Shown piece by piece: positions 1 through 64,000 of a DNA stretch of 64,000 bases; the stretch's first letter is position 1; each line of letters opens with the position of its first letter. The translations under genes and the position numbers were made by a program. This DNA comes from Takakia lepidozioides (taxonomy: Eukaryota; Plantae; Bryophyta). The notes below the pieces were generated by a model. The model saw only the letters and a list, made by a program, of their open reading frames with translations. It did no database searches and was not told the origin of the DNA. The stretch lies in NCBI GenBank assembly GCA_030704615.1, contig CM060733.1, positions 67,332,001-67,396,000 on the forward strand, written 5' to 3'.

Positions 1-1699
1 ATGAGCAACACCGCCATTGACATGTATGCCAGGGTGGTACCCTTCAGGGTATTTGCAGGATTGGATGTCTCAGTTTTTGTGTAACATGGCAGTTTCTGTA
101 GTGACCTCCCTCCATGGTTTTACCCATATTTGTCGAACAACTCAATATTTCATCTAAATTTATATGGTATAGGGTTTCTAACTACAATAGGTATGTGTAC
201 CAATTGTTAGATTGCAAAAACAATCATGTACCGGAGAGCCATGGACTTTTAAAGTTGAATACTGTGGAGTGCAGATGTTACACATAAAATCTTATGGACT
301 GAAAAAACATCATGTACACTCATACACTGGCACAAAGGAAAACACACTAGGGGTGCCATTTTTAAATCCAACCCAAATCCACTTTTATATGGACTAGTTA
401 TCTTAGGAATTGAGAGCTATGGACTATTTTGCACATAAAAATAGGTTGATTTGCTCTAGTCCATAGCATCTTATGTTTTGGGTTTTTGAGGTGTCGTCTT
501 TTACTAAAAAGACATACAAACCTATAATCTAGAGGTACCAGGTGGTATATGGACAAGTGGTTGTAAACTCTAGATTTTGACGTCTAAATGTTTTTTCAAA
601 TTAAAGATTAAAATATCTAGTAAAGAATGTTTTCAATATTTGAGGAGAGACACTTTACTAAAAATGTTATGTATGCTACTATCTATCTTTAAAAAATAAA
701 TTGAAAGCAATAGACTCAACAAAAAAATAAAAATCCATCATGTGCCACTTTTGATCCACCCAATCCTGCAACTGCCTTTCAATATTGTGGAAGGATTCCA
801 TGGGAGTTTAAGTGTCACCAATGTTTGCAATGAGAGCCCACCGGTGGGCAGCCATCAGTAGACTGTGGACACAAGGTTTTGCAGCACCAGGTGTCAAAGT
901 AACCTGCCACCCATCAGTATTGTTCAAACCAGCGAAGTGAGGCCAGTGTTGCCAACAGAGGTAATTCAGAGAAGAAGTGAGCTGTTTGCAGATGCTGGAG
1001 AGGTGAATCCCAACTAAGTGACATTACTGTGCTGCAATATGCGTGCAAGTTTGGTAGCACAGGGGAGCGGCAAGGGAGCCCACATTTTGAAACCTGTGAG
1101 GCATGAACGTGAGAGGCATGGACCTGATATAGGTACCGATAAGGGGAATACATGGCTTGTGGACCATGTAGATGGTGGGAATGGGATCGGATCTATCAGC
1201 GAAGTGGGGCAGAAAAAGGGAACATTGAAGGAGGGCAGGTCAGTGCCCTAGAACTGTGGAAATGAATGGCCTTGATGTTTGGGATGATCTGAAATCAAAT
1301 CATTTGACTCCAACTTTGGGCTGGATGAACGCTAATCTCCAATTTGATTAACGTGAGCAAACTCTCTGGAAAACTGACAGTCACAGATTCTCTACAGCAG
1401 GCAGCTTCTACAACCAGAAGCACGGATCACTTGTCAAAGAGTACAAGATGTATGGTGATCAACATGAAACAAACATGGAAGGGCATGTGTTGAACAAATG
1501 TCAACAAATGAGAGTGATAAGTGATGCTATGAGGAAACAACTCCAAAGGATTTGGAGCAGAAACTGATGGAAGGTCAGACTTTATCTCTTGGGTGTACCT
1601 TATGATCCTGGAAGAGAAGCTGAATGCAGCTACAAGCTTAAGGATGGAGCAGGAAAGGAGTGGGTCAGAAGCAGAAGAGACCCAAAGCTGTTTGTACCA

Positions 1700-2946
1700 A
1701 GTAAGAGTGGGCAGCCAGTGGACATGGTCAGTGAGGACCCTGACACTTAAAAATGGAGACACACTACATATGTAGTGTGAATGTGACTTGGAGGTATTAT
1801 TATGAGGATGCACTGTCCACATAGCGCTGTTTGTATGTATCCAGGTTGGTGGATGAGATTCATTGAACTCCCTGCAAGCTTTGTCCCAACAATTTATGTA
1901 TCTCTCCACATCCTCCGATGCACCACCTTTGATAGGTCTCCAATACTCCACAAAGACGTGGCGATACTTAGCATTGGACTGGTCACAAACAACCTCTGAA
2001 ATTGCCACACCGATCCAAACTAGATACGCCTCAGTGTCTGTTGGCTGACTAAGTACGAAATTTCCAGACTCAATGTCCTTGAATGGGTTCATTGGCTCAT
2101 TAGGCCTCTAGCTGGTTGGCATCTTCTTCCTCTTCCTCGACTCCACCTTGATTTTCCATCGACCTAATCCCATCTCTTTCATGGTTATTATTCCATCTAG
2201 TGGAAGGCCAAACCCCTTTCTCAATCTTGATTCTTTGAATAGAATACAAAGGAAACTGCACTTGAAATTGATTACGCATCAGCAATAAGTTAGAAGCAAA
2301 TAATTTTCCCGTGCCAGACAAAAAAGATAAAAGATTTATAACACGAGTTATGAATCCAAACACAAGTTTAGAGGACGGGAGATCTCCCGTGGTATCTGGT
2401 GCCAACAAATTGAAGCATCAGCGACTTGATAGATACAGGTCAGAATTCTAAAACTCAAACAACAATGTACCTCGTTGGATTGCCTGTTGACCCCCTTCCA
2501 ATTCATATCGACAGATAGGATCTTTAGAACATCTTGTCGTCCCCCTCCAATACCTTTTATCTTCTGAGGCATAATATAAGGTTGTTGTTCTTTGAGATGA
2601 GAGACAAAATCTTTGCCTTAGCCTGTACAGTTTGGAGTCTTGGCTTTTTCATTCCCCAATTTCCATGCATTGACGAGATATATGCGTCTTTGCTCTTTCG
2701 CTTGTATCCCAAATATGTGGACCTTCCAATTCCAAGAATGGTCCATCATGCATTCTCACAAATCTCAACACCTTCGATGGTGATATATGTAGGGCTGACG
2801 ACCACAACCACAAAGTCGGTGTAATCTTCTCGGGATGCCATATCCCTACTCTTTCGTTGAACCAAACGAGAATGCCCAAAACTGCATCCAAATAGCTTTT
2901 GTCTTGTCCTAGCTGAAGTGTTGACAATATCCACAACAATCCACAT
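1700..2946 (-). pseudogene. Degenerate DNA-transposon-like (transposase-like) coding remnant
   Basis: Broken minus-strand frames read ...TIEGVEICENA*WTILGIGRSTY..., ...MPQKIKGIGGGRQDVLKILSVDMNWK... and ...YLVWIGVAISEVVCD...FVEYWRP..., with stops and frameshifts and no clear splice structure. Family assignment is from memory of non-seed-plant transposase-like proteins and is unverified. Confidence 0.35.
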
Positions 2947-3679
2947 AGCTTACTAAATGAATCGACTCCAACGCTTGATTGTCCTTCATTTATTTCTTTC
3001 CTCCTTTCTCTACTTCATTTCAAATTCTTTTCAAGCATCTGCATTGCCTTTTCTTAACTCCTTCCAAATGTCCATCTGACTTGTGATTTAGCTCATAAAT
3101 ACAAAGTGAGCAGATCTGAAATTCGACGACCGTCATGAAGTGTCGTATGAGTCAAGCGCCATTTTTTGATTGACATTAACATGCCATCAACAAATCTAGA
3201 AGTTACTAGAACACCAACATGATCCTCTATGAGAATATCGCATAAAGTACCTTCCTCAGGGTTAGTCCCGCCCTCAGCAATGACGTCCATGTCATCATTC
3301 AGAAGCTTGTACATCCAATGATGTCATCTATCTCTTCCGAAAACTTTGGTGTGCCTCTTCCTTCATCTCCACATGCAGCTTCATTTGCATTCTCCACATC
3401 CCTCCATTTATCCTAACCTCCTCCGCTTGCGGTCACTCCAATTTACGAATATGATTACTATTATAATAAATCCGGGTAGTTTGACAAACTGCATTCCATG
3501 TAGAACGGTCTTGAGAACAACACTAATCAAAGTGCTCAAAAGGCATAGATACCATGACAAAAGCCCTTTCTAAAAATATTTAGACATTGTGCCTCGACAA
3601 CAATTTCCGGACCTCCCAAGTCAAGGATCTTCAGTAGACTCACCAATTCTCCGACAAATAACTCTGCAATGATACCATT

Positions 3680-4862
3680 TTGAGCACGGGAGGTCTCCCT
3701 TGGACACCCAAAATGAGTTGGTGCAACACACTTCTGATATCTAAACTCCGAGCACGAGAGGTCTCCCTTGCCACCCAGAATGAGTTTGTGCGGAACACTC
3801 CAAGTATCTCGGGGAGGTCTCCCTTGCACACCCAAAATGAGTTGGTGCAACACACTTCTGATATCTAGACTCCGAGCACGAGAGGTCTCCCTTGCCACCC
3901 AGAATGAGTTTGTGCGGAACACTCCAAGTATCTCGACTACGAGCACGGGGAGGTCTCCCTTGCACACCCAAAATGAGTTTGTGCTAGGTATCTCGACTTC
4001 AAGTACATGTGGTCCTCTTGCATCCCCAGAATGAGTTGGTACAAAACTCCAGGTATCTCGACTCAAAACACAGCAGGTCTCCCTTGAAACACCCAAAATG
4101 AGTTGGAACAAAACAATCTCGGTATCTACTAGACTCTGAGCACGGGAGGTCTCCCGTGCACCCCCAAAATGAGTTGGTACAAAATACTTCAGGTATCTCA
4201 ACTCAGAGCATGGGAGGTCTCCCTTGAAACACCCAGAATGAGTTGCTTGCGAAACACTCCCGGTATCTAGAATCCGAGCACGGGAGGTCTCCCTTGCACA
4301 CCCAGAATGACTTGGTGCAGGCGAAACACTCTCGGTATATATATCGACTCCAAGCACGGTAGGTCTCCCTTGAAACACCCAAAATGAGTTGGAACAAAAC
4401 ACTATCGGTATCTACTAGACTCCGAGCACGGGAGGTAGATCTTGTGCACCCTAGAAGGAGTTGGTACAAAACACTTTAGGTATCTCGACTCAGAGCACGG
4501 GAGGTCTCCCTTGAAACACCCAGAATGAGTTGCTTGTGAAACACTCCCGGTGTCTAGAATCTGAGCACGGGAGGTCTCCCTTGCAGACCCAGAATGACTT
4601 GGTGCAGGCGAAACACTCTCGGTATATATATCGACTCCAAGCACGGGGAGGTCTCCCTTGCACTCCCAGAATGATTTGGTGCAGAACACTCCATATATGT
4701 GTACTGCAGCTGGCTGAAAGTTACCGCGATGCGAACGTGACCAAGGCAGATCTCCCTTACTCCATCTCAGAATTTGAAAAGCCATCAGTAGCATGGGAGG
4801 TCTCATTTGCTTTGCCAGAAGGGCAGGACTCCCATCAAACAGTCACGGGAGGTCTCCCTTGA
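3680..4862. repeat. Tandem array (about 55-65 bp degenerate units) with core GGGAGGTCTCCCTTG
   Basis: The recurring unit GAGCACGGGAGGTCTCCCTTGcacacccaaaatgagtt(g/t)gt... is directly visible. The overlapping repetitive ORFs here are artefacts of the array. Confidence 0.9.
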
Positions 4863-5246
4863 CACTCATCGCTTGTACCAAAAAACAATTCTTCTCAAGT
4901 TACAAGATAATTCACACTTTCTCTCAGCCACAGTAAGCAACCAGAACTGAGGAAACAAAATCTACCTAGCTATGATCACTTAGCTCATGCAAATGCTTGC
5001 GAAGCTGTTCAAAACTTTGAACTCTTTTATCCTCACTAATCTTTGAGTCCACAAAGCTCCCCATCCTCACTCACTTCAGCTCTAGGTCCACAAATTGGCA
5101 GGGCTTCGCCAACACGAGAGGGGATTGAGTGAGGATGAGAGGGGTCTATATAGTGTGTGGCTGTCATGGTGTGGACATGGGCATGGTATGACCCATCATA
5201 CATGTGCCCTCTAAACGCAGTACAAATCTAATCATGAAAAATACAG

Positions 5247-5602
5247 TCTCGCAGTAATGATAATATCAAGTGGGAACGGCAAGTAACCTTTCCCCACTCA
5301 ATAATAATTAGTGGTAGGCAGGTTACATACTTGAAGGATTTGCACTAGTGCATGGTGGCCACGTGGAAGAGGTGCCTCACTTCTATGCATATCGTACTCT
5401 GATCTAGAGCGTCACGATTGTCTCGTAGTAATGATAATATTAAGTGGGAACGGCAAGTAACCTTTCCCCACTCAATAATAATTAGTGGTAGCTGGCAGGT
5501 TACATACCTGAAGGATTCGCACTAGTGCATGGCGGCCACGTGGAAGAGGCGCCTCACTTCTATGCGTATCGTACTCTAATCTAGAGCGTCACGATTGTCT
5601 CG
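5247..5602. repeat. Tandem duplication of a ~175-bp unit
   Basis: tctcg(c/t)agtaatgataatat...tctagagcgtcacgattg occurs at 5247-5420 and again at 5421-5597. Confidence 0.9.
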
Positions 5603-6244
5603 ATCTGGGCAAAAGGATCTCGAGCATTAGATGCGACATGGCCATATCTCAATCCCTTGCCAATTACATCTGACATGTTCCCTTGGTTTGTACGCAATCA
5701 TCAGGCCATAGGTGGCGCTCTGCATGGCTGGCGCAACGTGGCATGCATTTTTATATTTTCAAAGACAAAGATGACGGGTCCATTTCCCCATGGCCAGATT
5801 CGCTCCGGTTCATCGTGGCCATTGAATTTAAAAGTGCATGCCATGGTATACCCATACATGGGGCATCGCATGTGTCTGCCCTTCACAGGTATAAAATGGG
5901 AGGCCATCCTCTTTGCAACTCTTCTCTTTTGACTTGGGACGGCGAAGCTCTGCCAAAATTGAGAACTCTCCTCCATTGAGATTCATGCACCTCAGTTTAT
6001 CTCCCTCATTTGCTGAGAGCCCAGAGAGCATTCATAAGGGCAGCCAACGGTGTTGAGTGTGCTGAGAGCCCAAGAGTATGCTAGATCATGTTGCTAAGAG
6101 GCCTGAGAGTGCAGGACGACAGGATGAATCGCTGAGTAGTGGAGAAGGAGTGCAAGGCTACAACATCAGCATATCTGAACCAATTTGAAGGTATGTCAGT
6201 TTGTTTCATTCAGTAATTTGTTTTGCCAATAGTTTCAATGATTC

Positions 6245-7050
6245 TGGGGAGCAAGGGAAATCTCCCTTGATCCAACGGAGCAGTGGTGGTTTGCATGGGT
6301 CCAAAATCACAAATTAGGAAGTCCCCCTTGATCCAAAAGAGCAAGGGAGGCCTCCCTTGGTCCATATGAAGAAGTGATGTCTCTCTCAATCCGATAGAGC
6401 AAGTTAGGCTTCCCTTGATGCATTGGATCAGCAAAGTCTCCCTTGATCCAAAAAAACAGGGGTGGTCTCCCTTGATCCAAAAGAGCGAGAGAGGCCTCCC
6501 TTGATCCTTAAGAGCAAGGGAGGTCTCCCTTGATCCAAATTAGGTGTAGGGGAGGCCTCCCTTGTTCCATAACAACAAGGGAGGTCTCCCTTGATCAAAA
6601 GGTGCAAGGGCCCAAGTCTCCTTTGATCCAAAGGAGCAAGGGAGGTCTCCCTTGATCCATAACAGTAAGTGAGGTCTCCCTTGATCAAAAAGCGCAGGAA
6701 GGGTCTTCCTTGATCCAGAAGTGCAAGGGAGGCGTCCCTTGATCGGAAGGAGCAAGGGAGGTCTCCCTTGATTTGAAGTATCAGGGAATATTGCATGTCT
6801 CCCTTGATTCGAAGGAGCAAGGGAGGTCTCCCTTGATCTGAAGTATCAGGGGATGCATGTCTCCCTTGATTCGAAGGAGCAAAGGAGGTCTCCTTTGATC
6901 TGAAGTATCAGGGGATGCATGTCTCCCTTGATTCGAAGGAGCAAGGGAGGTCTTCCGTGATCCAAAGTATTGGGGGATGTTTCCCTTGATTGGAAGGAGC
7001 AAGGGAGGTCTCCTGTGATCCGAAGTATTGGGGGATGTCTCCCTTGATAA
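6245..7050. repeat. Tandem array (~31-bp units) with palindromic core CAAGGGAG-GT-CTCCCTTG followed by ATC
   Basis: Repeated gagcaagggaggtctcccttgatc. The core is the same as in the 3680-4862 array but the spacing is shorter. Confidence 0.9.
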
Positions 7051-7506
7051 GGAAGGTTTTGGTACGGATAGAATTCTGATCCATGTTGTCTGGATAGTAA
7101 GAAACACTACAACAGATCCCGACTTTAACGTCTGCCACATTTGCCCAGTCGTAGCATATATGTCTACAAAATGCAAAGGGGTAGTCCTGGTTGCCATTTG
7201 TGACCACCAGAAGTCGTATATGCCACCTTGTACCTCCGCCACGTCAGGATCTGCGGTCAAACACATTTGACCAGATAGGGAAAGATGGTAGATACGACTA
7301 TGAGTCATGGCCAAAACTGCAACATGATGACGTGGGCATGGGAATGTATGACGACCAGTATTCACGACTGCACGTGGCGATTGCCAGTTGCCCAAGGAGT
7401 GTCTACGTGGACGATGCAAACATAAATGGATGAAACAGATGCAGGATGTGATTGCAAATGACGACCTGTCAACATATTATTGCTCGCGGGCACTAAGCCA
7501 CACCCT

Positions 7507-7608
7507 ATGAATGAAGGAATGAATGGATGAATGAATGATTAGGATGAATTAGGATGAGTGAACTAGGATGAATTAGGATGAATGAACTAGGATGAATTAG
7601 GATGAATG
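7507..7608. repeat. (GAAT)n / (GGATGAATTA)n micro/minisatellite
   Basis: atgaatgaaggaatgaatggatgaatgaatgattaggatgaattaggatg... is visible directly. Confidence 0.8.
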
Positions 7609-7964
7609 TGCTCGATTTTAGGGTTGCTAGGTCGCAATATTAAGTATGAGGATAATAAGTAGTAAAAATATTTAACTACTGTTTCACTGACCCAGCAGAT
7701 TAACAGTAAACTAATCGACTGCTGATTAAGGTTAGTGAAACAAAACGACTGTATTATCTCAACGAATGATACACAAACGCCTTGCTGGCAACTATTGGAT
7801 GAAGGTATCATACCTTGGACACGATCGACAACGTGCAAGGAGCAACAGTGCGCACGTTCGTGGCTGCTGGCAAGTGGCAGGCGGCAGAGATAAGGTTTGA
7901 ATTCATTCCCTAAAAATGGAGGGCTCAGATGGGATTTAGGAGCGGACGGTCTAGATCCGGCGTC

Positions 7965-8170
7965 GTCAGCGGACTAGAAATTGGGGGACTGGCCAGCAAC
8001 GGACTGACAGACTGGAAGGAAGCGGACTCATGGGCAGACTGGCAGAGTAGACGTGAGGGGACTGGCATAGCGGACTGGCCAGTAGCGTACTGGCCGGCAG
8101 ACTGGCGGACTGGCAGACTGGAGGGAAGCGGACTCATGGGCGGCAGACTGGCAGAGTGGACTGGCCGCGG
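7965..8170. repeat. G-rich short-unit repeat (GGACTGGC/AGACTGGC)
   Basis: Many copies of (g/a)gactggc within a GC-rich block upstream of the TTC38-like gene. Confidence 0.7.
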
Positions 8171-8818
8171 CGAACTGGGGGCGCGGCGGAGCGCGGGCGG
8201 AGCTGCCGTGGCTACTGCAGGGGGAGCGGGGGGGGGGGGGGGAAGCCGGGCGTCTGTGTGCGGGGCCCACCAATCAGCTCGCGCGTGCGCCATAAGGACG
8301 CTAATATTGTAAAATGAGAGGCTTTCCATACCTTGTCTAAAAAGGATATGGCTCAATCTGGTTTAGCCATATTCTTTTGAGACAGGGTATGGGAGAGTGA
8401 ATAGGAGAGCCCGCGGGAAGGGGCTGTGGGAGGGCGACGTGGCGGATGGGGAGGCGAGGACGTGGCAAGGCGTGGGCGGGGAAGGCTTGGGGCAGGCGGG
8501 TCCCACAGCCAGGCTTGTGCCCGGGTGGCGCTGGGGAGCAGGGAGTCAACGGGAGGAGGGCGAGGGCTGTGCGCCAACGTGGCGTGGAGTACGTGGCAGG
8601 GCGGGCAGTTTTTGCCCGGGCATCCCAGGCACTATCCCTCTAGTGTCTGGGACATAGTGCCGATCGCCTAGCCTGACCGTCGTGCTCCTATGAATGATTT
8701 TGTGTAATATGTTTTCTAGAGCTTGGTAGAAGGAACGCCTTCCATGATAGGGCCACATACCTTACTGCACATTAGTTCGTGTGTTGGTTCGTCTGGTTGA
8801 CAAGGAAACAGACAGCTA

Positions 8819-11800
8819 ATGGACTCTGGGGAGATTGTTGGCGAAGCGAGGGCGGGAGAGATGTTCGGAACCGAATGGTCCGGATCGGCGATCGGTTTGG
8901 TACAACTTGGATCTGGTGAGCGCGAATACAAGAGGGATTACTGGGGATACCCTGTCCGGACGGATTCAGACACCTGCATCTCTTTTATTAATTCCTTCTA
9001 TCATCAGGTCCCTCTTCCTGTCTCCTCCTCATCTTTTGACTCGTTATAAGTTTAGAGAACTCGAACATAACATACGTCAAGAGTTGTTGATAGTTTTGAG
9101 TCAAGAGAGAAGGCTATCCGTTGTCATTCACCAGACTTCAAGTGTAAAGTGAATGTCAACGTTGAACCGACATTGCTGGACTTTCATATGTGACGTTATT
9201 TTCGAACATTGGTTCCACATGGCCAGCCGTTATATCCACTGCTTCTTTCATAGGTTTTCCTGCAATAGTTCTATGCGACGTTATTTTCGAACATTGGTTC
9301 CACATGGCCAGCCGTTATGTCCACTGCCTTCTTTCATAGGTTTTCCCGCAATAGTTCTATACAGCGTTTACAGTGCATAATCAAAAGGAAAATCGGTACA
9401 TGTATTCCTCATCAGTACTGAAAGTGCTGTGATTCAACTTCATCTTTCGATATGTTGAAATGGATAACGTGGGGAAGACTATGGCGACATGTCGTTCTTT
9501 GTCATGTTACCTCTCGGTGTTAGTTGACCCTATAGACCATTAGTTTAGTGGTTGGGGTTTGGGGCATCATGGGCGCCTTTTTTGTTGTTTGAGGGAGATA
9601 GACAGGTTGTAGCTGCACGAACCTCACATTACGCAGGCATCCACCGACCCTGCATTCCTAGTGACCTTGTTTTATGTCCAATTGTCAGGGTTGAATACAG
9701 GCCTTCCAGCAACCCAAGCGAGTTTTAAGCAGAGCAATAAAAGCTCAGTTTATTTAACAACTGCGCGTCTAGGTTTTAGAACTATGAAAGGGGTTGTTTG
9801 TACCAGGGTTTGATAGCACACAAGGCTTAAAAGGTATGGGATGCTGTAGGTGCTGATGTATGGTGCTGATCGGCGCATCATACTCAAGGCAGCTGACTCA
9901 GACAGGAGCTGTGTGTTGGCATGTGCGCTGGCAGCCATGTACTCTCTGTCTCAACGGGATGCCAGAGGGCAGGTGACTGATGCTGCAGTGTACCTTTCGG
10001 CTGCCAAACACAACCTGGTATGCATAAGCCTGGTCTCAGCTGCACTGTCTCTCAGATGTTAACACTGTGATGTTCTCAACCTGTCAAATTTTAATTTACC
10101 TATGCAGGACAGGGCGACGATGTACGAGAGGTTGGTGCTAGCAGTTGTGGCAGCCTGGGCAGAAGGCCAGGTTGAAGATGTGCTGGCATTGCATTTCCAG
10201 GTGCATTTTTGGTTACTAAAATTTGGAAGAACAAGTGCTAGGGGTAGCTCCTGCCATTGCTGTTCTGGGTTGCTGTAGGGAACCTGGTTTGTTCCCAATA
10301 GAAATGGGAATTTTCACATTGTCCATCTATGGCAGTTTATATTCACATTCACCAGGAGAGTTGACCCCTATCACTTTAAACTGTGTGCAGCTGGTGGCTC
10401 AATTTCCAAAGGATCTTGTGTCATTGAAACGAGCACAAACGCTGTGCTTTTATATGGGCCGTCAAGAGGATATGTTGATGCTTGCTCTGCAGGTGAATGT
10501 TGCTGAGTGCCTTTGCCGCCTATTCTCAGTTTGAATTATCCCTTTATTCTAACTGTTTGAATCACAACTCATTTATACTTCCTAAATTGTGTAGACACAG
10601 GAACAAATCGTAAGACGTAAGGACTGGTGAGGCTGGCTTTACCATCAATGGTTTTATCACTAGTTCCATGCCATGACAACATATAGGTTTGCAGCTTTGA
10701 GGAGAGACAGATAACCAACCTTTGCTGCGGGTTTATTCACCATGGCTTAGCAAGTAAATGCCTGCAAGCTTTAGGCACGACTCCTGAAATAATTGTGGGT
10801 AGTAGAATCCTTGACTTCAAATTGCCTGCACTTTAGGTTATTGTAACTGTCCAACCAAGGGCACATGCATAACAATGGTCTATTGATGTTAGGCCAGGCA
10901 CTGCCAGCGAACCAGGAGAGTCCATTCATGCATGGGATGCTGGCTTTTGCTTTGGTGGAAGTGGGAGGCAGAATGAGGGAGGCAGAGTTGGCAGCTCGAA
11001 AATCGCTCGCTATCGAATCCCATGACCCATGGGCTCATCATGCGGTGCGCGCCATGCCATGACTGACAATGTACTATGTGCGTTCCGTCCCTCTGCCTCA
11101 ATTTATAGGTCTCTAACATAGTGTGCATGCACATAAAGAAGTCATTGATCCTTTCTTGGCCTGGATGCAGCTTTGCCATGTACTTCAACATGAATGCCGT
11201 TTCAAGGAAGCACTGGCATTCATGGCTCACCACTGCCACTCTTGGAGCTCCTGCTGCTACTTTTTGTACTTAACAGATTCTGCCCTACTTTAATTTGGTT
11301 GTTTCTCTTTTCATGTTTGACTTGCATGTGGTAAAAAGAAGCCTCTACGGCAATTTAAAGTCTGCTTATATTCCCATCACTTGAGGTATAAGTTTGTCAC
11401 GCTCAGACTTTGTGATTGACAGCACAATTTTAATATTGCACCCTCTATGTTGCGCTAGGTTAGGTTTTTAACTTGGACTCATACAACAGCTGTTTACATG
11501 TTAATGTGTGTATGGAGTTGTTAATCTGTACTTGTATGGATGATTTTACCCTGTCACTTTTGCGGATGTCCAGCATCCAAGTGGTGACCAACTGGTACCT
11601 CAAGGAAATGTGAAGGGTGCAGGAGGCCCCTTCAGCTACCCTTCCAGTAACCTCTTTGAACAGTTTTGCTCAAATGTTTGCTTTCTCAGGACAAGCTAAA
11701 GTGAAATTTCATGTCCTACTTTGTTAGTACCTAAGTGAATCCTTTGCTGGCTTAGTGCTAGCTGACATCATGGCTGAGTTTCCCAATGCTTCTAGAAAGT

Positions 11801-14800
11801 AACAGAAACTCGGTATGAAGAAATGTATCATGGTACGCCAATAGGTTTGAGCGTAGTATGATATGTGATCTACACCCATTGTCAGGAGCTGATGAAGTTG
11901 GTGGGGAGAGGTGGAAGTTTGTCACTGCTGCACATGATGAAGTCGATGGTCTGGGACTTTGTGATTGCCAGCACAATGAAAAGCCCGCACTCTCTATGTT
12001 GCGCTAGTTTCATTTTTTACTCGGCCTCATGCAACATCTGCTATGCTCTCATTTTGATGTCCGTATGGAGTTGTTACTCATACTTACATTGATGTGTTTG
12101 TCGAAATAGTTGTTTAATGCTCGTTATATGGGCAGGTACAGTCACAATTGGTGGCATATGGCGATGTGTTGGATGGAACAGGGTGGCAGCACTGCCTTGG
12201 ACAGAGTGCTTGCTATTTATGATACCCATATCTGGGGCCCTAATCATGGGGCCGATAGGTCTCAGGTCCTTCCTCTCCAACTATAGATATTTACTTGGAA
12301 TTCTATCAAGAATTAGACCATGTGCCTGGTTAGGCCATTCTGCAGGCATGTCACTACATTGCTTAGGCAGGAAGCTGGATTAAATTAATAGCTCTGTAGT
12401 TTACTGGTTAGAACTTTCGAAGTAATTAGGAGTAGTGGATCCATTGGAGTCGTGTCACTGACATCTTGTGGCTTAATTCTAAACAGGAATACCTTAATGC
12501 ACTCGGCCTCCTCCTTCGGCTTGATTTACGTGGACACCATAGCAGTGTGGATGTGCGAATGGCTAATATGACAGGCTACCTTCTTGATGAGGTCAGCTCA
12601 TTTTTTTGGACTGAAGTTTTGAATGTGCCCAGCGTTGGCAGCTGTGCCTGAACTTGTTCTTGGTTAATATGTCTGGGCAAATATACTTCCATGGTATGAC
12701 TTCTCAATGTATCTAGCTGAGAGTCCCGTTCATGGCGAGTTTGACCCTTCTGAAAAATTGCAGGTGTCATGGCATAAAGAGTGGCTGCAAGACCTTTTGG
12801 TGGTCTGGGGCCTGTCTCGTGGGGGCCATTCGGCAGGGGTAAACAGGTTGCTGAAGAGTCTCACCCATAGGCAAGTCACATTTGGTGGCCCTAAATATAG
12901 GCCTAAAATAGTCTATAGAGGTGAACGTTTGTGCCATAATGATCTTCTATGGTCTACATAGAGGGGATTTAAATCACAACCTGAATTGGAGGTCCGCTTA
13001 GCTTAGTGATCTGAGGCCGCAGGTGCCCTTCTAATGACTTCTAATCCAGTTAGTTCTCTGGAAATGTCTTTTTGTAACGCCTGTCTTCTTTGGTTACCTC
13101 TCAAATGTGAGTTCAGAATGTATTCACTTTGACATATTTATATGTATCACCTGAGTAGGCATCCACTTTTATCTAGGGTGACACCCTTAATTCATTTCAA
13201 GTAGCTTTAAGCCAATTACCGATTTACATCTGCATCATTCTTTTTTCATGGTCGACTCTTAATACCCTTGTTTTTGCAGAGTTGAAGCTATGGAAGTTAA
13301 TCGGCGGAAGGTGCTGCAATGTGTTGTCACGGTAGGGTTGTTGTTTCATGAGTCGCTTTGGTGCTACCTCAAGTGTGATATGGTGATGCTGCACAGGACT
13401 TGTATGCTAGTGTGTGGGAAGATTGATCTTGCATGCTGTAATGAGTTGTCTTTTCAAGTAGGTTACAGGTACTTCAATGGTCTAGAAGATTAAGTTTAAA
13501 TGGGAAAACAATATCATCTTGTTCCATGTCAATCTGGGGTTTATAGCCTTCAAAAACTGGAATGAAAGCTGCCATGCCAAGGGAAGGTTTGAATTAGTCA
13601 TTTGTTTGCACAATTATATTTAGTTTGGGGCACTGATGTGGAAATTGGATTAGAGTCTGGGTTGGTGTTTGAAATATGTGACCAGCTGGCAAGGGCCTTG
13701 TATGAATATGGACGTGGCAACTTCAAGGCTGCAAGTCAGTTACTGGGGCCTGATTCTACCACAGGCAGGTTTAAGGTGAGACATTGGGTGCTTCCACACA
13801 TGTCTCTTTTGCATGTGATGGAGATGGAGCCCTCATCAGAGAGTTGTGGTCTTACCTAGTATGTAGTATTGCCCTGTACTGCACAGATGTTTCCAATTAG
13901 GATTTTTGTTGTGGGGCCTATAGACAGGCACTCATGGTTGTCAATGGGAATCGCAAGTGGGTAAAGCAATGTAAAGCAAATGTTTTAGTTGTGGTTACCT
14001 CTCAAATGTTCTATGGGTAAAGCAATGTAAAGCAATGTTTTAGTTGTAATGCACTGTGGCTGGTGTCCCTTGGTGTACCTCTGCCTACGTCAACTCTTGA
14101 ACTAGGCATGTTGACGTATTGCCTAGTGCTGGTTCCTTCGGTAGGCAGGGGTATCAATCCTGCAATATGAGCCAAGGCTAAGAAACACATGGCCGGACGA
14201 AAGACAGTTTTTCTGCCAAGGTATATTGGAAAGTACTAACTTGTTTCAGGTTTCACTGCTGATGGACTTCTGGCACAATCATCACGCCTCTTTGTGTGGC
14301 TCAGTATGTATATGGTAAGTACGTGATTACAAGTTATAACTGAAGCTATCCAACCCCATGACTGCTTGGTGTGTGGCAGTGAATCTGTTTCTGTGGGCTG
14401 GTGGATGTGCAGGTGATGGGGGCGTCCGATGAGCAGGTAGATGTGTTTGAGGAGTTATGGTGTGTTGCCTGCCTTCGGGCAGGCCAACCTCTACCAGGTA
14501 TGTGTATGTGTATATGAGATGGATCACTGCTTTATTATTCTGAGGACTAAATACATTGTACCAGAAAAGGTGGACTTATTTGCTGTTTCTGCCATTCGTA
14601 GAGAAGAAGCTGGGTGATTGATGACCACCAGCACTTCTCTGCATGAAAGCAGTTGTGTAATGCTTGCTGCTGGGACCTTCTTTTGTGTACCTGGACTGAA
14701 CATGTTGGTCAGCTCTGCTGGGTGGTTGCAGTGGTACAAGTGGTAGAGCGGCGGGTGATGGAGAGGGGGTTAGTCCCATTCACATGGCGGATTCTGGTAA

Positions 14801-15223
14801 GTGATGCAACACCCCAGCCCTAAATTTTTCCCTTAACTAAACCGCCTTTCCTACCTGTGTCCGTGTCCCTTTCTTGAAGACTGCCCCAACGCTTTGTCAG
14901 ACCATGACCTGTCTGATAAAAAAGAAAGGCTTGTGAGTATGCCTCACAGCTGGGATGGACGAGAATTTGAATTGAATTGTAAATTGGTTGTGAATCTAGA
15001 TCATATTCAGGCAAATATTACTGGAGATGTTTGGAACGGAGTACAATTTGAAGCCCTTGCCTGTTGTGAACTCTAGCCCTGATGTGAAACACGTAGAATA
15101 CAGTGTGTTGATGATGCATGTTCACAGGAAGAGGCATATTCAAAAGCTGGAGAACTTGAGAAGGCAAAGAGCGCTGCTTCACGTGCGATAGTGCTGGAGA
15201 TTTCGTCTGATATCTCAATTTAA
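8819..15223 (+). CDS. TTC38: Tetratricopeptide repeat protein 38-like (plant TTC38 family), 14 exons
   Basis: Exons: 8819(or 8861)-9007, 9850-10017, 10108-10200, 10391-10492, 10898-11044, 11171-11265, 12136-12265, 12487-12591, 12764-12870, 13280-13331, 13686-13775, 14413-14497, 14732-14796, 15128-15223. All junctions are phase-consistent. The spliced product has family motifs WGYPVRTDSDTC, FPKDLVSLKRAQTLCFYMGR, DPWAHHALCHVLQHECRFKEA, YSHNWWH, EYLNALGLLLRL, YEYGRGN, GASDEQVDVF and VPFTWRIL. Confidence 0.92.
9192..9360. repeat. Tandem duplication (~85 bp x2) in TTC38 intron 1
   Basis: gacgttattttcgaacattggttccacatggccagccgttat...caatagttctat is present twice in tandem. Confidence 0.85.
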
Positions 15224-17696
15224 AGATATCTCAAGTTAAACTATGCCCTTATTTCCATCCTTCTTTGGCTTTGTTGTGATATTACTAGAGGCAATATCGA
15301 GTTAACCCCAGAAGCAGCAGGCAGTGAAGCCAGAATTGAATATCAGGACTGTGATCGGGAATAAACCAAAAAGAAATGCTTCTACTAAACAGCCCCAATA
15401 ATGCGGAGAATGATCAGTGTGGGGTTTATGAAGGACAATACTAGACCAAGAAGCAGGTAGTTATAGCATGTAATATATGGCTTCATATTTTGAATACTTC
15501 TCTAAGGGCCTCCCTCAAGTAAGAGCTGGTATAAGCCTGCCCTTGGTCACATGATTCTGCTCATTCATGGTGTTAAAAAAATTATTTGCATTTATGTCTA
15601 AATCACATGTGTGCATTTTGTAACCTCTACTCCCTGGTCCACAAGCAGCTCTTGTCAAGAGTCTTTTTATGGCAGGATGAGTTGCGAGCGCCGAGCGAGT
15701 TGGGTGTAAGGGTCTCTAACCATGTAGACCCTAAACCCGTGCCTGACACCAGTCCATGGTGGTGCCACCAGGGCGTGTTGACCTTTCCATGCTGCAGATG
15801 TGCTCCTGAGGCCTTGCCTGACCACCAATCCGGCAGGCCAAGATGTCGTAATGAGGGGGAGCTGATCAAGGCCGATTGGCAGTGGCCTCGATCAGCGCAT
15901 CGGGGTTGTGAATTATAAGCATTCCACATCAGGGAGCACGTCTGGATCAGGTTCATTTGAACTAGCCGTCAAGAGGGTTCAACCTTGCAGATGGAAAGCT
16001 GCCAGGGATTTCGTATTGTATGTACATCTGGCCTGCATGTAGACCTTCCTGACCAGTCAGATTGCCTGGTAAGTCATGATACTTGCTAATTAATAGAGCA
16101 ATGCTTAATTATGTATCATTTTGAGACCTTGGGATTGTTTTTCATCAGTCTTAGTTTATATTTCCGAAGGAAACAATGTCCTGGAACATAACACATAATT
16201 AAGGTCTTACACATACTATGTTTTGCACATGGAACACTCTCTTGCAACAATTATGTTGTGTCATCGTTCCATCATCCATCCAACCATGTAGAGAAGTGTC
16301 TGCTACCAGAACTGAGTTGAACTCAGGAAGAATCAGGAATAGTAAAATATCTAGTAACATTGTATCTATGTACATTCCACAGGGAGACCTAAATAACCAC
16401 AGATGCACTTGACAATATAAGAGTTAGGCTCTTCAGTATCCAGCTTATGCGGCAAGGTAGCACATTGAATGAAAGAGCTAACCTCTCAAACCAAACCTAC
16501 TGCTAACCCTCTAAGCAAAACAATCCAGCCCACGCCCTAATATTTGGTTTCAGGACTGTATGGCCGTCCACTGCTTACTGCTCCTATAGGCATCTGCTTA
16601 TGATACAAGAAAGAGGAGACAAACAAGGTGCCAAAGCCCTGAACCCCTCACACCAAAGTAGCCAAAGATAGAACCAAAATCACTTGGCTCCTTAACAAAC
16701 AGGAAAAGTTACTGTACGTACATATGGCCTTGACTCTGAATTGAAGCTAAATCAAATAAATCAGTACTTGTATCAGATAACAGAAGCCACACTTTATGAA
16801 GTGTTGCCGCCGGTCATATACCATCAGCATCTGAACTTCGGGTAATTCCTAAAACCCTCACAACTTTGTGAAATTGGTGCACTCCATTAGTCAGACAATA
16901 CCAAGGGTTTACCATATAGGAGTCCAAATTTGAGATATAATGCAAAGTATGAACTATACTGCTGCCATTAAGCCAATGAAATGCTCAAACCAGGCCATTA
17001 CCCACCATGTGAAGTCAGTGCAGGAATACCGTGATGATTGCCCACCACCAGGTGAGGTAATGCCATACAATTTTTGGTTTGCAACCAGAAAAATCCAGCA
17101 TAAGCATTTTTCCCAATCCATACCCCGTTTCTAACATAATCCATGAAGGGCAACACTTCACAATTGAACACCTAAGCAGACTGAGCCGCAAAACCTTTGG
17201 CTTGAAGGTGCATTTGCTGGCATTCAATAAGAGCATATATTACAACCACTAAATACATACGCACATTCACAGGAGCAACAGCCAAGTGGGGAAACAAGTT
17301 ATCCACACCTGAGCTCAGCTGATCCCTCCTTTCCATGGAGATACCAATGGTGGTATAATTTACAGGGATGAGTGCCACTTGCTATCATATAGAAACAGGT
17401 CTCCATCAAAGGCAGATCTCTGTCAACCATGGCCTCGAAAGACATTGCTCAAGGTGTGGCTTCAGCAATTCTGACCCGCAAAAGTTCCACTTCTCATCCA
17501 TATCCCAACTGCAAACTTGACTTTGATGGGCTGCCCCAGAAGTGAGAGGATCTCGTCATACTCTATCTTGTGAGAAAAACAACAGCACTGGTTATGGTGA
17601 AACCTGATTTTGACCATATCCCTCTTTCTCGGTTCAAGGTCCCAAACTTCACTTCTCAAATGTGCAAACAGAACCATGTCCTTTCTACATTCTGTT

Positions 17697-19631
17697 CTAT
17701 GCCCCGAAATACCAGATGAGGTCCTCCCCAATGCCACCAAAGTCTAGCGAGCCCCCAAGTGGGCCAGGAGCATCCATACCTATGTCAAAGGAGGAGCTAA
17801 AACCATAGTCAGGTGAGATCTCCTCACCCGGATGTTCAATATGGTGACAAAAAGTTTTGTTTTCCTTCTGCAGACCAGTGTTCTCAACACTCACATCATT
17901 CACACTTGTGACGTCCACAAAACCCTGCCCATATGATAAATTTCCTTGAGACACAAGCTGTGGGGTGTCCCTTGGACAATCCACTCCTAGATGCCCACTG
18001 ACATCCTCCCCTTGAGCTTCCAGTGAGCCTGAATTTCCAACAGTCAATGAACTTTCCCCTTGCAGCCCATCTGCCCCACATAACCTCACAAACAGATCAT
18101 GGATGGACTGATTCCCACTCCCTGGTATGCTTTGTGGCAATGGGAGAGGAAGAGAAGGAAAGCCAGGAGCACATTGCACTGCTCCTCTCTGATTTCCAGA
18201 AGGTGCCCCCATCTGAAAAAGACCCTTCCCAGCAAGGCTCTGTAGATGGGAAGGCTGTCCTACCATCCCAGAGTACATGGCCCCTGCTGCGCCGTGTACA
18301 TCAGGTCTGAAAGGGCAAGTTGCCTGATGCATATTCCTCAAATTTCGATCTGAAAATGCCTGCCGCCATTCATTGTGTTTGCAATTCGTATGTGGACACT
18401 TATATACTCGTTGCTCTGGAATCAAGACCTCTCGAAATATCCGCTTTGTTCTCCCCACTTCTAAGATATCCCCATGCTGCGATGTCATCGAGGACTTGTC
18501 ATAGCCTCCATCCATCAAGTCAGCTTCCCTCTCTCCCAAGCTTCCCACCTTTGAAGTCATGCAGGATGATCTGGTACCACTAAAAGGGTCATAATCGTCA
18601 GTATCTGTATCCTGACCTTCATCGTTCTGAGAAACCTCATTGTCCAAATCATCCAAGGCTTCCACATCAAATTCACTAGCACAGGTGACAGCTAGGCACC
18701 CTGCATTGCTATTTTCTGGAGTACCCACATTGTTGAGCATACAACCTGCCCCATTCTGCTGCCGGGAACAATCTTCTTCTTGATTCAACACTGCCAGCCA
18801 CGTTGCACTTTCTTTGGCCGTCATCTTGTCCTGCAAACACTTTGATTGCCGCACAAGCTTCCTAATTTTGGCGATGTCAGGTGACATATGTTTAATAACA
18901 GCAGTTAGTACCCCCACTTTCCAGGCCTTCTTCAAATCATGGGGCTTCTTATACGGTGGGTGTCCTTGCCCTTTGGGCAATCCCACTTGTGGCCACCAGT
19001 CTTCATCGCCCGACGGCCACCAAGGTGGGGGCGCTCCTTTTTCTAAGGGATACCGCCGCTGCGGTGGGTCACAGTGCTGCATAAGAGCAGAAAGCAGGGA
19101 GCCTAGTGTGGTATCCTGTAGTTCCTGAAGTGTGTGAGGAGTAGGGGCCGCGCTCACGTCACCTTTGGGTTTCCCAGGCAGGACATGCTCTGCCTGATAT
19201 TTCGTTATGGCTGCCGGACCATTTCGGTCAAATCTAACTTTCTCCTTCCACCATGCTCGGATATTGTCTGACGCCCCGCTTACAGGCTTCCCCTTTTCAG
19301 GAATAATCCCGTATACAAAGCCCCGTGCCTTGCAAACCTCCATCATTTTGAGCATGTACTTCAAAATTCCGTCCTGTGCTCGAGACATCTTTTTGCGCTG
19401 CGCCTGTTCCTGTGATTGCTTGTGCTTGGGCCGCTCATTCACCTCCTTTTGCTTTTGATGGTCTTTGATACGCTTCAGCCGGAGACGGTCCCGCCACATC
19501 CGCTTCTCCAGCTCGTCAACATCTATCTCGTCATCACTAAGGTCATCATCTTGCAACCCATCCCCGTCATCCGCCATGAAGTCTCTCATGTCCAAGTTGC
19601 CACCATATTCGAGATCTTCGCTATGATCCAT
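17697..19631 (-). CDS. EIN3: ETHYLENE INSENSITIVE 3 / EIL transcription factor, intronless CDS, 644 aa
   Basis: First ATG at 19631 (MDHSEDL...). Contains [118 protein letters not shown] and [10 protein letters not shown]. Confidence 0.98.
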
Positions 19632-19646
19632 GCGCCAACAGTGGCC

Positions 19647-19650
<4 letters not shown>

Positions 19651-19678
<28 letters not shown>
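19651..19678. repeat. (CT)14 / (GA)n microsatellite just upstream of the EIN3 ATG
   Basis: The ctctct... run ends about 20 nt upstream of the start codon. Confidence 0.95.
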
Positions 19679-19682
<4 letters not shown>

Positions 19683-20138
19683 GTGGAGTTCTGATGACAA
19701 GCTTGGACTGTGCCCTTCCTACCGTTTCCTAAGGCCCAGGGGTTATTATCGGCGGGAGACTCGGGGAAGCTTGGTTGTAAAACCACATCCCTTCCAGCTA
19801 TACGACCGTTTACTCTTGTCTACCGCAGGTGACAGGGGTAGAGTGTGCTGTCACGACGAACAAGAGTGCAGAAGACCATCTTCGTCAGTGTGTCAAGGAC
19901 CAACCCACCAGCGAGCTTCACAATCCCCTGCGTAGGATAGTACACACTACACACGTAGACGATCCCCAATACCCATGTGGAGTAGATCCAAAACCACCCG
20001 ATACCCCTATACAGAGGATCCAACTTAGGCCAGGGTCAACTTTGTGAGGCGGACATGATGTGATTGCAATGGTAGCAATATTTCAAAATAATGGTCATTA
20101 TATGTCTACCCTTTTGTTTTTTTGTTTTTTTTTATTAA

Positions 20139-20963
20139 CCCTTAAGTTCCCAAGCGACCTAAATCGGGTCACTTTGAATTTGCAGTTCGACCTAAATTTT
20201 GCAGATCTAATCTGATGGGGCCCACTCCTGAAGCTTTAATGACAAGGGATTTGTCTGGAGTATCATGCAAAAAAACAAAATTAAAAAAAAAAACAAAATC
20301 CTCCACCTACAAAAAAAATCTTAGATCTCTCATTTACGTTTTGGGGCCTGAAAGGGCTTGTTGACCGCTGACGTGGCAGGTAAACAAGCCCAAAACAGAT
20401 TACACTCCAAAGGCCATTTTTGGCATAAAATTAGCAATTTTGGAAAAAACGCTTCACCTTGTGGTGTGTGAGCATTACATACACACATCCACCATTGGCT
20501 TTTAAAAAATCTATAGAAAAAAAAGTACTTCATTTGGAGGCACATTTTCTCTTGTCAATTTTGAAATTTAACCCCCATGTAATTGCATGAATAGCAACCA
20601 TAGGTGAAAAAATCAGTTGGACTTGCAATTTAGTGGGGTCATAGCCACTCCACTATTGATTTGGAAATGGTGGGTCTTGGGGCAAGCAAAATTGGATAAA
20701 GCTAGGTTTTGATTTGGTCAAACCAATTTCTTTCTCACTTTTTCTTTGGGACCTGATATTTGAGGTCCGGGCCAATGCTATAATCTCACAATTTCCACGG
20801 TGGACTTGGATCCTTTTTTGGTATGTCATGCATAAATGAGCTGGGCCCATTGCTATAAGGCTGGAATCTCTGGATGATTTTTGGTAGGTTTCTAGGGGCA
20901 ATTTACTGCAGCTGGGTACCCAAAATTGGTAAAAAGTCAAAAAAGGGCTGGGGAACTTAAGAG
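20139..20963. mobile_element. Non-autonomous TIR element (MITE) with TTAA target-site duplication, piggyBac-like
   Basis: TTAA(20135-38)|CCCTTAAGTTCCCAAGC ... GCTGGGGAACTTAAGAG|TTAA(20964-67). TIRs match at 15 of 17 positions; the interior is AT-rich and non-coding. Confidence 0.75.
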
Positions 20964-21330
20964 TTAATAGGGGGTAGTAGCCCTGATTAGATTTATTATA
21001 AATTATTTTGGGAAAAAATTAAAATCCCCATTACACCATAAGGCGCACACAGTAATCAATGTACTAATAGCCACCCATCCTCGAAACGAGGACCTTGTTT
21101 AAGAAACCCTAACTGAACCGTATCCCAAGAAATCGAACCGTATTAATACGAACATTAAGAACCACTTGCAACCCAATGGTCTTTGTAAGAGGGAACAAAA
21201 GATCACAAAGCAAAGCGAGCTCTTGAAAAGAAGTCCATTGATTTTTTGAAAGGCAGGTTTCTATCTATAGTTTAGACTGGAGGCTTTGGAAGAAGGCTTT
21301 AGATGTTTCCAGTTCACATCTCTCTCGAAC

Positions 21331-24300
21331 TCAGGGGAAGTAGTGGAGAGGGACGCGGAGGTCCCGCCATGCTGCGGGAGGGAGCTCAGTCCAGTCGCAA
21401 TGATCTTCCGATTGAGTACTGCAGATGATATTATGGTGGCCCCAGGACTTTCGAAACGCTGCATGGATCCCCTCGGCATTCCTGCTATCCTTGTTGATGT
21501 CTGCACACATTTTCACCCAGGCTTTCCTAGCCTCAGTCTGTAGATCGTAGAATACATTAGCGAGGAGAGCAGATATCGTCGAAGTATGGCCTGAGAAAAC
21601 GGTGTTTCTACATCTCAATTTCCATAGATGCCACAAGGTTGCTGCTCTTAGTGTTTCGAAAACTGGACAATTGAGGGCTCTGGTTTTTGTACTCGGATCA
21701 TAGTTTAACAATAGGGCAGTGGGTGTAAGGATTCTAGGGTTCCATTGGCAGTAGAGAGCCTCCACAAGAGACCAGATCTTAGCCGGTGCTTGGCAAGAAA
21801 GCAGACTGTGTTCCAGTGTTTCCAGGCAAGCAGTAGAACAACAAGCACAGAAAACAACACCTTGGAATTGCAACCACTCACCTACTTTAAGAACTCTATT
21901 TGCTAGCTGCCAAAGGAAAGATGCAATCTTAGCCGAGCGTGATTTGATCCAGATAGATCCCCATATAGTGCTCCAGTTCTCATCGCAGAAACCATGTATT
22001 CCCCATTTTGAGTCCCATTTTTTTGTCATAGGTTGTGTATTTGAAAGTGCTCTATACCCTTTCTTGGTGGTGTATGAAAAGAAAGGTTCAGGCGAGTTGG
22101 AGAATTTCCAAGACCATTCATGTGGGTCTATGTCTATTTCTGCAAGGGGTTTCCCAAGGATCCAAACAAACGAGTTCGAGGCCAACCACACACGTGTTGG
22201 GATTGTAAGAGGAGGCTGAGGGTTCACGGCTCTTTCTGGTGAAGTCCACCAACAAATTATGACTGGGGTAAGTGAAGTAGGTTGAATGGTTGTTGGTTGG
22301 GGAGAGGTGAGGGACAATAATAAGGACGTGGTGTTGATGCTGAAGGTGTACACAGTGCGGAGGTCTGGGCTGATATCGTTGATAAAGAGGACGGTCAGCT
22401 GGTCCTAGTGAATAGTGAGAGCCCAAGTATTAGGGCTAGGCAATGGGGGTCCTGATGCAAGGGTTGTGATCCAATGTTGGGGTATGTTTTGAATCAAATC
22501 CTGGTAACCTCCAACTGCCCTACCCCTTCCTACTGAGTCTGCTAGAGAGTCTAAAGATTTAATACTGTTGTATATCCATATATGGAACATCTGACTGATG
22601 CCTTTAGAGTCCCAGGCCGACCAGTGCTTTGCCTGGTTTTTTTGAGATGGGTCAGGTCTGTTGTTGGGACCAAGCCACTTGCGGTCTTTTGTTTTGAGTA
22701 GAGTTTTCTGCACCCCAGATGAAGTTTCTAATGAGACGTTTGAACTCTTGGATCTGCTTGGGTTTGGTCTCCAGGAGATAGCGTAGTACCAAATTCCAGC
22801 TGATAGAACCTGATTTGCTACAAGTATTCTTCCTGTAATAGAGAGGTGTTTGGAGCCCCAGTAGGATAGTTTTCTTTTTGCTTTGGGAGCGAATTTTTGA
22901 TGGTTAGAGAGGTCAAGGCCAAAGCCGGTATAGCCCAAAAGCGTTGTGCTTTCCCCTGCCTTCAGCCATGTAAGACCTTGGTTTGTCCCCCAAGTTGGTA
23001 GTTCTCCTAGCGTCGAGGCATTGAGATCCCCCACCACGAGACCTGATGTTTTGTTCCAATTAATTCTGAACCCAGAAGCTGCACAGAATGTTTGCAGAGA
23101 GTGCCCTGCTGCCGCGAGGCTCTCAGGTGTGGCCTAGAGCATTAGGAACGTATCGTCGACAAACATGGAGTCAATCAGGTAAGTATACTATTTGGTTATG
23201 TAATTGGTTATTCTGAGACCTTTGATCTGGTGATTTTGCTGCAGCAGATAGCCAAGGCTATCTGCCACTACCAGAAAGAGGAAGGGGGACAGTGGACACC
23301 CCTGCCGTACAGACTGCTATAAGGGGAAGCTAGAAGAAAGATAACCATTTAAGATTACACGGCTCGAAGAAGAGGTTAGGAGAATCTGAACCCACTTACA
23401 GTTTGAGGGAGGAAAGCCTAACTTAGATAGTGCGGCAATGAGGTAAGACCATTCTACCCTATCGAAAGCTTTTTCAATATCCAGTAATAGAAGGGCTATG
23501 GCTTGGTTCGTTCTAAGTGCATAGTCTGGAATTTCTTGAGCAAGGAGCAGGTTATCGAGGATGTAACGGCCTTTGATGAACCCCGTTTGGTTGGGACGAA
23601 TGATAGAGGGCAAAAAGGGCTGCAACCTAAGAGCTAGGGCCTTTGCTATGATTTTATAAGCTATATTAAGCAGCGTTATAGGTCGGTAATTGGAGATATT
23701 GGTCCTGTCACCCTTCTTGTATAGCAACGTGATTACATCCTGTGACATAGAGGGGGGCATGAAGCCTTGATGAAACAAATGGTTGGCCATAGAGGTGAAG
23801 TCATCTGAGATTTCTGACCATATGGATTTATAGAACTCTACTGACATCCCATCAATGCCTGGAGTTTTATTGTTTTGCAGTTTATCTACTTGGCTTCCCC
23901 TAATTCCATTATGGTCAATCAATTTAGTGATACTCTGGGAAGCTCTCCTAAGCTTGTCTTATGGAAGAAATATTTGTTCATTTTTTCCCCCTTCGTTGAC
24001 CAATTTATACCCGCCTAAAGCTTCCATTTCCGTTCCTGGATCTTATGGAATGTGTCCACGTTACACCTGGCCTGAACATATGTTAGGTGAGTTTGGTCAT
24101 CGCATCGAGAGGATTCCATTCTAGATTGACAGCCTTCAGGCATTTGTTCAGGGCCACCACTTTTTTTTTCCTGATAATCGCTAAGGCTTGACTTATTTGT
24201 TAGCTTTTGCAGCCTCTACTAGACTATGGGTGAGAGTACATAAGCACCAACTATCCAGTTCATCAGGGTTGGGGTTGAATGCTCCATTACCTCTTCTGTC

Positions 24301-24781
24301 TTCGTGGGATTCTATCATGTTGAAATCGCCCATAACCAACCAACTGTCAATAGAAGGCTGACTCTCATTTTACTGTTTAAAGTAGACCAGAATAGTGATC
24401 TCTCACTGGGGGTGTTAGGGGCGTAAACATTGACTATCCCTATTGTACCGGCCTGGCTGGAGAGGGTGACAGAGCAAAATTGGAGCCTGCCTGGAATCCA
24501 AGTAGACTCAGCTGAAAGGAGGATTGCAGAGATGGGGACAACAAGATGGTTGTACCCCCACTAATGCCCTCCGAGGTTGGCTTCCAGAGGGCGTTTGGCA
24601 GAGGCCATATATAGTCTGTAAGACCGTCGATTTTATTTTGATCGAGCTTGTGTTCTTGCAGAAGAATGATGGAGTCTTTTCTTAAGGAGGGGGCTAACCA
24701 TGATTTTATTTTCAATCTTTTGAGAGAAGAGGGGTCAGCCCCGAGACCCCGGATGTTCCATGAATGAATGTCAAGTAACAT
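21331..24781 (-). mobile_element. LINE (L1/Tx1-like) ORF2, degenerate: APE endonuclease, reverse transcriptase, zf-RVT
   Basis: Endonuclease: SWNIRGL, LLQEHK, VNVYAPN, WLVMGDFN. RT: TPGIDG, NYRPITLLN, QTGFIKGR, LDIEKAFDRV, RQGCPLSP, MFVDDT. C-terminal FLWQLANRVL...CACC...ETLEHSLLSC. Frameshifts and stops are present. Confidence 0.93.
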
Positions 24782-25125
24782 TGAGGTCTCGAGGAAGGCT
24801 GGGACAGACTGTCTCATTTGATGGCCTTTGAATTTGGAACCAGAATCTTACTCTGCAGTCTCTAGGACGAAGAGAGTTGATCCATACCAGGTGGTTTGGG
24901 GGCTTTACAGATTTCCTTGAAATCTGGATGAAAATGCCCCGTCGAGGATGCGGGTTTGGGAGAGGCGGGTGTAGATTCAGATATTGGTACAAATTTCTTT
25001 TCAGATCGTTTTTGATCTTAAGGTAGACAGTTTAGGCATTGTACTGCCAAAGCAGGGCAGTTTGCGAGTTATCTGGGAATCGCTGGTAAAGCACGTAGGA
25101 ATTTAGATTATGTCTGAGACGACCA

Positions 25126-26121
25126 TGTTAGAGGGCTGTCTGGGACTTAGACACTTTTATGGGCTCTGTGGGGTACCCTTAATTTTTGCGCAGACTTACG
25201 GATGGTAGACTTAGACCAACAGAGGCCTTAGGGGTGACAGGCACAGGCTTTAGGGGTGGTAGACGGGCTTACACAGTCTGTCACAGTTATTCACAACCTA
25301 TCACAGATAGTCACAGTCTATCACAGCTCGACACAGCTTCGCACAGCCAGACACAGCCCGACACAGCTTTGCACAGTTTCACACAGTCAGTCACAACCCG
25401 ACACAGCACGACACAGCCAGTCACAGCTCGGCACAATCACAGCCCGACACAGTTGGGCACAGCTCGTCACAGCGTACATATGAAACGGTTATCATTGGCA
25501 GGGAACGACTGTGTGGGAACGACATCTACAGAGGGAACGTGTTTACTTCTTAAGTGACAGTTAGTTAGTTAGACGGTTAGAACATCTTGTAGATAAAATA
25601 GGCAGAGCAAGCATCATGAAGGACTTTTTCACAGAGAGCGCTTCTTGGTGATTCACGGAAGGAGATCGGAGGGAGAGCAGGAATAGGAACAAGGATGGAG
25701 AGCACGGTGAAGAAGGAGAGATGACCAGTAGATGCTCGTTACATGAAAAGCTGTAGTGATACTGTAAAGCAGATTAGAGACACCATGGCTTTGGCCTGAT
25801 ACCTGATAAATCTTAATCTGATACTTATTCAATACAATCACACTGTGTAGAGAGACTTGAGTGAAGTTGTGGAATGAATGGTTGAGCAATCGGAACCTGG
25901 TAGATTGCTGAAGCAATCTGTTACTCAAATATAAACAGTAAGGTAATATGCTGATATGAAGGCAAGAAGGAATACAAACAAGAAGCACTACCATGATACA
26001 CTAGATGTAGGTCATGATTGATTGTTCTGAGCGGGCTGAGTGCTTAGAGATATCCAACTCTTCTATCTTGGAGTTCCCTCCTCGGATAGCAAAGGGATGG
26101 GTGAGTAAAAGCCGCTCGACA
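25126..26121 (+). repeat. 5' LTR (996 bp, TG...CA)
   Basis: TGTTAGAGGG...GCCGCTCGACA, nearly collinear with 37279-38269. It contains a CACAG-rich repeat tract at about 25270-25475. Confidence 0.95.
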
Positions 26122-26123
26122 TT

Positions 26124-26141
26124 TGGCGACCATACTGGGGA
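26124..26141 (+). promoter_or_regulatory. Primer-binding site, probably tRNA-Arg type
   Basis: TGGCGACCATACTGGGGA begins 2 nt after the 5' LTR. TGG complements the tRNA CCA end. The Arg assignment is inferred from similarity to TGGCGAC... PBSs of plant non-chromovirus elements. Confidence 0.7.
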
Positions 26142-26214
26142 ACGGGGTCAAGAACAACCAGATGTGACAGGCATCTAGTGGGATCATGGTGGTTGGAGAA
26201 TTAAAGAATTTGAT

Positions 26215-29200
26215 GTGAATCAAATTCCTTGTGGAACTGAGAAAGAGAGGTTGTCCAAGCAATTCTTTCAGAGATTCTTGGAATTGCCAGACGGTTGCAA
26301 AGAAAATATTCTTAAGAGAGTGCATAATGCAGATCCAGAGTGGGGTTTGGAGAAAAGAGTGATAAAGATTTATCAAGTGGCCTGTAGAGGGAGAGCAAGT
26401 TGGTTACCAACACTGGTTTATGTGATAGCATTGCTATCCATCAAACGAGTGGAGTTTGAAGGCTGGGAGGAACGGAAAGTGAATGTTTACACTCATATGC
26501 ATGAAGAACTTGTACTGGTAAAGAATTGGATTCCCAAGGATATCTTATGGATCAAACTTACACCAAGAACAGCTTTTCAGACGTGCTTGCCATATGGATA
26601 TATGGTAACAGAGACTTCTAGTATAGCCAAGGGTGCATTGAAGCTTGAAAGAAACCCAGGCATATATGAGAGATACTACATAAGAGAGTTTTGGTTATTG
26701 CCTCATTGAAGATATGAAAGACATGGGACATGAGTGATGAAAGAGAAGCTAGACTTCACAGATAGAGAAAGTTATTTGAAAGCTAATTATCCATATCTTT
26801 GGGAGAGAGGAATAGACATAGGAGAATCATCTGGACCTCTCACACCATTAAGACCGAAGAGTACATCACCCATACCGGAGGAACCAGAGTTGGATGCCAC
26901 TCCTTCTCATTCTTTACAAGAAAGATTAAGGGATTTGGTACATGAAGAAGATCAGCCACGAGGGGAGAGATCTGAGGTACATCCCTGGATAAAAGATTTG
27001 ACAGAAATCTTCGATAAGAGTTGGCATGGGACACCAAAGGCAGGAACTCTAGTTTCTGAATCACAAGATAAAGAGAGAGAGGAAGATGTGGAAGAGCCAA
27101 CGGAGAGTTCAGACTCTCCAACACCATTGCAATTGAGTTACATGAGTGAAGAAGAAGAAATCCAAGAGAAGAACTTGGAAGATGAAAACAAAGAGAAGAA
27201 TTTGGAAGATGAGGGGTATGAAGAAGTAGACCCAACAGTTGAGGTTGAGACTACAACCAGGACATCCCAACCTGTTGGACCTGGATCAAGTGGAGCACTT
27301 GAATCACAGGCCAACGAAGGTGTCGGCTCAGGGGGATCAGGCGAGAAGCTTGGATCTGGCTCTAGGGGGACAGGGAGTGTGGGAAGTAGTGCAACTGGAG
27401 CTGGGAATACTGTGAGTATAGAAGGGCCAGTAGCAGGGAGTGCTCAGGGGCCAGCACCTGGTAGAACATCCACCACAACAAAAACAGGTCCTCAAGGACC
27501 AACACCAACAAGAGGACCAGCACCTGTCAGTGGGCAGGGTGTAGGGCCATTGATGGCGGTACCTCCAACACGGGCAAAACCACCTTTTCCAATATATGCA
27601 GGGAAAGGGGATCCTGATGTATACATTAGCCAATTTGAGCACATGTGTATTGTGAACAATGAGAATGGCGATGATGCCAAGATGAGACTATTTCCTTGTT
27701 CACTTATCAAGAAAGCAAGTGAATGGTATGCAAGATTCCTAACCTGGAATGGCCTTAGTACAGCATTCAGAAACAGGTTCAGGACAAGCAAAACTGAAGT
27801 GCATGGAAGTTTACAACAGTTAAAGCAAAAGAAGCATGAAACTGTTGAAGAGTACATGGAAAAGATGGAGTTGATGATGAAAAAGTTGGCTGCTGTACCA
27901 GCACCAGGGTTACAGAAGACCTGGTTTGTGAGTGGATTAAGACTTGAATTACAAAAGAAAGTGGATATGCTACCCCATAATACAGTGGAAGAGGCATTTG
28001 AAACAGCCAACATAATTGAGCAATTGGGGATGCTCAGAAGAGAGAAAAGAGATGATGAGGACTCTTAAGATGAGTCAGATGAGGAAGAAGAGCAGGAGCT
28101 AAAAAAGAAGAGTAAGAAAAATGAAAAGTTGAAGAGGGAAAATTATGAGAAAAGACTGGAGGAGATCTTGAAGAAGTATGCCACAGAGGCTGCAACACAT
28201 TGGAGGAAGGGTGTTTGTTGTGCAAAATGCCAGAATGAAGGCCATACCACAGCTGAATGTCACATGAAGGAGAAACACTGTACTATCTGTAAAATGGATA
28301 ACCATTCTACTGAGAATTGTTATTACAACAGAAGGACAGCTGCAAGAGAACCTAGGCAAGTAAGGGTGCATCAAGTGTAGTCCGAGCCAAGAAGGAACAG
28401 TGATTAGGACCAATATGGTAGGCCTGGTGGATATAATAACGGTATGGCAGGGAGAGGTAATCCAAGAGGGAATTACCAAGGAAATCCCAGAGGCAACTAT
28501 CAGGGTAATCCCAGGGGGAATTACCAACCAGGGAATCAGGATTATAGAAATAATCCTAGAGCAGACCAAGGGCGAGGACCCAATGGTGAAGAACTGTGTT
28601 ACTATTGTAATCAGGCAGGACATCGTAAAGCAGCCTGTCCATTTTGGATCAGACACCAGAATGAGATGAGAGCTCTTGTGAATGAGGGCCCAGTGGTGGC
28701 AGCTCACATGGTTAGGCCATGTTTTGTACCAGAAGTAAGTACAATGATAGTAACCAGAAGCAAAGCTAAACTAATACCTCCAGTGGATGAGGAAGAAGAT
28801 GGTAATGAGGATGGCAGTGATGTGCCTGAAGATGATGAGGCTTGGAGAGATGAGAATGAACTACACAGGGAAGTGGCTGACACCATAAGGGAAATGCAGA
28901 AGGATACTGATATCCCTATGGTAGATACCTCTGACTCTAATAGAGAAGACGGGGAGGGTGAAGAGGAAGTAAAGAAAGAAGCTGCACAAGTGCAGAGTAA
29001 TGAAGAGACTTTGGCTGAAGTAATATGCCAGACCAAAGCTGAGATTACCATTGGACAGCTATTAGCTGTGGCACCTCATTGTAGGCACAGGCTGTATCAA
29101 GCAATTAATCAGATTGCTCATGTGACAAAGAACACAGACTTGAACAACAAGGTGACAAGTTATAATGTGAGGCCTGAAGGGCGAGAAACAGTCATGGACT

Positions 29201-29463
29201 TTGATGATTCTATGAAAGTAATCCAATTGAGAATTGGAAGCACAGACTTGACTGATGTACTGATAGATGGAGGCTCAGGAGTGAATATTATGACAGACCA
29301 ATTAAGGCAGAAACTTGGTCTGAGTAACATGAAACCAGCCCCATTTACAATAACAATGGTAGATCAAAGGAGTGTACTGCCTTTAGGCTTGATAAGAGGA
29401 ATAAAGATACAGATCCAAGAGATGATTTTTAAAGATCACGGTGACTGTGTTGAAAATGGATAA
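26215..29463 (+). pseudogene. 5' extra domain, Gag and aspartic protease (one frame, interrupted by stops)
   Basis: ORFs starting at 26215, 26734, 28129 and 28444 share a frame. Gag core GKGDPDVYISQF...RLFPCSLIKKASEWY; three CX2CX4HX4C knuckles (CAKC, CTIC, CYYC); RGNYQGNP repeats; protease DGGS. Confidence 0.9.
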
Positions 29464-29719
29464 TATCATGGAAGCTTACTCCTTACTGCAGGTTTGACCA
29501 TGGCTGAAACAGGCCAAGGTATTCCATGACTGGAATTCCTAGTTACTGACTGTGCATGATGGGAAGCACAAGATACAGGTCACCACTAAGAAATCTAGTA
29601 GGCTACCTGCTACTAGAAGACCTCGTGGAGTCAGAGAGTATGACTGGAGGGGAGGACTTGACGAGGAGCAGGAAGCTACCCTGTTTGCTGCGCACCCAGA
29701 GTGGGAGTAGGTTGCAGAA

Positions 29720-32700
29720 ATGCAACTAGGAGGCCTGAGTTGTTTTAAAGGTATCTATTGTGGTGCAGTAACAGCAACACCAATTGAGGGGGAAACAAGT
29801 AGTTACCCACCACATTTCTACGAGGAAAGAGAGGGAGAAATGAAAATCCTAGAAGAACCAGCCACTGTGAGTTTACAGGATGAAGTGGTGGCTGGATGGA
29901 CAATCACAGCTGAAGAGCAGGTGAGAGACGTGAATGTGGGAACTGAGGAGGAACCAAGAATGGTGAAAGTAGGGGCTAACTTGGAGCCAGAATTATTTGA
30001 GGAGACTAAGAGCCTGTTTATCAAATACAAAGATGTATTTGCATGGAGCTATGAGGATCTGAAAGGGATACCCCCTGAGATTTCCCAGCATAAGATTGAA
30101 CTGGAACCAGGGTCAGTACCAATCAAACAGGCAAGGTACATGATGAATCCCAACTATGCACAGAAGGTTGGGGAAGAGATCAAGAAGTTGGCTGAGGCTA
30201 AGTTCATATACCCAATAGAGTATACAACTTGGTTGTCACCCATTGTGATAATTCCCAAGAAGAATGGCAAACTGAGAGTTTGTGTGAACTATAAAAAGTT
30301 GAATGCTTGTACAAAGAAAGATCCCTTTCCTTTGCCATTTACAGAAGCGGTACTGGACATTGTGGCAAGCCATGAGATGTACTCATTCATGGATGGCTTC
30401 AGTGGGTATAACCAAGTGCAAGTGGCAGAAGAAGACCAGGGAAAGACAGCTTTCATCACAGACTGGGGTGCTTATGCATACAAAGTCATGTCTTTTGGAC
30501 TTTGTAATGCACCAACAACTTTTCAGAGAGTGATAAGTGAATCCTTCCATGAGTATCTGGATGATTTCATGCAAGTGTTCTTAGATGACTTCAGTGTGTA
30601 CAGCTCTAAGAATGAGCACTTGCAGAAGTTGGAATTATGCTTGGCCAGATGCAGGATGAGAGGTCTTGGTCTGAATCCAGAAAAGTGTACTTTCTGTGTG
30701 AATTTAGGGGTACGTTACTTCTAGGACACATTGTGTGTAAGAGGGGACTGCTTGTGGATCCCAGAAAGACAGAGGCCGTTAAAGCATCTCCACCACCAGG
30801 AAATGCTAAAAGTCTAAGGAGATTCCTTGGACAAACCAGTTATTACAGAAGATTTGTCAGACGGTATGCACAGATGGCAGCACCTTTGAGCAACCTTCTG
30901 AATAAGAATGCAGTATTTACATGGACAGCTGAATGTCAACAGGCTTTTGAGGAACTTACATTGTCAGTAACAATAACACCTGTGCTGATTAACCCTCACT
31001 GGCATGTAGTATTTCATGTACACGGTGATGCCTCAGGAGAAGCATTGGGAGCTGTGTTAGCCCAAAATATCACAGGAAACATAGATTCACCTGTGTACTA
31101 TGCTAGTAGGTTGTTGAACAGTGCGGAAAGGAACTATAGCACCGCTGAAAGAGAAGCATTGGCAATGATTTATGCAGTCAAGAAATTCAGGCATTACCTA
31201 TTGGGAAGGAAGTTTATGTTTTATGTGGATCATCAGGCTTTGATTTATCTGGTGAACAAGCCTTTGATAAGTGGCAGGATAGCAAGATGGTTAATAATTT
31301 TGCACGAGTTTGAATTCGAAGTTGTTTACAAGCCTGGCCGTTTGCATCTTGTGGCAGATCACTTGTCACGCCTATCAACAGGAGAGCCCGCCACGGGAGT
31401 AGACGACCAACTACCTGATGCGAGTCTATTTGCAGTGGAGGTGCAAGGAAGTGCAGATGGCAGTGGCCAATCAGATACTACCTTACTCATGGTCAGTGCC
31501 CACCCAGTTATGGGAAGGAACAGAGGAAGAGAATAGCTATCAAGGCTTTACCTTACACTATGATAGGTGGCAGATTGTATAAGCTAGGACCTGATGGAGT
31601 TCTTAAACGATGCTTGTACCACCATGAAGTAAATAAAGTTTTGGAAGAAGTTCATAAAGGAGTGGCTGGAGGTCATTTTGGAGAGGAGACTACCAGCAGA
31701 AAAATACTACTTGCAGGTTACTGGTGGCCTACTCTGTTCAAAGATGTGCATAAGTATTGCAAGAGTTGTGATGAGTGTCAGAGGCTAGGACCGTTGCAAA
31801 GATCTGGGAAGATGGCTTTGCATCCGACGATGCCTACTGAACCATTTCAGAAATAGGGACTAGACTTTGTTGGACCAATAAACCCACCAGCTAGAAATAC
31901 ATAGAACAAGTATATAATCACAGCCACTGATTATACTACAAAGTGGGTGGAAGCTAAACCTCTGAGGGACAACACAGCTAAGTCCACAGCAAGGTTCCTG
32001 TATGAGAACATACTTACAAGATTTGGCTCCCCTGGAATTTATCAGTGACCAGGGAAGTCACTTCATTAATGAGACCATAGAACTATTGACTAAAGAGTTC
32101 ATGATTGTGCACAAGAAGAGTACAACCTATTACCCACAAGGTAATGGGCAGGCTGAGGCCACCAACAAAATACTATGTACTATTTTGGCTAAGATAGTCA
32201 ATGCAAACAGAACGCAAAGCTGCTGACAGCTTTGTGGTCATACAGGACTTCATATAAAGTCACCACTAAGTATACACCATTCCAATTAGTTTATGGTATG
32301 GAAGCTTTACTTCCAGTGGAATTTTTGTTGTCTACCATGAGAACTGAATGGGGAAGGAGAATGGAATTGGAGGATTCAATTAAAGTCAGGAAACATGAAT
32401 TATATCATGTGGAAGAAATACGTGCGGATAACATGACCAGAATTCAGATGAAGAGGAAGGATCAATTTGATGAAGGTAAATTGAAAACTTTTAAGACGGA
32501 CGATTTGGTACTATGGTTGCAGAAGAAGGGAAAGATCAAAGCTTCTAAGCTGAAGTCACCATGGAAAGGACCTTATGTCATACATAAGATATATGATAAC
32601 AACACAGCCATGTTACAAACCATTAACAAATAGATGCTTGGAAGAGTGAATGCCAATAAGTTGAAGGGATACATGGGTATCCATGATAAACCATTGCAGC
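29720..32700 (+). pseudogene. Pol: RT, RNase H, integrase (frameshifted)
   Basis: WLSPIVIIPKKNGKLRVCVNYKKLN, FGLCNAPTTFQR, FLDDF, RNase H motifs, integrase DDE core and WKGPY. Confidence 0.95.
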
Positions 32701-33629
32701 ATGATTTGCATCTTGGAACACAGATGCCATCACAGCCTACACTAGTAACACCAACGGAGCATGAAGTACTTGTCGTTAAGCCGAATGTGTATGGCCTGAG
32801 CGTAGAACACAGATGTTCACACAGTCATCATAGCCCATCACAACATCACACAGCCTATCACAGCCCAACACATTATCACACAGCCTGTCACAGCCCAACA
32901 CAGCCTACGCGGGTTGCACAGTCCATAGGATCAGTGACAGGTGGACACGGGTTAACGTCAGAAAAGTGGCCGGCAAGTGAAATGACAGTTTGGAAGTCAA
33001 ACTCGAAGAATGTGCCACGCGGACAGGGAAAGACGGGAGCATGTTTAGAATCGAACACATGGCCACTAGGGCGAAGCACACCGCGGTGCATATATTGCAA
33101 AAGTGGGTGTCATCATGCAAGAGGACAAATTGGGCCGTCAAAGTACCTACCCGGTATATCAGCCAAAACTAATTGTGGGCCCATTAATGCATTCAGGGCA
33201 AAGGTAACGGAACCCTTTACGTGTACAGCAAAGGGGGACCTTTGCCACATGTGTTGTCCTAGTGGACATTTCAGGTGGGAATGTCCACTGAGGGGGGTAA
33301 AATTAAGAAGTTACCCAAGGAGGCCACAGCCAATCAGGAGCGAGAATTTCATACAGGTGGTTCCCTCCAAGAAACAAGAACAAGAAATTAGAAGAGTTAT
33401 GAGCGGAAGAGTCAGGGTGGCTCCGAATAACCAGCGTCTCGACGGAAGGGGCAATCAAAGCTATAGCTTTGTAGCTATGGCGGATATTACAGACTACACA
33501 TTAGCTTTACTTCTCACGCAGTGGCGCAAGGACGGACAAATTGAAAGAACATTCTCTCTTACCCACTATCTGTAAGCCCCACAGGCTTACACGCACTTAC
33601 CCGTTCCTTTCTGTGCCAACCATACCTTT

Positions 33630-36600
33630 ATGTTTTATGCCCTGCAAGCTTTCCTACAACTGTTTCAAACAAGGCCTTTTTGTTTGTCTAGGATGAAGAG
33701 AGTTAGGGGAATGGAGGATATCAGGGTGAAGAGTACCACGATTCTGGAGAAGCAAACAATTGCTACACCACAGGCAGTGCAGCTGCTGAAGGAGTTGCGA
33801 TTGGAAGGGCTACTACGCAAGGACTGGTCCTTGCATCATCGGAAGTATATGATTCAATTTATTCAGAACTTTGAGCCTCGGACAGGAGTTACTCAGGTGA
33901 GGGGAGTAGATATAGAAATTACTCCCCAGTACTTGCAGCAATTGTTCGATTTGCCATCGGGTCATGTGGATGTGGATGAGCACATGGCAAGATTGCAGAT
34001 AGAGAATTTGTTCCAAGAAGGGAGTTTCTTTAAAACTCAAGGATACACCTGCACCAAGGCCGAGTACCCAGGACTAAGAGAAGTTGGCCAAATACTGAAC
34101 GTCATGTTTGCCATGAAACAGAACCAACAGTACTTGAGCAAATCATTCACGGAGGAGATACTGAAAGCTTTGAAGGGAGAGGATGTAGTTTGGGGCGGAG
34201 TTGATGTACAATGGTCTGGTGGAAGAGATGAAGCGGTTACAGGGCACTGTTGCTAAGTCTCCGATCATAGTGTTTGGCCCAGTAATTGCGCAAATTATCC
34301 TTGATTCTTGCATACTTGATGCGCGAGAACGCAAGGAGATGGGAGTGTTTGAGATAGCAACCACTGCAATTGAGGAGCAGGGCTCTTCACATGGTGAAGG
34401 TGGATTGGAGGGGCAGCACCAGTCCAAGAGGCAGAAGCGGGATACGACTATGGCAGATCCACTAGCTTCAAGGAAACCACAAGATGATGTTTCCATAGCA
34501 CTTGTGCAAGATGAGGAGTAGCAGCACAGGGGGCTGTTATTGCTGGAAGCAAGGCATTTGGAGAGGGGGGAAGAAGTCACCTCAGTACCACAGTCACCAC
34601 AGCCAGTTGACTCAATTGTTCCGGGGGTCACTCAGTTAGTCCATGCTGTTACACCAGAGCCTATTGCTGTGGAAGGAGAAGGGTTGGACATTCCCACTAC
34701 AGAGCAGGTAGTGGTAGAAATTGAGAAGGGTGACCTTCTCTATGAAAACTCTGGCTTGGTCAGGGAACCAGTGGTACCCAAGATGCAGAGTTTGTCTAAG
34801 CAAGTCCCTGTTGCGCATGTGATACCCGAACCTGTGGCGGAGGTTCCAGGAGTAGACTGTCAGGGCACTGCAGCACTTGTGGAGGATCAGGTGGCTCAGG
34901 AGCAAGATCTTGTGGGATCATGGCCTGAATGGTTCGTGAAACATCAAACTATGGAGAATCAGGGAGAACAGTAGCAAGTTCACCATGAAGACCCACAGCA
35001 GGCCATGCTTATGAGTTCCATAATCATGACATTCAATTTGTTGGGCACGTATGTGAAATCCCATGTTCCATCTACACAATTGGCAGCTTTGAGGGAGGAA
35101 CTCAAGCAGGAGTTTGAGGCTAGAATTGCCACCGAGTGTGCAAACAAGGTGGATGTGGAGGCCAACTCAAGTTGCAGGAGGAATTGGAGGACACGAAGGC
35201 TGCCCTGCAGTTGACAAAGGGGAATCTAATTGAAGCGGGTCTGGAACAGGAGAAGTTGCATGAAACACATAAGCAACAACTATACCAGTTGCAGGTGAAG
35301 CATGAGGGAAAATTGCAGGAAATGAAGGTGCTCCATACAGAGTTGGAGGCAGTTCATCAGAAAATGACCATCCAATGTGCCACACTAACAACTGCTCTGG
35401 AGCAAACTGCATTAGAAGTTAACAGACAAGCAGAGAGATGTATGATGATGGAGGCTGAGACAGTAGAGCAAGGGAAACTCATTGCTGATTTGAAGGCTAC
35501 TATCCGTCACAATGAGGATACTTTCCAACAGTACAGTTAGGTTGAGGCTGAGAATGAAAGGTATATCTTGCAGTTGCAGCAAACACTCACGGGCCACAAG
35601 AATGAACTATCTCTGGCTAACAAGGCTTGGAAAGAAGCCAATAATCTGGTTGTTGCTTATGCGGCCCTGGTTGAACCTCATGCGAAGCGCATGCAGGTTT
35701 TATAGCAGCAATTAGATATGTATAGACTCAAGGAGGAGCAGGCTCTCAGGGGTGCACACAAGACTTGGTGGATAATCATCTTATGCAAGTATAGTTAACA
35801 CAAGGGCCGGTGGAAGGGAAGACACCAAGAAAGCTCAACCAGGGGGAGACGAATGATCTCAGATTGCAAGTGCAGAACATTGCCACAATTACTATAGACA
35901 ATGTCTATAGTAGGATAGCGGAGTTACAGGATGATGTGGAAGGGCTGCAAACTCAAGTGGATGACTTGAGTTCCAACGTTGATAAAAGAGTCTTTGTTCC
36001 TGAGGAGCAGCTGGTGGCTACTTATTTGCATGCTAGGACTCTGATTTTTCAGTCTTCTTCACAGGAGGTGTAGGAGTTGCCGGTAGTAGGAGGGACAGTG
36101 GCGGCAATATCACAGACCCACAATAGGTGGCTAACCCTGTTCATACCATGGCAAAGCTATAGTCTGAGGTTTGGGGGGATGCTGCTTTTAACCTACCTAG
36201 GACTCCTGCTGCACTTGAGTACAATCGAGCTATGATTATGCCCTTCAACCAAATCCCCATTGTGATGGATTTGGCTTGGAAGGAATTTAGTCCTCCACAG
36301 TCTCTGACACATTATTACCAGATCATGCGTATTTGGTTGCCAGTGGAAACTAGGACTAAGGTTCTTCCGAATAATCGACCCATTGAGGATCATCACTTTG
36401 CAAGGTACTGGTCTGAGGCAGGCACCATGCTGAAGGAATTAATTGCCTTCCAGGTTGTTCAGGGTACATCTACACCAAGACCAAGGAGGTATCTAGTACT
36501 GTCATGGGCTGTGGATTATACTATGCTGCTTGTTTCATGGCACATTATCACATTGAGCAGCAGAAGATGCAATCATAATTTCTGAGTTATTCCAGTGGGG

Positions 36601-37240
36601 ATCATTGGGTCTTACCTTCAGTTCCACCCATATGTATCTGTATGATGCAAAAGTCATGATGCAGAAAGATTCCCAGCTTCGTTCATGGTTTAATTTGGCT
36701 TGGAACAACTTGGCCAAAGAGAAATTGGGCCCTGATGATATTTTCTATAAGGGACATGAAGCCTGGAAATACTTACACTGTTCCAAAGTCATTGGCACAC
36801 CTCTCACCTATACGGCCAAGGAGTTCAGGGAGTTCACTCATTTTGCCTGCAAGCGATTAAAGCAAGTAGTACAGTTTAAGCTTCCAGACATGGTGGGCCA
36901 ACATTGTATGCCACGCAGGATTCCGGAGGAGCCACTTAAAGTTTGGCAACCAAAGCACCTCAGGGGGGAAGATGATTCTGATACTACTGGTTCTGCAGAG
37001 GAACCTTTTGACATGGCGGAGGACTATGCACTACAGATGGCAGAGAAGAAACGACGGGGATCTCCTATGCCTGAGAGGTTACCTCGTTATCAACCACAAG
37101 AGGGTCAGACATTTCCATTTGGTGCTCAATCGCCTCCAACAGCCAGTAACAGGGCACGGGCTCGCACACAGAGCCCTCCAAAGGACTCTCACCGTCAGAA
37201 GGGTGCTCGCTCACAAATGTTTGCTGATCCTAAACAGTAA
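33630..37240 (+). pseudogene. Large 3' additional coding region: plant-transposon-type domain, acidic linker, coiled coil and unknown C-terminal domain
   Basis: FIQNF...VRGVDIEITPQYLQQLFDLP resembles the extra-ORF domain of Athila/Tat-like elements. A heptad-rich E/Q/L stretch lies at 35100-36000. The region is conserved in the second copy (60750-64000). Confidence 0.75.
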
Positions 37241-37261
37241 ACCCTAATGACACGGCTTTTT

Positions 37262-37278
37262 GAGAGGGGGAGGGGTAA
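37262..37278 (+). promoter_or_regulatory. Polypurine tract
   Basis: GAGAGGGGGAGGGG(TAA) immediately precedes the 3' LTR. Confidence 0.9.
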
Positions 37279-38269
37279 TGTTAGAGGGTGTTTGGGACTT
37301 AGACACTTTTATGGGCTCTGTGGGGTACCCTTAGTTTTTGCGCAAACTTACAGATGGTAGACTTAGACCAACAGAGGCCTTAGGGGTGACAGACATAGGC
37401 TTTAGGGGTGGTAGACGGACTTACATAGTCTGTCACAGTCATTCACAGTCTATCACAGATCGTCACAGTCTATCACAACTCGACACAGCTTCGCACAGCC
37501 AGACACAGCCCGACACAGCTTCGCACAGTTTCACACAGTCAGTCACAGCCCGACACAGCACGACACAGCCAGTCAGAGCTTGACACAATCATAGCCCGAC
37601 ACAGTTTGGCACAGCTCGTCACAATTACATAGGAAACGGTTATTATTGGCAAGGAACGACTGTGTGGGAACGACATCTGCAGAGGGAATGTGTTTACTTC
37701 TTAGGTGACAGTTAGTAGTTAGGTGGTTAGAACAGCTTGTAGATAAAATAGGCAGAGCAAGCATCATGGAGGATTTTTTCACAGAGAGCACTTCTTGGTG
37801 ATTCACGGAAGGAGATCGGAGGGAGAGCAGGAACGGGAGCAAGGATGGAGAGCACGGTGAAGAAGGAGGGATGACCAGTAGATGCTCGTTACATGAAAAG
37901 CTGTAGTGATATTGTAAAGCAGATTAGAGACACCATGGTTTTGGCCTGATACCTGATAAATCTTAATTTGATACTTATTCGATACAATCACATTGTAGAG
38001 AGACTTGAGTGAAGTTGTGGAATGAATGGTTGAGCAATCGGAACCTGGTAGATTGCTAAAGCAATCTGTTACTCAAATATAAACAGTAAGGTAATATGCT
38101 GATATGAAGGCAAGAAGGAATACAAACAAGAAGCACTACCATGATACACTAGATGTAGGTCATGACTGATTGTTCTAAGCAGGCTGAGTGCTTAGAGATA
38201 TCCAACTCTTCTATCTTGGAGTTCCCTCCTCGGATAGCAAAGGGATGGGTGAGTAAAAGCCGCTCGAAA
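37279..38269 (+). repeat. 3' LTR (991 bp; terminal CA mutated to AA)
   Basis: Collinear with the 5' LTR and followed by the TSD GACCA. Confidence 0.95.
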
Positions 38270-38690
38270 GACCATGGAGGAGCTCTGGCGTCAAAATGAC
38301 CGTAGGGAGCGGCATCGACGGCGAGTTAGGTTGCCAATTCGGTACCAGTAACGACAACATGCACCTGTTCGAAACAATACATGACGACTGTTCCAGTCCT
38401 GGATTGCGATCTCTCTATTCTCATGCCTTTCAAGTCTAGTAGGAGCACGCGGCAAGGAGTCTTGGCAATTGGAGGAAACAATCTGTACAACGATGAAATA
38501 TCTCGACAAAGCAAGTGCTGCATCGGAGTAGACGACGGATGAATGAGCTTCCCGGTGAAGTTTTGAACTCCTCAGCAATGCAAAGTGTGTAGGAGGAAAC
38601 TCTAGATGATCTGTGACCAGTGGCAGGGCCAAAGACCCCCTGGGGGCACCACCAGTATTTTTACTGCCAGGAAGCGGGAGACTGCCTATA

Positions 38691-39647
38691 TGACGAAACC
38701 ATGGAAACCAACCAAAGGTGTGGCTTTTCTTCCCCGATTCCTTTGAGATTTTATGGGCGGCTATGGGCCATCTAATTATAATTTTTCACCAAGTTTGGGG
38801 ATTTGTAGTGGTGATGAAAGACGACATCAAATTATCACGCCGGAGGCAGTTGCGAAAGGCGATTTAATGGAATTCTAGTTCATCCAATGGATGAAAACTG
38901 GAAATTCGACCTGCAAGCTGGAGGATGAGAAGACAACCTAGCGCCAACTGATCATCCATTGGATGGATGAAAACCAGATTTATCATTAACACCAAGGTTT
39001 TCCATCCATGGTTATTATTTTATGGCGTTCTATCGTTTTTAAATTATAGACTCATATAGGAAATAATAGTTTAAGACTATCCTTCACTAGTTTAAGAGGC
39101 CCAAAAAACAATAAAGAAAGAGCAGGCTCCTCTTGTTCTTCAATCTAGTCTCATTTCCTTGTTTTGGCCTCTTGCTTGTGTAGTTAGTTTTGAGCTTGAG
39201 GGAGCTAGTTCCTAGAGAGTTGAGCTTGTGGCTCTCTAGTAATAGAAACAAACATAGTGAGAGCAGGATAGTCCTAGCTCAAGGCCTTGTGGCCATTTGA
39301 GGCAAGAAGTAGAGGAAGCGCTCCATGAAGTGGGAGACTTGAGGACGAGTAGGAATGCCGGAGGAGGACCAGATTTGAGTACCATTCTACCGAGCAATTT
39401 AGTGTATCCCAAGCACCACTTGTTTCAGAGGGTGACTTACCATACTATCTTGACCTTTGAATTCATTTGTTTCATTTGTTGTTCAAGCTTGTTCCAAGAG
39501 GGGACCTTGTAGCATTACTTGCTAAAAATCTATAAAAACTAATTCTCTTTCAAAGAGGATGTGTGTGCATCTCTATGTACATGTGTGAAGAGCACATGTG
39601 TGAAGCCCCAGGAGACAGGGCCTTAGGAATCTAACCCAATTACGTCA
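38691..39647. mobile_element. Possible solo LTR of an unrelated family
   Basis: TGACG...CGTCA inverted ends and a non-coding interior, but no matching TSD was found. Confidence 0.3.
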
Positions 39648-41334
39648 TGGAAGTGAGGGCAGATGTCCATTATTATGTTTAAGGAGAGGGCGAGCTCGCA
39701 TGAAGTGGTGAAGCTCTTGTCAAATTTCCCTTTCTAGCTTAGTGGCAATGGCCATATTGCATGAGATGGCAAAGCTATCGCCAAAATTCCCATATTATTA
39801 AGTTCATATGTATGTTCATAAGCCCCCTGGCCATAGAGGACCATGGGAGGCGTTGCTAACTAGCTTTATAAGTGGTTAAGCTATTTTGTAGAGAGCTGCC
39901 AAAAAAGGCAGAGCCCAGCACTAAAGTGCCGGCGCCTTAGGCGCCTTTGGGCTGGAGGTCAACCAAGGAGGTTGCCTAGAATTGCCATGGAAAGGCGCAT
40001 CTAACACGGGTGGCGCGGCCTTCCCCCGTGGGGGGAGTTGACACCTGGAGCAAAGTACGGGTTGCTGGTACACTGCATGGCAACACCAGGCGCCATAGCT
40101 GGGCCCGTGCAGGTACGACATGAGCGGCAAAGACAACGGAGCTTGCTATTACCCACTAAACCCGCGCAGGCGGCGGGCCAGTCGCGCCGCGCCACGTAGC
40201 GCTGGCCGCGGGGTATCGGTTTTAACCGCTGCATATTACGACAGACCCCGCCAGGGACTGTTGGTCCCTGGGACGGGTATTTTAAGGGGGCTTTCTCCCT
40301 ATGCCTTTGATTTCTTGTGCACTATTCATGGTGTTCTTCTTGCATGTGAATGAGGGCGTGTTTTAGCAAAGGATAATGAATGGTTGGAACCATTGGATAG
40401 GCCCCAGTGAGGCCATCAGTTTGATATGTATTCCGGGGCTTGTGAAAGCACGGCTCACGGGTGGATGCCACAGGCAGAGAGAGAGAGCCCACAGACAGGG
40501 AGGAGAGAATCCTTGGTAGGGGTTTCACAAGGTAGAAGATGACTTGTTCCAACTTCGTTCTGGGCTAGTTGCTTGCATAAATTTTAATCAGATTATATTG
40601 GAAGTAGGTGGAAGAGGCGCATGGAATGGACCCTGGGACCCACTGAATGTTTAATCATTGTTTACACACCAGGGTGACGATCAGATGAGAAACTAAGGGG
40701 CGGCGGATTTCATTCATCTTGGCCCAGTGATGGTTTAAGTTGCTAATGCGTTATTGATTGGTTTGGTATAGGAATTAGGGGCGCTCCAAGTGGAGAACGG
40801 TTCCCCAATGCTCCCGACATAAAGGGCGTTCCCAAGGTGTTCCCCTGGTACCTTGAGGGTAATTTAGTTAGCTCCAGCATCCCACGATGATTCTCTATTT
40901 CTACGAATTTCATGCATTTGTAGGAAGGTTTTAATGATTTGTTCTTTATTATTCAGCAGGGTAATTCGCCTTTATTAAGGGATTTTATCCGGACCCTCTT
41001 AACTTAAAAACGGAAGTTTTAAGGGAGGTATCGCCCCCTTCCGCCGAGGATATTTGAAGTCAAGTACCCGGCCGTTGGGGGGGGGGGTTGGGCCAAGGAA
41101 TGGCCATTGTTTTATTAGATCTCGGATATCACCTAGAGGTTTGAATTGTTATCATTCACCCGATGGATTGACCATTGTGAGTATTATCGATTACTGACGG
41201 TGGTGAGATTTGTAGAGAACTGACTGTTGTCGCTAAGTCTTCCTTTCTTGCCCTTGCCTGAGTCCATTTGGGGAATCTGATGAGGTTGAAGATGTATCAA
41301 GTGCCCTAACCCCATTTATGAAGTCTCGTGTCCT

Positions 41335-43300
41335 CTAGATTTCCATTCTATGATTGTCATCCTCCAACTCCGAATCCAATAATGCCCCCAACAGTTGAAA
41401 CCCATTAAACATAGTGTCATGGTTCCGAATCTGCAATTTATGACTTCCTCTCGGTGCCTCCAGCCATTCTTCGTAGGTCCACATTGCAGTCATAGGTTGA
41501 GGGGATGAGTAGATTTCAGCCTCTTCCATGAGCGCAAGAACTTGTGTTGAAGGCCTGCAGCTTAGGCCTGGATGGTCCTCTAGGTATGCTGCCCATGAGA
41601 CCTTGGTTGAAGGAGCAAGAAGGTAGTGAGGTAGGAATTTTTGGAAAAAATCTTGAATTTTCTCTTTGAAAAGCGTTTGTGGGCTGCGTCAGGGGGGCAT
41701 GTTCTTACAAAGTGCTTGATATCAGAAGATGTGATCCAAAGTGATTCAATATATATATATATATATATATATATGACGCCTCCCGAAGGAAGGGTAACTT
41801 ATGGAGTCACTTCACCCCGAAGGGCTACTGCCTTCCGCTAAGAAGGTGGACACCTTCACACACCAGACCATGGTTTGAACCCACAACCACATCCAACGTC
41901 GTATATGCCCATTACCACTGGGCTACATGCTAGTTGTCAAGTGATTCAATACATTGTTTGTCATCCGATGTAATAAGCATGCCAGGTGGGTTATCTTTTC
42001 TGAAGATGAGGGGAGTAACACAGGATGCCTTGGGAGCTTCTGCTAATTCCAGGGCACTGCAACCTTTGAGGTCCAATGTTGGGAAAGAGACCATCCTAAG
42101 ACAGTCGTTGGCGAATTTGGAGTTGCATGCTATTCCTGTAGTTACCTTGGGAGCAGATTGACATGTTGGTGATGTGAGATGGATCACTGAGGAGACCTCC
42201 ACGAGCTTAGCCTTTCCTTTGCTTGAAGAGTCTTTCTGAGCTGAGTGGGTTTGAAATTCTTCTTGCATAGGGTCTTGCTGGTTGTTGGTCTTTGTCAAGT
42301 TGCTGAGCCATTGCCTGTTTTGCAGAAGGTCTTGCGGAGATGAAGTTGGAACTTTCTGTGACCGTGTGAGTGCACGAGTTTGTTCCATCCCAAAGGATTG
42401 CAAACCTTGATTCAGAGGAGCTGCTGCCTGGCTAGACCCCTGCAAGTTGGAAGGCAGCAAGGTTGGGGAACGTTTCCTCTTAGTTGACAGTCGATCTTAA
42501 TATGGCCAAGTTGGCCACAATTGAAACATGCTGCGTAGGAAGTATCAAAGGAAGTAGTTTCCTTCTTCATCTATTGGCAACTTGACAAAGCGGGGTAGTG
42601 TGTCTTCATCTGGCATCATGAGGACTATTTTCGCACAACCTGTTTCGTGGAGGCGAGATGCAATTGTGACCGAACCCCAGGCTGGGTCTTGTCTCAAATT
42701 CTGAGTACACATCTGTGGATCAAAAACAGCGAGACATCCTAAGTATGAACCGAAATGGTTGGCGATATCGGGTATGTTAACTAGGTATTGGTCTGGAATG
42801 AAGGGTACCGAGATGATGCGAGGTCCCCACAGTTTTTCATTTCTGTTTCCCATCTTAGAGGACCACGGAAAGATGTTCACGTTGAACCCCTTAGTGTGAG
42901 GGTTGAACAGAAGGGCCTGGGTAGCTGCTTCTTGTGTTTCAAAAACAATAGAGTAGAACCCCCGCCTCTTCGCATGACAGAATTGTTGTCCGAGTTTGCC
43001 TTGGCCTCCCAAGTTCTTGATGGCCCAGTCCCGCACAAACGCTTTGTCCACCTTCTTTCCAGGGAAGTGAATCAAAATTCCGAATTCCTCCATAGTTGCC
43101 ACTTTTTTTTTAAGCGCAGGCACATTCATGGAAATCATGGGGTAGTCCAGGTCTAGTTCCTCCTGGTTAAGGATTGTCTCTTCCACCCACTCATCCGATG
43201 ATGGTGGCGAGTTGGGAGCATGTAATGAAACTGAACCCAATCTTGGGATTTTGGGAGGTGGTTGGGCGGTCCCAATATGGATGAGGCTTGATTTTATTGC
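41335..43300 (-). mobile_element. LINE ORF1 remnant (RRM/DUF4283-like domain plus low-complexity tail)
   Basis: FVRDWAIKNLG...RGFYSIVFETQEAATQALLFNPH...NIFPWS...ISVPFIPDQY...IANHFGSYLG matches the plant LINE ORF1 pattern. It is interrupted by the SINE. Confidence 0.75.
41752..41938 (-). mobile_element. tRNA-derived SINE with (TA)n tail
   Basis: 13-bp TSD AAGTGATTCAATA (41739-51 and 41939-51). On the minus strand, A-box TAGCCCAGTGG (41915-25) and B-box GGTTCAAACC (41872-81); (TA)n at the 3' end. Confidence 0.88.
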
Positions 43301-43309
43301 AAGCGTGTG

Positions 43310-45370
43310 AGCTGACGGGTACGGCCCGCGAGGTACAGCCGGGGAACCCCCGCTCCGGCAGCCTCGTCGGCGAGCTGGACGCCCCATGCCAAATCAACCC
43401 CACCCCTCGCCCGTTACCCCGCCCCCACCCGCCCGCTACTCCCCGCGCCCCCCTGACCCCCCCGCGCCCGCCCGCCTGCCCGCCCGCCCGCCCGCCCGGG
43501 ACCCCTGAACCCGGCCCCACCACTGCCGCGCGGCGCCCATCTCCCACCCCCGATCTCCAGCCACGTGGCGGCCCCCGCTGTGGATCCCCTCACTGGGTTG
43601 ATCCCCCTTCCAGTGCCGGAGTGATCCCCCACCCCCATCCTCAGCCACGTGGCGCTACCCCAAACCGTCGATCCCCTCCCCATCCATCCAACCTCAATTG
43701 AATGGATGACGGCCGGTTGAAGGTCCCATGACGCGCCCATCGCCACGTGGCGCTCCCACCGCTGTCAATCCCCTCCTCCCATCCGCGGCGCGCTCCCCCG
43801 AGACGTCGCCGCTCCCCCCGACGCGCCTTGATCCCCCTTCCGGATCGGGAGTGATCCCCCAACCCCAATCGCCCACCACGTGCGGCTCCCCCGGACCGTC
43901 GATCCCCTGCGCATCCATCGGACCTCACAAACAGTGGATGTTGTGTGTCATCCGCCCCTCATCCCCCCGCATCCTCCCGCTCCCCCCGCCGTCGATCCCC
44001 TCTTCCCATCGACGGCCCGATCTCCCGACACGTCGCTGCCCCCCCCCTCCGTTGATCCCCAACCAATGTGGTGACTGATCCCCCTCCACCCATCAGACGG
44101 CATGTGGCACTCCCCCCTGCCGCTGATCCCCTCTTCCATCCACGGCGCGATCCCCCAACACGTCGCGGCTCCCCCCGACCTGGCTTGATCCCCACTCCGG
44201 ACCCGCAGTGATCCCCCACCCCTAATCGCCCGCCACGTGCTGCTCCCCCGAACCGTCGATCCCTTGCTCATCCATCCAACCTCAAAACAATGGATGTTCT
44301 GGGTCATCCGCCCCTCATCCCCCCGCCATCCTCCCGCTTAGTGGATGGACGACGGCCGGATGAAGGCCCCATGGCACGCCCACCGCCATGTGGACCTGCA
44401 TGTGTTGTTCACTTCGTCGTGGAGGTAGGGTTCTCCATCTGGATCGAGCGAGGGTTTCCAGCTGTCATGCTTGTTCGTGCTCCTGCTTCGATGGGCTTGG
44501 GATGACCTGCTAGGGCCTCAATCGTGTGTGCTCTACGGCGTTTGTGATTCTCTTGCGACTCACGTCTTGCATACAATGTGTACAGGGGGTTTTCTTCTTC
44601 TCTTCTTCTTCTTCTTCTTCTTTTGTTGTTTTTTCTTGTTTGCCTCTTTGTTGTTTGTTGTTTGTTGTTTTTCAGCCTCAACTTCATGTTTGTTTTTTCA
44701 TACTACATACCTTGCTAGATTCAAATGTGAACATCTGTGTGTTGCAGAATCGAACATGGTTGGGTATGGAGCAGCTGAATAGGATTGATGGAGGTTGGAG
44801 AGTCCAAGATGGTTGTATACCGGCCAGCTCATAATGCATGCACTTATAGGGATTTCTTTCTCGACCTAGCATGGTGTTTTACTCGTCCTACACAACGGTC
44901 TCTTCTCATGTTCCCTGGCCCTGCAGTTTAGGGTCCCCTTCTTCTCATGAGTTGTCTCCCTCCCTGAATCCGTCACTTGCAAACCCCCAAACATCCAATC
45001 CCTCCCGAGTTTTTGCTCCCCCACTGTCTGGTCCCCCCCCGCCGCTCCCCCTGTCTTCGCTGCCCACGTGTCACCTCCCTGACCACAGAATCGCCATGCA
45101 AGTCATATCCAGTACTCTCCGCACATGTCAGCTCCCCTCTACTAACATCCCCCCACGTGTCTGGTCCCCCTACTTTGATCCCCATGTTCTGGGAGGGGCT
45201 AGGGTTTCACTCCCCCTTCACATCTCCCCATGCCTGCTCCCCCTTATGACCGCCCAGATCTCCCCACGTGTCGATATCACTGATCCCCACTTTTGGTACT
45301 GTTGACACGTGTCCATCGACTGATCCCCTGCTCCCCCACGTGCTTGCTCCCCTAGCTACACTACACGTGC
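43310..45370. repeat. C-rich degenerate repeat blocks rich in CCACGTG(G/T)C and GATCCCC motifs
   Basis: A ~200-bp degenerate unit recurs at 43530-44400, with a related block at 45000-45370. They are separated by a pyrimidine-rich (CTT/GTT) tract. Confidence 0.75.
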
Positions 45371-45570
45371 GGAATGTCTTCCTCGCGAAACGACTCTTCG
45401 GTGGCAACTCTTCGTTGTGGTTTTTCAGCTGCTCTACTCATATCCTCTTTGCTGTCTATGCTGTGTGTTTTCCTTTTGTTCGTTGCGATCCGTGTGCTCT
45501 TCCTTGTTTTCTCTGGCTTCTGTTCCTTGCTTTTTATTTTCTGTATTTCGGCGTCGTGTGCTCGTTGCTG

Positions 45571-48500
45571 ATGCCGAAGACTAGGCCTAAGGTTGTTCCC
45601 CCTGAGGATGGTATGCTGGTTTTTTGGCACAAGCCTAAGAAAGGGGACGAGGTTCCTTTCTGGTATACACCAACTGAGTGGGAGGAGATGATAGTGGAGG
45701 CAGAGGCGGACCTCAGAGTTTGTGATGGCGCAAAACAAAGGAATCCCTATAAGTGCAAGTTTTGTGGGCGGCCCATGAAGGATAAGGTTAGGTTGAATAG
45801 GCATGACATTGATGGGGAGGGTTGTCCTTGGTTGAACATGGTGGATGGTTGGGACGAGGTTCAGTTGCCACTAAAACCCTGGCCCGCTACCGAGTTCCCG
45901 AAGCAGGTTACTAATTTTGTGGAGAGGTTGAGAGGGTGTACAAACCCCGAAGTGCGGCGCGTACCAGGAGACGACGTGTCCCCTACTGATCGGCAGCAGC
46001 AGCCCAAAGGAGCGAGAAAACAGAAGCCTGATGCGCCTGCATCATCACAAGTGCCTGCCCCTCACTAGAGGAGTAGCCATAGTGGGTCCGACACCGATTT
46101 TGAGCGCACCAAACCAAAAAAGGGGGCAAAAAAGGTTAAGATTGTTACTACTTTACCCTCCGCCCGTGAGAGACAAGCCAAAGTGCGGCCTGAACTCGCT
46201 GTCACTTCGAGTAGAAAGCCAAAGAAAAAGTATCCCTACAGCCGTGAGCAGCCAGTAGCAGGAATGGGGGGGATCGGACATGGGGGGGATCCGTCTCAAA
46301 GTCAAGGGGGCCAGTCCAGAAAACAACGAAGGCACGCAGATGTGGGGGAGCAGACTACACAGGACGACGAGGGGGAGCAGACTACTCATCAGGACGAGGG
46401 GGAGCAGCCTGGGAGCTCGGGGCCTCTTGCAGGGGATGGGGCCATGGAAATCGACCACGACACACCACACCCGATCACTCCTGCTGGAACATTTATACTC
46501 CTGCAACATGGACTTCTCCCTTCCAATTTTGCTGACCAGAATGATGAAAGATTATGGGATGCATTTGTGGGTTTCGCATGGAGTGGAGGGTTTGCAAAGT
46601 GAGTGGAGAGGGCTGAACGCCACTGGAGAAGATGGCTTCTACAAGAACAGGTTTGATTCACCCCCCATTCTCCTTTTGAGTGTTTGGCCATCTGCTCCCC
46701 CCAATAGTTTCCCAGGATTGTCCCCGGTTTGTAAATGCTCATTCTGTGTTGCATTTTTGCCTGTAGATCAATGCTTCCGCGGGAAAAATTGAGGTTGTGC
46801 GGAAATCAGTGCGGGCATGGAGCACTTGCAAAGACGGCATTCCCTGTGCTCTATCCATTGGGCTGGAGTTGGAAGATTTTGAGAGCTACCTTGTGGGAAA
46901 GATGAGTACTCCTATCGTAACACCCTCCTGTCCGGTGAATGTTGTTCCCCCCATCATGCCCGTCTCTGCTCCCCCTTCATCGTCTACCCCTGCCCCCCCC
47001 CCTTCTGCTGCAAACAGGTCTGCTCGCCCCAAATCAAGTCCCCCCACATCATGTCCCCCTTGCACCGTTCCCCCCTCTGCTGCTCCCTCCTCTTCTGCTC
47101 CCCCCTCATCTGTAGATCTCCAGTTTGATATTGTTGAACTATTGCTGGAGGAGCAGGATGTTCGACGTCTGCTTCCTGAATTCCCTCTCCTAAGAACTGC
47201 CGAAGAATCTGATGCCATTGTCACCTGGCTGAAACGTCAATGTCCAGCCCGACTGCCTCCGGTCCTTGTTCCCCTCCAAGTTTTTTCTACCATGGACCCT
47301 CGACCCCCTGTTTCACACTTGTATCCTTTGGCCGATTTAAGACACGGCATCTGCCCCGGTCATATCATGATGCTTTTTGCACCGCAGACTGCTCACATAC
47401 TGCCCTACCATGGATTTGGACTCTTCTTGCATGGAGGTTGGCGGACGTTTGGGAATTTTCAGAATCAGGAGACTATGTTGAAAGAAGTGCTCCTGGCAGA
47501 GGGTCAGCTTAGATATGGTACAATGCAGGACAAAATGTAGATCGTCGACTCCTGCCGAGCATTTCTTCGCATGGTGCGTGCCCGAGCGTTTCATGAATTT
47601 GCAGCAACAGAAACCGCCCACTTCCAAGTTTTGTGGTGCAAGGGCAACGATGCCAAAGGGATACGACGTGCAGTGCGGGCCTGGGAGGATCTATTGTTTA
47701 GGCGGGAGCACATTGATTTGGGACGCTACGTGCATCTTTTGAGTAAGTGCATGCTTTGCCTCTCCAACAATCTGTCATTGTGAAGATCAGAATTGGAATA
47801 GATAAATGGGGGAGCAGACTTTACAGTCGGGGATCGGGGGATCAGGGGATCACGGGGGTCAAAGCTAAAATACAAGCGCTTGTCTCTGTGATAGGTGAGG
47901 CTGAGGCAGCTGATGTTGGAGTTCAAAATGCCATGGAGGAGGTCTTACGAGCAAACAAGGTGTTGTTGGCGAGAAGACATGAACTATACGACCGACGAGT
48001 GTCACCATATGCCCCTCACCTTTCCCACATCGACGTGGACGCCTTCAATTCATCGCAGTTGTCCCACCATGCATCGCTGATGGCGTCGCCAACACCCTCA
48101 CAGGTTGAAGACCTTCAAGCGCCTCATACAGAGACTTTTCAAGTGGAATCTCCGACGGCAGGTTTCTGCACACCCATTGCGGAAGTTGATGTCAATCCCA
48201 TCCCCTCTCATACTGTTCTGCCTCACAGTCTTCTTTTAGACTCCCCAAGGGAATATTCTGTTGCCCTCGCTGTCTCTACTGCCCCCGCCTCTTCTCCCCT
48301 TCCTATCTCTAATCGCTCCCAAGGAGCGGCCCTCCTCTCTGCTACCCTCTTTGTCTCTGCTGCCCCATCATGTGATGTCCCCGCCACTGCTCCCCTTCAA
48401 ATCTGTGAACCCGCACCAGGTGCTACCCTCCTCTCTGCCCCCCCCCCTCTATGTCTGCCGCCCTCTCTGCCACTCCTCCCCAACCATGTGATCCCCCCGC

Positions 48501-50322
48501 CTCTGCACTTCTTCCACTATCTGCTCCCCCAGAAGTGGCTACCCTCGTCTCACCGCATGCTATCCCATCGGACTCATCTCCCTCCTCGCATGAGTTTTCT
48601 TTTTGTGCTCCCCCCTCATCTGGTACTGCTTTAGTGTGTATCACTGCTCCCTCCCTTTCTGGTCTCCCTTTAGCCTTGGCAGCCCCCACCTCTACTCCCG
48701 AGGTTTTGTCTGCTCCCCCAGATCTGTCTTCTACAAAGCATGCATCCGTGTGTGACCCTGGCCCCCCCCTGTCTCCCCCTGACTTCCACTCTTCTTCCCC
48801 ACATGTGTCTGCTCTCTCGCATGCTACTGTGACTCCCTCTGGTCCCCCCCTCAGTGCTCCATCACCCGAGGTGTCATCCCCCAATGTTGTTCCCGATGTC
48901 ATGCCTGCTCCCCTCCATGTATATGCTCTGTCGCGGGCTGCTGTGTCTCTCTATGGTCCTTCACTCTCTGCCCTTGTCCAATCACCTCTTTCAACTCATC
49001 TTGAGTCTGTGTGTACTTCCCACGTGGAGGGGGAGGATGTGCCAAGAATGGTGGATCCAACTACCAAGTCCAGCAGATTTGCAGATGTTTCCGATCCTCT
49101 GCCGACGACACAGGTTGAGGTTATTTCAACGTTGGTGACCCCTCAACGCCAGTCATTGGCAGGGAACACCGAATTGGCAACGGAGGGGTTTGTTCCGCCC
49201 ATGTCAATTTTGCCAGGTGCACCCCCATATCATGCACAGGCCATCCCGTTGTTATCCGCACTCGCAGATAGTCTGGTCTCCCCCACAGCAGAGCGCTTAC
49301 TCCAGCCCCCTGGTACTGCTCCCATCGCTTCCACAGATCCTTGGAATATTGAATTGGGGGTCACCCCTGGCTCCACATTCACCACGGGTCTGACGGTGCC
49401 TGCGCCTATGGTTTCTGCTCCAACCCTCCTGCACATGGGTTTGACCTCCGGCAAACCATCATCTGGCCCAGTAGCAAGTCAAACATGGCATAGGGTTGTT
49501 GCAAAAACTTCGGGACGCCAATTGAACTTGCAGGGCATGGAGCAGGTGGATCAGAAAGAAACCAACGAAAAGGGGAAGGAGAAGGAACGCATGAAGGGCA
49601 AGGGGGAGCAGACCGGAGAGGGGATCGGCAAGGGGAAGCAAAGACCCCCGAAGGATGAGGGGGAGCCGAAGCGTGCGCAAAAAATACGGGTGACGATGTG
49701 GGGGGGGGAGGAGAACCGTGCAGCTAAGGGGGAAAGTAAAGCTATCATCAGAACAGGGAAGAAATGGAAGGCGAAATCTGGTCGGCCAGAAGTCACTAAG
49801 TAAGTGGGCCAGGGCTTCCAACGACCAAGGGGGGACCAAATTCATGGTGAGTACATTCAGCAGGGCTTACACGCATGATAGGGGGATGATATGGTTGCTT
49901 GAAAACACCCTTAACAGTTAATTGCCTGCCTGTCTGACTTCGTGAACTTGTGTACAATACAGAAACCAGAATAGACTGAGGGAAAAGCTCCCAGAGGACA
50001 AGGGCTGCCTTGTTTTCTTCAAAGGCACTCCACAGGAGTCCATTTTGGGTTCATGGGATTATCTACGGTTGTCAAAATTGTATGGGGAAGCGGGGGATGG
50101 AGGGGTGTTTTTGTATGCCAATATTTTGCAGCTATCCCTATAGGAGAGTAATTGTTGCTGGTGGGCTGTGATGGACACACTGATATGGACGGCTTTGGAC
50201 GCATCATCGAAGGACGACCTTCACAAGATTTCCAAAGGGCTTGTAAATGATTGGGTAACTGAGAAGTGCCTAGGGAAGGATCCAGATAAGGTTCAGACAT
50301 GGTTCATCCCCTTATGCTTTGG
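45571..50322 (+). pseudogene. Spliced gene: zinc finger, unknown helical domain, Pro/Ser-rich linker, N-terminal half of a Ulp1 (peptidase C48)-like domain
   Basis: ATG at 45571; YKCKFCGRPMKDKVRLNRHDIDGEGC; frame-preserving intron 46651-46766. The last exon reads SWDYLRLSKLYGEAGDGGVFLYANIL...AVMDTLIWTAL...VNDWVTEK...WFIPLCFG followed by a GT donor. In-frame stops at 46066, 46600 and 47538. Confidence 0.55.
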
Positions 50323-50660
50323 GTACGTCCCTCAATCCACCTATTTTGCAGCTTTGATCGACTTTGATTTGATTTGGAGAATGGAAAGCATTAGTGGTGT
50401 CTGGCCTCAAACACATGTGCGTTCGGGGGCTGCTATTTCATGAGCGGCATGAGCATGAGCGGCATGAGCATGAGCGGAAAAAAAAAAAGCATGAGCAGAC
50501 CATTGTGAGTCCACGGAAATAGGGTTAGGAGGCACGGAAATAGGGTCATGTGAAGTTGGAATGTGGCACCAGTGGACTTGAAATGCAACATTTTATTGCA
50601 AATTTTGTGGCAAGCCACGTCTATACAAGTGTGTTCTAACTGTCATAGCCGGAATGGGCA

Positions 50661-53600
50661 CTACTCTCCTACACCCTCCGAGGAACTTGCCCCACCTTCT
50701 TCCTCATCCCCCTCATCCCCCTCATCCTCCGAGCTCTGTGATGCATCAGTTCCACTATGCCTCTCAAAAATCCCGTCCTCTCCTTGGGGGACTGTCCACC
50801 TCACCTCCTGGGAATCTTCTGCGTCTTCTCCCCCACTTTCCTCAGCAGAATCCAACACAAATCTACGAGCCCGACGGGCTCTAATAGCTGCTGCCTCCTC
50901 CCTCATCTTCATTTTCTTGAGGCTTGCCTCGTCTAAAATCTGCTGTACACGACTACGTTCGGAACACCTCCTAATGGACACCGAAGCAAGCCGGGCAGCA
51001 TAAGTAGGAAGGATGTACTCCCTTTCTGGACTAGGCATGAAATCCCCCCTGGCAAAAAAAGGCACGTTCCTCCTGCCCATGAACTCCGGTGTAGACGTCC
51101 CTCCGGCAGTACTTGGCATCCTACAGTAAGAACAAATTCACTTGAAGAATGTCAATACCAGCACAACCAGAAAGGGTTTTCAATGAAATAAGAGAGCGGA
51201 GGGAGGTGCCTCACAAAATCTGGAGGCAACTTACAATGCCACCACTCACTCGTAAACCGGGGGCTCCTCGGCCTCGATCCCAACTTCCTCCCCCTGCTCC
51301 TTCTCGGATTTTTCCTCATCCTCCGAGGATGCCTCTTCCTCTTTCGGCAGACGTTCAGCCGCTGCAAGTTCCGAGTTGTGGAGGGCAGTATCTGGCTCGA
51401 AGGCGAACACATGCCTGTCGGACAACGTCCCTGCCCACATTGAAGCACCTGAGGAACAAAGCGGGCGGTTAATAGCTTGCGGCATGCAATTGCAATGGGC
51501 CAGGGGACAAACTGAGCACGTGAAGGCTTACTCGTGCCGCATGTGAGGTCCAGAATCCGCCCTTGGACATCCGAGCACGTCTCCATGAGGGTTTGGATGA
51601 AAGCAGGGCTCCGGGTCCGGCTGTACCGCCACGGTTTGCCTGTCTTTGTGTCCTTCGGCATACTAGAGTGGGGCACATAGTTGTAGAGGACATCGTAGGT
51701 TACAGGGTCCACAGCGGCATCAACAAGACGACCGTCGTTGCGGAATTTGAACGTAGACCCTCTCTTCACAAAGCAATATGCCTCAAACACCAATGTCTGC
51801 ACATCCAACAAAGAAGGGATCAATTCCAGGGTCTACTTAACATACACCACAATATGAAGTGAATGCAATAGATTGATAACTTACACTTTGGCCCTCTGTT
51901 CGCAACCCCTGCGTACTGATGCAGAACCATTTTCTGAGGAGGACCGGGGTGACACTTTTCGGTGTCCACCTTGCCACCGCATTCTCTGTGGTCTTCCCTC
52001 TCGTGGCAAGGACAACCACACATCCACCGTCATCCAGAAGCATCCCCGCCAGCCCAAACCCGGCTTTCCAGTAGTCCTCAGTAAACCTGTTCCAGGTGGG
52101 CACACCATCCAGGCCCTCCAGCAGCTCCCCATCTGGAATGTCGAGGAGAATCATGTCGCAAGCTCTCTCCACCTCAACCCCCCCCCGAGTGCTCTTGCAA
52201 TTCGTGCTCACAGCCGTGAAGAATTCCATCATGGCTTCAAAACCAGGGGTGTCTTTAGGCTCTGTACCGGCAGCCCTCTCTTGGCTTTCCCCTTCTGCTC
52301 CGCCAGAGACTTGTTGTGTGCCACCTTCTTCGCCCTGGCAGCGAGAGCGTCAAGGAAGCTCTCATTGACGCATTGGATGATGGTTGGAGGTTCTAGCTTT
52401 GCCTGTGCGTAAACGTCACCGCCGAATACCGCCGTGTAGGCTCGCCCTCAAATGCCAACTTCTTGGCAGAGCCAGTCCCACTCCGAACTGACTTGGGAAC
52501 CCGGACGACCGGTGACTGGGTAGGAGCAACAGCAGTCGCAGGACCTTGAACAAAATCGGCGTCGGAGTCACTCTCTTGGGTCCCCTCCTGCGCCTCCTCC
52601 GATGCCCCGATGGTTTTCTTCTTTTTGGGTGTTACTGCAGTCACCTGTTTCCTTGTCCTTTTCCTTTGACCTTTACTCTTCTCATGCAATTTCTCCTGAA
52701 TTCCTGCCTGAGCAAGCTCTGCCGCTTTCCTGGAGTTCGCAAGCGCTTTTGCCTCTTTTGCACCCAACGGAGGCAGCGGAGCCGGTTTCGTCGGAATTCA
52801 GCATCCAGCTTCAATTGAAATTCGGATGGGTCGAGCGAGCCGGGCGGAAGGTCCACATACCAAGGGCAATCACGCAAATGTTCCAGATGCCACTCCTTCA
52901 CAATATTGTCAGTGTACATGGAGTCAGCCCCAGGGTTCATCCATGCCAGGAAGAATGGTGGCTCGAAAGACAGATGACCTTTCTCCAAAAGCGAGAACTT
53001 ACAGTACCTGCATTCATGAAAAACACAATGAGGTCCGAAAAATGGCTAAGTCCCTGGACGGCAATAGGGCCTGGAACTGGAATATGGCGCCGAATTTCCA
53101 CTTCAGGGCTAGCCAGTCTAGGGACTTAGCCCGAAAATGGCTGTCCCTGGACGGCAATAGGCCTAGAACTGGAAAACGGCGCCGAATTTCCAGTTCCGGG
53201 CCAGCCACCCTAGGGACTTAGCCCGAAAAATGGCTAAGTCCCTGGATGGCAATAGGGCCTAGAACTGGAAAACGGCGCCGAATTTCCAGTTCCGGGCCAG
53301 CCACACTAGGGACTTAGGCCGAAAATGGCTAAGTCCCTGGACGGCAATAGGGCCTAGAACTGGAAAACGGCGCCGAATTTCCAGTTCCGGGCCAGCCACC
53401 CTAGGGACTTAGCCCGAAAATGGCTAAGTCCCTGGACGGCAATAGGGCCTAGAACTGGAAAACGGCGCCGAATTTCCAGTTCCGGGCCAGCCACCCTAGG
53501 GACTTAGCCCGAAAATGGCTAAGTCCCTGGACGGCAATAGGGCCTAGAACTGGAAAAACGGCGCCGAATTTCCAGTTCCGGGCCAGCCACCCTAGGGACT

Positions 53601-56355
53601 TAGCCCGAAAATGGCTAAGTCCCTGGACGGCAATAGGGCCTAGAACTGGAAAACGGCGCCGAATTTCCAGTTCCGGGCCAGCCACCCTAGGGACTTAGCC
53701 CGAAAATGGCTAAGTCCCTGGACGGCAATAGGGCCTAGAACTGGAAAACGGCGCCGAATTTCCAGTTCCGGGCCAGCCACACTAGGGACTTAGCCCGAAA
53801 ATGGCTAAGTCCCTGAACGGCAATAGGGCCTGGAACTGGAAAATGGCGCCGAATTTCCAGTTCCGGGCCAGCAAGTCTAGGGACTTTGCCATTTTCGGAG
53901 CCCTGACTGGAAATTCGGCGCCATTTTCCCTAACACCACTTAGGCCTCTAACATCCTGAAATGCCAGGACTTGAAAGAAAGGCAGCGCGTATGTACCTGT
54001 ACAGAAGGCGCATTGCTGCTTTGTCCGCGTTCGGCTGGTCGGTGAACTCGTGGCTCCGGCGAGCATCTGCTATCTCCCGAAAGAATAGGTTGGTTTTGTA
54101 GAGCAGAAAGTACCTCGTCACATAGTCACGTAGGCTCTCTGCTGCAGGAGATATCTCCATCTTGAACTGATGTGCTTGTGTGTCCAGCTGCTCTTGCGCA
54201 TTCGTCGTCACCTGTGGAGATTGTCCATCAGATCGCTTTCCTCAAAAAATACAATGAATCCACCCCCTACTAGAGTAGAAGCCCCAAACGAAGCGTGGGG
54301 ATGTACCTGAAACCACCATGTCATGCGGTTCATCCACATGTCGAATGTGGGGTCAGAGAGTTTGTCCGGTTTGGGGAAGCTCCACATGTCCCTGGTACTT
54401 TGGGAACCATTCCAGATTTGGAGCCACCGGGTCTGTCCAACCACCCAGCATATTCGTAAGCGCCAAACACCACAAAAAGGAGTTGTTGCCACCACAATTT
54501 GGTTAAGAATGTATCACCTTTTCTGTTGCATCCACACAGGATGTGGCTAGACGATGGAGCTTCTCCAATGTCATCGTGGGCTTCAGAGCGCGAGAGTAGT
54601 GCTTCCCCACCTCCCAGAAAGTCGGCACCAAGGGCGGGATCAGCTATGGCCACGTACTTTACCATCCGTGACTTGTACTTTATGCGGGCCCTCACCTCCG
54701 CAGCTTTGACATACGATTCGAGTTCCGGGAGGGTTGGATTCTTCTCCTCTGACTCCATGTAGAACCTCCGCGCATGTGCCAAATCCTGCTGTATTTTCGT
54801 CTGTCGAAAAGGCGCACATAAGATTAGAGATCCTGCTCAACACAATTTCTTCTATTGGGGAGGAGAGACAAATTAGCTCAACAAAACTGTCAGGAGCTTT
54901 ACCCGAAATATGTAGTCCACCATGGCGTCGACGCTCAGCCTATACCAGGTTCTGTCTGCCTTTGCCTCCGCTTGGCAGGAGGTCGGCACTGAGGGAATTG
55001 GCAAACTCTTGCACCCCCTGCTTCCCGACATCCTTCACTCGGAAGAGCATATGGGACAAGTTGGTGGCAATGAAGGCATTCTCAGTCACCCTGCAGTGCC
55101 CCATTTCCATCAAAAATACTGAAATGGGAATTTTCATCATATATGAGGATTCGCAATGAAATGACTTCCAAATTCAAAGTCCAAAAGCGAGAGGGGTTGT
55201 AGCTTACGAGTTGATGTCGGCCATTGCAGCTTTGAGAAGACTGCGATCTTTGGGCCCCGCACCTTCAGGACAACACAATCGACGGCGAATGCCAATCGAG
55301 ATCGTTGGGGTGGGCTTGGGCAATGTGCTCCATCCATGCCAGGAGGCGATGATTGCCGTCCCACACGTAGAACATCTTACCGGACATGTGCTGGAAAAGA
55401 GGATCACTAGCAATCGATCTCTCGAACTCCTCATTTCGCGTTTGCCAATGGGGACCCCATTTGTCCACCTCATCGGAAGTGTGGGCACGGGAAGCTCCGT
55501 GGTCGTTCTCAATGGAAACGTAAAAGGCGGCAGACCCCATTCGATATCCATCCCGGAAAGAGAATTTCAGCTTGTCGATATCGCCTGGGAGGGCAGGTCT
55601 CACCACCTGCAATGACACCAAGCGGCAAAGGGGAATTCGAAGCTTGGTCGGGTACACCATGCCCCCAGCACCCTGCCAATGTTGCTGTGGTTTGCCTCCA
55701 ACATCTTGGCAGCGGCCAACTTCATATCCGCCTCAGACATGACGTCTGCTGCAGAGGGGTTTTCCGGCAGCCCACCAGGACCGCCAATCAGCCTGTATGC
55801 TCCGTTTTGGGGCCTGGGGATGTCCGGGAGGATGTCATCCTGGTCAGAAACCTCCATGTCGTCCTCCTCAACAGGGTCAGCCACCTGCGAAACCCTCCAG
55901 CACTCTCGTCGTCTCTACTGCCCTCTCCCTGGCTTCACCTCGAACTTGCACAATCCGTGCTCTTTCAGGTGTTCTATCCTCTCCTCCACTCTCCACCGTA
56001 TGGGTAATTGCGGGGGCTGCTCTTGCCCGCGATGGTCTAACCGGTGTGCTACTGCCTCTCTGTGGTGTCCTGGTAGGGATCCCCGTCTCTGTGGGTCCCT
56101 CGCTTACATTGGCATCTGTCATTTGGGCACCCCTGGCCTCTTCAGCTGCCTTTTGTCTTTCTCCTGGCTAGCATTCTGTCTCGTCTGTTCTTTTGCCCTC
56201 TCTTTTTGCCTCTCACGGGCTTTCTGTTTCTTACTAGGGCTAGCAGCAGGGGAGCCCTCCAAGACGACCACCTTTGATTGAGGCGAACTGACACCCTTGC
56301 GCGCACTGCTCACTCCCCCCTCCGCACCGTGACTGCTCTCTCGCCGGGATTGCAT
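50661..56355 (-). pseudogene. Spliced gene encoding a ParB/Srx-like domain fused to a beta-class N6A/N4C DNA methyltransferase-like domain (frameshifted as assembled)
   Basis: Seven GT-AG introns (55091-55207, 54786-54902, 54212-54306, 53008-53996, 51797-51884, 51449-51531, 51121-51249), each locally frame-preserving. Motifs: IPLCRL..QVVRP, FYVWDGNHRLLAW (DGNHR at 55346-60), CDMILLDIPDG (DIPD at 52131-42), RSPAFIQTLMETCSDVQGRILDLTCGT/SASMWAGTLSDRHVFAFEPD. The start codon is uncertain. Confidence 0.75.
53035..53930. repeat. Nine-copy ~95-bp tandem array, each unit with two inverted repeats, plus a terminal inverted partial copy
   Basis: GAATTTCCA recurs at 53092, 53184, 53280, 53375, 53470, 53566, 53661, 53756 and 53851. 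Stems: GAACTGGAAA..TTTCCAGTTC and AGGGACTTAGCC..GGCTAAGTCCCT. Confidence 0.95.
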
Positions 56356-56785
56356 GTGCTTTTAGCTTTCTTCTTTTTCTTTGCGTGGGCGGGCCCTACT
56401 GCATGTGCATGAACAACCTCCATTGCCGGATCTGCTGTCCTCATGTCCCACGCCCTTCACCTGCCATGCCGCCTGCACCAACCTCCCCAATGCCTACTCT
56501 GTCGTAATCTCGTTGCAAGTCCCTCTCGTCCACCAACAACAGGTTTAAGTTTGCCCTCTCTCCCCAAGTTGGGCGATTCAAACATGCGATGAGTTGGAGC
56601 TGTCGATGATACCCACCAGCGTGCCGGGCTCGTCGTCACTCTGTCATTGACAAAAATCGTGAAAACCACATCGATGCAAAAAGCATCATCGCAACGAGCA
56701 GCGCAACCACCATAACAACAATCATGTAGCAAAATGAAACATAACAATTTAGAAAGTATGGAGAGCCATGCCACAACAATGAAAC

Positions 56786-57285
56786 NNNNNNNNNNNNNNN
56801 NNNNNNNNNNNNNNNNNNNNNNNNNNNNNNNNNNNNNNNNNNNNNNNNNNNNNNNNNNNNNNNNNNNNNNNNNNNNNNNNNNNNNNNNNNNNNNNNNNNN
56901 NNNNNNNNNNNNNNNNNNNNNNNNNNNNNNNNNNNNNNNNNNNNNNNNNNNNNNNNNNNNNNNNNNNNNNNNNNNNNNNNNNNNNNNNNNNNNNNNNNNN
57001 NNNNNNNNNNNNNNNNNNNNNNNNNNNNNNNNNNNNNNNNNNNNNNNNNNNNNNNNNNNNNNNNNNNNNNNNNNNNNNNNNNNNNNNNNNNNNNNNNNNN
57101 NNNNNNNNNNNNNNNNNNNNNNNNNNNNNNNNNNNNNNNNNNNNNNNNNNNNNNNNNNNNNNNNNNNNNNNNNNNNNNNNNNNNNNNNNNNNNNNNNNNN
57201 NNNNNNNNNNNNNNNNNNNNNNNNNNNNNNNNNNNNNNNNNNNNNNNNNNNNNNNNNNNNNNNNNNNNNNNNNNNNNNNNNNNNN
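56786..57285. other. Assembly gap (500 N)
   Basis: Run of N. The true size and the adjacency across it are unknown. Confidence 1.
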
Positions 57286-60200
57286 AAAGATCCTTTCCCT
57301 TTGCCATTCACAGAAGCGGTATTGGACACTATGGCAGGCCATGAGAGTACTCATTCATGGATGGCTTCAGTGGTTATAATCAAGTGCAAGTGGTAGAAGA
57401 AGACCATGGAAAGACAGCTTTCATCACAGACTGGGGTGCTTATGCATACAAAGTCATGCCTTTTGGACTTTGTAATGCACCAGCAACCTTTCAGAGAGTG
57501 ATAAGTGAATCTTTTCATGAGTATTGGATGATTTCATGCAGGTGTTCTTGGATGATTTCAGTGTGTACAGCTCTAAGAATGAGCACTTGCATAAATTGGA
57601 GTTATGTTTGGCCAGATGCAGGATGAGAGGTCTGGGCCTGAATCCAGAGAAGTGTACTTTCTGTGTGAACTCAGGGGTGCTTTTGGGACACATTGTGTGT
57701 AAGAGGGGACTTTTGTGGATCCCAGAAAGACAGAGGCCATTAAAGCCTCTCCACCACCAGTAAATGTTAAGAGTCTAAGGAGATTCCTTGGACAAACCAG
57801 TTATTACAAAAGATTTGTCAGACGGTATGCACAGATAGCAGCACCATTGAGCAAGCTTCTGAAGAAAGATGCAGTGTTTGCATGGACAGCTGAATGTCAA
57901 CACGCTTTTGAGGAACTTACATTGTCAGTAACAACTACACCTGTGCTGATTAACCCTCACTGGCATGTAGTATTTCATGTTCACTGTGATGCCTCAGGAG
58001 AAGCGTTGGGAGCAGTGTTAGCCCAAAATGTTACAGGAAATATAGATTCACCTGTAAACTATGCTAGCAGGTTGATGAACAGTGCTGAAAGGAACTATAG
58101 CACAACTGAAAGAGAAGCACTGGCAATGATTTATGCAGTCAAGAAATTCAGGCATTACCTATTGGGAAGAAAGTTTATGTTTTATGTGGATCACCAGGCT
58201 CTGATATATCTGGTGAACAAACCTTTGATAAGTGGAAGGATAGCAAGGTGGTTAATAATCTTGCACGAGTTTGAGTTCGAAGTTGTTTACAAGCCTGGCC
58301 GTTTGCATCTTGTGGCAGATCACTTGTCACGCCTATCAACAGGAGAGCCCGCCACAAGAGTAGACGACCAATTACCTGATGCGAGTTTATTTGCGGTGGA
58401 GGTGCAGGGAAGTGCAGATGACTGGTTAGATTGGCAGTGGCCAATCAGATACTACCTTACTCATGGTCAGTGCCCACCTAGTTATGGAAAGGAGCAGAGG
58501 AAGAGAATCGCTATCAAGGCTTTACCTTATACTATGGTAGGGGGCAGAATGTATAAGCTAGGACCTGATGGAGTACTTAAACGATGCTTGTACCACCATG
58601 AAGTAAATAAAGTTTTGGAGGAAGTTCATAAAGGAGTGGCTGGAGGTCATTTTGGAGAAGAGACTACCAGTAGGAAGATACTACTTGCAGGTTACTGGTG
58701 GCCTACTTTGTTCAAAGATGTACACAAGTATTGTCAGAGTTGTGATGAGTGTCAGAGGCTAGGACCATTGCAGAGATCTGGGAAGATGGCTTTGCATCCT
58801 ACGATGCCTACTGAACCATTTCAGAAATGGGGACTAGACTTTGTTGGACCAATTAACCCACCAGCCAAGAATACACAGAACAAGTATATAATCACAGCCA
58901 CTGATTATACTACAAAGTGGGTGGAAGCTAAAGCTCTGAGGGACAACACAGCTAAGTCCACAGCAAGGTTCCTGTATGAGAACATACTTACACGATTTGG
59001 CTGTCCCCTGGAATTTATCAGTGACCAGGGAAGTCACTTCATTAATGAGACCATTGAACTATTGACTAAAGAGTTCATGATTGTGCATAGGAAGAGTACA
59101 ACATATTACCCACAGGGTAATGGGCAGGCAGAGGCTACCAACAAAATACTATGTACTATCTTGGCTAAGATAGTCAATGCAAACAGAACAGATTGGGATA
59201 CAAAGCTGCTGACAGCTTTGTGGTCATACAAGACTTCATATAAAGTCACCACTAAGTATACACCATTCCAATTAGTTTATGGTATGGAAGCTTTACTTCC
59301 AGTGGAATTCTTGTTACCTACCATGAGAACTGAATGGGGAAGGAGAATGGAATTGGAAGATTCAATTAAGGTCAGGAAACATGAATTATACCATGTGGAA
59401 GAAGTACGTGCTGATGCAGCTGATAACATGACCAGAATTCAGATGAAGAGGAAGGATCAGTTTGATGAAGGTAAATTAAAGACTTTTAAGACGGGAGATT
59501 TGGTACTGTGGTTGCAGAAGAAGGGGAAGATTAAAGCTTCTAAGCTTAAATCACCATGGAAAGGACCTTATGTCATACAGAAGATGTATGATAATAACAC
59601 CGCCATGTTACAAACCATTAACAAAGAAATGCTGGGAAGAGTCAATGCCAATAAGTTGAAGGGGTACAGTGGTATCCATGACAAACCATTGCAGCACGAT
59701 TTGCATGTTGAAACGCAAAAACAGTCACGGGCTGCGCCAGTGATACCAACGGAGTATGGAGCACTTGTCGCTAAGCCGAGCGTATATGACCAGGGCGGGA
59801 AGTACAGGTGTTTGCATAGCTATCACAGCCCATCACAGTGTCACACAGCCTATCACAACCCATCACAACGTGACACAGCCTATCACAGCCCATCACAGCG
59901 TGACACAGCCTATCACAGCCCACCACAGTGCCACACAGCCTGTCACAGCCCAACACAGCCCATGCAGGTTACACAGTCCATAGGGTCAGTGACAGGTGGA
60001 CGCGAATTAACGTCAGAAAAGTGGCCATCAAGTGAAGAAGAAGTTTGGAAGTCAAACTTGGAGAATATGCCACGCGGAGAGGGGAAGTCGGGGGCATGTC
60101 TAGAAACGGACACGTGGCCACTAAGGCGAAGCACACCGCACTGCATCGATTGCAAAAGTGGGTCTCATCATGCAAGAGGACAAATAGGACCGTCAAAGTA

Positions 60201-63200
60201 CCTACCCGGTACAGCAACTAATACTAATTGTGGGCCCATTAATGCATTCAGAGTAAGGGTAACGGAACCCTTTTCGAGTACATAAAAGAGGGACCTATGC
60301 CACATGTGTTGTCCTACTGGACATTCCAGGTGGGAATGTCCACGGAGGGGGGTGGAATTAAGAAGTTACCTAAGCAGGCAACAGCCAATCAGGAGTGCGA
60401 ATTACATGCAGGTGGTTTCCTCCAAGAAACAAGAACAAGAAATAGGAAGTGTTATGAGCGGAAGAGTCGGGGTGGCTCCGAATAGCCAGTGTCTCGACGG
60501 AAGGGGCAATCAAAGCACTAGCTTTGTAGCTATGGCGGATGTAACAGATTACACACTCGCTTTACTTCTCACGCAGTGGCGCAAGGACGGACGAATTGAG
60601 AGTACATTTTCTCTCACTCGATACTTGCAAGCCCCACAGGCTTACACGCACTTACCTGTTCCATTCTGTGCCAACCATACCTTCATGCTCTGTGCCCTGC
60701 AAGCTTTCCTTCAGCTGTTTCAAACAAAGCCTTTTTGTTTGTCTAGAATGAAGAGAGTGAGGGGAATGGAGGATATCAGGGTGAAGAGCACCACGATACT
60801 GCAGAAGCAAACAATTGCTACACCGCAGGCAGTGCAGCTGCTAAGGGAGTTGCGATTGGAGGGGCTGCTACGCAAGGACTGGTCCTTGCATCATCGGCAG
60901 TTTATGATTCAATTTCTTCAGAACTTTGAGCCTCGGACGGGAGTTACCCAGGTGAGGGGAGTAGATATAGAAATTACTCCCCAGTACCTGCAGCAATTGT
61001 TTGATTTGCCATCAGGTCATGTGGATGTGGATGAGCACAGGGCAAGATTGCAGATAGGGAATTTGTTCCAAGAAGGGAGTTTCTTTAAGACTCAAGGTTA
61101 CGCTTGTACCAAAGCCGAGTACCCAGGGCTCAGAGAAGTTGGCCAAATATTGAACGTTTGTTTGCCATGAAACAGAACCAACAGTATTTGAGCAGGTCAT
61201 TCACAGAGGAGATCCTGAAAGCTTTGAGGGGAGAGGATGTAGCTTGGGCGGAGTTAATGTACAATGGTCTGGTGGACGAGATGAAGAGGTTACAGGGCAC
61301 TGCTGCTAAGTCTCCGATCATTGTGTCTGGTCCAGTCATTGCCCAAATCATTCTTGACTCTTGCATACTTGATACTCGGGAACGTAAGGAGATGGGAGTG
61401 TTTGAGGCAGTAACCACTGCAATTGAAGAGCAGGGCTCTTCACATAGTGAGGGTGGACTGGCAAGGCAACACCAGTCTAAAAGACAGAAGCGGGGTATGA
61501 CTGTAGTGGCGGATCCACTGGCTTCACGGAAACCGCAAGATGATGTTTCCCAAGCTCTTGTGCAGGATGGGGCACAACAGCACAGAGAGCTGTTATTATT
61601 GGAAGCACGGCCTTCGGAGAGGGAAGAGGAAGTCACTTTGATACCACAGCCACCACAGCCAGTTGACTCAGTTGTTTTAGAGGTTCCACAGTTAGAACAT
61701 GCTGTGACACCACCCCCAATTGCTCTGGACGGAGAAGGTTGGACATTCCCACTACAGAGCAGGTCGTGGCCGAAATTGAGAAGGGTGACCTTCTCTATGA
61801 AAACTCTGGCTTGGTAAGGGAATCAGTGGTTCCAGAGGTGCAGCGCTTGTCCAGGGAAAACCCTGCTGTGCATGTAATACCCACACCTGTGACGGAGGTA
61901 CCAGGGGTAGAATATAAGGACACTGCAACACTGTGGAGGATGAGGTGGTTCAGGAAGAGAATCTGGTGGGGCAATGGCCTGAATGGTTGGTGAGGCATCA
62001 CACTGTGGGCGATCAGGGAGAACAGCAGCAAGTTCACCATGATGACCCTCAGCAGGCCATGCTTATGAGTTCCATAAGCAGGACACTTAATTTGTTGGGC
62101 ACTTATGTGAAATCCCATGTTCCATCTACCCAATTGGCAGCTTTGAGGGAGGAACTCAGGAAGGAGTTTGAGGCTTGAATTGCCACTGAGTGTGCTAACA
62201 AGGTAGATGAGGAGGTCAATCTCAAGTTACAGCAAGAGTTGGAGGACACAAAGGCTGCTTTGCAGTTGGCCAAGGGACATTTGATTGAAGCAGGCCTCGA
62301 GCAGGACCAGTTGCATGAAGCACATAAGCAACAGTTATACCAATTGCAGGTGAAGCATGAGGGCAAGTTGCAAGAAGTGAATGTACTAATACAGAGTTGG
62401 AGGCAGTACATGAGAAGATGACCATACAATGTGCTACACTCACAACTACTCTGAGCAAACTGCATTAGAAGTTAACAGACAAGGGGAGAGATGTATGAAG
62501 GCAGAAGCTGAGATAATAGAGCAAGCGAAACTCATTGTTGATATGAAGAATACAATCTGTCGCAATGAGAATACTTTCAAACAATACAGACAGGTTGAGG
62601 CTGACCAGGAGAGGTACATCCTGGAGTTGCAACAAACAGTCATGGTCAATAGAAATGAACTCTCTGTGGCTAACAAGGCTTGGAAGGAAGCCAATAATCT
62701 GGCTGCTGCCTATGCAGGTCTGGTTGAACCTCATGCAAAGCGCATGGAGGCTTTACAGCAGCAGTTAGATGTGTACAGACTCACGGAGGAGCAGACTCTC
62801 AGGGGTGCCACACACGACTTGGTGGATAACCACCTTATGCAGGTCTGGTTAGCACAAGGCCGGCAAAGGCAAAGCACCACGGAAACTCACCCAGGGCGAG
62901 ATGAATGAGCTCAGATTGCAGGTGCAGAACATTGCCACAAGTACTATAGACAATGTCTATAGTAGGATAGCGAAGCTACAGGAGGACGTGGAAGGCCTGC
63001 AGACTCAAGTGGATGACCTGAGTTCAAATATTGACAAGAGAGTCTTTGTTCCTGAGGAGCAGCTGATGGCTACTTATTTACATGCTAGGACTCTAATTTT
63101 TCAATCTTCTTCACAGGGGGTGCAGGAGATGCCAGTGGTAGAAGAGTCAGTGGTACCAATACCACAGCAGGCGGCTGTGCAGGTAGCTGACCCTGTTGTT

Positions 63201-64000
63201 ACTACAGCCACACCACAGCCTGAGGTATGGGGGGATGCTGCTTTTAACCCACCTAGGACTCCTGCTGCACGGGAGTACAGTCGGGCTATGATTATGCTCT
63301 TCAACCAAATTCCCATTGTGTTGGATTTGGCTTGGAAAGAATTTAGTCCTCCGCAATCGTTGGCACATTACTACCAAATCATGCGCATATGATTGCCGGT
63401 GGCAACTCGGACTAAGGTTCTTCCGAACAATCGACCCATTGAGGATCATCACTTTGCCAGGTACTGGTCTGAGGCAGGTACCATGCTGAGTGAATTAATT
63501 GCCTTCCAGGTTGTACATGGGTACATCTATACCAAGACCAAGGAGCTATCTAGTATTGTCATGGGCTGTGGATTATACTATGCTGCTTGTTTTCTAGCAC
63601 GTTATCACAGATGCAATCCCGATTTCTGAGTTATTCCAGTGGGGATCATTGGGTCTTACCTTCAGTGCCACCTCATATGTACCTATATGATGCAAAAGTT
63701 ATGATGCAGAAGGATTCCCAACTTCGTTCATGGTTTCATTCGGCTTGGAACAATTTGACAACATAGAAATTCGGCCCTGAGGATATTTTCTTTAAATGAC
63801 ATGAAGCTTGGAAATACTTACACTGTTCCAAAGTCATTGGCACACCTCTTACCTATACGGATAAGGAGTTCAGGACGTCACTAATTTTGCTTGCAAAGGC
63901 TTACAACAAGTTGTACAGTTTAAACTTCCAGACATGGTGGGACCACATTGTATGCCACACAGGATTCCACTAAAGTTTGGCCGTTAAAACACCTAAGGGG
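57286..64000 (+). mobile_element. Second, partial copy of the same Ty3/gypsy family (RT to 3' extra region)
   Basis: Collinear with about 30317-36965, with many substitutions. The 856-aa ORF at 57715-60285 covers RNase H, integrase and the extension. Confidence 0.96.

Follow-up and report, generated by a model that had tools for sequence, protein, structure and literature searches.

What does a gene that couples a ParB-like domain to a bacterial-type DNA amino-methyltransferase (MTase) domain do in a plant genome, and is it a single gene at all? We addressed these questions in a window of 64,000 nucleotides from Takakia lepidozioides (contig CM060733.1, positions 67,332,001 to 67,396,000). 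The ParB–MTase gene is real and it is the cargo of a transposon.

All of the motifs quoted in the preliminary description were found on the minus strand in the order given there: IPLCRL..VRP and FYVWDGNHRLLAW in the ParB part (DGNHR at 55360-55346), DMILLDIPDG in the MTase part (DIPDG at 52142-52128), and RSPAFIQTLMETCSDVQGRILDLTCGT followed by SASMWAGTLSDRHVFAFEPD, the motif I region of the MTase, which intron 7 interrupts. That the gene contains introns was correct, but the count is eight and not the seven GT-AG introns initially proposed. Nor does the gene start at 56355: coding-like sequence, again frameshifted, extends to about 56640, and the assembly gap at 56786-57285 may hide the 5' end. 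The gene is organized as follows.

55661 to 56640, minus strand: N-terminal region of low complexity, interrupted by several frameshifts
55208 to 55660, minus strand: ParB/sulfiredoxin-fold domain with IPLCRL, VRP, DGNHR and AMADIN; 447 homologues; frameshifts near 55662, 55286 and 55250
55207-55091, 54902-54801, 54517-54433, 54306-54212, 53996-53008, 51884-51797, 51531-51449, and an eighth whose donor is at 51249 or 51234 and whose acceptor is at 51121, minus strand: the eight GT-AG introns
55091 to 55207, minus strand: intron 1, phase 2, directly after the Asn that is conserved in AM(H)DIN
55090-54903, 54800-54518, 54432-54307 and 54211-53997, minus strand: exons 2-5, the all-helical middle region; frameshifts near 54977 and 54618
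53008 to 53996, minus strand: intron 5, 989 nt, housing a palindrome array
51885 to 53007, minus strand: exon 6, with the end of the helical region, a basic/acidic linker, the degenerate motif IV DIPDG, PxWN and LDDxG
51797 to 51884, minus strand: intron 6, phase 0
51532 to 51796, minus strand: exon 7, with motif X and motif I (DLTCGT)
51449 to 51531, minus strand: intron 7, interrupting motif I
51250 to 51448, minus strand: exon 8, with the end of the SAM-binding motif I, motif II (FAFEPD) and an acidic stretch
51121 to 51249, minus strand: intron 8; with donor 51249 a TGA is skipped and the frame is kept, with donor 51234 the TGA is retained
50661 to 51120, minus strand: exon 9, a C-terminal extension in which LPxYA and F(V)xDxA are conserved (also in Riccia P0171 and P0166 and in locus L015), then an acidic tail
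50579 to 50583, minus strand: poly(A) site of family transcripts, from a poly-T loose end before 50579 in a run X8 contig of a diverged copy

Reading the window copy requires eight 1-nt frameshifts, which fall between 55884 and 50664; with donor 51249 it then gives 1183 codons with zero in-frame stops. Reads cover three of the eight, which other copies and the transcript fill in; the frameshifts of exon 6 at 52278, 52400 and 52781 are absent from the main copies and the transcript. The last base of exon 7 also sets this copy apart: almost every other copy reads DLTCGTG (T51532C, 15526/15696 depth in run X1). The window copy is frameshifted in the assembly, and near-identical copies are open and transcribed. 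In the RNA-type run X8, in which a poly(A) tail is present, introns 5, 6 and 7 are spliced out. In contig 29 exon 6 is joined directly to where exon 5 ends, with a loose end at 53010; 88 nt bounded by CT..AC are skipped at intron 6, and 83 are skipped at intron 7 in contig 27; at intron 8 the RNA joint is 51119-51234, again CT..AC. This read test covered the junctions of introns 5 to 8 and three of the eight frameshifts, with the array intron itself set aside.

The RNA contig that joins exon 5 to exon 6, together with annotated fusions in Riccia (P0164, P0171) and Adiantum (P0078, P0141), places both domains in one gene, as first proposed, and rules out that they are separate genes. Collinear homologues were also found in Ceratodon. 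The window read-through matched Riccia P0164 in the ParB and helical regions (E 5e-23) and in the MTase region (E 1.6e-8; both computed for a 10-sequence set). With these matches in the same order, the gene structure is not a product of chance. The introns are old: the site of intron 1 is common to the window, Riccia and Adiantum, the position and phase 0 of intron 6 are common to the window and Riccia, and a Riccia stop codon overlaps a donor as at intron 8 of the window. No homologue turned up when the motif IV exon was used as query in a word-based search.

Assignment of the N-terminal part to the ParB/sulfiredoxin type is supported by fold searches. The model of a Riccia homologue (pLDDT 81) matched Caulobacter ParB with a Z of 9.6 and an rmsd of 2.2 over 99 residues, with Z of 8.3 to KorB and 6.2 to Srx, and KorB was the top match in a wide fold search; the window ParB piece alone reached a pLDDT of 36 in single-sequence AlphaFold. 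Of 88 scored motifs, 73 read DGNHR or EGNHR. At least 90% of 52 sequences conserve G-N-H-R, which is the GxxR phosphate motif of Box II, and, upstream of it, the VRP arginine. Alignments to Myxococcus and Bacillus ParB reach 190-197 residues, into the DNA-binding domain, at an rmsd of about 8, and the helical middle region is possibly related to that domain, judging from the models. The fold searches gave no clear helix-turn-helix match in the helical region, the best helical matches being at background Z. By sequence, PDB searches gave nothing beyond chance or weak matches, and neither viral contig scans nor phage tblastn with the ParB domain matched a phage ParB. In the ParB tree the window falls amid metagenome rows, without a settled placement.

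The fold of the C-terminal part is that of a beta-class N6/N4-MTase, and its nearest look-alikes are phage proteins, in agreement with the preliminary description. The Riccia homologues matched PF01555 at E 1e-5 to 5e-5, slightly below the gathering score, Atlas features scored 0.95 to phage N6_N4_Mtase, and PHROG matches again placed phage families nearest; Pfam on single exons of the window gave no match. Motif IV precedes motifs X, I and II, which is the permuted beta-class order. This class assignment stands, but the label "DNA-modifying" does not follow it, because motif IV lacks its second Pro and its aromatic residue almost family-wide. It reads D/N-x-P-x, the residue after D/N being hydrophobic, with D in 34 and N in 4 of 38 variants, P in 33, and S, T, E, K, I or D as the fourth residue in all 38 (DIPD in the window); the one exception seen is an Adiantum copy with DVPF, which the pattern behind this count missed. 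Since the missing aromatic is the base-stacking residue, methylation by the family proteins is doubtful on these motifs. Motif I (D-x-T/A-x-G/S-x-G-A) and the acidic residue of motif II are kept in liverwort, moss and fern. The FxGSGT form of motif I is relaxed to DF(A/V)GGWGA, DLT(A/S)STGA or the family consensus DLTCGTG, and an E closes the next strand. No SET or oxygenase domain was found in the homologues with Pfam.

Carriage of the gene by mobile DNA, another early suggestion, was confirmed from both the window and its homologues. One element end is displayed in the window.

50425 to 50480, plus strand: terminus of a high-copy Mutator-type element, starting GGGGGCTGCT, with subterminal CATGAG repeats

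At 50425 read depth climbs from about 10 to about 20,000 in run X1; in run X6 it climbs from about 6 to 200-600, and several different flanks meet the element at 50424/50425. The Riccia homologues sit inside elements of 10–18 kb whose termini begin GGGGGCTAGT or GGGGATTAGT, with 10-bp target duplications at L001, L003 and L007 and a 9/10 match at L008. A divergent MULE transposase lies upstream at three of four Riccia loci (L001, L007, L008), in Adiantum (L009), at L002 and in Ceratodon (L014); Atlas reads it as MULE/ZSWIM RNaseH-like, and Pfam MULE and SWIM matches were weak and below cut-off. None is visible within the window, where the upstream side holds a gap followed by a Ty3 element. 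Long terminal inverted repeats were not found, the ends being short, degenerate and inverted, i.e. of the non-TIR type. We rejected the convergent gene at 45.5-50.3 kb as part of the element on its single-copy depth, a 10-mer at 11076 as the second target duplication because it does not lie on the correct side of the terminus, and the inverted pair that comes first in L001 (14284-14316) as an element end, the true end being at about 15850.

The elements also carry palindromes, and the window has its array inside the gene.

53039 to 53930, no strand: nine 95-nt units and an inverted partial unit, inside intron 5

Each unit holds two palindromes, one centred on GGCGCC and one with 14-bp arms around CGAAAAT; 10 matches were found in the window against 0 expected, all within intron 5, and a separate test of the array gave z -4.6. 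In Riccia, 106 palindromes lie within elements and 1 outside, and they concentrate near both ends and between the two divergent genes. Ceratodon has 11 copies, Adiantum 7 and L015 36, and the moss and fern cores agree in 14 of 16 letters; the moss/fern/liverwort core is absent from the intron array of the window copy. Most lineages examined have their own palindrome arrays. None was found in L002 and L010, and in L004 and L011 the repeated motif is not palindromic and has just 3-8 copies.

How would these features work together? We give about an even chance to the reading that a large Mutator-like DNA transposon carries the gene as cargo and that the gene product is a VANC-like self-recognition factor at the palindromes of the element. 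A dimer would bind the palindromes of its own element via the helical region, and the conserved R/GNHR pocket would bind NTP and thereby gate loading and probably sliding, as in ParB and KorB. The protein would then spread along the element and hold its promoters open against host 5mC silencing; the direction of this effect, activation as against repression, is inferred by analogy. The MTase-fold domain has most likely retained its binding of SAM and of DNA or flipped bases but, as the aromatic residue of motif IV is gone, it would serve as a module with weak catalysis or none.

The earlier idea, that the amino-methyltransferase is active with its non-canonical motif IV, is targeted by ParB to palindromes and places 6mA/4mC on its own element, is in our opinion unlikely. 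The permuted order, the retained D/N and P of motif IV, the conservation of motifs I and II, the Atlas score, the DVPF copy and the PF01555 genes on red-algal transposons (10.1101/2025.02.11.637652) speak for it. However, the stacking aromatic is missing in every variant counted and FxGSGT is relaxed, and a change from SPPY to APPA abolished the activity of N4CMT, in a mutant with two residues changed (PMC8885841). The full version, a land-plant ParB-parS-like module in which a nucleotide-gated sliding clamp loads at palindromes and drags the active enzyme so that 6mA/4mC counters 5mC silencing, appears improbable. If it is true, eukaryotes would possess a self-targeting epigenetic writer switched by CTP/ATP and retained since the liverwort/moss/fern split.

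It is also distinctly improbable that the protein is an accessory of transposition or self-repression, with ParB at end and promoter palindromes looping or clamping the element for the transposase, or repressing as KorB does, and host methylation unaffected. The positions of the Riccia palindromes, termini with just short, degenerate inverted repeats and the KorB match are consistent with this. However, retention of the MTase fold would be left unexplained, and intronic palindromes suit spreading better than end pairing. The gene also occurs in a CACTA-type context (L011, L013), and is therefore not bound to one transposase. A functionless captured passenger amid unrelated repeats, as the many fragmentary annotated copies and the frameshifted window copy might suggest, is very improbable and largely refuted by the conservation of motifs, domain order and intron 1 in liverwort, fern and Takakia; the spliced open-frame transcript and the confinement of palindromes to elements also speak against it.

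The preferred reading, a self-recognition factor, has its model in VANC of the Arabidopsis VANDAL elements, the only transposon protein shown to bind its own element and alter its epigenetic state (10.1101/2025.02.11.637652). Both systems have a Mutator-like element, an accessory gene and short, non-coding, element-specific motifs that are family-specific (PMC5735166). VANC has DUF1985/DUF287 and non-palindromic 8-9-mers (PMC5735166), whereas the land-plant family has palindromes and its window exons and homologues gave no Pfam match to those DUFs. Anti-silencing was demonstrated for VANC (PMC5735166) and is proposed for the ParB–MTase family.

The concept itself has already been described. 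Red-algal DNA transposons carry a ParB-like gene beside tandem inverted-repeat arrays, together with a PF01555 methylase gene, in a cassette that switches transposon superfamilies and for which self-binding and self-modification were proposed; the Plavaka/Mutator accessory genes PAG2 and PAG3 of Bostrychia are the closest precedent (10.1101/2025.02.11.637652). Compared by description, the two share a ParB-like gene beside inverted-repeat arrays in a DNA transposon. The red algae have ParB–2OG oxygenase and PF01555–SET as two genes, while ours joins ParB and a PF01555-like domain in one polypeptide, with land-plant hosts and a degenerate motif IV. No description of this fused land-plant form was found in the literature searched.

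Prophage ParB-N6_N4_Mtase fusions (PMC12704722) have the same two domains in the same order, and the land-plant MTase part is nearest to phage families; ParB-terminase loci are also known in phage (PMC4738411). The land-plant protein differs in its length of about 1200 aa, a 45-residue ParB insert, the large helical region, linker and acidic tail, its introns and the degenerate motif IV. No phage ParB matched by sequence in the scans made, and direct descent from such a fusion, as proposed, is not supported. With the ParB, Noc and KorB CTPase clamps the family shares the N-terminal fold, the GxxR-type motif, a helical domain after it and multiple palindromic candidate sites, but it has no ParA, and GNHR in place of GERR; the nucleotide of ParB-type proteins is not predictable from sequence (PMC12704722). 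The link drawn to N4CMT of bdelloids and MpDN4MT1 of Marchantia holds for the beta-class prokaryotic-type fold in a eukaryote and no further. Those are active host genes with SPPY or TSPPY and are not known to carry a ParB domain, whereas ours is multicopy transposon cargo without SPPY; we rejected orthology.

Taken with the red-algal cassette, the family suggests repeated or ancient recruitment of phage ParB and DNA-modification modules by eukaryotic transposons. Beside VANC, the family is a second, structurally readable candidate for self-recognition, with a putative ParB-type nucleotide switch, lineage-specific palindromic candidate sites, an MTase-fold effector and tractable hosts in Ceratodon and Riccia. 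It could serve to test ParB clamp sliding on eukaryotic chromatin and 6mA/4mC placement by transposons of seed-free plants, and the protein-palindrome pairs could become site-specific epigenome tools.

The protein motifs quoted in the preliminary description were found in the translated window on the minus strand in the order stated, but they are joined across eight introns instead of seven:

Introns of the ParB-methyltransferase gene in the window
55207-55091, minus strand, intron 1, GT-AG, frame kept
54902-54801, minus strand, intron 2, GT-AG, frame kept
54517-54433, minus strand, intron 3, GT-AG, frame kept
54306-54212, minus strand, intron 4, GT-AG, frame kept
53996-53008, minus strand, intron 5 (989 nt), GT-AG, frame kept
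51884-51797, minus strand, intron 6, GT-AG, frame kept
51531-51449, minus strand, intron 7, GT-AG, frame kept
51249-51121, minus strand, intron 8, GT-AG, frame kept; alternative donor 51234

Introns 1-4 were placed by frame and homology. Once eight 1-nt frameshifts are bridged (X placed at each break), the read-through from 55884 to 50664 gives 1183 residues free of in-frame stops, and a low-complexity coding-like stretch extends 5' of 55884 to about 56640, near an assembly gap. The frameshifts are either private to this copy or long-read indel errors, and error is favoured because the eight indels come without a nonsense codon.

Reads of four runs were compared with window 47500-53030, which stops short of the array in intron 5. 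One run, X8, is RNA by automated guess, and its contigs are mRNA-like. X8 contig 27 skips introns 6 and 7 exactly, with 3-4 differences per exon from the window, and contig 29 spans exon 6, where its overhang at 53010 reads as the end of exon 5. Therefore, intron 5 had been removed and the helical and methyltransferase halves lie on one transcript, in agreement with the claimed fusion. For intron 8, another contig uses donor 51234 and retains a TGA after PPVYE that donor 51249 skips. One contig, from a diverged copy, ends in poly-T at 50579. Because the stop codon of the Riccia homologue likewise overlaps a donor, the choice between a short and a long C-terminus may be conserved. The last exon (window 50661-51120; Riccia proteins P0171 and P0166; 17991-18470 of homologous locus L015) has conserved LPxYA and F(V/F)xDxA in its acidic tail, and is reached solely by splicing past the stop codon that overlaps the donor. 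The family itself is an open reading frame, since the three frameshifts covered by reads (52278, 52400, 52781) are restored in the main contigs of X8 and another run, X6, and nearly all copies differ from the window at the last base of exon 7 and read DLTCGTG there. One open-frame copy is Riccia R1sor_027256.

Searching with the ParB piece returned 447 relatives, the named ones from Riccia sorocarpa, Adiantum nelumboides and Ceratodon purpureus and the others metagenome or sequencing-run fragments. In the Riccia annotation, P0164 (1207 aa) and many of its paralogues combine the two domains in one protein, and both window domains align to Riccia and Adiantum proteins in the same order. Because the window, Riccia and Adiantum have intron 1 at an identical position and in the same phase, and the window shares intron 6 with Riccia, the spliced gene is either old in land plants or was passed between them after intron gain. 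Possible animal relatives came from a fold search, in which a 181-aa eukaryotic cluster, mostly Mollusca, matched the ParB part (TM 0.52).

Carriage by mobile DNA, as claimed earlier, was borne out. At 50425 depth rises about 2000-fold in run X1 and 40-100-fold in X6, contig depth there not being equal to copy number, and several different flanks meet; this position marks one end of an element, present in high copy, whose sequence starts GGGGGCTGCT. Its opposite end lies past the assembly gap and a Ty3 element. A convergent gene borders it:

45572-50325, plus strand, broken convergent gene, single-copy depth

Its depth rules it out as element cargo; it is the insertion site, and the insertion point is a putative intron after its last visible exon, which ends TWFIPLCFG. 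This gene has a small zinc-finger-like stretch and a Pro/Ser-rich middle, and a Pfam search gave no significant match. X1 contig 6 (window 50210-50424) continues about 250 nt past the exact terminus, unlike the window, and may be an empty-site allele, that is, a polymorphic, recent insertion. Four Riccia loci are elements of 9.7-17.9 kb whose common ends open with GGGG and which are flanked by 10-bp target duplications (L001, L003, L007; 9/10 match in L008). An extra small coiled-coil ORF lies near the left end of all four (3409-3873 in L001), and towards the right end L003, L007 and L008 also have an ORF with Pro-Gly-Tyr repeats. A divergently transcribed MULE-type transposase lies upstream of the gene in three of these four loci, in Adiantum L009 and in L002, and Ceratodon L014 has another, different MULE transposase in this position. 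The gene appears to move between transposon superfamilies, because it adjoins CACTA-type DUF4216/DUF4218 genes in L011 (1-1532) and L013 (267-1737), whose copies are without intron 1.

The N-terminal domain has an established ParB-type fold, as the preliminary description proposed. Almost all homologues keep G-N-H-R and the Arg of VRP, and a model of the Riccia ParB and helical regions (pLDDT 81) matches ParB, Noc, KorB, PadC and sulfiredoxin, at best with Z 9.6 (99 residues, rmsd 2.2). In several cases the alignment of this model to ParB runs for about 190 residues and reaches the DNA-binding domain, but with rmsd of about 8; a helix-turn-helix within the middle region is plausible. The sequence of ParB-type domains does not allow prediction of the bound nucleotide (PMC12704722).

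Riccia homologues match PF01555 (E about 1e-5), phage DNA-methyltransferase PHROGs and phage N6_N4_Mtase clusters in Atlas (0.95). The beta-class motif order is as claimed, and motif I and the acidic residue of motif II persist in relaxed form. The aromatic residue of motif IV in amino-methyltransferases stacks on the flipped base. Here motif IV is D/N-hydrophobic-P-x-G/D, where x is S, T, E, K, I or D in 38/38 variants, many of them Riccia paralogues and hence non-independent; one Adiantum protein reads DVPF. In N4CMT, the bdelloid enzyme, an SPPY-to-APPA double change abolished activity (PMC8885841). Because the domain lacks the defining catalytic motif, we do not class it, on its residues, as an active N6A/N4C methyltransferase, and the DNA-modifying activity claimed earlier is doubtful.

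The palindromes are confined to the elements. Riccia elements have 24-28 copies each of CC(A/G)GCG-N5-CGC(T/C)GG, with 106 inside and 1 outside, by a pattern derived from the very loci counted, and these concentrate near both element ends and in the stretch separating the divergent genes. In Ceratodon, CCTACG-GTGA-CGCAGG occurs 11 times in the interval from the transposase to the gene; Adiantum carries CCTGCG-TTGA-CGCAGG 7 times, and L015 carries TGTCGGATCCGACA 36 times. Moss (L014 7919-9700) and fern (L009 10167-11493) have a common 16-bp core, 14/16 identical and TGACG-centred, whose half-site resembles that of Riccia. Window intron 5 has a double-palindrome array, in which the core was not found, and no array was seen in L002 and L010.

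We suggest that a ParB-type dimer would recognise the palindromes of its own element, that an NTP switch would gate loading and spreading along it, and that the element would be kept active against host 5mC, by analogy with VANC, the anti-silencing protein of Arabidopsis VANDAL elements (PMC5735166). The methyltransferase fold would be a SAM/DNA-binding or weak module. As a whole, we consider this mechanism about evenly balanced between right and wrong. That the protein is instead an active, non-canonical 6mA/4mC writer is unlikely, given the missing aromatic and the N4CMT result. An accessory role in transposition or self-repression is rather improbable, and a mere passenger gene is very hard to credit.

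No description of the land-plant family was found in the literature searched, most subscription papers lying outside that search. Red-algal Plavaka and Mutator elements are a close precedent in concept, as in them a ParB-oxygenase gene adjoins arrays of inverted repeats and a PF01555-SET gene is also present, and self-modification was proposed for these elements (10.1101/2025.02.11.637652); ParB-N6N4 fusions are already known from prophages (PMC12704722). What is new is that ParB and methyltransferase domains form a single polypeptide whose active site is degenerate, that this family extends over liverwort, moss and fern, and that its palindrome cores are related.

Two related Ty3/gypsy-like elements (26000-37500 and 57300-64000) have long extensions after the integrase. 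Observed/expected CpG is 0.26-0.33 in these, compared to 0.64-0.73 in the ParB-methyltransferase element, which younger age or less methylation would explain. GC-rich repeats with CACGTG and GATCCCC (43417-44340) lie immediately upstream of a LINE-ORF1-like frame (43387-42545, minus strand). An intact, intronless ORF (17697-19700, minus strand) reads like EIN3/EIL, and we take it to be a land-plant host gene.
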